Below are positions 1 through 64,000 of a stretch of 64,000 bases of DNA, piece after piece (position 1 is the stretch's first letter; every line of letters begins with the position of its first letter). Made by a program: the position numbers and the translations under genes. Under the pieces are notes generated by a model. The model made no database searches, had not been told where the DNA came from, and saw nothing but the letters and a program-made list of their open reading frames with translations. Source of the DNA: a virus; the IMG/VR virus record IMGVR_UViG_3300008262_000040. One strand, given 5' to 3'.

Positions 1-879
1 GGTTGTTTGAATGTCCGTTTGGTTTATTGGTAGTATCCTATTGCAAGTGCACCCTCCTCTCAGTGTACCAACTACGTAAGTTTCATTTGTGGTATTGTTG
101 TATGCACCTGGAGTGGATAACGTATAGCTCTGTACCACCCATTTAGTAGCGTCAAAATAATCTGCATCTGATGATCCGTTAAACGCCGCTGATGTTCCTG
201 ACATAGCAACGTTTGTTACAACTGGAGCTAATGCGTTACCTATCATATCTGAGGTTGTGGTGCACCCTGTAGCGCTAGTTGCTTTTCCGTATACCAACCC
301 ATGAATTAAATTAAACGACACATCTCTTACTTGAATAGCATCACCTGCATTTGCTAAACCTACATTTGCCCAAGTACCCGTTCCAACATATGCGCATGTA
401 GCATAATTATTTCTACCTGTACAACTGGTGGCTGCTGGTAGGTTTGTGCAGTACTCCAATGATGAGTGGTTACTCGGTACTATATAGACACAATCGTTGT
501 TTACCCAATCAAACGGGTCGTCAGCAGGTATGTTAAGATCCCTATCAGCAGCATTGTATATGACAATGATAGCACCTATGGGTAAATTATTCCAAGGTGC
601 TTCATTCTTGAATCTCATATGACCCGTTGCCATACCAGTTCCAGTGAAGTGATTGGGTGGAGAGAAGTCCCCGTTGTTGTCGTCGAGTATCCAACCAGCT
701 ATGTTTACTTTGGCTAATACGCAATTGGAATTGTTTATTGGTGTAGATGATCCTACAACTAATTCAACCCACTCTTTTGCACCACTGGCACCTTGTGAGA
801 ATTCGTTGATACGGATTGTTTGTCCTTTTGCAATAGTCCATAACATTAAACTTATCGCAACTAATTTAGTAGTTTTCAT
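1..879 (-). CDS. Secreted protein with signal peptide and lamin-tail-like N-terminal domain (partial; runs off window, absent from ORF track)
   Basis: ATG at 879; open frame to position 1: MKTTKLVAISLMLWTIAKGQTIRINEFSQGASGAKEWVELVV...GWILDDNNG. The INE...EWVEL...GW.L.D pattern is typical of lamin-tail domains in Bacteroidota secreted proteins. Confidence 0.7.
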   Translation of the reverse strand, partial: MKTTKLVAISLMLWTIAKGQTIRINEFSQGASGAKEWVELVVGSSTPINNSNCVLAKVNIAGWILDDNNGDFSPPNHFTGTGMATGHMRFKNEAPWNNLPIGAIIVIYNAADRDLNIPADDPFDWVNNDCVYIVPSNHSSLEYCTNLPAATSCTGRNNYATCAYVGTGTWANVGLANAGDAIQVRDVSFNLIHGLVYGKATSATGCTTTSDMIGNALAPVVTNVAMSGTSAAFNGSSDADYFDATKWVVQSYTLSTPGAYNNTTNETYVVGTLRGGCTCNRILPINQTDIQTT

Positions 880-883
880 ATGT

Positions 884-1006
884 TTATCTTAAGCGCCCTT
901 TACCGCATTTCATTCTATGGTTTGCAGCGTAACCTGTTGTGTATGTTCTTGCGCATGATGATACGAGTAGTGTTATGATCAACATAACCGTTAGTGTTCT
1001 TTTCAT
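884..1006 (-). CDS. Small lipoprotein (40 aa)
   Basis: MKRTLTVMLIITLLVSSCARTYTTGYAANHRMKCGKGRLR*: basic N-terminus, hydrophobic core, lipobox LVSS-C. Confidence 0.7.
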   Translation of the reverse strand: MKRTLTVMLIITLLVSSCARTYTTGYAANHRMKCGKGRLR

Positions 1007-1220
1007 ATAATATTTGTTTGTCTAGTGTTATTGTAAAGGCGCTTGCTTGTTTTATTTTTCTCATAACATCATCGATTGGCTCATCTGACTCAATCATTCT
1101 ACCATCCATTGTGTAGACAGTACATCGACCCTCATCATTTGCGAATAAGCTTGTTATGAATACTGGATTTATGTAGCGTACTGCTTCCCCTTGCTTGATT
1201 TTAATGAATTTGGTTTCCAT
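915..1220 (-). CDS. Hypothetical protein (FlbD-like small beta protein); 3' part overlaps the lipoprotein gene
   Basis: ORF track; YINPVFITSL...TVYTMDG pattern. Confidence 0.5.
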   Translation of the reverse strand: METKFIKIKQGEAVRYINPVFITSLFANDEGRCTVYTMDGRMIESDEPIDDVMRKIKQASAFTITLDKQILYEKNTNGYVDHNTTRIIMRKNIHNRLRCKP

Positions 1221-1578
1221 TTTTATTGTAGTTATTTTCTAAATATTCCCAAGTAGATTCGAATGAATAGCAGATTGGGTTACCTTTTTCGTCGTATGCT
1301 CCGTACTCAGCGGCAGATTCTCTATCTTCTAGATTCCCATTAATCATGAACTTTTTTATTTTGCTCCAATCCTTCTGTCCAAAATCATTCTCGTAACAAA
1401 ACCAACTATACCAATCCGCTCCCTCTTCACCATATACTTCTCTGATTAGGCGCATGATTATATCATGATAAGGCTCAACGAATTCAAGCAAGTCTACTTT
1501 CTTTTTGTAGAGATCTTGGATATCTCTATCTGCTTTCTGTAGTGTGAGTGTAATCTTTAAGAACGTTTCATATGTCAT
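1201..1578 (-). CDS. Hypothetical phage protein
   Basis: ORF track; co-oriented and tightly packed. Confidence 0.7.
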   Translation of the reverse strand: MTYETFLKITLTLQKADRDIQDLYKKKVDLLEFVEPYHDIIMRLIREVYGEEGADWYSWFCYENDFGQKDWSKIKKFMINGNLEDRESAAEYGAYDEKGNPICYSFESTWEYLENNYNKNGNQIH

Positions 1579-1585
1579 AACTCAT

Positions 1586-1681
1586 TTATTTTTTAAAATT
1601 TTTATAAAAATCAATTGCTCCAAATACGCACGTTAAAATAAATAACGTTGTAAATACGTAAATAAAAATATCTGCTATCAT
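1586..1681 (-). CDS. Small single-TM peptide (31 aa)
   Basis: MIADIFIYVFTTLFILTCVFGAIDFYKNFKK*; fills the intergenic gap exactly. Confidence 0.5.
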   Translation of the reverse strand: MIADIFIYVFTTLFILTCVFGAIDFYKNFKK

Positions 1682-1692
1682 AATTTAATATT

Positions 1693-1896
1693 TTATTCTT
1701 CTTCCCAAGGCTCGTTCTCTAATCCGTCCATTAGTGTAGTATCCCAATCTTCCCATTCTTCTTTATCATAATCATATGAAAGTCTGATGAAACTCTCAAG
1801 CATCGGATGAAATACTTTTTCTTTCCATTCATCAAACGTGTATGTTGAATTGGGATTGTCTTCGAGATACTGTTTGTATTGTGATTCTAGTGTCAT
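1693..1896 (-). CDS. Hypothetical acidic protein
   Basis: ORF track. Confidence 0.65.
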   Translation of the reverse strand: MTLESQYKQYLEDNPNSTYTFDEWKEKVFHPMLESFIRLSYDYDKEEWEDWDTTLMDGLENEPWEEE

Positions 1897-1902
1897 ATTA
1901 TA

Positions 1903-2538
1903 TTAATATAAACTTCTAATTAGATATTGGTATACTACTCCGTTCCTATCTAAACGCACACTAATGAAATTTAACCCTAATCTTATTTGATCATGTAGGT
2001 AAAGCATACTGTGCTTACTCATTAGAAACGACTTATAATATCTCTTAAAACCCGACATGTCAAATACTTCAACTGTTTGTATGTAGCTTAAGTTATTGTT
2101 TGTTACCACGTTTAAGTAACCAGCATTGTAGACTATGCGGATGCCTTTATTTTGTTCTACTGTCTTCTCTTCAACTTTTTCGTTTAGCGGTAGTACAAGC
2201 ATTCCAGTGTTTATCTCAAGCCAGCCCATATCAGGGTTTGATATGCAGAACGTTTCTGCTTTTGCTCTAAACAATATAGGTGCAGGTGTTGATCGAAATA
2301 TATGCACAATCACACAATCAGCTGAGTCTACTTGGACGTCGACTGCTTTATCTTGATCAGCTTTTGTTCTTATTCTTGCTCCACAAGTCTGTTTATTGCA
2401 CACTCTGAATAGGTGTACGCCTGAGTCGTAGCCTAAATAGGTTATACGGATAACATTATTCTCATAGAATTGTCCTCCGTTTTGTGCTCCTGCTATCAAG
2501 CTAAATAGCATTAGTAGAGTGGTGATAAGAGTTTTCAT
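1903..2538 (-). CDS. Secreted protein with T9SS type A CTD-like C-terminus
   Basis: Signal peptide MKTLITTLLMLFSLIAGA-Q; VLPL linker; C-terminal ~80 aa with VEVFDMSG...LGLNFISV...LIR. Confidence 0.55.
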   Translation of the reverse strand: MKTLITTLLMLFSLIAGAQNGGQFYENNVIRITYLGYDSGVHLFRVCNKQTCGARIRTKADQDKAVDVQVDSADCVIVHIFRSTPAPILFRAKAETFCISNPDMGWLEINTGMLVLPLNEKVEEKTVEQNKGIRIVYNAGYLNVVTNNNLSYIQTVEVFDMSGFKRYYKSFLMSKHSMLYLHDQIRLGLNFISVRLDRNGVVYQYLIRSLY

Positions 2539-2556
2539 TTATTTAGGGAGTATTGA

Positions 2557-2805
2557 TTACACTATTAACTTATCCATATTGAGTCCATGATCATCTAACT
2601 CTTCATACAATCTTTCATAGAATTTATCAATAGCGTCATAAGGACTTTCTATCTTCTCAAACTCTATTTCATTGAAGATCTGCTTTTTGGCATTGAAAAC
2701 CAACTGCCATAACACTAAAGCCATATCCGTTGCTTTTACAGCACGTTCAAATTCCATTGCATCATCTGCGTCTGTTAAATCGAATTCTAAGATTGCTTTT
2801 GCCAT
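2557..2805 (-). CDS. Conserved hypothetical phage protein
   Basis: ORF track (MAKAILEFDL...). Confidence 0.7.
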   Translation of the reverse strand: MAKAILEFDLTDADDAMEFERAVKATDMALVLWQLVFNAKKQIFNEIEFEKIESPYDAIDKFYERLYEELDDHGLNMDKLIV

Positions 2806-2812
2806 AACTGTT

Positions 2813-2911
2813 TTATTTTAATTTTCTAATCTGTTTTTCCATATCAAATACACCAAACACACATATTCCAAGTAACAGACCGAATACAGCTCCTATTATT
2901 ATAGTTTCCAT
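2813..2911 (-). CDS. Small single-TM peptide (32 aa)
   Basis: METIIIGAVFGLLLGICVFGVFDMEKQIRKLK*; fills gap. Confidence 0.5.
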   Translation of the reverse strand: METIIIGAVFGLLLGICVFGVFDMEKQIRKLK

Positions 2912-2912
2912 T

Positions 2913-3251
2913 TTATACGTATTTATTTCCTAATTCTGTAGTACCGTAAACAATATCACCGCTTTCATTTATCTTAGCCTCTATCAGCCCTTTATCCACT
3001 AGCCCGTTCAACAACTCTTCTGAGTATAGTAAGCCAGATTTTTCAAATATCTCGTTGTACTCTGACTCTGTCATGTAGTAGTGCTCTCTTTCTCCAAGAA
3101 CATATGAATTATAGTAATCTTTGCAGTGTTCTCCTATTTGCTCTAACCATATTTCTAAAAGTCTGCGTTCCATCTTATCTTCTACAGGTAAAGACGCCTC
3201 TGACTCGTATATCGCGCGGGTAATGCTATCTAAATACAATAAATGTTCCAT
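2913..3251 (-). CDS. Hypothetical protein with winged-helix-like C-terminus
   Basis: LNGLVDKGLIE...VYGTTELG pattern. Confidence 0.55.
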   Translation of the reverse strand: MEHLLYLDSITRAIYESEASLPVEDKMERRLLEIWLEQIGEHCKDYYNSYVLGEREHYYMTESEYNEIFEKSGLLYSEELLNGLVDKGLIEAKINESGDIVYGTTELGNKYV

Positions 3252-3269
3252 AATTTTTTATTTTGTGAC

Positions 3270-3857
3270 CTAATCCCACCATCTAGCACTTCTCTCTTCC
3301 ATTATTCTCCAAAGTAATTTATCTGCTCGAGCTTGATTGTAGCGTCCAACGTAGTGCGTTAAGTCTTCTTTATTTGATAGGTCTTTATTAGGATATAATT
3401 TTTTAACCCGTCTAACAGCTCCTTTGTATTTAGCTAAATACTCGTCCCAATTTTCAGAATTAATTTTTGTATCTATAGTAGAACAATCTGGTCTATCTTC
3501 ACAAGGAGTGAAAACAAACTCGCTATCCTCGTAATCGTACTTCTCAAGCGAATAGTAGTCTTCGTGCTTTCGCTCAATTAAATTAAGAACCCAAGTCATG
3601 TCTCTATTGTCCTGAGGTACACTGAGGTGACGATTGTGTTTGACTAAGTACTCTCTCTGCAATTCAATCTTACGTTGAAGAACTCTGGTTATGTAATAAT
3701 CGTCCCAATGTCTGTCTCTCCAAATAACCGGTAACCAATCTATTAGATTTTCTATGCTATCCACGAGCTTGTTAAACCAAATGGGGGTGTAGCGACGCCA
3801 AGTTGTTCTATCCCAAGCTGTGTCTTTAGGAATTGGTAATTTTGTATAGCGCCTCAT
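3270..3857 (-). CDS. Conserved hypothetical phage protein
   Basis: ORF track; WLPVIWRDRHWD...WWD. Confidence 0.7.
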   Translation of the reverse strand: MRRYTKLPIPKDTAWDRTTWRRYTPIWFNKLVDSIENLIDWLPVIWRDRHWDDYYITRVLQRKIELQREYLVKHNRHLSVPQDNRDMTWVLNLIERKHEDYYSLEKYDYEDSEFVFTPCEDRPDCSTIDTKINSENWDEYLAKYKGAVRRVKKLYPNKDLSNKEDLTHYVGRYNQARADKLLWRIMEERSARWWD

Positions 3858-3863
3858 AACTCA

Positions 3864-4121
3864 TTATTTTGAATGTAAATTTACTAACGAAGAGAATTGG
3901 TGTTTTGGCATAACGCCTTTTGATTGATGAACAAGTTGCCCGTTTTTGTAGAACAATAGGGTCGGTATGCTAGATATTTGTAGATCTTTAACCTCTGGAT
4001 GGGATACACCAACTTTAATTAAGCTTACATTTGGAGAACTAGCACACGTTTCTTGAACTATGGGCCAAAAAGATTTACAAGGGCCACACCATTCTTCAGA
4101 TACATATTTAATTGATAACAT
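3864..4121 (-). CDS. trxA: Thioredoxin
   Basis: WCGPC active site; SIPTLLFYKNG. Confidence 0.9.
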   Translation of the reverse strand: MLSIKYVSEEWCGPCKSFWPIVQETCASSPNVSLIKVGVSHPEVKDLQISSIPTLLFYKNGQLVHQSKGVMPKHQFSSLVNLHSK

Positions 4122-4180
4122 ATTTTGAATTTATATAAAAGTAACAAATTATCCCTTAAATATAAAAGATAAGTTTTTGG

Positions 4181-4696
4181 TTAAACATTTACGTATTCGG
4201 TACCAGGAATAAAATCTCGAGTGTTATATTTATCAAGTAGCTGTTTCCACGTGTAACCAAATCGTTTTTCAAAGTGTGGCTTGTCTTTAAAAGATCTCCA
4301 ATCTCCTCCCCACTCCCATCCGTTGGCCTTAAGTATGTTAACGACTTCAACCCAATCAGCCTTACCGTCTCTATCGAAGTCTACGTTATCTTCCCAAGAT
4401 GCAGTACGATTGTCTTTGATTAATACTATATCTAAAGCTAGACCATAATTGTGAATAGATTGGCCGCCTTTGGCTTTAGTTACAACGCCAAGTCTTTTTC
4501 CACTAGCGTCGTATAGCTTAGTTCTTCCTTGTGCGTATAGCGCATTTTGCTCAGCAAACGTTCTGAGGGTGTAAGCAAATCTACAAATTGCTCGTCCTGT
4601 TAGAGCAGGAACTATTTGATTTCTGTAAATATTGTCAACCTCTGCTCTTACTTTTGGGTGTAGAAGTTGAATTCTTTGTAACGTTACTTGATCCAT
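4181..4696 (-). CDS. Endolysin, peptidase M15 (L-Ala-D-Glu endopeptidase, CwlK-like)
   Basis: RTFAEQNALYAQGRT, SIHNYGLALD and DKPHFE zinc motifs. Confidence 0.9.
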   Translation of the reverse strand: MDQVTLQRIQLLHPKVRAEVDNIYRNQIVPALTGRAICRFAYTLRTFAEQNALYAQGRTKLYDASGKRLGVVTKAKGGQSIHNYGLALDIVLIKDNRTASWEDNVDFDRDGKADWVEVVNILKANGWEWGGDWRSFKDKPHFEKRFGYTWKQLLDKYNTRDFIPGTEYVNV

Positions 4697-4700
4697 AAAT

Positions 4701-4717
4701 ATATTTATTATAAATAT
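4701..4717. promoter_or_regulatory. Palindromic bidirectional late-promoter-like element ATATTTAT-T-ATAAATAT
   Basis: Perfect 8-bp inverted repeat of the recurring ATATTTAT motif, lying between divergent endolysin and holin-like genes. Confidence 0.6.
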
Positions 4718-4725
4718 TCGTTCTT

Positions 4726-5049
4726 ATGAAAAGCTTTTTTTCTAAACTATTTGGAGCAAAAACAGGCGTAAGCTCAAAGAGATTCATAGGCTTTCTCGCA
4801 GCTATCACAATGATATTCGTGGCAGTGGTTGATCTTTTTACAGATAAGACTGTATCTAATTACGTGTTTGAAGGCTTGATGTGGCTTGCTATTGCTGGTT
4901 TAGGGTTCGTTGCTAGCGAAAGATTTGCAGATGTATTAGTCTCTAGAAAAAAAGAGAACATACAGGATATTCATACTAACAATCAACCAATCGAACAATT
5001 TGAGGACGAATCAACTGATTATCCCCGCGATGGGAGATTCAGACACTGA
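4726..5049 (+). CDS. Holin-like membrane protein with two TM helices
   Basis: SSKRFIGFL...two hydrophobic helices; divergent from endolysin; the only credible plus-strand gene. Confidence 0.6.
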   Translation: MKSFFSKLFGAKTGVSSKRFIGFLAAITMIFVAVVDLFTDKTVSNYVFEGLMWLAIAGLGFVASERFADVLVSRKKENIQDIHTNNQPIEQFEDESTDYPRDGRFRH

Positions 5050-5226
5050 TTTAACTTCAAAATCGTTAAGATCTCCGAGCCATTTGGTTACTTTGGCTTC
5101 CGCTTCGGTGCAACTCATTGCATCCACTAAATATTGAACTGTAACCTTCTTTATTTTGCCTGACTTTTCGTCTTCTGTCAAAAACTGTACCTTTGCCAAA
5201 AAGTACTTGGCTAGTTTGTTTTGCAT
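5011..5226 (-). CDS. DUF4494-like protein (Bacteroidota family)
   Basis: GKIKKVTVQYLVDAMSCTEAEAKV. Confidence 0.7.
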   Translation of the reverse strand: MQNKLAKYFLAKVQFLTEDEKSGKIKKVTVQYLVDAMSCTEAEAKVTKWLGDLNDFEVKSVSESPIAGIIS

Positions 5227-5235
5227 TGATTTATT

Positions 5236-5424
5236 TTAAATGTTTAATGTTAAATTGCTAGACATGTTTCCTCCCTCTTCGTCTACTTTTCGCTTAGACT
5301 CCATGGTGTATTTAACCCCTGCTTTTTCTAAGAGCTCATCGATCTCTTTCTTTATTTCTTGTACGCTCTCTATGTACTCTTTAAGTTTTTTCTTTTCGTC
5401 TGGTGAAAGTCTGTCTAAAGCCAT
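5236..5424 (-). CDS. Hypothetical protein
   Basis: ORF track; ATATTTAT motif 14 nt upstream. Confidence 0.6.
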   Translation of the reverse strand: MALDRLSPDEKKKLKEYIESVQEIKKEIDELLEKAGVKYTMESKRKVDEEGGNMSSNLTLNI

Positions 5425-5434
5425 TTTATTGTTT

Positions 5435-5641
5435 TTAATAAATATTAGAAAGTTCTACAATGTGTTTAGCGACTTCGGGATCTTTTACAATTGCTATCTC
5501 GTAGTCTGATTTGCCTGAAGACGCGATAACACCAGTATACCTCTGCGCAGAACTGTGATTAACGCAAGTATCTCTATAACCAAGTTCAACTCTTCTTTGG
5601 GGAATTTCTGATTGACAAACTTTACAGTAGCTTTTTTTCAT
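5435..5641 (-). CDS. Small zinc-finger protein (DksA/TraR-like finger)
   Basis: CKVCQSEIPQRRVELG...TCVNH. Confidence 0.6.
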   Translation of the reverse strand: MKKSYCKVCQSEIPQRRVELGYRDTCVNHSSAQRYTGVIASSGKSDYEIAIVKDPEVAKHIVELSNIY

Positions 5642-5662
5642 AACTTTTATTTTTTATTTGGT

Positions 5663-5806
5663 TTAAAATTGTTTGTTCCAATGGGTAGGAGGTATATCTT
5701 TTATGAACGCTCTTCTAATTCTCTTGTTGTGTCTTAATAGTCTTTTCAAACTTAATATACACTTATCAAGTTTTTTAAGTTTCTTTTTTAGTTTCTTCTT
5801 GCTCAT
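5663..5806 (-). CDS. Small, highly basic protein (47 aa)
   Basis: MSKKKLKKKLKKLDKCILSLKRLLRHNKRIRR...; fills gap. Confidence 0.45.
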   Translation of the reverse strand: MSKKKLKKKLKKLDKCILSLKRLLRHNKRIRRAFIKDIPPTHWNKQF

Positions 5807-5809
5807 ATG

Positions 5810-6328
5810 TTATATATTTATATCTCTTGCTGCTATTATGCTACCCATCTCCATGTAAGCATCAGCTAGGTGCTCCTGCGCCTTCTCCACTAGCTCCTTT
5901 ATATACATATGCTCTTCACATACAGGATGACTTATCAAACAATTCTCTATCATCTCATGAACGATCGTTAATCTGTCTAATACTTCGTGATAGTGAAACG
6001 CGTCTAGCTCTATAGCATCATCTAGATAGTTGCGTGAGCGTAGCTTCTCCATAGCATTTTCCTCTACGTGTTCGTAGGCTCCTTCTGGTCCTATCTGAAA
6101 GTTATCTGATACGAACGGTGTGCTTAGTGTGGCTACTTTATAGGGTTCTATACCTGTTTCAACAAATGTTTCTATTTCAAATTCTACCTCCGACCCATTA
6201 ACTAGACCATCATGTTGTTGATATGGGTTAAGTGGTAGGCTATCAACAAAGGATACATTACCGCCTATATGATCTTCATTATACCATATAGTCCATCCTT
6301 TTGATAATTTGTGTATTGTTCCTTTCAT
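5810..6328 (-). CDS. Hypothetical protein (possibly two fused modules)
   Basis: Start refined to MKGTIHKL at 6328. Confidence 0.6.
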   Translation of the reverse strand: MKGTIHKLSKGWTIWYNEDHIGGNVSFVDSLPLNPYQQHDGLVNGSEVEFEIETFVETGIEPYKVATLSTPFVSDNFQIGPEGAYEHVEENAMEKLRSRNYLDDAIELDAFHYHEVLDRLTIVHEMIENCLISHPVCEEHMYIKELVEKAQEHLADAYMEMGSIIAARDINI

Positions 6329-6624
6329 TTTGTTTGTTTTAATTGTTCTCTGTACCATTTAGCACCTAATTCAAAAGAACCTACTGAAATATCTAAATCT
6401 TCAAATCTACATTGTTTTGCTGCTTTCTCTATTTCTTTATCTGATATTTCATCAGGTGTTGCTCTATTATAACCAGCCCTAAATCCATTCATCCAAAAAT
6501 GTTTATCATTCTCATCACAACCATCACATCCTTCCCAGGATTGTTCTGCTAGTTCATAAACTTTTTTAAGTTCTTCTGTAAGTTTATCTATTTTTTCTTT
6601 TATAAGTGGTGGTATCTCTTTCAT
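6325..6624 (-). CDS. Hypothetical phage protein
   Basis: ORF track. Confidence 0.65.
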   Translation of the reverse strand: MKEIPPLIKEKIDKLTEELKKVYELAEQSWEGCDGCDENDKHFWMNGFRAGYNRATPDEISDKEIEKAAKQCRFEDLDISVGSFELGAKWYREQLKQTK

Positions 6625-6626
6625 TA

Positions 6627-7169
6627 CTAATCTTTTTTAAGTTGTTTAAGTACCTGGATTAGATAGTCTATATTATTACCCCTAAAATAAGCCTTTCTAA
6701 TTTCTTGCTCTGTATATAGAGTTTCTTTGGCTTTATTGTAACCATCTATAAAACCTTCTTCGTAATCAGGAACTTTACCTTTACCATACATTTCTTCAGC
6801 CATCTTATTTACAGTGTCATTTACAGTGTCATACAACCCATCCTTAGCATCTAAGTCCATTATTTCTGTAATGAGCTGCTTTTGTTGTTCTTTGGTTGGG
6901 ATTAGTTTGGCGTACCTAATAGTATATTCATCTTGTTCCTCTGAATTACCGACAGACGCTACTGTTTCTGTTACTATCTCAAACTCTACATCAGGATTTA
7001 CAGCTACTCTCGCTTCTATGTTATCAAATACCAACCTACAATCCTCTAGAAACTTTATATCATCGGGGTGTAGCATTGTATTTGCTTGAAAATATTCTAT
7101 ACCGTCAGGAGAGGTAGCCATATGTTGTACCCACCATTCACCTTGATCATAAATTAATTTACCTTTCAT
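6627..7169 (-). CDS. Hypothetical phage protein
   Basis: ORF track. Confidence 0.7.
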   Translation of the reverse strand: MKGKLIYDQGEWWVQHMATSPDGIEYFQANTMLHPDDIKFLEDCRLVFDNIEARVAVNPDVEFEIVTETVASVGNSEEQDEYTIRYAKLIPTKEQQKQLITEIMDLDAKDGLYDTVNDTVNKMAEEMYGKGKVPDYEEGFIDGYNKAKETLYTEQEIRKAYFRGNNIDYLIQVLKQLKKD

Positions 7170-7372
7170 AGTTCAATCTCATTTACTTTAAAGATATAGA
7201 ATTCTCTGTTAGGTTCCAAGTTTGAGTTTGATAGAGCATCTACAATCCACTTTCCATAATTTTCCGATCTTGTGATTGCTATTGGTTCATCTGTCACAAT
7301 GAAGCCGGTGTCAGGATCAATGTCCTTGTATCTTATCTCCCAGTGCTCTTTTATGTTATTTAGCTGCTTCAT
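7166..7372 (-). CDS. Hypothetical protein
   Basis: ORF track; ATGA overlaps with neighbours. Confidence 0.65.
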   Translation of the reverse strand: MKQLNNIKEHWEIRYKDIDPDTGFIVTDEPIAITRSENYGKWIVDALSNSNLEPNREFYIFKVNEIEL

Positions 7373-7620
7373 TTGTTATATAATTCGTTGTGATTTGATT
7401 TTGTAATAATATCTCTTATATCCTCCCAATACTCTTTTGAATCTATTTCAATATCCTCTCCTTCTATACGACCACTCCATTTTGCTACTCTGTATAATTC
7501 ACGGCAAATGTATTCGCATATGTTCTTTGCTGTGAGATAGTTCTTCTCGTGAGATAGTTCGTAGCACCACCTATTGTATGCGTCTGAATATAGTTTGGTT
7601 GCTTTTTCTTTTGGTGTCAT
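7369..7620 (-). CDS. Hypothetical protein (MTPKEKA family)
   Basis: Start refined to 7620; paralogous to 7617..7814. Confidence 0.65.
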   Translation of the reverse strand: MTPKEKATKLYSDAYNRWCYELSHEKNYLTAKNICEYICRELYRVAKWSGRIEGEDIEIDSKEYWEDIRDIITKSNHNELYNK

Positions 7621-7814
7621 GTTTTTTCTATTTCTTGTTTTACTTCTTGCCAATATTCGGAAGAATATGTGTCTGGGTTATATCCCAGTAATTCGGCTTG
7701 TTGCCTTTCAAATTCATTAGCTGTTGCTAATGCACATTTTTTAGCTAAGTCTAATTTAATAGTAATAGCCATGTACATTAAAATAAGTTCTGCTGCTTTT
7801 TGTTGTGGTGTCAT
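7617..7814 (-). CDS. Hypothetical protein (MTPQQKA family)
   Basis: ORF track; YWQEVKQEIEK C-terminus. Confidence 0.65.
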   Translation of the reverse strand: MTPQQKAAELILMYMAITIKLDLAKKCALATANEFERQQAELLGYNPDTYSSEYWQEVKQEIEKT

Positions 7815-8032
7815 AGCTTATAAGTTTTTTCAAATTCTCTAATAACGTATTCCATAGGTGCATCCTTTGTAAAGAGTGTGTGAGCAAACTTTAAGATCTC
7901 AATAGCTTGTTCTATTTCTAAATCCTTTGCTCTCTTTACCACTTCGTCTATCTTGCTATCCTTATCGTACCTGAGTGCTAGTAGTTTGTTCTCAAGCAGC
8001 TCTTGCATTAAAATGGTTACTGGTGATTTCAT
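7811..8032 (-). CDS. Hypothetical protein
   Basis: ORF track; paralogous to 8365..8598. Confidence 0.65.
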   Translation of the reverse strand: MKSPVTILMQELLENKLLALRYDKDSKIDEVVKRAKDLEIEQAIEILKFAHTLFTKDAPMEYVIREFEKTYKL

Positions 8033-8038
8033 ACTCTA

Positions 8039-8362
8039 TTATTCGTTTTCTGCATCCCACTCGGATACTATAAATTCAAGTTGCACTTTTGCTAGTTTAC
8101 CTTTCTTAGTCTTCCAAGCCATTGCTTTGAATCCACCTGTAGCAGATATCCAAGCAACTTCATGACTCTCTTTATTCTTTTCTGATAAGACCTGATCTAT
8201 TGCGTTATACATACGTTCTTCTGCACTTTCCTTTAGTTGTTGGATAGTTGGTACTCCTTCTCCATACCACATCCAATTAAGGGCTTTCATTGTTTGATTT
8301 ACTTTTTCAAAGTCAAAGTGAGCTAGCACTTCGTTTATCATGTCATACTTCTTTCTTGCCAT
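8039..8362 (-). CDS. Conserved hypothetical phage protein
   Basis: FDFEKV..TM.ALNW.W...ATGGF pattern. Confidence 0.7.
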   Translation of the reverse strand: MARKKYDMINEVLAHFDFEKVNQTMKALNWMWYGEGVPTIQQLKESAEERMYNAIDQVLSEKNKESHEVAWISATGGFKAMAWKTKKGKLAKVQLEFIVSEWDAENE

Positions 8363-8364
8363 AA

Positions 8365-8598
8365 CTAATCTTTTTTAAATGTTTCTTGGTAGTATTGTTC
8401 ACCATTAGATACCCACTTTTCTCCTATTTCACCATCTCTGTAATCATCATAGAAGTGGAAAGCATCTATTATCTCCCGCTTGTGCATTTCTTTGGCTTTA
8501 TCTCTTAATTCAGAATAAATACTGTGGTCTTCTTTTGTCAATCTTAATAAACCATTACCTAATAAATGTTCAATGAACCATTCTATTGATGTTTTCAT
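8365..8598 (-). CDS. Hypothetical protein
   Basis: ORF track; KAKEMHK...EQYYQETF. Confidence 0.65.
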   Translation of the reverse strand: MKTSIEWFIEHLLGNGLLRLTKEDHSIYSELRDKAKEMHKREIIDAFHFYDDYRDGEIGEKWVSNGEQYYQETFKKD

Positions 8599-8601
8599 AA
8601 C

Positions 8602-8748
8602 TTATTTATTTGGTTCGTTATATAATATGTTTCGTCTCCACCAGCTAGTGAACTTTGTTTTTGGATAACTCATTGCAAATATTTCACCTATTGAAATTAC
8701 TGAAATAATCACAATTGGCAAAAATATTAATATGCGTAAAATAATCAT
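8602..8748 (-). CDS. Small single-TM protein (48 aa)
   Basis: MIILRILIFLPIVIISVISIGEIFAMSYPKTKFTSWWRRN...; ATGA overlap with upstream gene. Confidence 0.55.
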   Translation of the reverse strand: MIILRILIFLPIVIISVISIGEIFAMSYPKTKFTSWWRRNILYNEPNK

Positions 8749-9326
8749 AGTTCAGTTTTTTTTCTACTTTCAATCAAAGCTTTTCCGAATTTGGTACTTG
8801 AGAGATAATCATCCCAATCTTTGAAACCCCGCTCTTGAGCATAAATGTCGTTTTTCTTTCGATAGTACTCTCGCTTTGTTTCGGTATCATTTAGCTTATC
8901 AACAGGTATTCCTAAGTCCTCAGCAACCGCATCTTGGCACCATTTATGGCTGCCTATTTCAATGTTAATAGGCAAGTCGGTTTGTATTGATTCTATAAAA
9001 TCTTCAAACTGACTCGCTGCAACAAATGGCATACAATAAGAACCCTCGTCAACAGCATATCCTGAGTCATTTTGTTTATCAAATATCTCAACTCTTCCCA
9101 CACGGTATCTTTCACCAAGCAGACTGAAAACACCGTAACCAACGGTCGAGTAATAGTATCTCCCAGGATTAGAAACTCCATCCACGTCTATACAACTGGG
9201 ATTAGTTTCCATATAATTAGCGAGCTCGTTTGCTAATTCTTCGTTAGTTAGTTCTTTTCCATCGGTATCAGCCCTTCTTTTGATTTTATCAAGGAACCAT
9301 TTTATATCGTTTCTATTTATCTTCAT
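8745..9326 (-). CDS. Hypothetical protein
   Basis: ORF track. Confidence 0.7.
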   Translation of the reverse strand: MKINRNDIKWFLDKIKRRADTDGKELTNEELANELANYMETNPSCIDVDGVSNPGRYYYSTVGYGVFSLLGERYRVGRVEIFDKQNDSGYAVDEGSYCMPFVAASQFEDFIESIQTDLPINIEIGSHKWCQDAVAEDLGIPVDKLNDTETKREYYRKKNDIYAQERGFKDWDDYLSSTKFGKALIESRKKTEL

Positions 9327-9597
9327 AACTACTTTTAATATTTAATAGGTACATTAAGCACCCTTTATAAATGTAAAGATAGGCCATCCATTTTGGCATC
9401 CATCCAGCTCCTAGTTTTTTATCTTCAAATAGAATATACTTCTTAATAGGCATAACCTCACTCCAATCTAAAGGAGAATCAGCAAACTCTATTGACGCGG
9501 TACTCCAACGGCTTCTGAAGTAGAAGTATTTACCAATGAAATAACCTTCTGCCTGAACTGGGCAATTACCTGATGGTCTGTAGATCCACTTAATCAT
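9313..9597 (-). CDS. Hypothetical protein
   Basis: ORF track; GNCPVQAEG...FYFRSR. Confidence 0.65.
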   Translation of the reverse strand: MIKWIYRPSGNCPVQAEGYFIGKYFYFRSRWSTASIEFADSPLDWSEVMPIKKYILFEDKKLGAGWMPKWMAYLYIYKGCLMYLLNIKSSYEDK

Positions 9598-9600
9598 AGC

Positions 9601-9714
9601 TTATTGTGTTACTAAATGATATAATGTTACTGTAAATAATATCCAAATTGCAGCGTAAATCGCTAACTTAATTAATTCTTTCTTTTGTTCCTGATGTTTT
9701 GTTGTTGTGTTCAT
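9601..9714 (-). CDS. Small single-TM peptide (37 aa)
   Basis: MNTTTKHQEQKKELIKLAIYAAIWIIFTVTLYHLVTQ*. Confidence 0.5.
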   Translation of the reverse strand: MNTTTKHQEQKKELIKLAIYAAIWILFTVTLYHLVTQ

Positions 9715-9733
9715 AACTGTTTGTTTTTATTTT

Positions 9734-10465
9734 TTATCGTATTGATCCCACTTTTATTTTATCGTTCTGTATGATTAAGTACTCTCCACTCGTGCCTAAG
9801 CAATCAATGTTGTAGTACTTGCCACCTGCGGCTTTGTGAATGTGGTTTAAACTTATGCCCGCATTTTCTGTGTGACCGAATATTTGAATGTACATATCCT
9901 TTAGCTCTGTCTTTTTGTTTGCTCTCATAAGCGCAGTTGGTCTAATCCATATCGGAGTCTGTTTATCGTCGTTACCATACGGGTCCCAACCATTGAATGT
10001 AAAGGCGTGTGGCTTGTGCCTAAAGAGTTCATTCAGTTCAACAGAAACGTGATCTATGTTCCAGCCTCCTTTGCCAAATATGTCATCCATAAAAACTGTA
10101 CTTACTCCCGCGTGGGAGAATAAATAGTTCTTAAACTGGTAAGCTATCTGTAGGTGTTCTCTATTTGCATCTATAACCGGTTCGATTTGATACTTACCCA
10201 CTTGCTGATAACCTGAGGTTCCAGTATAACCAATCTCTGGAAAGTAGTGGTGATCGTGGTTACCGATAAGTAAAACAACCTCTTTTCCGCTTCTTTTTTT
10301 AAATTCTAATATGTCTAAAAAGTTGTTAAGCTGAGTTTGGCTATTTATGTCGAACGAATCAAAATAATCTCCGATGAAGATAACCCTATCGGGATCTTCT
10401 AAATTAACCGCTAATTTCCAGAACGAACGTCCATGCGTATCGCCTAGTACTAATGTTTTTTCCAT
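9734..10465 (-). CDS. Calcineurin-like metallophosphoesterase
   Basis: GDTHG, GDYFD, GNHD, SHAG and FGHT motifs. Confidence 0.9.
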   Translation of the reverse strand: MEKTLVLGDTHGRSFWKLAVNLEDPDRVIFIGDYFDSFDINSQTQLNNFLDILEFKKRSGKEVVLLIGNHDHHYFPEIGYTGTSGYQQVGKYQIEPVIDANREHLQIAYQFKNYLFSHAGVSTVFMDDIFGKGGWNIDHVSVELNELFRHKPHAFTFNGWDPYGNDDKQTPIWIRPTALMRANKKTELKDMYIQIFGHTENAGISLNHIHKAAGGKYYNIDCLGTSGEYLIIQNDKIKVGSIR

Positions 10466-10467
10466 AA

Positions 10468-10626
10468 CTAAAAATTATCTTCTGTATGTATTTTATTATC
10501 GTCCCAATTCAAAAAGTCTTCGCCTTTATATTCTGAGTGATTTCGTTTCATGTTATCAATGCCTCTAACCCATAACCAAGATACTAGTGCAATGAAGCAG
10601 AACATTACAAAAAATACTATATACAT
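10468..10626 (-). CDS. Small single-TM protein (52 aa)
   Basis: MYIVFFVMFCFIALVSWLWVRGIDNMKRNHSEYKGEDFL... Confidence 0.55.
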   Translation of the reverse strand: MYIVFFVMFCFIALVSWLWVRGIDNMKRNHSEYKGEDFLNWDDNKIHTEDNF

Positions 10627-10684
10627 TTACAAATTTATTTTATCAGTAAAAATACAAACATTATTCTATGTTGTAAAAACTATC

Positions 10685-11620
10685 TTATTGGTTCACACCG
10701 TTTTCCAAAGAGAAGCTAGTTTCTGAGTCGCTTTCTTCAGTCAACGTACCATATTGTATCTCGTTATTGGTAAGTTGATAACCGAATCTGATGCCCGCCT
10801 GTCCGTTACGATTCTTTGAAAACATTATGTATGTACCACCTCCATCGCGTTCAGACTCTCTCTTCATTTCCATGTGAGCGTCGGTGATGTGCTTCATCTT
10901 GTTACTTCCAACGAACACCCCGTTTTTAGTAACTTGTTGTACAAGCATAAATGTTGTATACACTTTTCTTTTGTTATTGGCCTCATTGTTCTTAACGCAA
11001 AGGTCTATCAACCACTTCTCAGCTGTCATTTGAGACATTCCGTTGTCCTCTTTAACCGATTCGAGTACTTCGACGATGCTGTCAACGAGAACGTAATCGT
11101 AACCTTGACTCATCAGCTTTTCCATAACCTCTTTAAAGTTAACGTGCATGTAGTCTGAGGAGAATATCGTATCAACCTCACCAAACACTGGAAACCTACG
11201 CATGTATTTGAACATTTGAATCTTTGACATTTCAGCGCAAACGAACAAACACTTTAATTTCGGGTTCTTTTTCTGTAAGTTAGAAAGCGTGTGAAGCAAT
11301 AGTGTAGTCTTTCCTACCCCCGGGTCACCTGTACACATTATGTTTGTACCTACGGGTATACCGCCTTCGTGTGAGAATATAGTATCTACTATAAGTCCGG
11401 TGGAGTTACACTTCAACATGTTATCGTTGACGTCCAAATCTCCTAAACGAATAACTTTATCGAGAGACACCTCTTCTTGTTTTGCCACCTTAACGCCTTT
11501 TTTGATAGTGTGAGACCTCTTACCTTTGTTTGCTAAATATTCGTCTACTGTAATACCATATTCTTTAGCCTTTAATTTTGCGTAGTACATTTGCCCGTAG
11601 GATAACTTGCTTTTTTGCAT
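10685..11620 (-). CDS. RadA/Sms-like RecA-fold ATPase (ATPase domain only)
   Basis: Walker A GDPGVGKT, Walker B VLVDS, QVTKNG, KNRNG; ATG at 11620. Confidence 0.8.
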   Translation of the reverse strand: MQKSKLSYGQMYYAKLKAKEYGITVDEYLANKGKRSHTIKKGVKVAKQEEVSLDKVIRLGDLDVNDNMLKCNSTGLIVDTIFSHEGGIPVGTNIMCTGDPGVGKTTLLLHTLSNLQKKNPKLKCLFVCAEMSKIQMFKYMRRFPVFGEVDTIFSSDYMHVNFKEVMEKLMSQGYDYVLVDSIVEVLESVKEDNGMSQMTAEKWLIDLCVKNNEANNKRKVYTTFMLVQQVTKNGVFVGSNKMKHITDAHMEMKRESERDGGGTYIMFSKNRNGQAGIRFGYQLTNNEIQYGTLTEESDSETSFSLENGVNQ

Positions 11621-11707
11621 AACTATATACACTCGCTGTTTTGTCAGCGATGAAATGTAAAATTACGAAAAGCTTTTGATACTTTAAAATTTGGTGGAAA
11701 ATAGTCT

Positions 11708-11775
11708 ATTGGTTTCCAATCAAGAATTTATAACTCGTTGGTTTCCAATGGTTTAGCAACTCGTTGGTTATCAAT
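11708..11775. repeat. Three copies of a semi-palindromic TTGGTT(T/A)(C/T)CAAT motif
   Basis: Copies at 11709-11720, 11738-11749 and 11764-11775; the last two are preceded by AACTCG. Confidence 0.75.
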
Positions 11776-11889
11776 GACTTGCACCCGGAGCTGTTTGGGA
11801 GCTCATGGGCAAGCTAGTTTTTTGGCTAATGTTTCTATAAGTCTAAGGATTTGGGCTTAGTGGATGAGACCGGGTGAGTATTGACAATG

Positions 11890-12165
11890 TTATTTATTGG
11901 GCCTAGCTATGTACTCAAGTATGATTCTGGATAGCTCTTGAATAGCTTTTGTGTTCTCTTGAACTAAGTTTGCCATTCTATCCCGTTCCTCGCTCATAAG
12001 TTCGATCATTTCGCTTTGAAGACGATCCACCTTCTTTTCTAAGTCTTGATTTTTCTTCTCTAGTCTTTGCCACTGACTATACGCAAAATATCCTAAAATT
12101 AGCGCTACAACCCCGAGTATACCGTACTGTAAAAATTCAGAGGTTAACATTCCAGTGTTATTCAT
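11890..12165 (-). CDS. Holin-like protein (BhlA/UviB-like: one TM plus coiled coil)
   Basis: FLQYGILGVVALILGYF followed by a coiled coil; late motif upstream at 12241-12249. Confidence 0.5.
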   Translation of the reverse strand: MNNTGMLTSEFLQYGILGVVALILGYFAYSQWQRLEKKNQDLEKKVDRLQSEMIELMSEERDRMANLVQENTKAIQELSRIILEYIARPNK

Positions 12166-12261
12166 TCCTTAGTTTTTCTTTTTATCTACAATTTCTTTTG
12201 TCCACAAAAACTAATTGATTTTTTAGTAGTTCTATTTGACTATAAATATACTTTATTTTTA

Positions 12262-12648
12262 TTAAAATAAGTAACCAAAAAACATTTTTAATTCTTTCAA
12301 ACACTTATCGCTATCTCTATCTGCAATTAGTTTTGCTTGTATCTCAAAAGGGTGATCGTCGTAATCGTATTGATCTGCTAACTTCTGATATTGAGCGTCT
12401 GATTGTGTGTAGTGTACGTACTCTTCTATGACGGTGCTTATTAAATACTTTATATCCCCTGTATTCTTTATCTCACTGTTTACATATATACAATTCTCTA
12501 TAGGTTCGTAGTATCCGTCCAAATCTAATTCGTCGTAGTCTGTGAATTTCTTAAAAGAGAACGATGGATAGTTTGCGTATTTAGACCTACCGTATTTTGT
12601 TTTACACCAATCGAATATTCGTTTAACGTGTCCTTTGTGTATTCTCAT
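12262..12648 (-). CDS. Zincin-like protein with degenerate motif (EEYVH)
   Basis: TVIEEYVHYTQ...HPFEIQA. Confidence 0.55.
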   Translation of the reverse strand: MRIHKGHVKRIFDWCKTKYGRSKYANYPSFSFKKFTDYDELDLDGYYEPIENCIYVNSEIKNTGDIKYLISTVIEEYVHYTQSDAQYQKLADQYDYDDHPFEIQAKLIADRDSDKCLKELKMFFGYLF

Positions 12649-13250
12649 ATCTTTGATTTTAAGAATGCGGACTCAACCCTTTTGCTCATCTTCTTGTAAT
12701 TCATTCTAAATACCTTTGGCATAGCCTGTATTACAGATTGATTGTTATAAGGAGTATTTTTAGGATCTGACCAACGTCTTGTAATCTTTATGTAGTTATA
12801 AAACTGTACGTAAGCATTTGCCTTTCTTGTGTAGTCGTCGACGTTAATTAAGCTACTAAGATCGAAGGACTTTATTATACCAACCGACCTCTTTTCATTA
12901 TCTAACTCTAGTTCTTTAACCAAGTCTATATGTCTTTTATAGCCCTTAACTGACTTTCCGTTTAACCACTGATCCATTTTATTTACTGAGTCTAGTTTAC
13001 TTACTTTTTTCCATATTTTACAGTTATCTACCCACTGAGTAAGATGAGCGTACTCGTGCACCAATATCTGAAGCCAATCCTTTTTATTGGTTGCGCAGGC
13101 TAAAACCTTTCCAGTCTCATCAAAATACCCTGAGCACTTGATATTACCAGATAGTTTTAGGTATTTTACAGGCCTCAAACTACATTTCACACCGTACTTC
13201 TTACACTCTGATTTAACGTAATCAACAAACGCTCTCTCTTTTTTTGTCAT
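12645..13250 (-). CDS. Zincin-like metallopeptidase
   Basis: LVHEYAHLTQ HExxH motif; downstream ELE. Confidence 0.65.
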   Translation of the reverse strand: MTKKERAFVDYVKSECKKYGVKCSLRPVKYLKLSGNIKCSGYFDETGKVLACATNKKDWLQILVHEYAHLTQWVDNCKIWKKVSKLDSVNKMDQWLNGKSVKGYKRHIDLVKELELDNEKRSVGIIKSFDLSSLINVDDYTRKANAYVQFYNYIKITRRWSDPKNTPYNNQSVIQAMPKVFRMNYKKMSKRVESAFLKSKI

Positions 13251-13253
13251 TTT

Positions 13254-13658
13254 TTAATAGTTTTTTAGTTCGTTTTTTAATTGAGATAAAGACATTAGCG
13301 CTACTCCAAAAATAGAAAGCACTATCAGTAATATAGTATAAACAAACAGCGAACACGACCATATCAGAAACCCAAAGATCACCATTTTAATGAATGTCAA
13401 AAATATTTCTAAGCTTGGTAGTGTATCAACAAATAAACTTATTATCCATAGCAATAGCGTTGTTGAATATATGGCTATTGTTGCATATATAGACATCATT
13501 GAAAACTTCTTTAAAACGTAAGATGCATGAAACCAAAACTTGGTATCGGGAGCAATTGCAATAATAAGTAAAGATATCGGTAGAAATATTAATAATCCGA
13601 ATACTGAAAATAAATTCAGATACACCGATACTAGTGTAACGTAGTAACTTATATTCAT
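13254..13658 (-). CDS. Multi-TM membrane protein
   Basis: Three to four hydrophobic segments. Confidence 0.6.
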   Translation of the reverse strand: MNISYYVTLVSVYLNLFSVFGLLIFLPISLLIIAIAPDTKFWFHASYVLKKFSMMSIYATIAIYSTTLLLWIISLFVDTLPSLEIFLTFIKMVIFGFLIWSCSLFVYTILLIVLSIFGVALMSLSQLKNELKNY

Positions 13659-13734
13659 AACCTTAATTTGTTGAGATAGATAAATATACTAAACTTTGGG
13701 ATAAGGATAAAATTAAAGTTTCCAGTGACTCCCC

Positions 13735-14475
13735 CTATACGTAATCTACAAAGTCAGAAAAGTCTTCTGTGGATTTTAGATTCTTGTCTGCCTTTTCCAC
13801 GCTCTCTTTGTTTAGGGTGTCAACTTCCATACCCAATTTTTTAATGTGATCCACGTAGAAGTCGTCAAGCTGGTAAAAGTCCTTCTTCTCTTGCTTTGCC
13901 TGAGGTAGATTCATGGATATAGTTTCAACCTTTTCTACAACAGAGTCCTCAAAGAAGTCTAAGCAGTGTAAGAAAGCGCAGTTGTAACACACGAATTCTA
14001 AATTCTGTATTCTCCAATCTGTCTTATCACCGTTCTTGAAATTAAGCATGAGTGGTGGCTTGTTGTCTTCAACCCGTCTTTCGTCGAATTCGCACCTGTA
14101 ACAAACCTCTTGTAACTTTTGGTGTTCAACCAAATTGTGTTTTAGCTTAAGCACCCTTTCTGGAGAATACTTTTGATCTGGTAGCAGTATGTTTTCCCAG
14201 TTTATTCTTTGCTTTCCTCCAACCCAAGTTCTGCCTATGACGCCTTTCATGGCTTGATTCATGTGTAGGTCGAATAGGTTTTTTCCAGTTTCTGGATCTC
14301 TATAAGCCTTTGCATACTTCTTGTACGTAGGATAACTGACTTCTAAAAACTCAGCGGCCTTTTTGTTTGAAGTTGTGTTCGCCATTGCTCTGCGTATCTC
14401 CTCCTCTGTTATCTCTATGCCCTTGTATACCCAGTTCCCTATTTGGTTTTCGAACTTCTTTTCGTTTTCCATCAC
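13735..14475 (-). CDS. HTH plus degenerate HNH-like zinc-binding protein
   Basis: KAAEFLEVSYPTYKKY HTH; CYRC...LNFKNGDKTDWRIQNLEFVCYNC. Confidence 0.65.
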   Translation of the reverse strand: MMENEKKFENQIGNWVYKGIEITEEEIRRAMANTTSNKKAAEFLEVSYPTYKKYAKAYRDPETGKNLFDLHMNQAMKGVIGRTWVGGKQRINWENILLPDQKYSPERVLKLKHNLVEHQKLQEVCYRCEFDERRVEDNKPPLMLNFKNGDKTDWRIQNLEFVCYNCAFLHCLDFFEDSVVEKVETISMNLPQAKQEKKDFYQLDDFYVDHIKKLGMEVDTLNKESVEKADKNLKSTEDFSDFVDYV

Positions 14476-14879
14476 TCTATTTTTGGATTCACTCGTCTCA
14501 TTAAGTTATAGAGATCGTACGCGTTTTCTAAAAAAACCTCTTCGCCGGTTTCTTCTATCAAAACAGGATTTATTGTACCGTCATCTGGATTGATGCGTTC
14601 GAACAGATAAAACGAAACGAGTTGATAACAGTCCTTACCGTAATTCATGTATATGAGCGCGTCAATAATCTCCAAAAACTTCTCGTCGTAATTGTTCATA
14701 TCTATGTTCAATTCGTAAGAAGCTAAGTAAGATCTAGCTTGTATCTCTTCCAAACCGTTTATCACTTGCTTAAACAGTTCCATCTTCTTATCAGATTCCG
14801 AACGCTTTCTTCGTCTTATTATAGAGCTAGTGTTTAGTATGGAATCTATCGCTATCTTTAACTCTTTATACTGTTCCAT
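14472..14879 (-). CDS. Conserved hypothetical protein
   Basis: ORF track. Confidence 0.7.
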   Translation of the reverse strand: MEQYKELKIAIDSILNTSSIIRRRKRSESDKKMELFKQVINGLEEIQARSYLASYELNIDMNNYDEKFLEIIDALIYMNYGKDCYQLVSFYLFERINPDDGTINPVLIEETGEEVFLENAYDLYNLMRRVNPKIE

Positions 14880-15216
14880 TATTCGCTTCTTTTACGATTT
14901 TAGTTTGTTTTTTCTGTAATCTCGTTATAATTTCATTTATCCTTGAACACTCTGCGTAATCTTCTTTAGATACATTTTCTGATAAACACACGGAAAGAGC
15001 TGACACCCAGTCTCGTTTGTGTATCTCAACATAATGACCACTGTTGTTTATTTCGAATATAGATGCGTAGGTGCTATTTGTTTTAATAGCCTCTTCTATG
15101 GCATTAGGTGTTTCTTTATACACTAACTTAGTTAGAGTTTCAGAAGATAGAAGTTCTGTAGAAGTATAGCGTTCAACTCCATCGAGGATAGCCCGTATTT
15201 TTCTTTGCTTTGGCAT
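14866..15216 (-). CDS. Hypothetical protein with UVR-like C-terminal motif
   Basis: EDYAECSRINEII. Confidence 0.55.
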   Translation of the reverse strand: MPKQRKIRAILDGVERYTSTELLSSETLTKLVYKETPNAIEEAIKTNSTYASIFEINNSGHYVEIHKRDWVSALSVCLSENVSKEDYAECSRINEIITRLQKKQTKIVKEANNGTV

Positions 15217-15235
15217 AACTTGTTAATTTGTTTTG

Positions 15236-15541
15236 TTATTGACCCTTTAGCATGTTCATCATTATATTTGATACTGCGCTTAGAGGGATTATGTAGCTGA
15301 TAACGTTTTTGTATGGATTCCTTTCGTTGTAATCGATAGCTATTCCAGCATCTCCGTACTTCTTTTGCAATACAACGCTGAGTTTGTTTGCTAAGTCCTG
15401 CTTATCTCTTTCGTCAGCGAAATCTTCTTTACTTACGAACTGCATGTTTACACCCAACTTCGTAGGAGCATCAGATATATCGAATTGCAAAATTAGATTC
15501 TTGCCTGCTATTGTTATTGGGTATTGTGGTTTTACTGCCAT
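15236..15541 (-). CDS. Conserved hypothetical protein
   Basis: ORF track; late motif at 15557-15565. Confidence 0.7.
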   Translation of the reverse strand: MAVKPQYPITIAGKNLILQFDISDAPTKLGVNMQFVSKEDFADERDKQDLANKLSVVLQKKYGDAGIAIDYNERNPYKNVISYIIPLSAVSNIMMNMLKGQ

Positions 15542-15565
15542 TTTATTTCTCTTTTGTATAAATAT

Positions 15566-16765
15566 CTATAATTTTATCAACTTACTTGTATAATACTCGT
15601 CTGTTAAATTTATTAATTTATTTTCATAAGTAGTCATATCGTTTATTGTTACTGTAAATATATCCAACTGAAACTTTCCAACTTCCCCCGAGTCTTTAAT
15701 TATGTCTGACAATTGCTGAATTAACTGGAAGTTTTGATTGTTTAATAACTTTGCATCGAACTCAACTACAATGTCATTTTCAGAAAATGGATCATTAGTT
15801 GTTATTGTCAACACTCGTTTACTTAAATCAAATACTGTATCTTTTTGTTCTTTTTCTAAATAAGCAATAGTAATTACTTGCATATCGTCTTCTATGTATA
15901 TTCTATCACACCACGGTTCTAGAACTTCTAAAATTTGTAAGTTGCAGTTACGAACGATAAAAGCTACGTTATACTTTGAAGATATTATAGGGTGCTGATA
16001 CTCGTCGTTTTTTATCCAACTTCCCCATCGTCTAAGATAGTGCCTCATCGCATTGTTTCTCATCTTGTGAAAAGCTTCATCGCTAGTGACCTTCTCAATA
16101 CCGTCCTGAAATTGACCGCCTCTGCATGTTAAGTGATAAACAAATGCTTCCCATGTTTGAATCACTTCATATCCATTAAGTATGAATCTATTGAAAATGT
16201 CACTATCTTCGTGATAAGAATGAAAATCCTCGTCATGAATTCCAAGACCAATCACGTCTTTTTTGTAACAGGCCCAAGGCGCAAATATTCCGTTAGTTGT
16301 TTTATTTTTATAGTGTTCTAAGGCTTTAATTACATAATCGTCAAAACCAGCTTTATTAAAATCTTCCGGATACATTCCAAAATCTTCTATAATCTTTTCT
16401 GATGCTTTGGGATGTAAAGGCGGTTCAATCCTCGTTGCACTAACAACAGTATTGTGTTTTAAATATTTTAATATTGCTACATCAAATCCTTTAGCCATGT
16501 ACATATCTGCGTGAAAAGTACAAACTATATCAGTGTTAGCTGCTTCTATGCATCTATTATAGCCATACGCTATTCCCCTTGGTTTTTGAGTATTATTTTT
16601 TATGTATGTTATTCCATTATCTTTTAACCAAATTTCTGTACCATCGTTGTCTGCATCTACATACACGACTATATCATTTTTTGTCGTCGAATTACTCCGT
16701 ATAGATTCAATACAGCTTTTGAGGTATCTTAAATTATTTTTGCTTGGTATACAAAATGTTAACAT
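15566..16765 (-). CDS. Glycosyltransferase, family 2
   Basis: TFCIPSKNN...DGT, FHADM, EDSDIFNR. Confidence 0.85.
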   Translation of the reverse strand: MLTFCIPSKNNLRYLKSCIESIRSNSTTKNDIVVYVDADNDGTEIWLKDNGITYIKNNTQKPRGIAYGYNRCIEAANTDIVCTFHADMYMAKGFDVAILKYLKHNTVVSATRIEPPLHPKASEKIIEDFGMYPEDFNKAGFDDYVIKALEHYKNKTTNGIFAPWACYKKDVIGLGIHDEDFHSYHEDSDIFNRFILNGYEVIQTWEAFVYHLTCRGGQFQDGIEKVTSDEAFHKMRNNAMRHYLRRWGSWIKNDEYQHPIISSKYNVAFIVRNCNLQILEVLEPWCDRIYIEDDMQVITIAYLEKEQKDTVFDLSKRVLTITTNDPFSENDIVVEFDAKLLNNQNFQLIQQLSDIIKDSGEVGKFQLDIFTVTINDMTTYENKLINLTDEYYTSKLIKL

Positions 16766-16777
16766 GTGTTATTTGTT

Positions 16778-17503
16778 TTATATTAAATTATAACTTTCTC
16801 CGTATTCTCTTAGTTTCCAATAAACCTCGTTGTATTTAGAGTTTTTAAAATACTCAAACATATTGGTATCAGCGTTTCTACAGAAATCTTGAATGCCTAT
16901 GTTTATTTTATTTTGTTTAAACGTTTGTGAATTTAGATGACATATAGTATTGTTGTCTGATACTATAGTTAATAAATTGTTTTCTTCAGTTACACAACCA
17001 GTATAAAAGTCTAATCCCCAACCGTACATCAACTCTTGAGGATATTGTCTTATCAATTCCAAAACGTCCCTTCTTATTAATGGACACTGAAAATCTATCC
17101 ATTTAACTTGTCTAAGTCCTTTACCCCAATTTAGCATCTGTTTCCAGTGACATTGCTCTATCGAAGCGTTTATGACCGAAGGAGAATAAACAGCAGCGTT
17201 TGATTCTTTTGCCTCTTTTAAAGATCTACTTAAAAAATCGTAACCGTGAAATATCAAATCATTGTTTAAGAAGTAAAGATACTCATGATTAGTATTTAAG
17301 AAGTATTCCAAAACTACATTAAATCCTCCTCCAAAAAAAATATTCTCTTCAAGTCTGTGTGTTGTAGACTTAGCAAAAGATTCTGATGATCCGTTGTCTA
17401 CAACCATCAATTCACACGAAATGAAGCATGGATCTCTTTTCAACTGTTTGATTAGGTTATCTGTTAATTCTGGTAGGTTGTGGTTTAGTGTTGCTATTAA
17501 CAT
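16778..17503 (-). CDS. Glycosyltransferase, family 2-like
   Basis: VVDNGS, FLNNDL, GWGLD. Confidence 0.8.
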   Translation of the reverse strand: MLIATLNHNLPELTDNLIKQLKRDPCFISCELMVVDNGSSESFAKSTTHRLEENIFFGGGFNVVLEYFLNTNHEYLYFLNNDLIFHGYDFLSRSLKEAKESNAAVYSPSVINASIEQCHWKQMLNWGKGLRQVKWIDFQCPLIRRDVLELIRQYPQELMYGWGLDFYTGCVTEENNLLTIVSDNNTICHLNSQTFKQNKINIGIQDFCRNADTNMFEYFKNSKYNEVYWKLREYGESYNLI

Positions 17504-17514
17504 TGCGAGTTATA

Positions 17515-18351
17515 TTAATAAGGTGGTTGTAATTGATTAAAATTGTAATTAGTCTTGTGTAAGTGTATATATTTGTTATGCTTATCATACAAGTTATTAT
17601 CCACCAACCAAGCGTTGTTTAGAATAGGCACGCTCTTACCGTCCATATCTAATCCATTTGAAACATAAGGAAAATAACCAAGCCTAGATACTAAGAAAGG
17701 AAATACGCCTTCAAAATAATAACGATCTAATTTTGTGTTAAACCAATAGTCTGTAATTAATTCGAAGAAATAATTTACTATATGACCCTTAATTGCGTAT
17801 ATAGAATGTATATAAAAAAAATAAGCGTGGGTGTAAGGTAATTCTTTAGTTATATAGTTTTGAAATAATGGCACTTCTGTATCTTTTTCTTGATAATCTT
17901 TATTAGGATCATAAGCCAAACTTAACATACCATAAGATCCTATCTCTTTATTTTCAAATAAGAACTTTTCTACATTTAATTTATTTGATAGAAAATTATC
18001 AATATACCAAACCCTTAAATAATTACTGTGATTGTTAACAACGCCTTTAGTATGTACGAACCAACACATTTCGTATCTATTTCCAGAATCTCTTAAAAGT
18101 TTTAAAGCTATTTGATAGGCTGATGCGTCACTGTGAGAATAAAGCGAATGTGTGACTCTTGACATGCCTACTATATTCAAGTCATACTCTTGTATAATTT
18201 CTTCTACCAAAAGAACAGAATCTGCATTTATGCCTATAAAAAAGTCGCAATCAAAAAAATCTTTTTTAAACTCTATTAAAAATTCACGTAACGCATTTAG
18301 CCTATCTTCAGATAAAACTGTACACGAAAATATAACGCAACTTTTTTTCAA
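17515..18351 (-). CDS. Putative glycan-modifying protein (HTKG motif; rhamnan-synthesis-like)
   Basis: WFVHTKG...RYYFE; context within the glycan island. Confidence 0.5.
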   Translation of the reverse strand: MKKSCVIFSCTVLSEDRLNALREFLIEFKKDFFDCDFFIGINADSVLLVEEIIQEYDLNIVGMSRVTHSLYSHSDASAYQIALKLLRDSGNRYEMCWFVHTKGVVNNHSNYLRVWYIDNFLSNKLNVEKFLFENKEIGSYGMLSLAYDPNKDYQEKDTEVPLFQNYITKELPYTHAYFFYIHSIYAIKGHIVNYFFELITDYWFNTKLDRYYFEGVFPFLVSRLGYFPYVSNGLDMDGKSVPILNNAWLVDNNLYDKHNKYIHLHKTNYNFNQLQPPY

Positions 18352-18354
18352 TGT

Positions 18355-18969
18355 TTATTTTTTAATTATAAAAGCTATAGGAGAAACCGAACCTTGTTCT
18401 ATATTGATAGATTCTATATTGTTTAATAAATAATCAATTTCACTGTCTATCATACAATTGCTATGTATTTTATTAGTGCTATTATATTCTTGTAGCATCA
18501 ATAATGTATCTGTATCCCCTGGTCTGGTGTAATGAGGATTTCCTGATGTGTGCAAATCTTCTATTACAAAAACGCCGCCTGATTTAAGATACTTAAACAT
18601 AGTGCCCAATGTAATTTGCTGTTGATGCATCATATGTCCTCCATCATCGATGATAATATCGTACTGGTTATAAGTTCTTTTTACTAAGCTCTCTAATTCA
18701 TCTCTGCTTGATTGATCGCATATGTGAATCTGAGTATTGTGTAATTTTATATGAGATAAATCTAAAATGTCAGCTCCTACTAAATTTCCCACATTAAAAT
18801 ACTCTCTCCACATTTTTATACTTTCGCCTTTCCATAATCCAATTTCTAAAAAATTATCTAGAGTATTTCTATACTTACTAAAATACTTTTCGTAGATACT
18901 TAAATAACCATGATAAACGTTACCTTTATCAGATTCATAATTCAAACTAATTTCTTCTAAACTTTTCAT
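18355..18969 (-). CDS. Class I SAM-dependent (sugar O-)methyltransferase
   Basis: LEIGL..G.S, DIIIDDGGH, GGVFVIEDL. Confidence 0.85.
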   Translation of the reverse strand: MKSLEEISLNYESDKGNVYHGYLSIYEKYFSKYRNTLDNFLEIGLWKGESIKMWREYFNVGNLVGADILDLSHIKLHNTQIHICDQSSRDELESLVKRTYNQYDIIIDDGGHMMHQQQITLGTMFKYLKSGGVFVIEDLHTSGNPHYTRPGDTDTLLMLQEYNSTNKIHSNCMIDSEIDYLLNNIESINIEQGSVSPIAFIIKK

Positions 18970-19751
18970 AAATTAAAATTGTATATTGATTGTATTCCTA
19001 ATCCCAAATACCGCTTTGAGATTTTGTCTAATGTATATCCGCAAGCTTTATCATGTTCGTATTGGTGTGGATAGTGATAATTTTTAAATAAAGGTCCTTT
19101 TGGCATCAATCTAATTTCTTGACTGCGTAACAACCATTCACCGTACCAAGTAAACTCCGATCCATTCACGTTTATAATATCAGCAAACGTTATATTGTTT
19201 GGTATTAGATAATTGTCCTCTAGACTTTTCCACACTTTAGAAGACCATATTGTTGGACCTGGACCAAAATCGTATATCGCGCCTTCTCTACCGAATAATT
19301 CCATTATCTCTAACCTTTCTTTAGAAAAAGATTCATAAGGATCAAAATCAAGCGGATACTTATCCATAAATTCAAAAAAAGATTTATATTCATGACACAC
19401 TGTATACGGTGTTTTTTCATCAAACATAAAGTCTTTTATGCTAAAGTTTTTTATAAAAAAACAATCTGAGTCTATACACAGATAGTTCTCACAAAAACCC
19501 AATTTCCAAAATTGACTCTTGACTATCTGCTGTCCTTTCCACCCTTGATTGGTCGTGTCTATCTCTTCGTCTTCTAATAACACATAATTGTCAGTTCCTA
19601 AAACGCTTTCAAATAAATTTATATCAGATTTAGGAACAGATATATAAAACGGTATATTATCAGAGTTATATTTACGTATGCTTAATAATAAATCTTTAGC
19701 TCTATAAACGTCTTTATGATAACTCTTGCAATAAATTACAAAGTTATTCAT
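18966..19751 (-). CDS. DUF6492-like nucleotide-diphospho-sugar transferase fold protein
   Basis: GWKGQQIVK, YLCIDSD, SEFTWYGEW. Confidence 0.65.
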   Translation of the reverse strand: MNNFVIYCKSYHKDVYRAKDLLLSIRKYNSDNIPFYISVPKSDINLFESVLGTDNYVLLEDEEIDTTNQGWKGQQIVKSQFWKLGFCENYLCIDSDCFFIKNFSIKDFMFDEKTPYTVCHEYKSFFEFMDKYPLDFDPYESFSKERLEIMELFGREGAIYDFGPGPTIWSSKVWKSLEDNYLIPNNITFADIINVNGSEFTWYGEWLLRSQEIRLMPKGPLFKNYHYPHQYEHDKACGYTLDKISKRYLGLGIQSIYNFNL

Positions 19752-20376
19752 AGTAAGTTACAATTTTATAAGATTCTACAAAGCCTTTACCCTTTTTCAT
19801 ACATTGGAAATTTGTATGAAATCCGTCTATTACGCTGTCATTGAAATATGGTTTAGATATTTGTGATTTGAATCCTTTTATCATTCTTTTCTTAGTATCA
19901 TATACGTCGTCAATAGATATAAATAGATTTGGTATCCACGCGTCTAATGTTGAAGGGGATTTATATTGTATTATGCTATAAGTACTTATTCTGGATAGTG
20001 GAGCAGCTAAAGACGCAACAATAACATGTTCGTGATGACTATCAAACTCTGATGTGGTCATTACGCATTGATAAGCATGCTTGTGAGTATAATTCTCTTC
20101 TATATATTTTATCCACTCTTCTAATCCTCTATTTCTAAATACAGCAGTGTCGCTAAAATACAAGGTGTAATTGTTGGCATCACTCTGTAACCAAGCATTT
20201 ACGACCTCTTTATGTCTAGCTTCGCTTGTTGTTACGTCGCAGTAACCGCCCTGTGTTAAACACAGTATGTCAAAGTGCGTTTTTGGATATTTTAAAACGA
20301 CACCGGCCATGCTGTACTCTGCGTCATCTGGATGTGGAGCTAAACAAAGTACTCTGTCAAAGTTTAAAAATTTCAT
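19744..20376 (-). CDS. PIG-L/LmbE-family N-deacetylase
   Basis: APHPDDAE, DSHHEH, HxSQ-like KSQ. Confidence 0.85.
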   Translation of the reverse strand: MKFLNFDRVLCLAPHPDDAEYSMAGVVLKYPKTHFDILCLTQGGYCDVTTSEARHKEVVNAWLQSDANNYTLYFSDTAVFRNRGLEEWIKYIEENYTHKHAYQCVMTTSEFDSHHEHVIVASLAAPLSRISTYSIIQYKSPSTLDAWIPNLFISIDDVYDTKKRMIKGFKSQISKPYFNDSVIDGFHTNFQCMKKGKGFVESYKIVTYYE

Positions 20377-21233
20377 AATTTTCTTTTTAAGTTGAATATA
20401 AATCCATGAGGAGCAAAAACCCTAATACCATATCTTCTAACAAAATCTCTAAAAGCGTCAGATATGGCGTCGTGTTCGCCTTCATATGTTAAATCTACAA
20501 CATTTATCCTTAAATTATTAATTTTTATTATTGGTAATTCTGATTCTATAGTAAATGAATCTACTTCATAATAATTCATTAATTCTTTAAAATCATTTAT
20601 TATGTCTGACACGATTTCTTTTTGTCTGCTTGGAGTTGGGGTTTCTATCATCTTAACAAATTTAGCTGGAGATCCAACATAAATGGCTTTTTCTGTTGTT
20701 AAAGACTTAACTACAGTAGACTGAGCGCCTATCACTACATTATCTGCTATTTCTACACCGCTCATAATAACGGTTTTCCACCCAACAATTACATTGTTTC
20801 CTATTTTTATTTCTTTAAATGCTCTGGGATATCCCTCTAATACAGACGCCCAAAATCCGTGAGTGATTAAATCTACATCGTGAGACAATCCAACATCATC
20901 GCCTATTGTTACGGGATTTGCTAAGTTTATGTGACCTGTGTGGCAAACAGCCCTATGCCCTATTTTTAATTTAGAAAATGGAAAATTGGATGCGCCTCCA
21001 CCTATAAACATTCCACGAGAATCCGTTGGAACATTAAAGAAATAATCTCCGATAATTATCTCTTCTGCGTTTGCTTTGAATCTATCGCCTATTGTTCCGT
21101 TATCTCCTATTTCAAATCTGCCTTTAACCCTAATATCTATGTCCCTACCCAACTTTAGGTTTTTACCTAAAACCAATTCGTTGGCTTCTATGTATACGTT
21201 TCTTTCTTTGTCTTGATACACTGTTTTCTTCAT
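20373..21233 (-). CDS. Left-handed beta-helix (hexapeptide) acyltransferase
   Basis: IKIGNNVIVG...VEIADNVVIGAQSTVVK...GSPAK. Confidence 0.85.
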   Translation of the reverse strand: MKKTVYQDKERNVYIEANELVLGKNLKLGRDIDIRVKGRFEIGDNGTIGDRFKANAEEIIIGDYFFNVPTDSRGMFIGGGASNFPFSKLKIGHRAVCHTGHINLANPVTIGDDVGLSHDVDLITHGFWASVLEGYPRAFKEIKIGNNVIVGWKTVIMSGVEIADNVVIGAQSTVVKSLTTEKAIYVGSPAKFVKMIETPTPSRQKEIVSDIINDFKELMNYYEVDSFTIESELPIIKINNLRINVVDLTYEGEHDAISDAFRDFVRRYGIRVFAPHGFIFNLKRKL

Positions 21234-21880
21234 ATTATACCTCCGCTTATATTGATATTTTGACCGGTTATGTAAGGTGATTTAATTAAATACTGTACCG
21301 TATTATACAGTTCTTCTATAGTACCCCATCTTTTTGCAGGTATGTTATTTTTAATAGACTCTCTAAAAGATTCAGGAATTTTATAAGTTAAACCTCCATC
21401 AAAATACCCCAATTGTAAACTATTACAAGATATGTTTTTGTTTGCATTTTCTATAGCAACAGTTTTTACTAAACTATCAACAAAACCTTTACAACCGGCA
21501 TATATGGATGTGCTAATAACTGGATGATCTGCCAATAGAGATGATGCAAGAATAATGCGACCGAATTGTTTTTCTCTCATCTTAGATATACAACACGATA
21601 CTATATTAATAGTCCCTTTTACGTTAATGTCTATTTGTTTTTCTATTTCAGAGTAATTACTTTTATCATACTTGTGTATAAAAGAATCGTAGTTGTATCC
21701 ACTCAAGTTAATTACTACGTCTATATCATTAGTATCAAAAAAGTTTTGTACCTCTAAATACTTTGTTACGTCTACTAGTTTTGAACCTATGTTTATAACA
21801 TTGTATTCATTTTGTAAATAGTTCGAACTTAGTTGACTTCCTAATCCACCAGTTCCTCCGAATAATGCTATTGTTTTCAT
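21230..21880 (-). CDS. SDR oxidoreductase, FabG-like
   Basis: GGTGGLG, YAGCK (YxxxK), IPAKRWG, ITGQNINISGG. Confidence 0.85.
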   Translation of the reverse strand: MKTIALFGGTGGLGSQLSSNYLQNEYNVINIGSKLVDVTKYLEVQNFFDTNDIDVVINLSGYNYDSFIHKYDKSNYSEIEKQIDINVKGTINIVSCCISKMREKQFGRIILASSLLADHPVISTSIYAGCKGFVDSLVKTVAIENANKNISCNSLQLGYFDGGLTYKIPESFRESIKNNIPAKRWGTIEELYNTVQYLIKSPYITGQNINISGGII

Positions 21881-21881
21881 A

Positions 21882-22544
21882 TTATAATTTATTTAAAAAA
21901 ACTGAACAAAAATCATCGCTTGGAATAACAAAATCTTTTCCAAAAAACTGTCTAATATTTTCATAATATTTTTGTTTGTCTTCAAAAAAAGGAGGATGCA
22001 GACTTATGTGTTTTGGAACATTAATAGACTTTAATATTTCATCTTTTAATAATTCTGATTCATAACCTTCTATATCAATTTTTATCACAGATATATTATT
22101 TTCGTTTAATTGATATGTTTTTAATATCTCTTCAAAAGATATAGTTTCGCATCGAATAGAGTTTTGTGTTTTAGTATAACTAGATCCTCCGCCGCCTAAT
22201 TGCGTATTACCTATGTTTATAAAATCTTCACTAGACACAGCCTTATTAATAGCTATAATGTTTTTAAAATTGTTTAGTTTAATATTTTCTACTAAAAAAT
22301 GGTAAGCGATTGGATCTGGCTCGAAACAAATGCATTGTTTAGACAATTTTTGAGCAATTAAAGATATGGGACCTTGCCAAGATCCTATGTCCAAAAATGT
22401 CTTGTTTACGTCTAAGTGAGGTAGTATATCTCTATAAGTGTCTTCTTCCCAATTATAGTAATACTGCTTCCAGAATATATCTAATTCTGAGTCTGTTTGA
22501 TCTACTACGCTGAAATCTACTCCGAATCTTGAAAAATTTATCAT
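21882..22544 (-). CDS. FkbM-family methyltransferase
   Basis: FLDIGSWQG, FEPDP, IKIDIEGYE. Confidence 0.85.
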   Translation of the reverse strand: MINFSRFGVDFSVVDQTDSELDIFWKQYYYNWEEDTYRDILPHLDVNKTFLDIGSWQGPISLIAQKLSKQCICFEPDPIAYHFLVENIKLNNFKNIIAINKAVSSEDFINIGNTQLGGGGSSYTKTQNSIRCETISFEEILKTYQLNENNISVIKIDIEGYESELLKDEILKSINVPKHISLHPPFFEDKQKYYENIRQFFGKDFVIPSDDFCSVFLNKL

Positions 22545-22550
22545 ATATTT

Positions 22551-23237
22551 TTATTTTATTTCTACTTTTGAAGACCAATTACTGCTTTGTTTATTCATAT
22601 GACTTAAATAATGCTTCTCGTCTTCTGGAAGATTATTGGGATCATAATAAAACGGGGCGTGTTTTACAATATATGGAATTCCAACCCTAAGAGTGTTATC
22701 ACTCCATATTGGCAAAGTATTTGGTGCGTGAACCGCAAAAGTTGTATCTATTGGATGAGGATAAAGTTCTATACCGCTATCATCTATCCCGTTTGTCCAA
22801 TACGTTGATTCATAAGAATGTACCCAAGCATTTAAAGGATAACTCAAATCTATATCATCTATTTTTATAGACATACCGACTTTAGTTCTATTATACTTTT
22901 TTGCATAATATATTAGATCATCAATAAACGTATCTGGAACTGTCTCTAAGGGTATTATATCGCTATCGTTAAAAACGTACCAGTCTTTTATAATATCACA
23001 AAACTTCGTATGTCCAATCGATATCAAATCCTTAAACGCTTGATTACTGTTTGCTGTAACACTGTTATAGAACACATCTAAATTGCATTCTTTATACCAA
23101 TCTAATAAAGGTTGATATGAGGATTGATTATCAATTATAGTAATGTTATTATACCCCTTGCTAATTAGTACTTCAACCTGTTCTTTTAATGGATAGAATC
23201 TATCTCTATTTAATATAACTATTTTTGTCTGTTTCAT
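22551..23237 (-). CDS. Glycosyltransferase, family 2-like
   Basis: IIDNQSSY, NDSDI, IDTTFA. Confidence 0.7.
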   Translation of the reverse strand: MKQTKIVILNRDRFYPLKEQVEVLISKGYNNITIIDNQSSYQPLLDWYKECNLDVFYNSVTANSNQAFKDLISIGHTKFCDIIKDWYVFNDSDIIPLETVPDTFIDDLIYYAKKYNRTKVGMSIKIDDIDLSYPLNAWVHSYESTYWTNGIDDSGIELYPHPIDTTFAVHAPNTLPIWSDNTLRVGIPYIVKHAPFYYDPNNLPEDEKHYLSHMNKQSSNWSSKVEIK

Positions 23238-23243
23238 ACCGTA

Positions 23244-24176
23244 TTATTTTTCCCATTTAATAACGCCAGCTCCCCAAGTCCAACCAGATCCAACAGAACA
23301 TAGAATAAGCAAGTCACCGTTATGTATTTTACCTGACTTAACAGCGTCGTCTAAAGCTATTGGTATTGAAGCTGCGGCAGTGTTGGCATATTTGTCCATC
23401 ACTGTTATTACTTTATCAAAGGGATATTGTAAAGTTTCAGCAATAGATTGCAACATTTTTATACCAGGTTGGTGTGGTATTATGTGTTTAATGTCATGTA
23501 TGTTTACTTTTAACTTATCAAGTACTTCATTTATAGCTATTGGTAACTTAGTAGATCCAGCTCTAAAAACTTCTTTACCATTCATTATAAAAGTTGAATT
23601 TATTGGAGTGACAAATCCATCTTTTCCAGTTGGATCAGAGTGTATCTTTGTAGATAACCAACCAGTTTTGGATTTTGATAAAACTACAGCTCCAGCTCCG
23701 TCGCCAAAATAAACGCAATCTCTATGATTTTTATCTGTAATTGTAGAATATGTTTCAGAAGCGACTAATAATATATTATTGTATTCCCCGGATTCTATTA
23801 AAGATGTTGATAGATTTAGTGCATATAAAAATCCTGTACATACTGCATTTATATCGAAGCACGGACAACTTATATTTAATTTTTCTCCAATTATACAAGC
23901 TGTTGATGGAGCTATTTTATCAGGACTAGATGTTGCTAAAATCAATAAATCAATATCTTTTAAATCAATATTAGCATCTTCTACGGCTTTAATTGCAGCT
24001 TTGTAACCCAAATCAGATGTTAATTCTTCTGTTACCCAACGCCTTTCTTTAATTCCTAAATGAGTTTCTGGCCAAGTTTCATTTACCCCGAATTTTTCGC
24101 TTAACAATTTATTTGTAATAATAGTAGAAGGCACATAAGAGCCAATTCCCTTTATTGATACTTTGTATTTTTTCAT
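23244..24176 (-). CDS. fabH: 3-oxoacyl-ACP synthase III (KAS III)
   Basis: Cys-His-Asn triad: AVCTGF, IPHQPG, YANTAAASIP; FGDGAGA. Confidence 0.9.
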   Translation of the reverse strand: MKKYKVSIKGIGSYVPSTIITNKLLSEKFGVNETWPETHLGIKERRWVTEELTSDLGYKAAIKAVEDANIDLKDIDLLILATSSPDKIAPSTACIIGEKLNISCPCFDINAVCTGFLYALNLSTSLIESGEYNNILLVASETYSTITDKNHRDCVYFGDGAGAVVLSKSKTGWLSTKIHSDPTGKDGFVTPINSTFIMNGKEVFRAGSTKLPIAINEVLDKLKVNIHDIKHIIPHQPGIKMLQSIAETLQYPFDKVITVMDKYANTAAASIPIALDDAVKSGKIHNGDLLILCSVGSGWTWGAGVIKWEK

Positions 24177-24187
24177 AAAGTTCTAAA

Positions 24188-25021
24188 TTACATTATAACT
24201 CCGTATTCGTCAAACTGAGGAAGTCTTCCCCATTTTTTTATCCACTCTTTTATGTTTTTCTCTTCTGACAATCTTTGGCGTTCTGATGTTTTTCCATCGT
24301 TTTCTTCTAACCTGTGACTACCTCTGGCTCCAAAGTGCCAAACTAGAGATTTACTTGTTAATACAAACTTATACCCTTCGTTGCGCATTCTAAGGAATAA
24401 ATCCATGTCTTCCCAACTAGTGGGCGCAAATCTACCATCGTTACCTCCTATCCTATCCCAATGTTCTTTTTTTATGAGTCCACTAACCCCTTCAGTTTTT
24501 GGTATAGTAAAATCGTTGTCTCTAACGAACTCTGCAGCCCATCTTTCAAACAAACAATACTCAAAATCGTCGTAATAGGCTCCGAATATGTCTTTTGGAA
24601 CTATGACAGTACCGTAACGCTGTGGGCTTCCAAACATGTCGGGTTCAACTCTGTGACTAAACACCCAAACTGGATCACTATGTTTCAATATCTCATCGTA
24701 ACAAGCTTTGTCCCAGTCTTTGGTTACGTAAAAGTCTGAGTGGAGAAACATTATGTATTCGGTAGTAACTCCCTCTGCGCAGAAGTTCATACCGCCTCCT
24801 ATTCCCACTGGGTTGTTATTGTGGTCTATGTAAACTTCTAATCTATAATCATCTTTGTTATCTACTAACCACTTGTCCGTACCGTCTGTACAATTCTCTG
24901 CGTGAACTATGAAAGGCGCGTCTTTATAAAAGCTATTTTTTCTAACAGAGTCTATCGCTAACTTCAAATAATTTAAGTTATTGTAAGTAGAAATGCAAAA
25001 AGTTAATGGACTTGTATTCAC
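24188..25021 (-). CDS. Glycosyltransferase, family 2
   Basis: TFCISTYNN, FLHSDF, WEDMDLFLR. Confidence 0.85.
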   Translation of the reverse strand: MNTSPLTFCISTYNNLNYLKLAIDSVRKNSFYKDAPFIVHAENCTDGTDKWLVDNKDDYRLEVYIDHNNNPVGIGGGMNFCAEGVTTEYIMFLHSDFYVTKDWDKACYDEILKHSDPVWVFSHRVEPDMFGSPQRYGTVIVPKDIFGAYYDDFEYCLFERWAAEFVRDNDFTIPKTEGVSGLIKKEHWDRIGGNDGRFAPTSWEDMDLFLRMRNEGYKFVLTSKSLVWHFGARGSHRLEENDGKTSERQRLSEEKNIKEWIKKWGRLPQFDEYGVIM

Positions 25022-25029
25022 GTTTTAAA

Positions 25030-25284
25030 TTATAAACTGTTTAAATCTAAATCAGAGTTATTTGTCTTTACAATCAAATCTACGAGTGTACTAATTTGTG
25101 TGCTTTTCAACACTTTATTAGACGACGGATTGCTCCAATAGCTATTATATTCTTCTCTAGGAATAGCATTCCACACTCTATTTATTGGATTGAAATGAAA
25201 AACCCAATTAAATAAGCAATCCCTTTCGTTTGATTCTGGATAAGAATTCTCGTTGTCTTGATAAGTCTCTTGTTTTTTTCTCAT
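25030..25284 (-). CDS. Hypothetical protein
   Basis: ORF track; WVFHFNP...WNAIPR. Confidence 0.65.
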   Translation of the reverse strand: MRKKQETYQDNENSYPESNERDCLFNWVFHFNPINRVWNAIPREEYNSYWSNPSSNKVLKSTQISTLVDLIVKTNNSDLDLNSL

Positions 25285-25922
25285 ACCTTATACTTTGTTT
25301 TACCGTTCTGTTCTATTTTACTGTACAGATTGTTTTGATCTATCTGTCTGTCTAATTTCTTTGGGTGTAAGATGCAGTATGGCTCTTCTGCTGGTAGATT
25401 AACTACTACTTTAGCTCCCACTATTCTTGAATGCAATAGACCGTCCCACTTTATAGACTCGTGATTTCTATACAACCTCATTTGCCAATCTGGAAAGTTG
25501 ACCCACCCTTGATCATTAACCTGCCATCCCCATTTTTTTACCCACTCTTCTGTTAACCCCTCTACTGTGTTTATTCTGGGCATTACGAACAGATCTATTG
25601 ATGGATTGTCTTCGAGTATTGTTGGTAAGTTATCTATAAGCTCATTTGAAATCAACTCGTCTGCATCCAACTGAAGTATGTAATCGCCTTTACACTTGCT
25701 GTTTAAGTAGTTCTTTGAAGTGTGATCTCCGTCGAAAGTTCTATAATGTAAGTTTATCTGCGTCTGATACTTTCGTAGTATGTGTTTGGTCAGTTCATCG
25801 TCTGAATAATCGTCAACTACCACTATCTCGTCTTGTGGTCTCTTGTTGTACGTTAAGAACTGCAGGAGAGTCTCTACGTACTCTCCCTCGTTGTGTGTTA
25901 GTATTGCGTAACTTATATTCAT
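25281..25922 (-). CDS. Glycosyltransferase, family 2
   Basis: ISYAILTHNE, VVDDYS, QLDADE, PDWQMRLYRN. Confidence 0.9.
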   Translation of the reverse strand: MNISYAILTHNEGEYVETLLQFLTYNKRPQDEIVVVDDYSDDELTKHILRKYQTQINLHYRTFDGDHTSKNYLNSKCKGDYILQLDADELISNELIDNLPTILEDNPSIDLFVMPRINTVEGLTEEWVKKWGWQVNDQGWVNFPDWQMRLYRNHESIKWDGLLHSRIVGAKVVVNLPAEEPYCILHPKKLDRQIDQNNLYSKIEQNGKTKYKV

Positions 25923-25927
25923 AATAA

Positions 25928-26380
25928 TTAAAAATCTATGCCAATGTGCTCTAATGCGCTCAGGTAATCGTTTCCGAAGTCCTTTAAACTTGTTGAATCT
26001 GATTTGTGAGTCTTCCCTTTAAATACTGGTTTTTGTTTTTCTTCTTCTGTTAGTTCTACGTTTTTTATAGCCGACCATCTTGAGTCATCTTTGTTTGTAC
26101 CGTTCATGAATACAGTGCCCTTTTCCTGTACGTTTACGACAGACGGATACCAAACTCTTCCTTCTGCATCTACCCTCTTCATGTCTTTATACAACTCGGG
26201 CATTTCCATTTCATATGACTCGACGTCGTACTCTCCTTCTTTCATTAGATCGCTTGATTGATAACCGCAACCTAAACACAGATAAGAATTCTTTGTTTCG
26301 TTTATCTTTATTGAATAACATCCAGCCTTTTCTCCGCAAAGAGGACAATCTATAAGTTTATCGTTATTTGGGTTAATCAT
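25928..26380 (-). CDS. Zinc-ribbon hypothetical protein
   Basis: CPLC...CLGCG. Confidence 0.7.
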   Translation of the reverse strand: MINPNNDKLIDCPLCGEKAGCYSIKINETKNSYLCLGCGYQSSDLMKEGEYDVESYEMEMPELYKDMKRVDAEGRVWYPSVVNVQEKGTVFMNGTNKDDSRWSAIKNVELTEEEKQKPVFKGKTHKSDSTSLKDFGNDYLSALEHIGIDF

Positions 26381-26627
26381 TTAACAATTCTTTTTTTGGG
26401 GTTTGATGAAGTACACGTTCTGTTTGCCAATAGTTTTTAGGTACGTCAATTGTTCCTATGTCAAAAACGCCTTTACTTTCTTTATCAAATATACCTTTTT
26501 TTATTGAATTAGTATCAACTTTATTTAGAGTGTCTACTAGTTCGTCCCACTGTGCTGGTGTTGGTAAGTAGGAATTGCAAGCAGTTACAAAGCCTTTTAA
26601 CCATATCACAAATTCTTTTTCGTTCAT
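26373..26627 (-). CDS. Hypothetical protein
   Basis: ORF track; EFVIWLKGF. Confidence 0.65.
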   Translation of the reverse strand: MNEKEFVIWLKGFVTACNSYLPTPAQWDELVDTLNKVDTNSIKKGIFDKESKGVFDIGTIDVPKNYWQTERVLHQTPKKELLND

Positions 26628-26628
26628 G

Positions 26629-27942
26629 TTATTGTACTTTAGATAATTTAGGTAATTCTATTTTTTTAAGCTGCGGAAGTTTTAATTCTACTGGTTTTGG
26701 AAACGTCTCAAGATATGCATTGTTTAATAGCTCTGTCATTTTTTCCATAGAGAAGTTTGTCCTTACGTAATGACTCTGTCTTTTTGCATTATCTATGAAC
26801 TTTGAGTAGTTTTCGTAAACATCCTCTAAAGCTTTCTTAGCAGCTGATTGGTCTACTTTGAACCACTGGGACTCCGCTAACAACATGTTTTCAACTACTG
26901 CAGATCTGTGTAAGTTTTGTAGGGTTCCTGGTAGAAGTACTGTGAATTCTGGGTTTAAGAAGTCCATGTGGCCAGACCAACCAGAGGCAATGATGGGTTT
27001 TTTACACACTGAGAATTCCAATAGTGGTCTTCCAAAACCCTCACCGTGACCCAAATATACCATGGCTTTAACCTTTGGATGATTGTAAACAACGTTCATG
27101 TCTTCTTCGCTCAAGTCTCCGTGCAATAGGTATACGTTGGGCAGATCTTTAGAATTAACTGTGTTTCTTATTTGATCTATCTTCTCTAAAATTTCCTCTC
27201 TGTCCATTATGCTATTAGCCACCTTAGTAGTCTTAAGTATCAAACCAGGCTTCTTCTTCTTGTTCTTGAACGTTTCTAAGAAAAGCTTAATAGTACCAGA
27301 TACATTTTTCCTATCCTCTCCAAAATCTCCTTGTAACCAATGGCCAACGAATAGATAATTGAACTCTTCCTTTATATCATTAATAGATTCTACAATCTCT
27401 AACTTAGGAAGTTTAGTCTCTTCTATGTGAAAGTACCTGTTTAGATCAACTCCCTCGAACAACACTTCTACTGGTTTCTCTAATTTTATGTGTCTTCTGA
27501 CATTTCCTTGTTGGTCTCTTTCTTCAAATTCAGAGTTCTTGAATACATTTTTTGCGTGCTCTGAAGACACTAACGTTAAATTCATTCTATTCACTCCGTC
27601 AACCCATGATGAGTGACATATAGTGGTCTCTATACCAGCTGTGACTCCAACGCTCATTAACTTTCCTATAGGTTGAAATTCATTAGGTACTGTTATTTGG
27701 AACCAATAGTCTGGTTGTCTTGTTAGCTGACCGGTTCTATTGATTAGCGGGTTAAGCCAACCCCACTCTTGTTCATGACTCTTTATATATCCCCACGGTG
27801 TTGCTCCCCATCTTTGAGAAAGTATCTGTATGTCCCACTGATCTTTTCTTGCTTCATACAGTGACTTAACAAAGTCTCTTGCTCTTGCTCCGTACCCACT
27901 TGCGGTATCTATCGGACAACTAATTACGCATAACGGTTTCAT
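26629..27942 (-). CDS. Glycosyltransferase, family 4 (GT-B fold)
   Basis: SGYG, DRKN, GEGFGRPLLE. Confidence 0.85.
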   Translation of the reverse strand: MKPLCVISCPIDTASGYGARARDFVKSLYEARKDQWDIQILSQRWGATPWGYIKSHEQEWGWLNPLINRTGQLTRQPDYWFQITVPNEFQPIGKLMSVGVTAGIETTICHSSWVDGVNRMNLTLVSSEHAKNVFKNSEFEERDQQGNVRRHIKLEKPVEVLFEGVDLNRYFHIEETKLPKLEIVESINDIKEEFNYLFVGHWLQGDFGEDRKNVSGTIKLFLETFKNKKKKPGLILKTTKVANSIMDREEILEKIDQIRNTVNSKDLPNVYLLHGDLSEEDMNVVYNHPKVKAMVYLGHGEGFGRPLLEFSVCKKPIIASGWSGHMDFLNPEFTVLLPGTLQNLHRSAVVENMLLAESQWFKVDQSAAKKALEDVYENYSKFIDNAKRQSHYVRTNFSMEKMTELLNNAYLETFPKPVELKLPQLKKIELPKLSKVQ

Positions 27943-27943
27943 A

Positions 27944-29395
27944 TTAATATACTAGTTTGTGTGTGATTTGTTTTCTTGGTAATTTTTCTATCTTTATAAG
28001 TTCAAATTGCTTTTTTGGTTTCCACGTATCGAATGTATTCTCTATAGACGATACAACATTCTTGCACATGTTTGCTGCCGTCATCATAGATTCATCAGAG
28101 GTTACCCACTCTCTACCTGCCATACCCCTTTGTTTTCTCTCTTCTGGTGATAGATTATAAACTTCCTCAATTGCCTTTGCCACATCTCTAAAATCACAGC
28201 GATCGTCAAGTATGTACGGAGTTGGTATCGATCCAACTATACTTAAATTAGTCGGAAATACAGGTACTGCCCATTTTCCTGACTTCTTGTATCTACCGTA
28301 GTGATTAGACGGGAAATCCTTATTCAATTCAACCCATTTACCAGTCTCGTCTTCGAAACGCATTTGATCTTGCATTCCACCAGTAACGTTACCTATGATC
28401 ATCGTTCCTGCCATCATTGATTCAGTTAGTGACAATCCCCAACCCTCGTTAGAACTTATCAAAGCTGTAACGTCTGATACGTTATACATTAGATTTAATA
28501 CTTGAGTTGGTATCACACTTTGCTCAAATTGCACTTTTTGATACTCTGGATCGCAGAGCAATTCTACTACTGCATTTAGATTTGTTCCATTCTCGTCCAT
28601 AGCCTGAGTGTGTAATAATAGCTTACACTTCTTCGCCTTCTCTTTTCCTATGCTATCGCAAAATAGCGCGTAAGCTGCAATAAGATCGGAGGTACACTTT
28701 CTGCGTATATTCCTAGCGTTGTAGAATACCACAAACTCTGGTTGATCTTCTCCAAATAGATTCTTCTTATAAGACTGTAAATTTTCGTACTCATCTTTCA
28801 TGTATTCATTTATTGGGAAAAATAGCTTTTCGTTGATACCATGTGGTACGTACGTAATCACCTTGTCTTTAGCTTTGTCTCCAAGGACCAACTCATGAAT
28901 ATTTTTTGTCTGTTTTGATATTGACATTAGCAAATCGCAAGACTCGTAATAAGGTTTATTGTATAATGGAGCTGGGTAATCATCCCATATAGAAAGATAC
29001 AGAATGGGAATTTTCTTCCTAATTTCATCTTCCATTTGAAATAACCACACCCAATATCTAGGATCTGTGAATAACATGATAGCATCAGGGTTTTCTATGT
29101 CTATCAACTGTCTTACAAGTTCAGGAGTTCCGTAACCGTTACTTGGATATAAAGTAACTGATGCATCTGGTATACCTGCGTTGTTTCCTGTGTCTTGAGA
29201 TAGATCTAACCGCTTTCCATATTCTGGATGGTTAATACCAGCTCCTACGTTTACCCAATTGAATCTATGAGAAGTACCTACTACTATCTCCCTTGCCATT
29301 GTTGCTATCCCACTTGTGAAACGAATATCGTCGCACATTAGTAAGATCTTCTTTCTTTTTGATTTTTCGATGTAACCTTCTGGTAGTTTTTGCAT
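27944..29395 (-). CDS. Glycosyltransferase, family 4 (GT-B fold)
   Basis: YVPHGIN, RNIRRK, NEGWGLSLTESM. Confidence 0.9.
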   Translation of the reverse strand: MQKLPEGYIEKSKRKKILLMCDDIRFTSGIATMAREIVVGTSHRFNWVNVGAGINHPEYGKRLDLSQDTGNNAGIPDASVTLYPSNGYGTPELVRQLIDIENPDAIMLFTDPRYWVWLFQMEDEIRKKIPILYLSIWDDYPAPLYNKPYYESCDLLMSISKQTKNIHELVLGDKAKDKVITYVPHGINEKLFFPINEYMKDEYENLQSYKKNLFGEDQPEFVVFYNARNIRRKCTSDLIAAYALFCDSIGKEKAKKCKLLLHTQAMDENGTNLNAVVELLCDPEYQKVQFEQSVIPTQVLNLMYNVSDVTALISSNEGWGLSLTESMMAGTMIIGNVTGGMQDQMRFEDETGKWVELNKDFPSNHYGRYKKSGKWAVPVFPTNLSIVGSIPTPYILDDRCDFRDVAKAIEEVYNLSPEERKQRGMAGREWVTSDESMMTAANMCKNVVSSIENTFDTWKPKKQFELIKIEKLPRKQITHKLVY

Positions 29396-29401
29396 ATACT
29401 T

Positions 29402-29617
29402 TTATTTTCCTATTGCGTTTAGTAGATCACTTCCTGTGTAGTGAGTGTTGTAAGTTTGATGAATCTTGTAACGATAATCAGAGTCTGTCATATAAAGAAA
29501 CATAGATCTGTTTACCAAATCTTGAAAGTTTATCGAAGTCCTAACTCCCATTATTTTAAAGTCCTGATATATTTTTTCAGGCATCTTTACAGTTGTTGTT
29601 GAAAATTTGTTTTCCAT
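29402..29617 (-). CDS. Ribbon-helix-helix-like DNA-binding protein
   Basis: TTTVKMPEKIYQDFK...FQDLVNRSM. Confidence 0.55.
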   Translation of the reverse strand: MENKFSTTTVKMPEKIYQDFKIMGVRTSINFQDLVNRSMFLYMTDSDYRYKIHQTYNTHYTGSDLLNAIGK

Positions 29618-29658
29618 ACTCTTTTATTATAAATATATAGAAATATAGAAATATACAA

Positions 29659-30570
29659 TTATTCTTCGTTTTTCTTATTGCACAAATCTGGAGTGTCTCT
29701 GTACGGGCACCACTTGCAACCCTCTAAGTTCTTTTTGTAAACCCGTTCAGTGTTATACTTTGCGTCAGGCGTGAAACACTCCTTTATAAAATTCTCTAAT
29801 CTGTTATAAGCGTCTTTGACTTTCTTAGTCTTATTCGCTGGTGAAAACTCCTGTATTCTTGGGATTGGAAAATCAAGATTCTCGTATATCTTCCTCTTTA
29901 CTATGAAGAACTTAACGTCTATCTTATCTTGATCTATATTTAGAGCTTTTGAATAGAAGTGTTTGTAAAGCAGTATCTGACTAAGTTTAGTTGTATCTTT
30001 CTTCTCCTTGTCTGTCCAACCCCGAGTAGAAGTTTTAATATCGTATATGGTGTATGTGTCAGTGTTTTTGTGATAGAGTATGAAGTCTATGTAACCTTGC
30101 AACAATACGTTTGGACTATAGTCTGTTACCGATTGTAACACTGGAATTTCTATACCAACTAACTCTGTGTCCTTCTTTGAGAAGTACTTCGCTCTGTTTT
30201 TCTTGAACCACTCTAATGTAGTAGAGCCATCTTCTATGAATTCCTTTATTTCTTCCTTTGTTGTGTAATGCTCGTTGTTATTGTCTTCTAAGTCCTTCTT
30301 GTAATTCTCTATCATTCTATTTTCAAGATGCTCAGATAGATCGATATCATTTGCAGCAGTTATTGATTGATTGTACATGACTTCTAGATAGTGCTGCAGA
30401 GTTTCGTGTAACGATGTACCAAATAAGAGATGGATACCCGGTTTGAAAACCTTCTTCTTCTTTACATAAGCCAAATACCACTGATACTCACACTGAGAAT
30501 ACATGGAGAATTGACTGTACGATACTCCTTTTTGGTATGCATAATTTATTTCTAGTTTAGCTTTTTCCAC
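29659..30570 (-). CDS. PD-(D/E)XK nuclease (RecB/Cas4-like exonuclease)
   Basis: SYSQF..Y.QC, GYIDF, IYDIKTS, Q..LY, CKWCPY...C. Confidence 0.85.
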   Translation of the reverse strand: MEKAKLEINYAYQKGVSYSQFSMYSQCEYQWYLAYVKKKKVFKPGIHLLFGTSLHETLQHYLEVMYNQSITAANDIDLSEHLENRMIENYKKDLEDNNNEHYTTKEEIKEFIEDGSTTLEWFKKNRAKYFSKKDTELVGIEIPVLQSVTDYSPNVLLQGYIDFILYHKNTDTYTIYDIKTSTRGWTDKEKKDTTKLSQILLYKHFYSKALNIDQDKIDVKFFIVKRKIYENLDFPIPRIQEFSPANKTKKVKDAYNRLENFIKECFTPDAKYNTERVYKKNLEGCKWCPYRDTPDLCNKKNEE

Positions 30571-30817
30571 CTATAACCTTTTTAATTTTTTCTAAATACA
30601 GTATCGCGTCTTGTAGTTCCATTTGCATATGCTCTATCCAATTATAAAGACTTAGATCGTTTCTGTCTAGATCTGTTCCATACTTTTGTTTTCCTATGCT
30701 AGCTCTACTCACAAAAGAATCTATGACAGAGTCTACTATAGAATCAGTCTTTAATATTGTTCTAGAATCGTTTGGACCCAGCTGTTTAAAACTGGTTTCT
30801 TTTCTATAATCTCCCAT
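30557..30817 (-). CDS. Small all-alpha protein, possible NTP pyrophosphatase-like
   Basis: GKQKYGTDLDRNDL...ELQDAILYLEK. Confidence 0.5.
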   Translation of the reverse strand: MGDYRKETSFKQLGPNDSRTILKTDSIVDSVIDSFVSRASIGKQKYGTDLDRNDLSLYNWIEHMQMELQDAILYLEKIKKVIGGKS

Positions 30818-30818
30818 A

Positions 30819-31058
30819 TTATTCCTCTACGTTTTTAAGATCAGGAGATAGCATGTCTTCGTTGATGTGTTTACACTTTGCACACGCGAATACTGGAATA
30901 GGAATTAAAGCGTCTTGAGCCGTACCCGTAATGAATTTAGATGCCTTTCTAAGCATTATTACCTCTGTGAATACGTTAGATCCACACTCTTCGCAAACAA
31001 CGCCTGTTGTTTTGTCTATAGTGATATTGAGTTTTGGTGAAGTTGGATTACTGTTCAT
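30819..31058 (-). CDS. Zinc-ribbon protein
   Basis: CEECG...CAKC. Confidence 0.7.
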   Translation of the reverse strand: MNSNPTSPKLNITIDKTTGVVCEECGSNVFTEVIMLRKASKFITGTAQDALIPIPVFACAKCKHINEDMLSPDLKNVEE

Positions 31059-31515
31059 ATTTTTTTGTTTTTATGTAATTATATAAATCTAACAAACTTC
31101 CGTCAAAGTTTTCCATAATAGATTCTAGTTGATCTTTATTTACCGAAAAAGTTTTAACAAATGCATTCGTAAGCTTTTCCATTCGCTTTCTTTCTTCTTT
31201 CTCGTAGTCCTCTAGCAACTTACGTCGTCTTTCCATGAACAGCTGTCTAGCATCGTGCTCTTCCTCTGAGTTTTTACACGTCTTAAGCTTATCCTCCAAC
31301 AGATACATTTCGTGTTCGGCCTGGTAATAGTAGTCAGAGGGGTCGAAATCGCCGTGAACTATCCTCTCGTACAGGGGATGTTTGCTACTCAACTCTTCTT
31401 TTGCCTTATACCTACGGTGCCAATAATAGGGATTGTAAGAAGCTGGTGTTAACTTTGCCAACTGCTCTTCTAAGAATTCTCTTGATAGTCTTGGTAAACT
31501 CATTAGTCGTTCCAT
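31048..31515 (-). CDS. Hypothetical protein
   Basis: ORF track. Confidence 0.7.
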   Translation of the reverse strand: MERLMSLPRLSREFLEEQLAKLTPASYNPYYWHRRYKAKEELSSKHPLYERIVHGDFDPSDYYYQAEHEMYLLEDKLKTCKNSEEEHDARQLFMERRRKLLEDYEKEERKRMEKLTNAFVKTFSVNKDQLESIMENFDGSLLDLYNYIKTKKYEQ

Positions 31516-32159
31516 TTAATGCCCTTGTTAAAATGTCTTTCGTATATGTGTAAGTTGGTTATAAGCCAATGCATGTCTCCTACTTCGTATCCAGTCTTCT
31601 CTGATACTAACTCCATAAGTTTTGAGAACGTATAAAAGTCGTTACAGAATCCGAACCAAAGGTCTATGCTTCTTGCAAATACGCTAAGCTGTAGTTTATT
31701 ATCTCTAACGTAAAAGTTAAGGACCATATTACAGGGCGTATCGTATTGGTATCTATCTAGCTCGTCAAGATCGTAATGGACAACAACGGCTCGTCTTGTA
31801 TTTGGATCTTTTTTGAGGAGATCTATTACCCGTTCCAATTGGTTGTTCTTGTTCCAGAAGTAGCCATAATTGCTATTCACTTCTGTAGTACCTGCTACCA
31901 TCATGTTCTTCCATATCTTTGCCCTTTCAGATATTTCGCTTGCGTCTCTATCTCCTTTGAGATACCAATCCCACTCGTAATCAGCGTAATCTTGCTTGAA
32001 GTTTCTCTTAGGATGAGTAACTACTCTTTCAAACACATTTTCTACGCTAAAGCTAATGTTGAACAGCGCTTTTGTTCCTGCGAAGTTTGGGTCTGGTATC
32101 TCGTTGTCTAAGTATTCGTAAAACGCTTGAAACGCGTGGGTAACATTTTCAAATAACAT
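31503..32159 (-). CDS. Thymidylate synthase-family enzyme, probable dCMP hydroxymethylase
   Basis: TPC catalytic Cys; RSIDLWFGFCND has Asp at the Asn177-equivalent site; NLHIY. Confidence 0.8.
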   Translation of the reverse strand: MLFENVTHAFQAFYEYLDNEIPDPNFAGTKALFNISFSVENVFERVVTHPKRNFKQDYADYEWDWYLKGDRDASEISERAKIWKNMMVAGTTEVNSNYGYFWNKNNQLERVIDLLKKDPNTRRAVVVHYDLDELDRYQYDTPCNMVLNFYVRDNKLQLSVFARSIDLWFGFCNDFYTFSKLMELVSEKTGYEVGDMHWLITNLHIYERHFNKGIKWND

Positions 32160-32619
32160 GTTTTTCTACTTTTATGAATTTTTTTAATAGTTCTATGCCT
32201 GATATATCTCTGTACTCTTCCAAATATACAACTCTTTTTATACCTGATTGTAAGATATATTTCGAGCACTCTATGCAAGGGGACAGGGTGACGTAAAGAG
32301 TCGAGTCTTGTACAGCGTTTCCAGTCTTAGCGGCTTTTATCACAGCATTCATTTCTGCGTGAAGCACCAAACTCTTTGTCTTGTTATCAGTGTCCTCACA
32401 ACAATTGTCCATGCCAGCTGGCGTTCCATTATACCCCATGCTCATGACGTTACCGTCTTTTTCAAGTATGGCTCCCACTTTACTCCTTTGACAATGTGAA
32501 AGCGTCGATACAGCAATGGCCATGGTCATGTACACACCATCTAATCGTCTTTGCTTAGAAGACTCCTGTGCTTCCAAATCCTCCGGAACCCCTTTCTGTA
32601 TTCTTTTCTGGTAATTCAT
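32149..32619 (-). CDS. dCMP deaminase (start uncertain)
   Basis: GYNGTP, HAEMNA, SPCIEC. Confidence 0.9.
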   Translation of the reverse strand: MNYQKRIQKGVPEDLEAQESSKQRRLDGVYMTMAIAVSTLSHCQRSKVGAILEKDGNVMSMGYNGTPAGMDNCCEDTDNKTKSLVLHAEMNAVIKAAKTGNAVQDSTLYVTLSPCIECSKYILQSGIKRVVYLEEYRDISGIELLKKFIKVEKHVI

Positions 32620-32992
32620 CTACTAATTCTACGTTTTCGAAGTTAATTGGAATCAACACGAACTGCATGATCTTTTGTTCTGGCTGAATTGTTTGCGATT
32701 GGTTAGATACGTTAAAGACGTGTATGTGAATCTCTCCTGTGTAATCTGGGTCCACTAACTGAGCTCCGTAGATTAGACCCTGTTTTGTTGATACACCGCT
32801 CTTATTCATAGCCACCAACCCGTATCCATCAGGTACGTTTGCTTTGATACCGCTTGGGATCAGCACCGATTCACCTGGCTGCAGAGTTTTTGGTTCTTGA
32901 ATGTAGTCTTTAGGCAGGAAAAAGTCTATGCCTGCGCTGTCTGGTGTGCCTCTGGAAGGCGTCTTTACGTCTCTTACTTTTTTGATTTTCAT
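32555..32992 (-). CDS. dut: Trimeric dUTPase family
   Basis: AGIDF, KSG, DPDYTGEI, ERGSGGFGSTG; start refined to MKIKKV at 32992. Confidence 0.9.
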   Translation of the reverse strand: MKIKKVRDVKTPSRGTPDSAGIDFFLPKDYIQEPKTLQPGESVLIPSGIKANVPDGYGLVAMNKSGVSTKQGLIYGAQLVDPDYTGEIHIHVFNVSNQSQTIQPEQKIMQFVLIPINFENVELVDELPEKNTERGSGGFGSTGVF

Positions 32993-33255
32993 TGTTTTTC
33001 TTTTTTGTCTTTTTTTCTTTTCCATTCGACAGTTACGTAGGTGCCAAAGAAAGCTCCTATCACTGCCGCAATTATAAAGCTCCTGTCTTCTGTGTATTGG
33101 GTTACAGCAAATGCACCGAATAGGTAAATGAGAGATCCATAAATACCTGACATAAAACTGTTTCTCTCTTCGATTTTAATGAAGTAAAGGGCCCAACACA
33201 CGTCTGCTAGGAATAGCGTAAGAGCTACTCCCATAAATGTAATAATGTAAGTCAT
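32989..33255 (-). CDS. Small membrane protein (three TM)
   Basis: Start refined to MTYIITF at 33255. Confidence 0.6.
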   Translation of the reverse strand: MTYIITFMGVALTLFLADVCWALYFIKIEERNSFMSGIYGSLIYLFGAFAVTQYTEDRSFIIAAVIGAFFGTYVTVEWKRKKDKKEKQ

Positions 33256-33260
33256 AACTT

Positions 33261-33539
33261 TTATTTTTTGGTTGATAAATACTGGTCTAACGACGCCATG
33301 TAGGCAATAGCGTCTAGGTAGTTGTCGTACTTGTAATTCCAAGAAGCTCTAGATAGTTTTAAGGCTATAAGTACGTTGTAAGCATCTTGTGTTGTAATTT
33401 CCTTCCTTGACATTTCAGAGGCTATTCTAGCCGTCTGTTCCATGCCTTCTATGAATTGTCCGTACATGCGCTCTTTCTCTTCGTTTCTTTCGAAGACTAT
33501 GTCATGAGCTTCTTGCAATATGCTTTTTTTATGTTTCAT
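33261..33539 (-). CDS. DUF6378-like protein
   Basis: ILQEAHDIV...YG...LKLSR...DNYLDAIAY. Confidence 0.7.
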   Translation of the reverse strand: MKHKKSILQEAHDIVFERNEEKERMYGQFIEGMEQTARIASEMSRKEITTQDAYNVLIALKLSRASWNYKYDNYLDAIAYMASLDQYLSTKK

Positions 33540-33639
33540 AACTGTAATTTACTATATTTTTGTAATTCCCCAAAGAATATTATTTTGGTAAAATAGAACG
33601 GTTACACACTTTTTATTACGATTCTTACATAAGTGTATA

Positions 33640-34035
33640 CTACTGATAAGACTTCCCGGTGCCTTTGTATATGAGTTTAATTGCCGATTTTGGTATTGCT
33701 TCAAATGTAATGATGCGCTTATCTTGCACCTTAAAATTTGGATCATTATACCAAGTATTGTTAAGACCTGTTGTATCTATCTGATAGATGTCATCATCGT
33801 AGGTAGAATCCCACCAATCTTTTTTATTGTCAGAATTAACCGCAAATATAACTTTGCCATCAATTTTGGTATCGGTTAACCATGCTTCACTCTTTCCTTG
33901 AGGTATCAGTCCAACAGAATTTATCTTATCTCTAAAAATAGGATTAGACGTATGATAAATATATCTATTTACTTTAACAGGTATTAGGTTTTTTGATTTT
34001 TTTTCTAATATAAATAGATCAATTAGCTTTATCAT
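33640..34035 (-). CDS. ADP-ribosyltransferase-fold protein (Tpt1/KptA-like)
   Basis: YHTS...I.SVGLIP, IP.SAI; start MIKLIDL at 34035 follows a late motif. Confidence 0.55.
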   Translation of the reverse strand: MIKLIDLFILEKKSKNLIPVKVNRYIYHTSNPIFRDKINSVGLIPQGKSEAWLTDTKIDGKVIFAVNSDNKKDWWDSTYDDDIYQIDTTGLNNTWYNDPNFKVQDKRIITFEAIPKSAIKLIYKGTGKSYQ

Positions 34036-34078
34036 AGTAATAGTTTTATTTATATAAATACGAAATAAGATGATAAAA

Positions 34079-34966
34079 TCAATAATCGCAGTACTTTTTA
34101 AAGTCACCGAAGTCTCCCCATACTCGGTTCGAATCTACATCGCTTGGTTTTAGATTTGGCTTCCTCATTGCTGGTGCAACGTTCCAAAAGTAGTCTCCCT
34201 GTTTCCCGTGGCTTTTTAACATTTCCCATCCCTTAGCATCGTAAGTTAAAACGCAATCAAATGGCGGTTTAAATCTAGCATCCTTAGTGAAGGCTTTATC
34301 GTAGCTGTAGAAGTTTGCACGACCTAACTCTCCCTCTTGAATATTTCTGGCTACTGCAACTGCGTTGAACTCAGTTTTTGGTAGAGCTATCTGTAAAGTA
34401 CGGGACAAAACCCCTGTAGAAAACACACTCCACATTGTTTTTATGTCCATATCTTTGAAGTTATCGTAAAACACTCTAACTCCACCTGCCACAACCATCT
34501 CGTGTTTCAATCCAAATGGAAGGTATTTTGCTCCCATCTTCTCAGCGAACTTCTTTGCCCATATGTTTGCGGTTGGCATGGCTGGTATCCTTACGAACAA
34601 CGGTATACCACCTTCCTCTATAGCTGTGAGTTGATGCTCTGAGGCTTTCTCTGAAGCTGGCATTACTAAGTACAGTTTCTTATTGTACTTCTTTGCCAAA
34701 TAACATAAAGAGTACGGAGCGTATCCTGTCCTCGGTGCTACATAAACTAACGAGTCTTCCTTTACTTGAGAAATAAAGAAATCTGCCATCTTTGTTTTAG
34801 TACCGTATTTGAATTCACCGTCGTCTATTACGTTGAAGCCATCTATTTGCTTTTTTACGAAAGTGTAGTCGTGATTATAATCTTTAGTGATGTTTAGATA
34901 GTACTCGAGATCCCTACCGTTTGTTTGGTCAAGACTTTCTTTTGTGGTGCACTTATTTAAGAACAT
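34079..34966 (-). CDS. PLP-dependent fold-type II enzyme (TrpB/cysteine synthase/ACC deaminase-like)
   Basis: GTKTK (putative Schiff-base Lys), GYAPYSL, FSTGVL phosphate loop, YDAKGW, FWNVA. Confidence 0.65.
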   Translation of the reverse strand: MFLNKCTTKESLDQTNGRDLEYYLNITKDYNHDYTFVKKQIDGFNVIDDGEFKYGTKTKMADFFISQVKEDSLVYVAPRTGYAPYSLCYLAKKYNKKLYLVMPASEKASEHQLTAIEEGGIPLFVRIPAMPTANIWAKKFAEKMGAKYLPFGLKHEMVVAGGVRVFYDNFKDMDIKTMWSVFSTGVLSRTLQIALPKTEFNAVAVARNIQEGELGRANFYSYDKAFTKDARFKPPFDCVLTYDAKGWEMLKSHGKQGDYFWNVAPAMRKPNLKPSDVDSNRVWGDFGDFKKYCDY

Positions 34967-34986
34967 ACATACTATTTATTGTTATT

Positions 34987-35012
34987 AAAAAAAGCGGCGA
35001 TTAAGCCGCTTT
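34987..35012 (-). terminator. Rho-independent terminator after groEL
   Basis: AAAGCGGC-TTAATC-GCCGCTTT followed by a T run on the minus strand. Confidence 0.8.
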
Positions 35013-35015
35013 GTA

Positions 35016-36635
35016 TTACATCATTCCAGCCATAGGATCGAGTTGCGAACTCTCATCCTTATCCTTTTTCTGGAATACGATAGACTCTGTGGTGAGTATG
35101 GTACCAGCGACAGAAGCAGCGTTCTTTAGTGCAGTTATCACAACCTTTGCTGGGTCGATGATGCCGGATTCAAAGGCGTCTACCAATCTGTGATTCTTTG
35201 CGTCGTAGACTTGACCTTCGCCTGGTATGTTTTCGAACCAGTTCTCAATGCCAGCGTTAGATAAGATCTTTTTGAAAGGGGCTTGTAAAGCGTTACGTAC
35301 AATGTCCCTAGCTATAGATACGTTATCGCTATTTTCTGCTCTGTGGTTAAGTGCCACTCTGTATAATGTTGCCCCACCGCCTGGTACGATACCATCTGCC
35401 AATGCTGCTTTAGTCGCAAATAGTGCATCTTCTACTCTGTCTTTCTTTTCTTTGATCTCAACCTCAGAGTTTCCTCCAACGTTTATGATGGCTACTCCAC
35501 CTATCATTTTGCCTAAGCGTTCTTGTAGCTTTTCCCTTTCAAAGAACGATGTTGCTTTCTCGATCTGTTCTTTGATCTCGTTAGCTCTTGCTTCGATCTT
35601 CTCTGTTTCTCCTTTACCGTCGACGATTGTTGTTTCGTCCTTAGATACTGTCACAAGTCTTGTAGTTCCGAGATACTGACTCAGGTTCGCAGCAGAGATT
35701 TTATCAAGCTTGTGTCCCTTGTCTTTAGATAACAACTGTCCGCCTGTTAACACTGCAATGTCTTCTAGAATGAGAGTCTTTCTATCTCCAAAATCTGGCG
35801 CTTTGACTGCACACACTTGTACGATTCCACGCATCTTGTTAACGATCATCGTGGCCAGTGCCTCGTCTCCAAAGTCCTCAGCTATCACTAACAACGGTTT
35901 GTTCTCTGAGTTGGCTTTCGTCATAACTTGTAAGAGTTCCTGTGCTGTAGAGATACGTCCATCGTACAACAAAATGTAAGGATTCTCCAATACTGCCTGC
36001 ATCGTAGTGTTGTTTGTTACGAAGTACGGACTCTTGTAGCCTCTTTCGAACTGCATGCCCTCAACCACCTCTAGTTCTGTTTCACCAGACTTTGACTCTT
36101 CAATGGTAACCACGCCCTCTCTGCCTACTTTGTCTATGGCTGCAGCGATAAGATTTCCAACTTCTGTATCGTTGTTACCAGATATGGAAGCCACGTGTTT
36201 AATCTGCTCTTCAGAACTTATGTCTACTGCAAGACTTTTGATCTCTTTTACTATTTCATCAACGATGTTATCTATCTCCTTCTTTACTGCTACTGCGTTA
36301 ACTCCCTGGCGAATTTCCTTCAATCCGGCCTTAACCATCTCTGTAGCTATTAGAGTAGACGTAGTTGTACCATCGCCAGCTTCGTTTGCTGACTTAATCG
36401 ATACCTGCTTTACTAATTGTGCTCCGATGTCTTCAATATCGTCTTCTAATTTGTTGAAGCTCTTTGCTACTGAAACACCGTCTTTAGTAACTTTTACCTC
36501 TCCGTTTGGTTCACGGATTAGTACAGTTCTACCACCTGGTCCCAACGTTGAAGACACTGATGCGTTCAGCTTCTCTACGCCAGCCAATAACTTTTCTTTT
36601 AATTCTTGTCCGAATACGCTTTTTGTTGTGCTCAT
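35016..36635 (-). CDS. groL: Chaperonin GroEL
   Basis: TLGPGGR, TKDGVSVA, AGDGTTT, EGMQFERGY, C-terminal GMM. Confidence 0.95.
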   Translation of the reverse strand: MSTTKSVFGQELKEKLLAGVEKLNASVSSTLGPGGRTVLIREPNGEVKVTKDGVSVAKSFNKLEDDIEDIGAQLVKQVSIKSANEAGDGTTTSTLIATEMVKAGLKEIRQGVNAVAVKKEIDNIVDEIVKEIKSLAVDISSEEQIKHVASISGNNDTEVGNLIAAAIDKVGREGVVTIEESKSGETELEVVEGMQFERGYKSPYFVTNNTTMQAVLENPYILLYDGRISTAQELLQVMTKANSENKPLLVIAEDFGDEALATMIVNKMRGIVQVCAVKAPDFGDRKTLILEDIAVLTGGQLLSKDKGHKLDKISAANLSQYLGTTRLVTVSKDETTIVDGKGETEKIEARANEIKEQIEKATSFFEREKLQERLGKMIGGVAIINVGGNSEVEIKEKKDRVEDALFATKAALADGIVPGGGATLYRVALNHRAENSDNVSIARDIVRNALQAPFKKILSNAGIENWFENIPGEGQVYDAKNHRLVDAFESGIIDPAKVVITALKNAASVAGTILTTESIVFQKKDKDESSQLDPMAGMM

Positions 36636-36641
36636 ATTTTT

Positions 36642-36935
36642 TTAGTTTTCTAAGATTGCCAATATTTCTGTTTCTTTGATTAAAATGTAATCTTCGCCGT
36701 CAACTGTTACTTTCATAGATCCCATCTTAGGAATCAATACTTTCTGTCCCTTTTCCAATTTCGTCTTGTAGTAAGTACCCTGTTGCCAGTTGTAAGTATC
36801 AGATGAAGCTACTACTTCTCCAACCTCAGGTTTTTCTTTTCCCATGTCAGGAATGACTATGTTGCCGTAAGTCATTTCGTCCTCTTCTATCCATTTTAGG
36901 ACTGCGATTCCGTTAATCGGTTTTAATTTACTCAT
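36642..36935 (-). CDS. groS: Co-chaperonin GroES
   Basis: MSKLKPING...IVIPD..KEKP..GEVVA...ETEILAI; start refined to 36935. Confidence 0.9.
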   Translation of the reverse strand: MSKLKPINGIAVLKWIEEDEMTYGNIVIPDMGKEKPEVGEVVASSDTYNWQQGTYYKTKLEKGQKVLIPKMGSMKVTVDGEDYILIKETEILAILEN

Positions 36936-36949
36936 GTTTCTGTTTTTAT

Positions 36950-37141
36950 TTAATCGTTTATTATTTCGGCCTCTTCGATCAATTGGCAAAAGTACATGAT
37001 ATTGTCCCTTCTAAAGACAATGTCAGTTTTTAACCAGTCTTTAACCATATCAACGTTTTTTATTCGTTCTTCTGGCCAAGCTCTCTTAATCTGGTAGAGG
37101 GATCCGTTTACTGAAATGTAATTTTTACAAATAGATAACAT
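36950..37141 (-). CDS. Conserved hypothetical protein in the chaperone operon
   Basis: ORF track. Confidence 0.65.
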   Translation of the reverse strand: MLSICKNYISVNGSLYQIKRAWPEERIKNVDMVKDWLKTDIVFRRDNIMYFCQLIEEAEIIND

Positions 37142-37146
37142 AACTT

Positions 37147-37163
37147 TACTTGGTAGGCTTAGC
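37147..37163. repeat. Inverted-repeat arm downstream of hsp20
   Basis: TACTTGGTAGGCT (37147-37159) is the exact reverse complement of 37642-37654. Confidence 0.8.
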
Positions 37164-37164
37164 T

Positions 37165-37575
37165 TTAATTGATGGTGATTTCTTTTAAGATTTTAGTCTT
37201 TTCTGCGGGAACGTCTAATATCAGAAGTCCCTTTTCCATCTTAGCCTCTAACTTTGCTAGATTGTATTTGTCAGCAACTCTCCAAGCTAGGTCGAAGGAT
37301 CGTCTTGCTATTCCACGTTGAATGTACTCACGAGATTCTGTTTCACCAGGTCCATCGTGAATAACCCTAAGCGTATTGCCTTCTACTTGGATTTTTAGGT
37401 CTTTCTTTTCCAAACCTACAACGGCCAATTCAAACCTTAGGCCTGTTTCAGTTTCGTAAATGTCTACGGGATAATTGATCTTTGTCTTGATGCTGTTGAA
37501 AGTGGAAGTGGTGTCAAAGAAATTCTTCCACATGATGTCGAATGGGTCCATTGCCCAATGTTGTAATTGTGTCAT
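37165..37575 (-). CDS. Small heat-shock protein, Hsp20/IbpA family
   Basis: YPVDI, ELAVVGLEKKDL, YIQRGIARRSF, MEKGLLILDVP. Confidence 0.9.
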   Translation of the reverse strand: MTQLQHWAMDPFDIMWKNFFDTTSTFNSIKTKINYPVDIYETETGLRFELAVVGLEKKDLKIQVEGNTLRVIHDGPGETESREYIQRGIARRSFDLAWRVADKYNLAKLEAKMEKGLLILDVPAEKTKILKEITIN

Positions 37576-37638
37576 TTTAAACCTCCTGTGTTTTGTGCTC
37601 CTATAAAGTGAGCGGTTAATGTTTGTTTTTTCGTAACT

Positions 37639-37659
37639 GCTAGCCTACCAAGTACTAGC
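37639..37659. repeat. Inverted-repeat arm / hairpin in the hsp20 5' leader
   Basis: GCTAG-TACTTGGTAGG-CTAGC hairpin on the minus strand; complementary to 37147-37163. Confidence 0.75.
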
Positions 37660-37709
37660 GTTTGTATATAAATATACATACTTTTAAATTAGTATAACAA
37701 TATTAATCT

Positions 37710-40016
37710 CTAGTGACCATCTCTAAGGTTATGTGCGATAGCAGGAACTGCCACCAGAGGTACGTTCAACTTGGTTGTATTCTCCATCTTATCTTGTACT
37801 ATCTCTGCGGCTTCTTTTGCTCTCGATTCTTCTACTTCCATAACCAGCTGATCATGGATTTGGGCGATTACTTGACCGTTTATGCCTCTTTTTTGGAACT
37901 CTCTATTTATTGCAATAGCAGCTCTATTTACCACCGAAGCTGCCATACTCTGTATCTGAAAGTTCATTGAAGAGTTGACTCCGTTCTTGTATTGGCTTAT
38001 CAATCTGGTTGCTTTAACTTGTCCGTACTGTTTCTCTAATTGCTTTTTGAAATCGTAGTTCGTTATGGAATCACCAAACACTTCGTATATCTTCTTTAGA
38101 TTGTCCAAGTGTCGTATCCTACCGACCTGTGTTTTGATATAACCGTTCTCCTTTGCAAATAGCTTTGACTCTTCCATCCACTTCTTAAGATTTGGAAACC
38201 CGTTTAAGTAACCGTTAACAAGTTCTTCTGCTTCTTTTCTCTTAACACCTATAGTCATACCAAGCGCGTAAGGCGACATTCCATAAGGTATACCAAGAGA
38301 GTATGCTTTAGCTTTGTTTCTGAGAGCTGGTGCTACCTTCTTTAAGAAGTTTGAGTCTTTAGGATCGGGTGAGTATTGGTTGAGCTTCTCTGTTTTTATA
38401 GCGATGGTCGAATAGAAATCGTAGTCCTTAAAGAATATCTCGTACAATCCCTCGTCACCAGACACGTGAGAGAACACTCGAGGTTCCAATGACGAATAGT
38501 CACAATCTATGAAAATGTTACCTTCTTTTGGTACGAAGAAAGCTCTGATCATGTTGTTGTACTCTACCACTATTGGATCATCGTCGCCTTCTTCTTTAGG
38601 TCTTGGTAACTGCTGAGCATCTGATCCGTACCTACCAGAAACTGTTGCGTGTTGCTTGTAGTAGAAGTAGTAATTGCCGCCTTCCTCTGATTCTAAGAAG
38701 CGATCTACGTAGGTGGATTTTATTTTAAGCAGCTTGTTGTATACTCTAAGACTCTTGGCCCAGTTATGCTTCTTGAATATAGATTGTATGAGATCGTCAT
38801 CGAACTGTGGTTTACCAGTCTTTGTGGTTGATAGAGGCTTTATTCCTAAAGCCCCGAAAGCTATCTCACCCAAGTGATCCTTTGATTGAATGTTAAAGTA
38901 GTTTCCGTTGTTTTGGTCCTTCCACATTTTCACAGCTATCTTGATCTTAATATCTTCCTCAAGGAAAGTTGGATCGTTGGTCTCAAAGAAAGACTTTATG
39001 GGTCCATCTTCAAGGTTTGCGACAGAATTTGTGGTTATAGAATATTTACCGCTAGCTAACTTATCGAAAGGCAACTTAAGCTCTTCTACTAATTCTTGGG
39101 CAAACGCGCCCTTGTTGCTTGGTGGATAGTCCTCCATCGCTCTGTACATCACCCAAGTGCGCACCTCTGGCTTTTCTAACAGTTCCTTTGTTACTATGCT
39201 ATGATATCTAATCAAGTCATCAGAGACTCTCTGTTTAGCTTGGGTGATGAGTTCCATGTCCAATCTAACACCGCACTCTTCCATAGGTATTGTAACTTCC
39301 TTGTATAGAGGCATTACCTCGTCTTCGTAAAAGAACTTAGTTAGTCCCTCCTTTTCAAGTATCTGAGAGAAGTAGTTGTAGATCCTAAGAGTTAAGTCCG
39401 TATCAGCAACGGCGTACTTTCCAAGAATGGATAGGTCAGCTTTGTAAATCTCGTAATTGTCTTTAGATATCGAACCTCCGTTTGCCTTTATGGAAGTCTT
39501 TAGTTCTATTTGCTCTTCGTTGGCTTCCTTCTCTACGTCTAGTCCTATCTCAGCTTGAACAGACTTAGCTATCTCTTTCAAAGCAAATGGTGAACTTGAT
39601 CCGAACCCAGCTCCTTCCTCTCTTACAGTATGCACCATCAACATCGTATCAGCATGCACGCTTGGAGTTAGATCTATTCCGTAAAAGCACTTAACGAATC
39701 TCGTATCGAAAGATAGATTGTGTCCAATTATTTTTTTGCCAACAAGTAGTTCTATTAGCTTCTTAGCGACTGAATGGCAAGATTGTCCTTCTATTTCGTT
39801 CTCTATAAGCTTTTCACCTGAATAGATCATCGTCGGATAGTAGTAACCTGTACCCTCTTTAGTAGTTACTGAGAAACCTACAATTTTACCCTTTCTTGTG
39901 TTTAATGAATTGGTCTCCGTATCAAATGCTATTACGTCTGACTCTAATATGTACTTTGCTAACTCTTTTGTCTTTTCTGTTGAATCTACTATTACATAAC
40001 TTTTTTCTGTTGTCAT
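37710..40016 (-). CDS. polA: DNA polymerase, family A, with 3'-5' exonuclease
   Basis: FDTET, GHNLSFD, DYSSLEPR (motif A), KAYSLGIPYG (motif B), IHDQ (motif C). Confidence 0.95.
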   Translation of the reverse strand: MTTEKSYVIVDSTEKTKELAKYILESDVIAFDTETNSLNTRKGKIVGFSVTTKEGTGYYYPTMIYSGEKLIENEIEGQSCHSVAKKLIELLVGKKIIGHNLSFDTRFVKCFYGIDLTPSVHADTMLMVHTVREEGAGFGSSSPFALKEIAKSVQAEIGLDVEKEANEEQIELKTSIKANGGSISKDNYEIYKADLSILGKYAVADTDLTLRIYNYFSQILEKEGLTKFFYEDEVMPLYKEVTIPMEECGVRLDMELITQAKQRVSDDLIRYHSIVTKELLEKPEVRTWVMYRAMEDYPPSNKGAFAQELVEELKLPFDKLASGKYSITTNSVANLEDGPIKSFFETNDPTFLEEDIKIKIAVKMWKDQNNGNYFNIQSKDHLGEIAFGALGIKPLSTTKTGKPQFDDDLIQSIFKKHNWAKSLRVYNKLLKIKSTYVDRFLESEEGGNYYFYYKQHATVSGRYGSDAQQLPRPKEEGDDDPIVVEYNNMIRAFFVPKEGNIFIDCDYSSLEPRVFSHVSGDEGLYEIFFKDYDFYSTIAIKTEKLNQYSPDPKDSNFLKKVAPALRNKAKAYSLGIPYGMSPYALGMTIGVKRKEAEELVNGYLNGFPNLKKWMEESKLFAKENGYIKTQVGRIRHLDNLKKIYEVFGDSITNYDFKKQLEKQYGQVKATRLISQYKNGVNSSMNFQIQSMAASVVNRAAIAINREFQKRGINGQVIAQIHDQLVMEVEESRAKEAAEIVQDKMENTTKLNVPLVAVPAIAHNLRDGH

Positions 40017-40018
40017 AA

Positions 40019-40219
40019 CTAACTTTCTTTATCTTTATTTTTGTATGGAAATAACTCGTTTAACTTATCTTTACGTCTTTCACAGCCGCAATCTTCATGA
40101 CCAAGCGACTCAGCTATCTTTTGAGCTAACTCGTCTATCCTAAGAAGCTCTGTTATCTTAGCTATAGTGTCTCCAAGACCTTCAGATGGTTTGTTTGTTT
40201 TCTGTTGCTTTTTCTTCAT
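40019..40219 (-). CDS. Conserved phage protein
   Basis: GLGDTIAK...DCGCERRKDKLN. Confidence 0.7.
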   Translation of the reverse strand: MKKKQQKTNKPSEGLGDTIAKITELLRIDELAQKIAESLGHEDCGCERRKDKLNELFPYKNKDKES

Positions 40220-40382
40220 CTTGCTTCATTTTTACGCTAAAGAAAAGTATCATGACCTGGTTTGCCAAAGTCTGAAAGTCCCTTTTTAACTTTGTTATTT
40301 TAGCATGTTGGTATACTTGTAATACAAACAATACTATACATATAACGAAATATGCATTTTCTCGAGTGATAACGAATGTCAT
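40182..40382 (-). CDS. Small membrane protein
   Basis: N-terminal TM plus coiled coil. Confidence 0.6.
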   Translation of the reverse strand: MTFVITRENAYFVICIVLFVLQVYQHAKITKLKRDFQTLANQVMILFFSVKMKQDEEKATENKQTI

Positions 40383-40402
40383 GTTTTTATTTTAAATATA
40401 AC

Positions 40403-42299
<1,897 letters not shown>

Positions 42300-42386
42300 T
42301 TTGCCTATAAATTTTATTTTTTAAACAATATAATATACCTTAGAGATTTCTCTCTAAAAAATTTTAATAATAAGTTCCGCTATTTA

Positions 42387-42587
42387 TTACTTGGGTAGAG
42401 TGCCTTTACTGTTATCAGTTGAGGCAATTGAAGACGGATTAGATTTCGCTTTACTAGCAGCGTTATTGCCAGTGCGACCTTTCCTTAACACTTCGCTTAA
42501 TATGAATCCTACGTATTTTATGGGGTTTTCAATTATTCTGTAACTATCCCCTTTTGGTGCCATGTTAAATTTACTAAGCAAACTCAT
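42387..42587 (-). CDS. Hypothetical protein
   Basis: ORF track; late motif at 42608-42615. Confidence 0.55.
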   Translation of the reverse strand: MSLLSKFNMAPKGDSYRIIENPIKYVGFILSEVLRKGRTGNNAASKAKSNPSSIASTDNSKGTLPK

Positions 42588-42631
42588 AGTTAATCCGTTT
42601 TGTAATAATAAATATGCTAATTTTCGATTGT

Positions 42632-44008
42632 TTACAGACCTAACTCAAAAAACTTGCTAGATAAGTACTTTTTCTCATCGTTGTCTATTCTACTGAACCC
42701 AGAAGGGGCTGAACTCGTATCTACCTTAAGCTCGGAATCGTCCATTTCAGAAGCGTCTATGTCTATGTGTCCATTAGCTGTATTTATTTTAGCAGAAAAA
42801 GTCATACCATCGCTTCCAAATCTGTTTTTGATAACGTGAATTCTACCGGTTCCAGCGAGCTTATCTCCCCTTTTTCTTGATAGTGACATAGCAAAGTCGG
42901 CTATCATGATCTTATCGTAAGAACCAGCTATCTTATCGGCCTCGATAATGTCGTCTTTACTACCCATACGATTAACCTGACTAACTGTCCAAATTGGAGT
43001 CCTTATCTGCCTTGCCAAACCCTTGATTGAAGTATACACATCATCAATTTGATCTTTTCTTTCTGATGACTTAGACTTAGATCTCAGCAAGTCAACGTAA
43101 TCTATAATGACTAGATCTGGCTTGTGTCCAAGAGTTACGCACTTCTGAATGTGGGTCTCTATGCTAGAGGGCGTGGTTTTTCCCATTGGGTATTCTTTAA
43201 TGATTAACTTGCCAGGTAATGAGTTAATGGTCTCCTCTATCAATTTTCTACTCTCAGTCTTATGAATATTTTGAAAGTCTATTCCTGTGAGTATAGAATC
43301 GTAACGCTTACCTACATACTCTTGAGAAAGTTCTAGCGTGTAGTGACATACTGTGTATCCCATTTTAACTGCTGTGGCTCCCAAGTTAATTAAGAACCAA
43401 GATTTACCTCCACCTGGAGAACCCAATACCATGCCTAGATCACCAGCTCCGAGGCCTCCCATTAATAGGTCGTTGATGTGTGGCCAAATAGTTGGTACAG
43501 CGCCACGCTCTTCTAGTCTATATCTGCTTTCTAAGTCTTTTTCGTATTCGTGTCCTAAATCTCTGCTCTGTCCTGCTTTAAGAGCTTGATCGATCATAGA
43601 TCTGATGTCGTCGTACTGACCTTTTGTAAGCAACTCTACGGAGTTCATCAAAGCCTTTTTCAATTGTTGGTTCTTACAGAAGTTACTAAACTCTGTCTCA
43701 ACGTACTCTTGATCCTCGTTGATTGCTTTTAACGCCTCTTTAAGCTGCTCCACTATTGTTACTTTCAATACGTCGTTCTCAATCTTCTTTACTTCAACAG
43801 ATAAATACTCAGGAGTTGGATTTGCGTGGTACTTTGAGTAGTACTTTAGTGTTTCCTCAACTATCCACTTGTGAGCTGGGTTATCGAACTCCTCTGGGTT
43901 TAATAGATCGTAAACCCCGTGTAAGAACTCCTTGTGTTTTAGAAGCGACGATATTACCTTTATCTGAAAAGATACTCCGTACGCTTGTAAAGTGTTTAAT
44001 GTACTCAT
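42632..44008 (-). CDS. DnaB/gp41-like replicative helicase
   Basis: GSPGGGKS, YTLEL, IIDYVDLL, SQVNR, KNRFG. Confidence 0.9.
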   Translation of the reverse strand: MSTLNTLQAYGVSFQIKVISSLLKHKEFLHGVYDLLNPEEFDNPAHKWIVEETLKYYSKYHANPTPEYLSVEVKKIENDVLKVTIVEQLKEALKAINEDQEYVETEFSNFCKNQQLKKALMNSVELLTKGQYDDIRSMIDQALKAGQSRDLGHEYEKDLESRYRLEERGAVPTIWPHINDLLMGGLGAGDLGMVLGSPGGGKSWFLINLGATAVKMGYTVCHYTLELSQEYVGKRYDSILTGIDFQNIHKTESRKLIEETINSLPGKLIIKEYPMGKTTPSSIETHIQKCVTLGHKPDLVIIDYVDLLRSKSKSSERKDQIDDVYTSIKGLARQIRTPIWTVSQVNRMGSKDDIIEADKIAGSYDKIMIADFAMSLSRKRGDKLAGTGRIHVIKNRFGSDGMTFSAKINTANGHIDIDASEMDDSELKVDTSSAPSGFSRIDNDEKKYLSSKFFELGL

Positions 44009-44011
44009 GTA

Positions 44012-45028
44012 TTAATTATATTTGCTTAAGTTAAAAAAATGATTGTGTAACCATGTCCTTGGGTCTTTTATGCTCGCGCCTAGATCGTCTTCTTCATACA
44101 ATCTAAGAAATTCTTGCGAATTGAACTGCTTATAAGGTTCGAGTATTACATTTTTTATTACTTGTACGTCTTCGTCAGGTATGTTTGGAGATCTTAGATC
44201 CATCAATAATTTATTTATCTTTATCTGACTTTTGAAGTTAATTATGTTATTGTGTACCTTCTTCTTTCCAGTTTCACACACGTTAAGCACCTCTTCCAGA
44301 GTCATTTCCGTGCTCTTGGCCAGCGCAGGAAATTCCTTAAGTAAAGTCTTAGGTCCTAAACCTATAACACCCGGAACGTTATCCCCTGAGTCCCCAAGAA
44401 GCATCTTCTGTAATAAGAAGTTGTTTGGATGCACTCCGTATTCAGAAAGCACCCTACCTTCGTTATACAAAATCTTCTTTGTTGGAGAATAAATAGTAAC
44501 CTTTTCGCTGACAAGTTGCAAGTAGTCCCTATCGCTCGACATGATGGTGATATCTCCGTCCACTATTGAAGTCAAATATCCTATCACGTCGTCTGCCTCT
44601 ACTTTATCGATAGACAATATATCAACAGGCAAACAACGCAAATACTCTATGAGTCTTACGAGTTGATTGGTTATAGATTCTGACTCTTCTTCTTGACTTT
44701 CGTAGTGGTCCCAATTGGTTATTCTCTTTATACCTCTATTTGCTTTGTACTCTGGATAGATATATCGCTTATTTGTTGAAGACCCTTTGCCGTCAAATAC
44801 CAATATAACTCTTGTAGGTCTGACTATGTTTATCACTGAACCCATCGATCTAAGAAACCCAGTTAGTCCTCCTATGGGCGTTAAATTCCTATTTGTGTGC
44901 TGTATTACAGCGAATGCTCTCATGAATGTATTTAACGAATCTATGAGCAACACACGACTGTTTACCTTCAACTCCTCTTGCTTTTCTTCTTTCAAGGAGT
45001 CGAACAATTTTTTATAGTCTTCTCTCAT
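44012..45028 (-). CDS. 5'-3' exonuclease / T4 RNase H-like flap nuclease
   Basis: LIDSLN, FDGKG, YKANR, EADDVI, SSDRDYLQL, GDSGDNVPGV. Confidence 0.9.
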   Translation of the reverse strand: MREDYKKLFDSLKEEKQEELKVNSRVLLIDSLNTFMRAFAVIQHTNRNLTPIGGLTGFLRSMGSVINIVRPTRVILVFDGKGSSTNKRYIYPEYKANRGIKRITNWDHYESQEEESESITNQLVRLIEYLRCLPVDILSIDKVEADDVIGYLTSIVDGDITIMSSDRDYLQLVSEKVTIYSPTKKILYNEGRVLSEYGVHPNNFLLQKMLLGDSGDNVPGVIGLGPKTLLKEFPALAKSTEMTLEEVLNVCETGKKKVHNNIINFKSQIKINKLLMDLRSPNIPDEDVQVIKNVILEPYKQFNSQEFLRLYEEDDLGASIKDPRTWLHNHFFNLSKYN

Positions 45029-45038
45029 TTTTTGTTTT

Positions 45039-46109
45039 TTATTCTGATTCGTCGTACGCTATGGTAGTTTCTACTTGTTCTTCGATCAACTCAAAATCTG
45101 CAGACCCAAGAACTCTTATCCACTCTTCGGAATGTTCGTTTTTATAATTGTTTATCGCAGATGGAGAATCATCAATGAAACCGTGTGGAGTCATTATCAC
45201 CTTAGAAACAGCTGTAACTCCAGTGATGTGGTTCTTATCGCACGATATCCTTGTTCTTTTGGCGAATTCGATGTCTTTACCAGCCTTGCTTGCTTTGATC
45301 TTATTGGTACCAGCTTTTGCTACGTTACCAAAAGTGATTACGAGAGAGGCATCGAAGTACATTGTGTTTCCTCCTTTGTTCTGCAATGTTGGTTGACCCA
45401 TCGGATTGTCTGGTTTAGCTACCCACACCTTATTAATAGCGATCAAGGTATTTGTGAACGGTTGACTTTCCTTTCTGCTCAATACGATTCTCTGATTGAT
45501 GAAGTTACCGAACTGCTGTGACATAGCTCCTGCGTTCCACTCGTTGTTGTTAGTTGACTTCTCTACAGACATTCTACAAGGTATTGAGCCAACTGAGTCC
45601 CAAAAGAAGCACAGATCGTACGGTAGATTGCCCTTCTTCTGTTCGTCGAGTATGTCTGCTATGAACGCAGCTACGTCTTCTACACACTGTAACTTTTCAC
45701 GATCTATGAATATGAAGAATCCATCGTAATCGCAAACAACACCATCTTCGTTAGCAACCTCATTGAATTGTAGTCCCATAAGCCTCGCGTGCTCCCAAGA
45801 CCACTTCATCTCTGTAATAACGAAAACTGGTAGTATGCCCATCTTTTGACAGGACACTGCTGCTTCCAATAAGGCTGTGGTTTTGCCAGTATCTGAGTGG
45901 CCACGAAGTAGACTTATGTGTCCAACTGGAAGACCGGGTACTTGTAACGCCTCTTGAAACGATTTTGATAGTGGTATCCAACGATCGTCTTTGAACTTAA
46001 CAGACGTAGTGCTGAGGTTCTTCTTCTTTTTGAAACCTTCTAAGTTGAATCCCCCTTTAACTGCGTTAGATATAGCGCCGTTTAGACTTTGTTTTTTTTC
46101 TTTTGCCAT
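45039..46109 (-). CDS. RecA/UvsX-like recombinase
   Basis: GHSDTGKTT Walker A; WDSVGS Walker B. Confidence 0.85.
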   Translation of the reverse strand: MAKEKKQSLNGAISNAVKGGFNLEGFKKKKNLSTTSVKFKDDRWIPLSKSFQEALQVPGLPVGHISLLRGHSDTGKTTALLEAAVSCQKMGILPVFVITEMKWSWEHARLMGLQFNEVANEDGVVCDYDGFFIFIDREKLQCVEDVAAFIADILDEQKKGNLPYDLCFFWDSVGSIPCRMSVEKSTNNNEWNAGAMSQQFGNFINQRIVLSRKESQPFTNTLIAINKVWVAKPDNPMGQPTLQNKGGNTMYFDASLVITFGNVAKAGTNKIKASKAGKDIEFAKRTRISCDKNHITGVTAVSKVIMTPHGFIDDSPSAINNYKNEHSEEWIRVLGSADFELIEEQVETTIAYDESE

Positions 46110-46117
46110 ATTAGATT

Positions 46118-46146
46118 AAAATGCCCCTCTGGGAGGGGCTTTTTTT
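46118..46146 (-). terminator. Hairpin terminator after the SSB gene
   Basis: GCCCCTC-CCA-GAGGGGC with flanking A/T runs. Confidence 0.7.
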
Positions 46147-46924
46147 AGAAGTTGAAAATGTCGTCTATCTTAGAATCTAGGTTTGGTTTACCCGTATTCA
46201 AAGAAAACTTTGGAGTTTCTACTGGAGCTGCGGGCGTTTCTTCTGTTTCTTCCTCTTCGCTCTCTGGGTTTAGATAGCCCAACAAAGCGGCTTTCATGTC
46301 GTCGTAGCCGTAGCGCTTGAATTGAGTGACTGGATCTGGTTGTTCTGTCATCCACTTTTTAACTAGATCTGCGTTCTCTGACAACGGAGTTACCTTTGTT
46401 CTCACGCGGATCGTTGATTTGTTATAAGTCAAACCTGTTGATTCCTTACCCAATGTTTCGATCGTGATGTCTCGTCCCTGTAAAGGATCTGTGTAGTCTC
46501 CGACGTCCTCGTCTTCAGCGATTGATAAAAGATCCATGAAGATTTGTTTACCGAAGCCCCAAAGCATAACGCCTTTGTCTTCTTCGCCTCTAACGATAAC
46601 GGGTACGAAAACGCGCATCTTGGGTTCAAGCTTTTTGGCTAGTTGCCAGTCCTCACGGTTTGAAGACTTTCTAAGACCCTGTGCGAACTCTACGATTGGA
46701 TCTTTTTCTCCGAAGTTTGTCAGAGCGATCATCGTCTTGTTTCCAATCTCGTAGTGGAAATAGAGCTCTTTGAACGGGTTTGACTTGTTGTAAGCCGATG
46801 GTAGCACTCTCACCGAATGCTTACCTACTGTTGGGGACCAAAGGGTTTTTTGTAACTCACCCTTGGAACCGCCTTTTGGATTTTGCAAAGATTGTAGTCT
46901 TTGTCTTAGCATGTTAATGTCCAT
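46145..46924 (-). CDS. Single-stranded DNA-binding protein (T4 gp32-like)
   Basis: VRVLP...PF.E..FHY, GEKDPI.E, D.TD...GRDI, acidic tail. Confidence 0.8.
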   Translation of the reverse strand: MDINMLRQRLQSLQNPKGGSKGELQKTLWSPTVGKHSVRVLPSAYNKSNPFKELYFHYEIGNKTMIALTNFGEKDPIVEFAQGLRKSSNREDWQLAKKLEPKMRVFVPVIVRGEEDKGVMLWGFGKQIFMDLLSIAEDEDVGDYTDPLQGRDITIETLGKESTGLTYNKSTIRVRTKVTPLSENADLVKKWMTEQPDPVTQFKRYGYDDMKAALLGYLNPESEEEETEETPAAPVETPKFSLNTGKPNLDSKIDDIFNF

Positions 46925-46949
46925 AGTATGTATACTGTTTGATAATAAA

Positions 46950-46957
46950 CAAATATA
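46950..46957 (-). promoter_or_regulatory. Bacteroidota sigma70 -7 element TATATTTG upstream of SSB
   Basis: Matches the TAnnTTTG consensus, 26 nt upstream of the ATG. Confidence 0.5.
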
Positions 46958-46988
46958 CGGAAAAAAATCGAAAGGAAAAAATTTTATT

Positions 46989-47414
46989 TTACAAGTTCAC
47001 GATTTTTTTAATTTCGGTGTTTAGTTTCCGAAATTTAGAGTCTTGTACCAGCAGTATGGAATTTTTGTAATCCTGCCAGTTAACGGGGTATTTGTTGTCA
47101 AGGACTCCACCGTTCAAGCTCATTATTAGAGCGTTAAGAGAATTGATCGTGTATAGCGTGTTGGTCTCTTTCTTTCTGTGCACAAGGATGGTGTTCTTCA
47201 TTATTCTTGGCTGATCGTCTGTGTAGTCTATGTTGTAGGTACACATCAGCTCTGAAGATTCTGGTGAACTCAAAACGAATATCTTTTTGTAAAGTACCGA
47301 GTATTCGCGATTTATTGACTCTACCAGCTCGTTTAGCCCTTCTTCTGTAGTAAATGTGCAAAACAGCTTGTTTTTTAGCATCTCTCTTGTTATTCTGTAT
47401 TCTTCTTTAAACAT
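46989..47414 (-). CDS. Conserved hypothetical phage protein
   Basis: NKLFCTF...NTILVHRKKETNTLYTINSLN. Confidence 0.75.
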   Translation of the reverse strand: MFKEEYRITREMLKNKLFCTFTTEEGLNELVESINREYSVLYKKIFVLSSPESSELMCTYNIDYTDDQPRIMKNTILVHRKKETNTLYTINSLNALIMSLNGGVLDNKYPVNWQDYKNSILLVQDSKFRKLNTEIKKIVNL

Positions 47415-47433
47415 TTATAAATATGTTTGTTTT

Positions 47434-48708
47434 TTACAAAAAGTATGTTTTTCCGTGTTTGTGTTTTACGACCATGCTGTCCTGCTCTAATACTTCCTTT
47501 ATTTTTAAAAGCAATTCTTTGCCATCTGACACAGCGTAGTCAAATAGGAAAGCGTCGTAAGTTATCAACACAAGTTTGCTCTTCTTTCCTTCTAAAAGAT
47601 CTTTCAATTGTAGGATCTTCTCTGCGTTTCTTTTAGTTTCCAAGTTCTGTACGTAGTAGTTCAACAGTTTGCTATCGTACATGTCTTCATCTCTTGTAAT
47701 ACTTATCCCAGTAGGTAGCTCCATGGACTCACCAGTAGCGCACCTCTGGCTTAGTTTTTTTGATAACGTTACCATAGCACTAAAGAATTCAATGTGCTGG
47801 TAAGCTTCTGGTACGCCCCCATATAAGTTTTTAAAGCTTATAGTCTTGGATTCTTTGTACTCCTCTTCTGTTAATGCATCTTTATTGAAGTACTGCTTAC
47901 CAAGATACTCGTGAACAGAGCTTTCTTTGAACTCGTAGCCAACTTCGTTACCTATTAGCCTGAGGTGGTAGCCATCGAAGTCGAACTCTACCAAATAGTC
48001 GTTTGAAGGTACAAAACAATCTCTATATTCTCTGTCTTTTGGTATAGCCAAAAAGTTTATACCGTTAAAAGAGTTAGTAGGTCTACCTGTTTGATTGTAC
48101 AGATTGTATTGGTTGTATATGTTATCTCCATCTATAGAAGCTTCTTCATTGTTTACTTTAAATTTCTCAAAAAATAGCTTTTTGTTTATCTTTATTGGAT
48201 TGCTTTCAACGTAAGAGTAAGCTGAAATAACACTATTAAGATTTTGATTTTTAGGTCTACTCATCTCGAACTTGTAAATATCGAAAACTCTCTCCAGTCT
48301 TTCGTAGTGTTTAACAACAGGAATTATCGAGTTTAATTCACTAGACCACTGGTATTTTTGTTCGTACTCAAGTTGAGCGTTTGTTCTCGTATCGTTTTGC
48401 GATTGTTTAGAAAAAGACAGATCAACGAAGTTGTCCACTTTCATGAAATGCGAGTGATACTTTTTGTCCAATACGTAGACAGTTTCGTGTTTTTGTATGA
48501 AATCGAGTATGTGTTCGTTGTCTATACCAAAACACTCGCTGTGATCGACGCAAAGCATGTAACCCTTTTCGCTGTTTCTATAATAGTATAAACAGGCTTT
48601 AGCTAATCTAGGATGAAAATTGTGATTATTTGGTATCAATTGTAAGAAACAACTGCTTTGTACCCTAAGCGAATCCAACTGATCCTTTGTTTCTACTATG
48701 AAATGCAT
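47434..48708 (-). CDS. Compact, divergent family A polymerase-like protein
   Basis: TGRP, EFDFDGYHLRL (motif A), KTISFKNLYG (motif B), YDAFLFD (motif C). Confidence 0.75.
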   Translation of the reverse strand: MHFIVETKDQLDSLRVQSSCFLQLIPNNHNFHPRLAKACLYYYRNSEKGYMLCVDHSECFGIDNEHILDFIQKHETVYVLDKKYHSHFMKVDNFVDLSFSKQSQNDTRTNAQLEYEQKYQWSSELNSIIPVVKHYERLERVFDIYKFEMSRPKNQNLNSVISAYSYVESNPIKINKKLFFEKFKVNNEEASIDGDNIYNQYNLYNQTGRPTNSFNGINFLAIPKDREYRDCFVPSNDYLVEFDFDGYHLRLIGNEVGYEFKESSVHEYLGKQYFNKDALTEEEYKESKTISFKNLYGGVPEAYQHIEFFSAMVTLSKKLSQRCATGESMELPTGISITRDEDMYDSKLLNYYVQNLETKRNAEKILQLKDLLEGKKSKLVLITYDAFLFDYAVSDGKELLLKIKEVLEQDSMVVKHKHGKTYFL

Positions 48709-48760
48709 AACTTTTATTTTACACTAATGTACATTAATCGACACTAACAGTAAAATAAAT

Positions 48761-49399
48761 CTATTGGGTAGTGGTAGGTCTAGCAAACTTTGCGTAATCC
48801 TCACCTATAAAAGCTTTGAGACCTAAAAACTTGGTGTCTGCGCCTTCTATCAATCTTTTATTCGTGTCTACTATTCCTGCTCTAATATCGTATTGAGATA
48901 GTCTAACTGTGTTCAATGGTCCTGTTAACTTCCATAATATAGACTGTATTTGATAGTAAGATACGTCGTATTCAACAGTTCCCTGCTCTATACCTACATA
49001 CTCTTGTTCGGAGATCTCTTTTACATAACCCTGTTCGTTTATCTTTTTTACAAAGAATCTGTAAAAGTATCCTCTGTTATAATCTGGTTCTGTTGGTTTT
49101 GGGTGATAACTTGTTGGTTGGGTTCTATCTTTGGGCTCTACAACAGCTGCCGCGGTTATGGTAAATTGTGATCTAGACTCTGGCGATAATCGACCTCGTT
49201 GGTTTGTTGATAGAAGATTGTTTTTTATCGGGTCTAACCTTTCGTTTGGGCCGACAGCTGGATTAGCGCCTGTATAAAACTTGCCATCATAAGTAGCATA
49301 GTATAACCCACTATATGGCACACCATTTAGCCTATATTCATTTCCGCGTGTTGTAAGATTTGTTTTTACTCTAAAAGACGGATAGTATCTAATCGGCAT
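48761..49399 (-). CDS. Putative virion/baseplate protein
   Basis: Last gene of the tail operon; PTEPDYNRGYFYRFF. Confidence 0.55.
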   Translation of the reverse strand: MPIRYYPSFRVKTNLTTRGNEYRLNGVPYSGLYYATYDGKFYTGANPAVGPNERLDPIKNNLLSTNQRGRLSPESRSQFTITAAAVVEPKDRTQPTSYHPKPTEPDYNRGYFYRFFVKKINEQGYVKEISEQEYVGIEQGTVEYDVSYYQIQSILWKLTGPLNTVRLSQYDIRAGIVDTNKRLIEGADTKFLGLKAFIGEDYAKFARPTTTQ

Positions 49400-49407
49400 T
49401 TTATGAA

Positions 49408-52400
49408 TTATTTAAAATCTTTTATAATGTTCCATGCGCCTAAACCAGATTTTCTTCTTTCTGCTCTTTTTTGAGAATCTGTTATATATGGAACTGAAAA
49501 CTCATAATAATCAATCCAATACAGCGCTGCCAATTCTGCGCCAGTGGCGTCATTAGGCACACTTTTTAATTTCGAAACTAGATTGGGCCTAGAAGAAGCT
49601 TCTTTCAATATAAATAGCATCTGAGTTTCAAGATTGTCTGCTGATGCACCTCCTCTGCTATTTACAAAATTAACATAATTATCTAATCTTTTACCAACCC
49701 ATTGCGGAATTCCATAAGCAGTAACTCTTTTTCCATTATATGTTGGCGTTGTGAACATTCCTGTTTTTACAGCAGCTGTTTGTTGATCTGTCTTTTGCCC
49801 CTTCCCACTTCCAGCTTCGACAGTGGTTTTTCCTGAACCCCTTTCTGTAGCTCCTATTATCCAAACGTAGGGGTTTAAACCGGATTCTCGATACATAGTA
49901 CCCAACGCACCTGCTGCAGCTGCTTGACTATAACCCTCTGCTTTAAATAATAGCCACATTTTTTCAAGATCTCCTCTAGCTCTTGATAAATTATCGGCCA
50001 GTACATTTCCAGTTTGGTATAGATCTCCGGTTGGAACAAAACCTGGAACGCCTAAATTTGATTCTTGAGAATTATTAGTAGGTTTAGGAACCCCTTTCCA
50101 TGTTCCATCGACTAATTTTGATGGCTTGTTTTGATACCCAGCTATGTTTTTTACGTAATACATGTTAGCTTTTACGTCTGTTGTCCAAGAGTTGTTCTGT
50201 ATAGTGTGATCTAGACCTGTGATTATAAACCCAACTCTGCGTGTCGCGTTTTGTCCAAATCCTCCAGCCGCTATGGTATAAGAATAGGGTAGCATCTCTT
50301 CAGGTATTGTAAAAGCGTGATAAATTTCTGGATCTTTTTCAGTATTCCTTGCTTTTGCAACAGCCTCTATGTAATAATTGATAGCCTGTTCTACTCCCTC
50401 TTCTGATCTGCTTCCCCCTAAATAATAACCCTTAACTGATTCATTGAATCTAGAGGCAGCGAGTGCTTTTCTTTGAAGCTCCAAAGAGCCTGTATTTAAT
50501 TTAGCTTTAGCATTGTCGTTTACTGCTGTAGTAACAGGTCTATATCTATTTATCGCGTAAAGACTTGAATTTCCTACGCCTGTTCCATCTGTACCAGCCG
50601 TTGTTTGGTTTTTTACGTCTGAATTCGCACTTATAGCAAGCATATTGCTCAATTTTGTGCTATTATCTGTTTGTATTGTAAAAGATCTAGCTATTGACTG
50701 TTTTCCAAAAACCGGGATTTCGTATGGGACTGTATTTAGTATGTTTACGTTGTCTACAGCATTCATCACGTTATTTCCAGGTATAGCTTGATCGTCTACT
50801 ACACAGAAACAGTTAGAGTAGTCATCGTACGCGAGTCTAAGCACATTGAAATTTCCCAAGGATTTACTAAGATCAGACAGTATTTCGTCCATTAAAGATC
50901 TAAAATAAACAGAGTTAGTTTCATCTTTTGTAGCGTGACTTCTTATAGTATCTAACAGGTAGTCTATGCTAACAAGCACATTCATCAATTTCCCTCTATA
51001 GTTAGGTAACGCCGAATTGTTTGTTGTTTGAAACTTAAACGGTGGAAGAGTCTTTGATACCGCATCGGTTGTCCATAGATCTGTTGCGTTTGACTCTTTA
51101 TTAACCGCTATTATTTTATCACCCTGCAGTATTTTTGGATCGAAAAGCTTTTTATAAGAACTTAATTCTCCCTTGAACGGAACTACGAATTTGTAAGGAT
51201 TTGCGCTTAACATAAAATCGGAGGATAGTATTATGTTGCTTCCTTGATTGAAATCTAAATAGAAGAGAGGTATGTTTAGATCCGGTTCTGTGGTATCATA
51301 CAAAAATCCGCAGTGATTAAGGATCATAAAAAAGAATCCCATAGTTACATACGTCGGATAGTGTATATCTCCCCCTTCAACTAGGTTTTTAGATTGATAG
51401 TAAGGTATAACAAAAGATTGGAGTATCTCAGCAAAATTAATCGCGTATTCTTTGTCCTGTCTTATAGCTTCTAATACAGTTGGATCATTTACCCCATCGT
51501 CTTTCATCAAATTTCTATGAAAACCAAATAAAGCGTTTGTTAAAAATCTATCTTTTTTACCAAAATTAGAAGCAGCATAATACGCGTTGTCCGTAATAGC
51601 TTTATTTATTATTTCGTCTGGTTTTTCTATAATCTGTTGCAAATTTCCTTTTCCAAAAGCGCCGTCAGCAAATATGTTGTACAGAGACTGTTTATCCTTT
51701 CCTTTTGGATCACCCCACTTTATAGAATCGACTTTGCTTATCTCTCCGTTACCGCTTATGAATCTTTCTATGGTCAACAGTTGAATCGTCCTAAGTATGC
51801 CCTCCATCTGCGATTTGTACATTGCAGCTTCTGAATTCTGTAGATCGTCTACCTTCACTTTTGTATAATCGGGCGGTACGTACGCTGGGATTTGAGCGCC
51901 CTGACTAGGCACTGGAGGAGCTACGTTAGTCGAAGGATTGGGCGATATATAAGCATCTGTTATTTGCCATTTAGTTACCAAATCAAAATCTGATATACCT
52001 ATACCAATTCTAACATCTTGTTTTACGTAAACTGTTTTTTTTGGTATATTTGCTCGACCGGTTTGTACTATAGGACCAATTGTGCCTGGTAAATTATCCA
52101 CTGGTATCAATCCTTCAAATATTGCTCCGTATTCGCTGTTAACTTGTATTTGTAATAGAGATAACAACCAATTTCCTGATAGAACTTGTACTATAGCATC
52201 AACTATTTTTTGTCTCGTTTCTCCTTCTTTTCCCGGCCCATCAGTTTCTACATTTCCCGTCTTAAAGGCTGGATCATATGTAACACCCGAGGTTTTTGAA
52301 AATTTTGTAGAATATCTTATGTATATCTTTCTTGTTCCTATTGATTTTCTAACTGCGCCACTAGCGTATTCTATTGTATAAAATCCATCATCCTCCCCTG

Positions 52401-54177
52401 TTGGAAAATTTCCAAAGGTGCCAGTACGTAAAGTGTCATTCGCCGCGTAATCTACATCAAAATAAGTTATGTAACCATTAGCGTCTTTTGTTTCTAGAAC
52501 AATAGTTTTACCTGCTCCACCATCCACATTTAATTTATCTGGGGAACCACCTTGAATTGCAGTAACGCCTGTGTTAACATTAGCAGAGGTTGATATATTA
52601 TTTGGTCCCAAAATAGTATTCAAATCAGTATTTACAGATCCCAGACCGAGTATACTTCTTATTTGGGGTAAATTCCAATTAAATGCAGCTTTTACGTTAT
52701 TGGGTCTTAATAAAGCTCCAGGAAAAGTTTTTTCTTTAAGTCTAAGTACAGTTTTTTCTTTTTGTAAAATGTAATAATACTTTTCTTGATCGTTTTTTTG
52801 ATTTCTGTCTTCTACATATATATTATCTGTTGATCCAGGATACTTAGGGTCATTCAGCGTAGAATATCTTTTAGTATCTTTTTTAACATCTGCAACAAAT
52901 TGATCAAATTTCAAAGGACCAGGATCTGGAGTATTTATTGGTTTTCCTGAAGACTTATCCACAATATTAGAACCATTACACTCAAAGGTTGTGATCGTTG
53001 TTCCTTTTCTAAAAGTAGAATTTATAAAAAATACGTAGTCTTTTAGTTCTGATGTTGCTGCAGAAGGTTTTGCGTATGTTTCGTTATTGACGGTGACTAT
53101 TTGAAATTCTCCTGCGTATATTCTGTCTCTTATGCAACCAGGGTAATTATCTCTATTGCTTGGATCGTTCTTTGCAGCCGATGTTTGAGCTGTTATTAGG
53201 GCAACCTTTTCCTCGTATTCTCGTCTTGCTATAGCTTCAGCTTGATTTTTGTTTATGTTTGTAATAATGTTAGCTATTTTGCCTATAGCGTCTTTAAATG
53301 TATCGGGAAGCGAGGCTATCGTGTTAGTTCTCATAGACTCAGCCAACATACCAGGACCTATGACTTTTAGTTTACAGTCGTAACCACCTTCTGTGTTTGA
53401 CGTAAAGCTAAAATTTGTAACAAGGCCAACCATTGCGTCGTAATTACCGTCTGTTTGCCTTATCGCTTTGGCTATTTCAACCCTGAGTTTAGCCTCGTCC
53501 ATATCTGCTTTGAATGGGTCTACAGCGTAGTCTTCTGATTTTTGAAGAACGTCGTAAGGCTCTAACTGATTTGTAGGATTGTTTTTTTGTTTGTAGAAGA
53601 ATGTGTTTCCCCACTCAATGAACATGGTGTATCCAAGCTTAAAGTAGAGAATATCTACTACGTCCAACTGTTGTTTAGTGTTTACTTTAAAGTCTATGTC
53701 TGCCTGTAGTATAGAACCGAGTTTACCCTGTGTGGTTATCTTAGCTGCAGTTATGCCTGCTATAGGTCTTAATCCGTAAGTTGGATCTATGTTATTGACA
53801 TCGAAGTACGGTTTGGGTTCGTATCTCGGTGCTGTAGTATTTTTAAAATCGTCTAACGGATCACTATTCCTATCTGGCGAAATCTGTGTTACGTCCATCT
53901 TTCCAGTATACGCACTGGTACCGCCAAATAAAACGAAAGATTTTGCTAATTTTTCTTCGTCAGAAGGCAATTTTGTGATTCTCTTAATCGAATCAGCGTA
54001 CGATCCAGTTATGTTTACTGATGAAACTACCCTGATCCATCCGCTTTTGTTTGCCATGTATACTAGAGCATTATCGTCTCTAGTATCTAAAGTTTTATCG
54101 CTCCTTATGTAAAACTGATTTATTACATATTCTGGCACAGGTTGGCCGAGTATACTATCTAGTTCTGTGTAACCCAT
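49408..54177 (-). CDS. Baseplate hub protein with C-terminal phage tail lysozyme domain
   Basis: LGYTMFIEWG, GNYDAMVG.VTNF hub motifs; C-terminal AAAGALGTMYRESGLNP...AYGIPQW (Phage_lysozyme2-like). Confidence 0.75.
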   Translation of the reverse strand: MGYTELDSILGQPVPEYVINQFYIRSDKTLDTRDDNALVYMANKSGWIRVVSSVNITGSYADSIKRITKLPSDEEKLAKSFVLFGGTSAYTGKMDVTQISPDRNSDPLDDFKNTTAPRYEPKPYFDVNNIDPTYGLRPIAGITAAKITTQGKLGSILQADIDFKVNTKQQLDVVDILYFKLGYTMFIEWGNTFFYKQKNNPTNQLEPYDVLQKSEDYAVDPFKADMDEAKLRVEIAKAIRQTDGNYDAMVGLVTNFSFTSNTEGGYDCKLKVIGPGMLAESMRTNTIASLPDTFKDAIGKIANIITNINKNQAEAIARREYEEKVALITAQTSAAKNDPSNRDNYPGCIRDRIYAGEFQIVTVNNETYAKPSAATSELKDYVFFINSTFRKGTTITTFECNGSNIVDKSSGKPINTPDPGPLKFDQFVADVKKDTKRYSTLNDPKYPGSTDNIYVEDRNQKNDQEKYYYILQKEKTVLRLKEKTFPGALLRPNNVKAAFNWNLPQIRSILGLGSVNTDLNTILGPNNISTSANVNTGVTAIQGGSPDKLNVDGGAGKTIVLETKDANGYITYFDVDYAANDTLRTGTFGNFPTGEDDGFYTIEYASGAVRKSIGTRKIYIRYSTKFSKTSGVTYDPAFKTGNVETDGPGKEGETRQKIVDAIVQVLSGNWLLSLLQIQVNSEYGAIFEGLIPVDNLPGTIGPIVQTGRANIPKKTVYVKQDVRIGIGISDFDLVTKWQITDAYISPNPSTNVAPPVPSQGAQIPAYVPPDYTKVKVDDLQNSEAAMYKSQMEGILRTIQLLTIERFISGNGEISKVDSIKWGDPKGKDKQSLYNIFADGAFGKGNLQQIIEKPDEIINKAITDNAYYAASNFGKKDRFLTNALFGFHRNLMKDDGVNDPTVLEAIRQDKEYAINFAEILQSFVIPYYQSKNLVEGGDIHYPTYVTMGFFFMILNHCGFLYDTTEPDLNIPLFYLDFNQGSNIILSSDFMLSANPYKFVVPFKGELSSYKKLFDPKILQGDKIIAVNKESNATDLWTTDAVSKTLPPFKFQTTNNSALPNYRGKLMNVLVSIDYLLDTIRSHATKDETNSVYFRSLMDEILSDLSKSLGNFNVLRLAYDDYSNCFCVVDDQAIPGNNVMNAVDNVNILNTVPYEIPVFGKQSIARSFTIQTDNSTKLSNMLAISANSDVKNQTTAGTDGTGVGNSSLYAINRYRPVTTAVNDNAKAKLNTGSLELQRKALAASRFNESVKGYYLGGSRSEEGVEQAINYYIEAVAKARNTEKDPEIYHAFTIPEEMLPYSYTIAAGGFGQNATRRVGFIITGLDHTIQNNSWTTDVKANMYYVKNIAGYQNKPSKLVDGTWKGVPKPTNNSQESNLGVPGFVPTGDLYQTGNVLADNLSRARGDLEKMWLLFKAEGYSQAAAAGALGTMYRESGLNPYVWIIGATERGSGKTTVEAGSGKGQKTDQQTAAVKTGMFTTPTYNGKRVTAYGIPQWVGKRLDNYVNFVNSRGGASADNLETQMLFILKEASSRPNLVSKLKSVPNDATGAELAALYWIDYYEFSVPYITDSQKRAERRKSGLGAWNIIKDFK

Positions 54178-54486
54178 TTATCGTGTTGAATTTTCTGTTT
54201 TGTATAAATTGTTTATAGGTACTGGATTAACTGGTATCCTTAACTGCATGCCTACTGGAGGGTATATAGAGTCTCCAGGAAGTGAGTTAGCTGTAGCTAT
54301 TACCCACCAGTAGCTCATATCTCCGTAAAAGTCAAGAGCTATTAGATCTAACCTATCTCCCAATGTGGTTATAACATAGTTATCCCCCTCTGTAACAGGA
54401 ATGTCGGGGTACACGTTTGTTTGATAAGACCTTTTCTTTCCCTCTACGTTTAGTTTAGTTGGTATGGTTTCGTATCTATAAGGCAT
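54178..54486 (-). CDS. LysM-like baseplate wedge protein (gp53/tail X-like)
   Basis: GDRLDLIALDFYGD.SYWWVIA.AN...G.QLRIP. Confidence 0.85.
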   Translation of the reverse strand: MPYRYETIPTKLNVEGKKRSYQTNVYPDIPVTEGDNYVITTLGDRLDLIALDFYGDMSYWWVIATANSLPGDSIYPPVGMQLRIPVNPVPINNLYKTENSTR

Positions 54487-54497
54487 TTTTTACTTTT

Positions 54498-56342
54498 TTA
54501 AAAATAAGCTGGGGGCACGCGTTTAGCCTCTCTCTCCTGTTCTCTTTGTTCACGTCTGTCATTTCTACGAATTTGTCTTGCTGCTTTATTGTTATTTCTA
54601 GTTTGTTGTCTTTTGCGTCTTCTGGCAACTTTTTCTGATTCTCTAATAGGCTCTGTATCGTAAAAATCTACGTTAAGAGCATCAGGTCCGTTTCTATCCA
54701 TATCTCTATTGTATATTATGCTATTTGGAGAACCTGGATCAACTACTCGCTCAGGCATTGTTTCGTGTATTGGTTTAAATGATATCTGTACGTCTAAATA
54801 GTGAGGAAGTTGGTATCCGTTGTTTATTTCCCAAGAAGAGTCTTGATTTATTGTAATATTTACGCTCTCTATGAAACCTGGTACTCTATAGAGATAGTCA
54901 CCGATAGTAACTCTGGTAACAGACGTTCTCATCACGCCAGAGTCAGAATAATCTGGATACACCTGAGATGCTAAAGCGTTTAGTTTGTTGTATAATGGAA
55001 CTAAGTCTCTTGGATTCTCCGCTGCTACCCTAAATCCAAAACCTATCGTCCTGCTATATCCTTGATAAATGAAAAAATCTTCTCCTCGGCCTAGATACTT
55101 AAATGAGTTATAAGTGCCTTGGTGATTGTCTGTTAGCCCGTTTGTGAGATAAGCTCTAAATTGTATAAAAATGCCCAAAGCTGGATTATTGTTATTTATA
55201 CATTCGAAACCAAATTTTATTAAATCGTCTATTGCTCCATCTGTATTTTCCCAAAGCGTGTTCGAATCATACACTCTTATTCCAGATTGAGCTATTTCGT
55301 CAGGAGCGCTTATATCGTCCCCAGCTCTATAACCATTAGACATCTTATATGTGATCTCTCTAGACTTATCCTTTTCTCCAGTTTTAAAATCTTGTATATC
55401 AAATTGAACAGGGTAATTATGTATAGTTGCAGCACCTGATTGATCTTCAGTTACAACCCTATTGTTAAGATTGACGCTAGACTTTCTAAGAGCGTTTACA
55501 GTTTGACTCATTATCTGATCGTAGGTCATACTCGCGCCAGATCTTGTTTTTCTAACAGCCAATGAAGTATCATCAAATCTCCGTATTATTGTATTACCTA
55601 TGCCGTAAACAGAGCCAGGTCCACCTAAGTAGTTCTGTATAACGTTTCTGTTCAACGATATACCAACTTGATTTATCTTATTTATGGCTCCCAATACTGT
55701 TCCTCTCGCGACTATCTGATCTGAGCTTCTTAACTTAAGCTGTTGTAGTATTAATAGTCTGTTTTCCAATTCAACTTCATCAGAGCTCATTCTGTTTTGA
55801 GCACCCACAGTCTTATCGTAATATTTAGCTGTAAGATCAAACGGAAACAAACCTGCTCTTGGCAAATGAAATCCTGTGCCAGAAACTCCAACTTGCGCTA
55901 AGGTGTTTTTTCCCATATTGTACACCCTTGTGTTTTCTAGTATTCCTGGAAGAGCACTTACATTATTAAAAGAGTCTGTAAAAGTATTTCCTGTCTCTGT
56001 TTTTGGGTTGCTCAATTGCAAACCTATCTGTTTGTTTATGAACGCTGTACCACGTGGTGCGTCTTTTAGAAATTTAGCTATCCTCTCCCGATCTATCTGT
56101 GACGATATGGTGAGTGTTTGGGTGCCTATCTCTAGGTTTGTTTTTCCGCCCCTTATTGGATAATCTAATGAGTTTCTGTTCGTGATGGCGTAGTCCACAA
56201 GAGTTTGGGGAGCGCCCTGCGTTGCGTATCTGTCTCCTATTATGGGAGTCTGTATGTATGGTTGCCCTGAATTGCCACCGTTCAGCCTATCGTTGCCGAA
56301 TTTTAGTGATGTGAGGTTTGTTTTTAAATCTAACAGTGGCAT
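54498..56342 (-). CDS. Baseplate / tube-initiator-like structural protein
   Basis: FRAYL, YLGRGEDFFIYQGYSRTIGFGF, VTIGDYL...PGFI. Confidence 0.65.
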   Translation of the reverse strand: MPLLDLKTNLTSLKFGNDRLNGGNSGQPYIQTPIIGDRYATQGAPQTLVDYAITNRNSLDYPIRGGKTNLEIGTQTLTISSQIDRERIAKFLKDAPRGTAFINKQIGLQLSNPKTETGNTFTDSFNNVSALPGILENTRVYNMGKNTLAQVGVSGTGFHLPRAGLFPFDLTAKYYDKTVGAQNRMSSDEVELENRLLILQQLKLRSSDQIVARGTVLGAINKINQVGISLNRNVIQNYLGGPGSVYGIGNTIIRRFDDTSLAVRKTRSGASMTYDQIMSQTVNALRKSSVNLNNRVVTEDQSGAATIHNYPVQFDIQDFKTGEKDKSREITYKMSNGYRAGDDISAPDEIAQSGIRVYDSNTLWENTDGAIDDLIKFGFECINNNNPALGIFIQFRAYLTNGLTDNHQGTYNSFKYLGRGEDFFIYQGYSRTIGFGFRVAAENPRDLVPLYNKLNALASQVYPDYSDSGVMRTSVTRVTIGDYLYRVPGFIESVNITINQDSSWEINNGYQLPHYLDVQISFKPIHETMPERVVDPGSPNSIIYNRDMDRNGPDALNVDFYDTEPIRESEKVARRRKRQQTRNNNKAARQIRRNDRREQREQEREAKRVPPAYF

Positions 56343-56371
56343 TTTTGTCTTTTGTGCTTTTTATATTATTT

Positions 56372-58774
56372 TTATCCTGATGTGCTTATTATTCTATTGC
56401 CATCAATCTTTCCCTTACCATTTTGAACGTCGTTCTTTTTTATGACTTGGTTGATCTCTTGACCATCCAACATTGTTTTTATTACTATGTATTGGTCTCC
56501 TCCTCGAGCATTAAGATCTTTAGCAACAGCGTCTGCTTGAGCTCTCGATTGGTACATCATGTTGGTGTTCACAGAAGTGGCTCCAAAATTTCCTCCAACT
56601 GATCTCACGCGATTAGCCATTGCCATTCCACCTGATTTGAAAAAGCTCGCTCTTTCCATCCACTTGTCTTCATCTGTGAAAGGTAAGTCAGCAACTACCT
56701 CAAACAAATCGCCTATGAGTCCTGAAACCATCTCTATCGCGCCAGCTATAGCGTCTCTAACCCATTTTATGATACCACGGATGGTGTTTGGGTCTGTTAG
56801 CATATTTACGAACCCTTCTATCTTTTCTATGATTCCTGATCTTTCGACGAAGTCTATAACGCCCTGCTTTATCTTCTCAATCAAAGCCATCAATTTTTCT
56901 TGAGTTGATGCTTGAACCATGGTTTGGTATGCTTGATCTCCCAAAGCTGCGGCCATTTCTTTTTCTGTTCCGTATTTCTTAAGTGCTAATTGGTACATCT
57001 CTCTAGCGTTCTCAGTCCCCTTTGCTCCTAACTTTGAATACATCTCCTGTTTCTGTAGCATGTCTGCCATTTGGTCCCTAGACATGCCCATAGCTTCTGC
57101 TAAACTCTGAGCTTGTAACCTATTCATCTTCAAGAAGTCAGCGCTAGAACCTACGTGTTTGTTGATCTCAGCTGCTGCTCCTGCTAGATCGTTGTTCAAA
57201 AACAGCTCTCTGGCTTTATTTAAGTTTATTTCTTTACCTGTAAGTATTTGCGCCTCCATTTCCTTTGTCACGCTAGACTCAAAATCAAGAAACGAATCAG
57301 CCATTGAATCTAGCTGTTTCATGTCCATTCCCATGGCCTTTATTGTCAATAAGCTTTTTGTTAACTGGGCTGGATATTTAGAAAACGTAAGTCCCAACAC
57401 GCCCGATAGACTGGTAACCTCTTTTAATATTTTTTGATAGTTGAACTGTACTCCTGTTGCCCTTTCTAGTCCTTTTACCTGAGCTAGTACGTTTTTAACA
57501 ACGCCTTGGGTGGACTTACCAGTTATAGTAGAAACCTCTGCTAACTTCGATCGAGTTTCAAGCTCCAATCCTGCAAAGTCTTTCAACATTATGTTCGTCT
57601 GTAAAGTCGCGTCAGATATCCTATTGTTTACCTCTAATTGACCTGCTAATTCGGAGAAAGATTCTAATAGCTTTTTAGAAGTAACGAATACATTTCCTCC
57701 GCTAAAAGATATGTCTTGGAAGTGTCTGTTTAACTGTCTAGCTTGACCAGACGTCATTCCCAAGTTTCTACCAGCTTTCACTATAGCATCATCTACTCCA
57801 ACAACTACGTCTAACAAAGCTGAGAATCCGTCTATTAGCCCGCTAAGCATACCACCTATGAAAGGTATATTTTTTGCCATGCTAGATATTCCACCCGTAA
57901 GTCCAGATACGACGCCTCCGCCTTCTGGCGTTAGTGCCTTTAGTCCAGCAGTGGTCGCTCCAAAAGCAGAGCCTAGAGCGCCTTTTACTGCGTTTTTTGC
58001 TTTTGATATGCCTACAACTAATGCGCCTGCTATAACTGCTGGATCTAATATATTTTGCACCATAGTTTTTCCCGCTGCTTTTATACCAGCTGCTAATACT
58101 TTCCATTTACCAGCATTAGTTACTTTTCCGTTAGCATCAACTGTTTTTCTTGCCGCAAATGTCATGGCGTTATATGCTTCTTCACCAACCCCTATCTTAT
58201 CTGCAAAAATTTTCATTAAATTTCCCGAGATGCCTAACTGCTTACTAACTTTTTTCTCATTTTCGAAAGCTATTTCTCCTGATTTTCTCTCCTCTTGAGA
58301 AACTTCAAGCATTTTTTTGTGGTAATCTAAATTTTGAAGTTCTATATTACCACGCAATCTAGCTTCATTAACAGCAATCTGAGCTTCAACGCGCTCTTTC
58401 ATTTTTAAAGTTGTTGCTTTTTTAAGTAAGCTTTCTAGAGTTTCTCTATTTTTTAATTCTTTTTGAGTTTCTTTCGATAATCCAGCTTCTAAATCAGCAA
58501 CTTTCCTACCAGCTATATATTCTTTTTGTTTAAGATTGTTAAGCTCTCTATTTACTTCTTTGAGATTTATGCTTCCCTTATTTAATGAGTCGATTCTAGC
58601 TGCTATCTTATTATAGCTTTTTTGCATTCTATCCAATTCCTGAGAGGCCGATCTTAGTAAATTGTTATAATCCCCTTGATCCTCTATGAGTTCTTTTAAT
58701 GCTGCTCTCGCGTCTAATATAGACTTATTGCTTGTGCCAGGATTCGATGGATTATTTGGTGTGGGTGTCGCCAT
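56372..58774 (-). CDS. Tail tape measure protein
   Basis: Long helical Ala/Leu-rich protein; LDFESSVTKEMEAQILTGKEINLNKAR; position after the chaperone genes. Confidence 0.8.
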   Translation of the reverse strand: MATPTPNNPSNPGTSNKSILDARAALKELIEDQGDYNNLLRSASQELDRMQKSYNKIAARIDSLNKGSINLKEVNRELNNLKQKEYIAGRKVADLEAGLSKETQKELKNRETLESLLKKATTLKMKERVEAQIAVNEARLRGNIELQNLDYHKKMLEVSQEERKSGEIAFENEKKVSKQLGISGNLMKIFADKIGVGEEAYNAMTFAARKTVDANGKVTNAGKWKVLAAGIKAAGKTMVQNILDPAVIAGALVVGISKAKNAVKGALGSAFGATTAGLKALTPEGGGVVSGLTGGISSMAKNIPFIGGMLSGLIDGFSALLDVVVGVDDAIVKAGRNLGMTSGQARQLNRHFQDISFSGGNVFVTSKKLLESFSELAGQLEVNNRISDATLQTNIMLKDFAGLELETRSKLAEVSTITGKSTQGVVKNVLAQVKGLERATGVQFNYQKILKEVTSLSGVLGLTFSKYPAQLTKSLLTIKAMGMDMKQLDSMADSFLDFESSVTKEMEAQILTGKEINLNKARELFLNNDLAGAAAEINKHVGSSADFLKMNRLQAQSLAEAMGMSRDQMADMLQKQEMYSKLGAKGTENAREMYQLALKKYGTEKEMAAALGDQAYQTMVQASTQEKLMALIEKIKQGVIDFVERSGIIEKIEGFVNMLTDPNTIRGIIKWVRDAIAGAIEMVSGLIGDLFEVVADLPFTDEDKWMERASFFKSGGMAMANRVRSVGGNFGATSVNTNMMYQSRAQADAVAKDLNARGGDQYIVIKTMLDGQEINQVIKKNDVQNGKGKIDGNRIISTSG

Positions 58775-58809
58775 TTATGATTTACTATACAAATAAATAT
58801 GTAAGCAAT

Positions 58810-59133
58810 TTATTTTTTTGGCTTTGACGCCGTTGTTGAATAAGAGTACTGTTTTGCAGCTTCCATGACCTCTTTTGGTATCTTGACTTTATTCATATTA
58901 GTCTTATCTGTAACTACTCGATTTGCTTCGTTTCTCATCTCTTCCACTTTTTCTAGATGTGCGTTTATCTTCTTTATGTTAAACCGTCTGTGAATAATGG
59001 GCATATTCCAAACCTCTGACCATGAGAAGCCACCACCACCGTGATACACTAATTCAAAACACTCTGTCATGAAAATAGGTTTGTATTCTACACCTGGAAA
59101 CAAAGGATACCATATAGCAGTACCGTTTTTCAT
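58810..59133 (-). CDS. Tail assembly / baseplate hub-associated small protein
   Basis: ELVYHGGGGFSWSEVWNMP. Confidence 0.6.
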   Translation of the reverse strand: MKNGTAIWYPLFPGVEYKPIFMTECFELVYHGGGGFSWSEVWNMPIIHRRFNIKKINAHLEKVEEMRNEANRVVTDKTNMNKVKIPKEVMEAAKQYSYSTTASKPKK

Positions 59134-59136
59134 GTT

Positions 59137-59904
59137 TTAGTCTTCGAACTGTGGGAAGAAGAACGAAACTCCCATTGGCATGTCTGTAGTAATCTCTTCT
59201 CCGCTGTTTAACGTAAACGTGATCTTAGTATCTATGTCTGGTGTGTTCTTAGCTATGTCTTGTCTTAGAGATACAGCGTCCCTAGCCAAAAGGTAACCGT
59301 CATCGATGAATTCTCTGATTGTTTTAGTGCTATAGTCGCCGTTAACTGATGTTATCTGGTGTTTTAGCCTTGTTGATAATTGGCCGATCTCAGCGTTTGC
59401 TATCTTCTTCATGCCCTTTATCTCAGCATCAATCTTTCTATCATCGTCAACTGTCAATAGTCTATATGTAACGGTGTTTTTTGAGTGAGGTAGTTCGAAA
59501 GTGAATTCATTCTTCTCGTCGTATAAGTCGTAATTAACGTCTTTGTACTTCAAAGATTGTAAGTCTATTGTAACAGACTCCTCTTGCTCCGAACCATCGG
59601 CTTTGTACTTGAACGTATAGTCCTTTCCGTAACCTAGAATCCTGGCGGCGATCAACAACGCATTACGGTCTCCTATGAGAAGATCCTCGTACCTTATATC
59701 GCTCTTAATAACAGACTTAAGCATGCGTTCTATCGCTAAGCCCTGACGTAACAGGTTCGCATTGGTGAGAATGTCCTCTTCCTTTGCTGTCATGTATTTC
59801 ATTTCGACAGAACCTTTTGATAACGGATTGTCTTTTGCGTAAAGTTTTCCCTTGCTTGGGAGGTCGATCATTTCTGTTGGAACCGAGAATTTCTTTTCTG
59901 ACAT
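59137..59904 (-). CDS. T4 gp26-like baseplate hub assembly protein / tail chaperone
   Basis: LPSKG..Y, MTAKEEDIL, LLIGDRNALLIAARILGYG. Confidence 0.75.
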   Translation of the reverse strand: MSEKKFSVPTEMIDLPSKGKLYAKDNPLSKGSVEMKYMTAKEEDILTNANLLRQGLAIERMLKSVIKSDIRYEDLLIGDRNALLIAARILGYGKDYTFKYKADGSEQEESVTIDLQSLKYKDVNYDLYDEKNEFTFELPHSKNTVTYRLLTVDDDRKIDAEIKGMKKIANAEIGQLSTRLKHQITSVNGDYSTKTIREFIDDGYLLARDAVSLRQDIAKNTPDIDTKITFTLNSGEEITTDMPMGVSFFFPQFED

Positions 59905-59913
59905 AGATTTGTT

Positions 59914-60297
59914 TTAATATAAATATACGTATATAAAATTTATGTCACCAACTGGTCCGAGTACATTCAAGCTACAGTCTTTCTTGTAAAAGTCGGAGTA
60001 ACCGTCGCGGCCTGTTACAGACTCGTGATGCAATCTCACCCATTCCATAACGGCTTGTTGTCCGCTTGGGCTGATGGGGTTATAAAGCGTTAGAGTCATG
60101 TCTCTCCACTCTGCGCGGCCTTTGAGCTTACGGTATACGTTGATGTGATCCAATTTGATCTCATTCAAAGTAACACCTGGAGCGTCAGCCTTTTTAATCA
60201 TGAATGAAGGAATACCGTCTACGAAGAATACGAACCGATTCTGTACCGTTGGTTCGAATGCTGTAAACATTATTTCGTTTGCGTCCAATATTGGCAT
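59914..60297 (-). CDS. Tail tube protein (gp19-like), apparently C-terminally truncated
   Basis: FEP...NRF, LYNPISPSGQQAVMEWVR, GRDGYSDFYKKD, LGPVGD. Confidence 0.85.
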   Translation of the reverse strand: MPILDANEIMFTAFEPTVQNRFVFFVDGIPSFMIKKADAPGVTLNEIKLDHINVYRKLKGRAEWRDMTLTLYNPISPSGQQAVMEWVRLHHESVTGRDGYSDFYKKDCSLNVLGPVGDINFIYVYLY

Positions 60298-60328
60298 CTT
60301 ACTGTGTTTTTATTTTGTATAAATATGC

Positions 60329-60475
60329 TTATTTATCTTTTTTATCTTTCGCAACCTCTTCTTTCTTCTTTTCGTCCTTAGCTCCCTTTTTCTTCTGCAA
60401 TTCTTTTTTTATGCTCTCGTAAAGGGCTTTTGGCACTCTAATCTCTATAACTGTATCGTCGCTGATGTGTTTCAT
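60329..60475 (-). CDS. Small charged protein (48 aa)
   Basis: MKHISDDTVIEIRVPKALYESIKKELQKKK...; fills the gap between sheath and tube. Confidence 0.55.
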   Translation of the reverse strand: MKHISDDTVIEIRVPKALYESIKKELQKKKGAKDEKKKEEVAKDKKDK

Positions 60476-60493
60476 CTGTTTGTTTTTTACCTA

Positions 60494-62671
60494 TTAAGAA
60501 AAGCTGGTTCCTGTTGGTAATATGTTAAAGTTCAAGTATACAAATTCAGCAGCTCTTGTAGGCTGTAAGTATATGCTACCTATCAATTGGTTTCTGTCTA
60601 TAACGTCAGGGGTGTTGTTGCTTTCGTCCATTATAACTTGGAAAGCGTATAGACCCTGGCGCTGTTGAACTGTTTCAAGGTATGGATTAACTTGGTTCAA
60701 GAATTTGTTTCTTGTTGCTTGAGTGTTTGGTTCGAATACCAAAGTTTCTCCGATCTGACCGATGTAGCTCTTAAGTGCTATCAACAATCTTCTAACATTC
60801 ACGCGATCTAGAGCAGAAGCTGCAGCTTGTAAAGTCTTCTGACCGTATACAACTGTTCCTACTCCAGGGAAGTTAGCGATTGGGTTAACACGACCTTGAT
60901 ATAGATTGTTTCTGTCTGTAATGCTAAGCTTTCTTTCTGGCTGTAACACTGTTCCTAGGCCACCGCGGTTAAGACCAGCTGGTGCGAACCACTCTGCAGA
61001 AACTTTATCGTTGTACTCGTATATCGCAGGGATTAGAGTAGAGGCTGGCACAAAGTTAATTTTGCCGGTTTCGCGACTTCTAACTTGTAGCCAAGGCCAG
61101 TAAGTAGCTCCGTAAGAGTTATCGTAAGTAGATGCTTCTGTTACAGCTTGGGTTAGATTTTGAGCATATCCAACAGTGTCTATAACAGCTATACAATCTC
61201 CACGTTCTTGTGCCAAAGTTAGCATACTGTTTATTTGAGTAGGAGCGTTTTGGCTAGTTAAACCTGGAGCGAACAATGTATCAAAGCGATAAGCGTCTTT
61301 GTTTCCAAGTAAGCTGAACGCTACATTATAGTTTGATCTCAAAAGTCCCTGAATGTTATTAGCGTTACTATCTGTTGAAGTTACTGGTATGTTTTCATAA
61401 AGATTCAAATTAGCAAGACCAAAGCTTCCAAAAAGCGCTCCAGTTGCTCCACCAAACGCTCCGTTAACTGAACCAGATCCTAACAAAGGTAGACTAGTAA
61501 AGTATTGTGATTTTGGTTGGCCAGTTGCATCGAAGTATCCTGGTGTTGGCGTGTTTACAGACTTAACGCGTACGTACTTGCTCTTATTTTGATAGCTTCC
61601 GTATGTCTGTAAGTAGTAATTTCCAAATTCGTCAGCTACAGGCACTTCGTATTGATCACCTATAACGTATCCTATGTAATTACTTTGGTTTGGATCTAAA
61701 GATAAACCGGTCCAAGTTTCTAGTATTGTTTTACTGTTGTTGTAATCGTCTCCGCGTCTTACTAACAAGCTAAATGTTCCTGAACCTGAATCAACTGATG
61801 CTATTTCCCATCTTACGTTTGCGCTAGAACCGCTAGGCAAAGCTCCGTTTGTAACAGTACCGCCTATGTTGTTCATTGTAACTCCAGTTGAAAGAGTTTC
61901 TAACGTAAAAGCGTAGTCGTTAATCGCGTTTGTACCACCAGATAAAGTACCCAAAAGCGTCATTGAACCTGTTGAAGCTCCAAACCATCCTCCAACATAA
62001 AACTTATATCCGTTGAATGATGTACCTGCTGAAGATGCACTAATTATTAGATTATTTCCTTGAGCGGTTATTGTTACTTGTGTATCAGCTGAGGCGCTTG
62101 CGTTATTAAATGCAGCTAATGAAGAACTCCACTGAGCTAATGTGTATGAACCACCTGCACCAGGGCTAAAATAACCGTAATCTAATGCAGAGTTATATTG
62201 GCTGTAATCTGAGCCAAATGTAGCTGGCATCAAATAGTAGTAATTATCATTGTTGTCTACTATCGTAAAAGGCGTGTAAGACGCGGTTTGAGCTGCGTTT
62301 AAGGCACTAACATTTATGCTTACAGCAGCAACTCCACCTTGAACTGAACTCAAAGCGTTTGTTACTGAGGCTGTAGCTGATGTGTATGATCCAGATGCGA
62401 CTCTTGTAACCATCAAAGAATCTCCGCCTTGTTCAAAGTAGTTCAAAGCTGCAACGCTAGTTAGGTATTCGTAACTGTATCCTCCAGAAATAAAAGCCGC
62501 TCCGAAGATGGCTTTATATTCCGAATAAGAAGTTACTCTTGTTGGTATATTAACCGGTCCTGTTACTGTTGGACCTACTATTGCGGCTCCGGTTTCTACT
62601 GGGCCTTGTACTATTTGTGATAGATCGTTTTCTTGTAGAAAAACTCCTGGGGAAATCAACACTTCGCTCAT
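60494..62671 (-). CDS. Contractile tail sheath protein
   Basis: ISPGVFLQEND, WFAPAGLNRG, VYGQKTL, DRVNVRRLL, FEPN, PTRAAEF. Confidence 0.95.
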   Translation of the reverse strand: MSEVLISPGVFLQENDLSQIVQGPVETGAAIVGPTVTGPVNIPTRVTSYSEYKAIFGAAFISGGYSYEYLTSVAALNYFEQGGDSLMVTRVASGSYTSATASVTNALSSVQGGVAAVSINVSALNAAQTASYTPFTIVDNNDNYYYLMPATFGSDYSQYNSALDYGYFSPGAGGSYTLAQWSSSLAAFNNASASADTQVTITAQGNNLIISASSAGTSFNGYKFYVGGWFGASTGSMTLLGTLSGGTNAINDYAFTLETLSTGVTMNNIGGTVTNGALPSGSSANVRWEIASVDSGSGTFSLLVRRGDDYNNSKTILETWTGLSLDPNQSNYIGYVIGDQYEVPVADEFGNYYLQTYGSYQNKSKYVRVKSVNTPTPGYFDATGQPKSQYFTSLPLLGSGSVNGAFGGATGALFGSFGLANLNLYENIPVTSTDSNANNIQGLLRSNYNVAFSLLGNKDAYRFDTLFAPGLTSQNAPTQINSMLTLAQERGDCIAVIDTVGYAQNLTQAVTEASTYDNSYGATYWPWLQVRSRETGKINFVPASTLIPAIYEYNDKVSAEWFAPAGLNRGGLGTVLQPERKLSITDRNNLYQGRVNPIANFPGVGTVVYGQKTLQAAASALDRVNVRRLLIALKSYIGQIGETLVFEPNTQATRNKFLNQVNPYLETVQQRQGLYAFQVIMDESNNTPDVIDRNQLIGSIYLQPTRAAEFVYLNFNILPTGTSFS

Positions 62672-62719
62672 TGGGTATTGTTTTTATCTATCAATAAATA
62701 TGTAAATTTACATCAAAAT

Positions 62720-62962
62720 TTATTGATTGAACTCACCAGTCTCTAAATTAATGCTTACCGCTCCGTATTTTTCGTTTAGCTCTGAAAATAACGCTGTTTC
62801 TCTTTTTTTAATATCGACAATGTTTTTCTTTACCTCTTGTAATTGGTTGTCGATTAGGATCTTTTGATATTCTAATTCTCCCACTGCAGAGATGGCTTGT
62901 AACACATCGTCTCTAACCATCTTAACTTTTGCTAATTCGTCTTCTGTGAGTCTTTTTTCCAT
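62720..62962 (-). CDS. Conserved coiled-coil phage protein
   Basis: KYG.VSINLETGE C-terminus. Confidence 0.7.
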   Translation of the reverse strand: MEKRLTEDELAKVKMVRDDVLQAISAVGELEYQKILIDNQLQEVKKNIVDIKKRETALFSELNEKYGAVSINLETGEFNQ

Positions 62963-62965
62963 AAA

Positions 62966-63235
62966 CTATTGTTTTTTTGCTTTTTTACTTGTTGATTTTT
63001 TTGCTGTTTGAGTAGCCTTTTTAGCTGGTGTTGGCTTTTTCTTTATAGACGGTTCAACTGGTTGCTCTGTGGCAACGATAGGATCTTCTTCTACCATCAC
63101 AAAATTGGTGATTTTAGGAGAATTTTGTTCTTCTTCAAAAGAACTAACTGATTCTTCGACTTTTGATGTCTTTTTTAACTTAACGTAAATTATAGCCGCT
63201 AATACAGCTACGGAAATTAGAATTGTTAGTAACAT
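62966..63235 (-). CDS. Membrane-anchored protein with Lys-rich tail
   Basis: N-terminal TM; KKPTPAKKAT... Confidence 0.6.
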   Translation of the reverse strand: MLLTILISVAVLAAIIYVKLKKTSKVEESVSSFEEEQNSPKITNFVMVEEDPIVATEQPVEPSIKKKPTPAKKATQTAKKSTSKKAKKQ

Positions 63236-63317
63236 AAATTGTTTTTTTTGTTAACGTATGTATTTACAAATATAAATATATCAAAATTTATGAAAACACA
63301 ACAATTTTAGTTTCTTG

Positions 63318-63557
63318 TTAGTCGACGAAGTCTGTGATACAGCCTTTTTCTGTTAGATCTTCAACGTTTTTAGAAGCTCTAAGTTCTGCCCTAGCTATTT
63401 CTTTTTCAGTAAAAAGCAAACAGCGTTCGTTCTTACCATTTGCGTCTTCAACCCAGACAGACACGTACCCTTTGTTTTCGTTTTTCTTTTTACGTGTATT
63501 CCACACTCTAATTAAGCGTCCAGCTTTTACTCTTACTTGATCAATTAAATTTGCCAT
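63318..63557 (-). CDS. Conserved hypothetical protein
   Basis: ORF track. Confidence 0.65.
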   Translation of the reverse strand: MANLIDQVRVKAGRLIRVWNTRKKKNENKGYVSVWVEDANGKNERCLLFTEKEIARAELRASKNVEDLTEKGCITDFVD

Positions 63558-63568
63558 ATATTTGTGTT

Positions 63569-63994
63569 TTATATTATTTTATACCACCACAGCCATCCCA
63601 AAAGTCTTACTACATAATATCTAAAATAGTTGTCAAACCTATTATCGTTTGTTATGTTAGTCCAAAATAGCATCTCTTTGTCACACTGTGCCCTAGTCAT
63701 ACCATAAGCTCTCTGGACGTACAAAACGTCGTGAACTAAATAACCAAATAGACCATCATTGAACGGTCTTACGAAGCTCCAGAGCCACTTGGGCACTGTC
63801 GACATATCGTATAAAAAACCTTTAGGTATATTTATTACTTTACCACAACTTAATTCTACAGTAATAGGTTGTTGTAACTTCCAATACTTTTGGCTTTTAT
63901 TTGAGTAGACGTAAGATTGCACTATTAGCTCATCTGATAGTAGCTGCTCTACTACGTTATCTTTAGTAATATAGTTTACTCTTGCCACCTGCAA
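63569..63994 (-). CDS. DUF1353-family protein
   Basis: IPKGF.YD.STVP..LW, LVHDVLY, R..CDK, YYVVRLLGW. Confidence 0.8.
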   Translation of the reverse strand: MQVARVNYITKDNVVEQLLSDELIVQSYVYSNKSQKYWKLQQPITVELSCGKVINIPKGFLYDMSTVPKWLWSFVRPFNDGLFGYLVHDVLYVQRAYGMTRAQCDKEMLFWTNITNDNRFDNYFRYYVVRLLGWLWWYKII

Positions 63995-64000
63995 TGGAAT

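Follow-up and report, generated by a model that had tools for sequence, protein, structure and literature searches.

The window analysed here, a stretch of 64,000 nucleotides of viral DNA, encodes a 218-aa member of the thymidylate synthase superfamily (31503..32159, minus strand; PF00303, E 5e-29, and signature residues) that, by every testable sequence criterion, adds to the dCMP hydroxymethylases. The enzyme very probably makes 5-hydroxymethyl-dCMP (hm-dCMP), and a genome with modified cytosine, as the original prediction had proposed, is supported as likely. For a phage to encode a dCMP hydroxymethylase is known biology and comes as no surprise; the less ordinary part of the finding is its partners, namely a PLP enzyme, an SGNH-like protein and a helical protein.

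The window is part of the genome of a large Immutovirus-like phage. Sheath and tube genes are present, as are those for PolA, GroEL/GroES and ribonucleotide reductase, every one of them on the minus strand. The GC content is 36%, and the DNA polymerase shares 52% identity with the enzyme of Flavobacterium phage immuto_2-6A. Its DNA was found in lake and freshwater metagenomes. Our genome-wide statements rest on two relatives, both rated 100% complete, G001 (179.6 kb), the nearest one, whose synthase is 91% identical to that of the window, and G002 (183 kb). Gene neighbourhoods were compared in 65 related loci, which are partly redundant and hence not independent; the 40 loci that reach groEL form the anchored set. 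In the related loci the module lies between groEL and a PD-(D/E)XK nuclease gene. The gene run of the window starts at 34966 with the PLP enzyme, and its genes are probably co-transcribed, as suggested by overlapping or abutting ORFs on the same strand. A terminator-like hairpin after groEL (34991..35012, minus strand) may plausibly mark the upstream end of the module, although it was recognised by consensus alone, in a scan that gave no more sites than shuffled sequences did; a promoter scan stayed at chance level.

The synthase and its signature residues

Residues 163-175 of the synthase read RSIDLWFGFCNDF, and Asp174 within this motif corresponds to Asn177 of E. coli ThyA (phmmer, gapless across the motif block) and to Asp179 of T4 gp42 (alignment with the protein from NC_000866). 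The dCMP-type Asp motif first noticed in the bare sequence is therefore real. Asp174 is conserved without exception in the query and the 120 homologues that match it best (121/121), and comparison with a 96% identical homologue gave a dN/dS of 0.044, meaning purifying selection, so that the motif is not the product of chance. The family has more than 1,000 homologues in public data, and source annotations call the window enzyme a thymidylate synthase.

Asp at the T4 179 site is an experimentally shown cytosine determinant (PMC6400193, PMC5175136). We tested this rule on control enzymes from named genomes. Asp occupies the 174 site in 6/6 cytosine-type controls (T4, 44RR and RB69 gp42, Xp12, phage G gp319 and VPE25), and Asn is found there in SPO1, ViI, Ag3, M6, phiW-14 and every ThyA. 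The controls were assigned to substrate classes from published work and, in the case of Xp12, G, VPE25 and 44RR, from general background or annotation. The predicted dCMP specificity is supported by this partition of all cytosine-type and uracil-type controls.

The sole disagreeing residue is Asn144, directly after the catalytic Cys, which is shared with the five dUMP hydroxymethylase controls, whereas five cytosine-type controls (T4, 44RR, RB69, G and VPE25) have Thr. Because the more distant, basal family members BF503P2 gp42 and L063 also have Thr at this site, Asn144 seems to have arisen inside the Asp clade. No experiment on this position is known to us, and Asn144 is kept here as a caveat. 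It is one of several points in favour of an hmU end product, for which the enzyme would take dUMP or both nucleotides, or the deaminase would turn hm-dCMP into hm-dUMP, with PLP and helical proteins then carrying out thymidine hypermodification as in ViI and M6. The deaminase and dUTPase would in that case be the dUMP-supply cassette of hmU phages, G002 has no ThyA, and it is only in thymidine hypermodification that PLP enzymes are known to accompany amino acid:DNA transferases (PMC8989533). We nevertheless consider an hmU product unlikely, in view of Asp174, the shown determinant, which is absent from all uracil-type controls, of the Thr at position 144 in basal members, and of the canonical ThyA that several relatives keep. 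A 5hmU-DNA kinase (PF18748) is also absent from G001-G004, a set that includes both complete genomes, while the same profile scores ViI at E 1e-117, and the profile of the window PLP enzyme finds neither ViI gp226 nor M6 gp52.

T4-type hydroxymethylases have Asp or Glu three residues before the Cys, together with Ser94 and Tyr96, and have no C-terminal tail (PMC6400193). The window synthase has the catalytic Cys143 and Glu62 (the Glu60 equivalent) on the thymidylate synthase fold, carries this hydroxymethylase signature as Asp140, Ser96 and Tyr98, all invariant in the 121 sequences, and stops 12 residues past Tyr206, so that the ThyA C-terminal tail is absent; Arg122/123, Arg163, Ser164, Asp166 and His204 are the other signature residues that we recorded. 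Deoxyribose is selected by the equivalents of Ser169 and Arg123 (PMC5175136), which here are Ser164 and Arg122. The enzyme thus carries every signature residue published for dCMP hydroxymethylases, and none of them varies among the 121 sequences. These signatures argue for narrowing the predicted activity to dCMP hydroxymethylation, as opposed to methylation or hydroxylation. Both alternative enzyme types, a dCMP methylase of the Xp12 type and a dCMP hydroxylase of the RB69 gp42 or AfhB type, share Asp174, and AfhB is the fourth fold match of the synthase model (TM 0.84). Either one is very unlikely, as the Xp12 methylase has Asn at the site of Asp140, and the hydroxylases carry a diagnostic D169N (PMC13326640), whereas the corresponding Asp166 is invariant in the 121 sequences. 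Hence, where the original prediction had allowed for 5-hydroxymethyl-, 5-methyl- or 5-hydroxy-dCMP, the first product is retained and the other two are disfavoured by Asp140, Ser96/Tyr98 and Asp166.

The structural model of the synthase (pLDDT 96.8) has as its best PDB match the CMP hydroxymethylase MilA (TM 0.87-0.88), with T4 gp42 at 0.77 and ThyA at 0.71-0.78. MilA has both Asp signatures, but it prefers ribo-CMP via Ala176/Lys133, where the window enzyme has Ser164/Arg122, the deoxy pair (PMC5175136). In a tree of thymidylate synthase homologues the deep nodes were unsupported, and there was no supported grouping of the family with T4 gp42. The closest cultured homologue is gp42 of Bacteroides phage BF503P2 (44% identity), which has the same Asp140, Asp174 and NSNYG and is known by annotation, as a deoxycytidylate 5-hydroxymethyltransferase. 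BF503P2 differs in its small size (53 kb) and in having a P-loop kinase and another Asp-type thymidylate synthase homologue.

In four relatives (G005, G007, G015 and G016) a canonical ThyA of the Asn type is present besides the short synthase, and G001 has the N-terminal part of a ThyA at its contig edge. The short synthase is thus not the thymidylate synthase of these relatives. The complete G002, its short synthase aside, lacks both ThyA and ThyX and would therefore use the host enzyme; no other thymidylate synthase was found in the 64-kb window. That the synthase is an unusual short ThyA, in a cluster that simply supplies dTTP to an AT-rich genome, is most improbable: the deaminase, dUTPase and synthase form the classic dTMP trio, GC is 36%, the source annotation is thymidylate synthase and neither the window nor G002 has another one, but the ThyA traits Asn177 and Leu143 are both replaced by Asp, the tail is missing, real ThyA co-occurs in relatives and the fold is nearer to MilA.

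Neighbouring genes of nucleotide metabolism

The neighbours named in the original prediction, a dCMP deaminase, a dUTPase-family enzyme and DUF6378, were all confirmed by Pfam matches. The dCMP deaminase (32149..32619, minus strand; PF00383, E 2e-25, phrog_174) is present in 40/40 anchored loci and most simply supplies dUMP for thymidylate synthesis. The dUTPase (32555..32992, minus strand; PF00692, E 7e-22) has its likely start at 32992, the longest ORF beginning at 33025. It scores 78 bits with the dUTPase profile and 23 bits, below the cut-off, with that of a dCTP deaminase-like enzyme, and is predicted to be an ordinary trimeric-type dUTPase. In T4, dCMP deaminase and dUTPase supply dUMP for dTMP, and the presence of the two enzymes is no sign of dCTP removal. 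Co-occurrence of thymidylate synthase domains with dCMP deaminase and PRA-PH domains has been described in selected modified-cytosine metagenome contigs (PMC8670742).

In other loci the place of the dUTPase is taken by a 100-aa MazG-like protein. Among the 65 loci, 37 have the dUTPase alone, 27 the MazG-like protein alone and none both; the corresponding numbers in the anchored set are 29 and 11, again never together. This mutual exclusion suggests that MazG replaces the function of the dUTPase, with DUF6378 as a separate constant. Indeed, DUF6378 (33261..33539, minus strand; PF19905, E 8e-12) is the constant partner of the synthase, found in 61/65 loci and 40/40 anchored loci. It is fused to a thymidylate synthase domain in 13 proteins, all of them Asp-type, and to dUTPase in others. 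Searches with DUF6378 gave no PDB, Atlas or MazG-like profile match. Distant DUF6378 proteins also occur in mycobacteriophages, so that specificity for hmC does not extend to the entire family. As a constant partner that is fused to Asp-type synthases, DUF6378 is the best candidate for a dCTPase, a role that we propose tentatively from its context, with the odds slightly against it.

The suggestion that these neighbours purge dCTP found no support: the dUTPase appears ordinary, the candidacy of DUF6378 comes from its context, and a gp56-like dCTPase (PF08761) is absent from G001-G004. The dNMP kinase families PF21448, PF02223 and PF13521 were likewise not found in the complete G001 and G002, where a divergent kinase could be missed. 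As neither enzyme was found, the T4 pathway lacks an assigned gene at two of its steps, and partial substitution of cytosine is allowed.

Several small ORFs vary between loci. An 88-aa hydrophobic accessory ORF between DUF6378 and the dUTPase (32989..33255, minus strand) occurs in 10/65 loci and has a weak UbiA match below the cut-off, and an ORF at 33640..34107 (minus strand) is an insertion into a slot that is empty of it in most relatives. The small gene at 30557..30817 (minus strand), which had been described as NTPase-like, does exist and encodes 86 aa, with no Pfam match; it is present in 16/65 loci. Profile comparisons of its product as an NTPase, including MazG-like ones, were negative, and no link to the module was found: the gene lies upstream of the PD-(D/E)XK nuclease and tracks the nuclease, not the synthase. 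At the same position immuto has a DUF3310 gene.

Candidate partners for base decoration

The first gene of the run encodes a 295-aa fold-type II PLP enzyme (34079..34966, minus strand; phrog_7093) with an invariant Lys57 and an STG phosphate motif, and it is present in 44/65 loci and 31/40 anchored loci. Its model (pLDDT 92) matches threonine deaminase and serine racemase in Foldseek (TM about 0.6). The enzyme, which the original prediction had left out, is a candidate for tailoring the modified base. Elsewhere its clade is fused to DNA methylase domains and to a HMUDK_hel domain, and this HMUDK_hel domain matches the family of the helical protein (hhalign 93%, E 3e-7).

The SGNH-like protein is found in 31/40 and the helical protein in 18/40 of the anchored loci, the latter being fused to the synthase in nine loci. 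The helical gene was counted in anchored loci only, since its count over all loci, 32, is inflated by misclassified synthases. Neither gene is present in the window. Both are encoded by G001 and G002; the G001 copies lie together in a cluster of their own, some 100 kb distant. The SGNH-like protein (310 aa) matches Lipase_GDSL weakly (E 0.008), its GDSH/GN/H pattern is invariant, and a PDB search with it gave no match. A reading of this protein as a T4 beta-glucosyltransferase, made from its N-terminus, was rejected, as Pfam gave no such match. The helical protein matched none of M6 gp51, the M6 HMUDK_hel domain and the 44RR protein, direct comparisons with the M6, ViI and phiW-14 transferases also gave no match, and the Pfam families ADDT, HMUDK_hel and aGPT-Pplase3 were not found in G001 or G002. 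In view of these failed direct comparisons, the reading of the helical protein as a transferase is a lead.

A pair of GT4 genes next to the module (26629-29395) was considered as hmC glycosyltransferases and rejected: immuto, which has no synthase, encodes both at 55-65% identity, and the pair is therefore no evidence of glucosylation.

A proposed pathway and its relation to known systems

By homology to T4 gp42, Cys143 would attack C6 of dCMP, and Asp174 would select and protonate the cytosine. Methylene-THF would give the carbon, and Asp140 with Ser96/Tyr98 would deliver water, not hydride, yielding 5-hydroxymethyl-dCMP. A kinase, probably that of the host, would phosphorylate hm-dCMP, and the phage polymerase would incorporate hmC in place of some or all C. 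The dCMP deaminase and dUTPase would provide dUMP for a separate ThyA, either of the phage or of its host, and prevent uracil from entering the DNA, and DUF6378 may remove dCTP, as its context suggests. The hmC would then serve as a handle for decoration by the PLP enzyme together with the SGNH-like and the helical, transferase-like proteins, whose genes lie in other parts of the genome; we put the chances that hmC is further decorated at about even.

The T4 pathway consists of gp42, cd, td, gp56, gp1 and the alpha- and beta-glucosyltransferases. The phage analysed here resembles it in all catalytic signature residues, the short C-terminus of the synthase, the dCMP deaminase and, in several relatives, the separate ThyA. 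It differs in the low identity between the two synthases (about 25%) and in Asn instead of Thr after the Cys. Where T4 has gp56, a trimeric dUTPase or MazG is found; there is no dNMP kinase among the genes identified, the partners are DUF6378 and a PLP enzyme, and the module has no T4-type DNA glucosyltransferase. The absence of gp56 and of a detected kinase places the proposed pathway outside the T-even system.

Thymidine hypermodification in ViI, M6, PaMx11 and phiW-14 involves a dUMP hydroxymethylase, 5-HMUDK, an amino acid:DNA transferase and a PLP decarboxylase (PMC8989533). Our phages share with these systems the linkage of a fold-II PLP enzyme to a hydroxymethylase of the thymidylate synthase family, and their helical domain is a distant relative of HMUDK_hel/aGPT-Pplase1. 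They differ in that the synthase is of the cytosine type, the PLP enzyme comes from another clade and an extra SGNH-like protein is present. The cytosine-type synthase and the lack of a DNA kinase place the pathway outside this system as well, and it borrows from both.

The hmC decorations known to us from the literature are sugars and a carbamoyl group, and the amino-acid-derived decorations that we know to have been described are on thymidine and need a DNA kinase. It is plausible, though somewhat less likely than not, that Immutovirus-like freshwater phages carry an undescribed, non-sugar hypermodification of cytosine. The SGNH-like protein might then activate or acylate the hydroxymethyl group in place of a DNA kinase, the glycosylase-fold helical protein might transfer a group to it and the PLP enzyme might trim the product. 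The amino-acid chemistry of thymidine would thereby have moved onto cytosine, and DUF6378 would represent a new dCTPase family. If true, such a kinase-free version for cytosine would bring a new DNA base together with new enzymes, and might provide DUF6378 with a function.

A partial parallel is found in Aeromonas phages 44RR2.8t, which is in culture, 31 and 25 (ORF233c), which have gp42, that of 44RR being Asp-type as here. A 795-aa protein of 44RR combines the same SGNH-like domain with a region weakly like HMUDK_hel. However, 44RR is a T4-like member of the Straboviridae with no match to the window PLP enzyme, and its helical part has no detectable similarity to the helical protein of the relatives. 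Our literature search found no paper on the DNA chemistry of 44RR2.8t.

The likely purpose of the modification would be escape from host restriction. The observed/expected ratio of C-containing 6-mer palindromes was 0.98, against 0.87 in the immuto region, a weak avoidance that is too noisy to use. The cultured immuto has no gene of the module and carries DpdA/7-deazaguanine genes in its place, which fits interchangeable DNA-protection systems.

Glycan island and palindromes of the window

A large glycan island occupies positions 15566-29395 of the minus strand, comprising two GT4 genes, GT2 genes, methyltransferases and a FabH-like gene (23244-24176). Because the cultured Flavobacterium phage immuto_2-6A carries a similar island and no hydroxymethylase, the island probably serves virion or surface glycans. 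GGATCC is strongly depleted across the window (1-64000), with one site against about eight expected, while most other palindromes show no such depletion.

Atypical reading frames

An ORF inserted between the PLP enzyme gene and DUF6378 (33640-34107, minus strand) had no match in Pfam or PHROG; it carries a YHT..I...GL.P pattern reminiscent of ADP-ribosyltransferase-fold proteins. The ribonucleotide reductase ORF (40455-44008, minus strand) has an atypical C-terminus that overlaps another ORF (40403-40675), possibly reflecting a frameshift or an assembly error.

Synthase neighbourhoods in other phages

In relatives, an MBD4-like HhH-GPD glycosylase gene adjoins the gene for the SGNH-like partner or that for the synthase, the Asp-type thymidylate synthase (TS) homologue (locus L100, 636-1400, in the complete-rated relative G002; L042, 6163-6957), and could act in repair of deaminated hmC; G001, also rated complete, lacks it. 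The helical partner shows weak relatedness (E 7e-5) to a second helical protein, of 290 aa (L042, 8122-8991; L104, 1-540; L100, 2253-3518), and in both G001 and G002 the two genes share a cluster. At L034 and L035, an HNH endonuclease gene separates the two ORFs of a split synthase-helical fusion.

The small Bacteroides phage BF503P2 encodes two Asp-type TS homologues (L073, 4115-4921 and 6995-7675), the first lacking a Glu62 equivalent, accompanied by a P-loop kinase and a dUTPase. In other small phages (L053-L057), an Asp-type synthase and DUF6378 are paired with a 250-aa SAM methyltransferase-like gene, which takes the place of the PLP and SGNH-like genes. The SGNH-like fusion gene of Aeromonas phage 44RR2.8t (L097, 2408-6388) is preceded by a sodium:solute symporter gene, whose product might import the transferred group.
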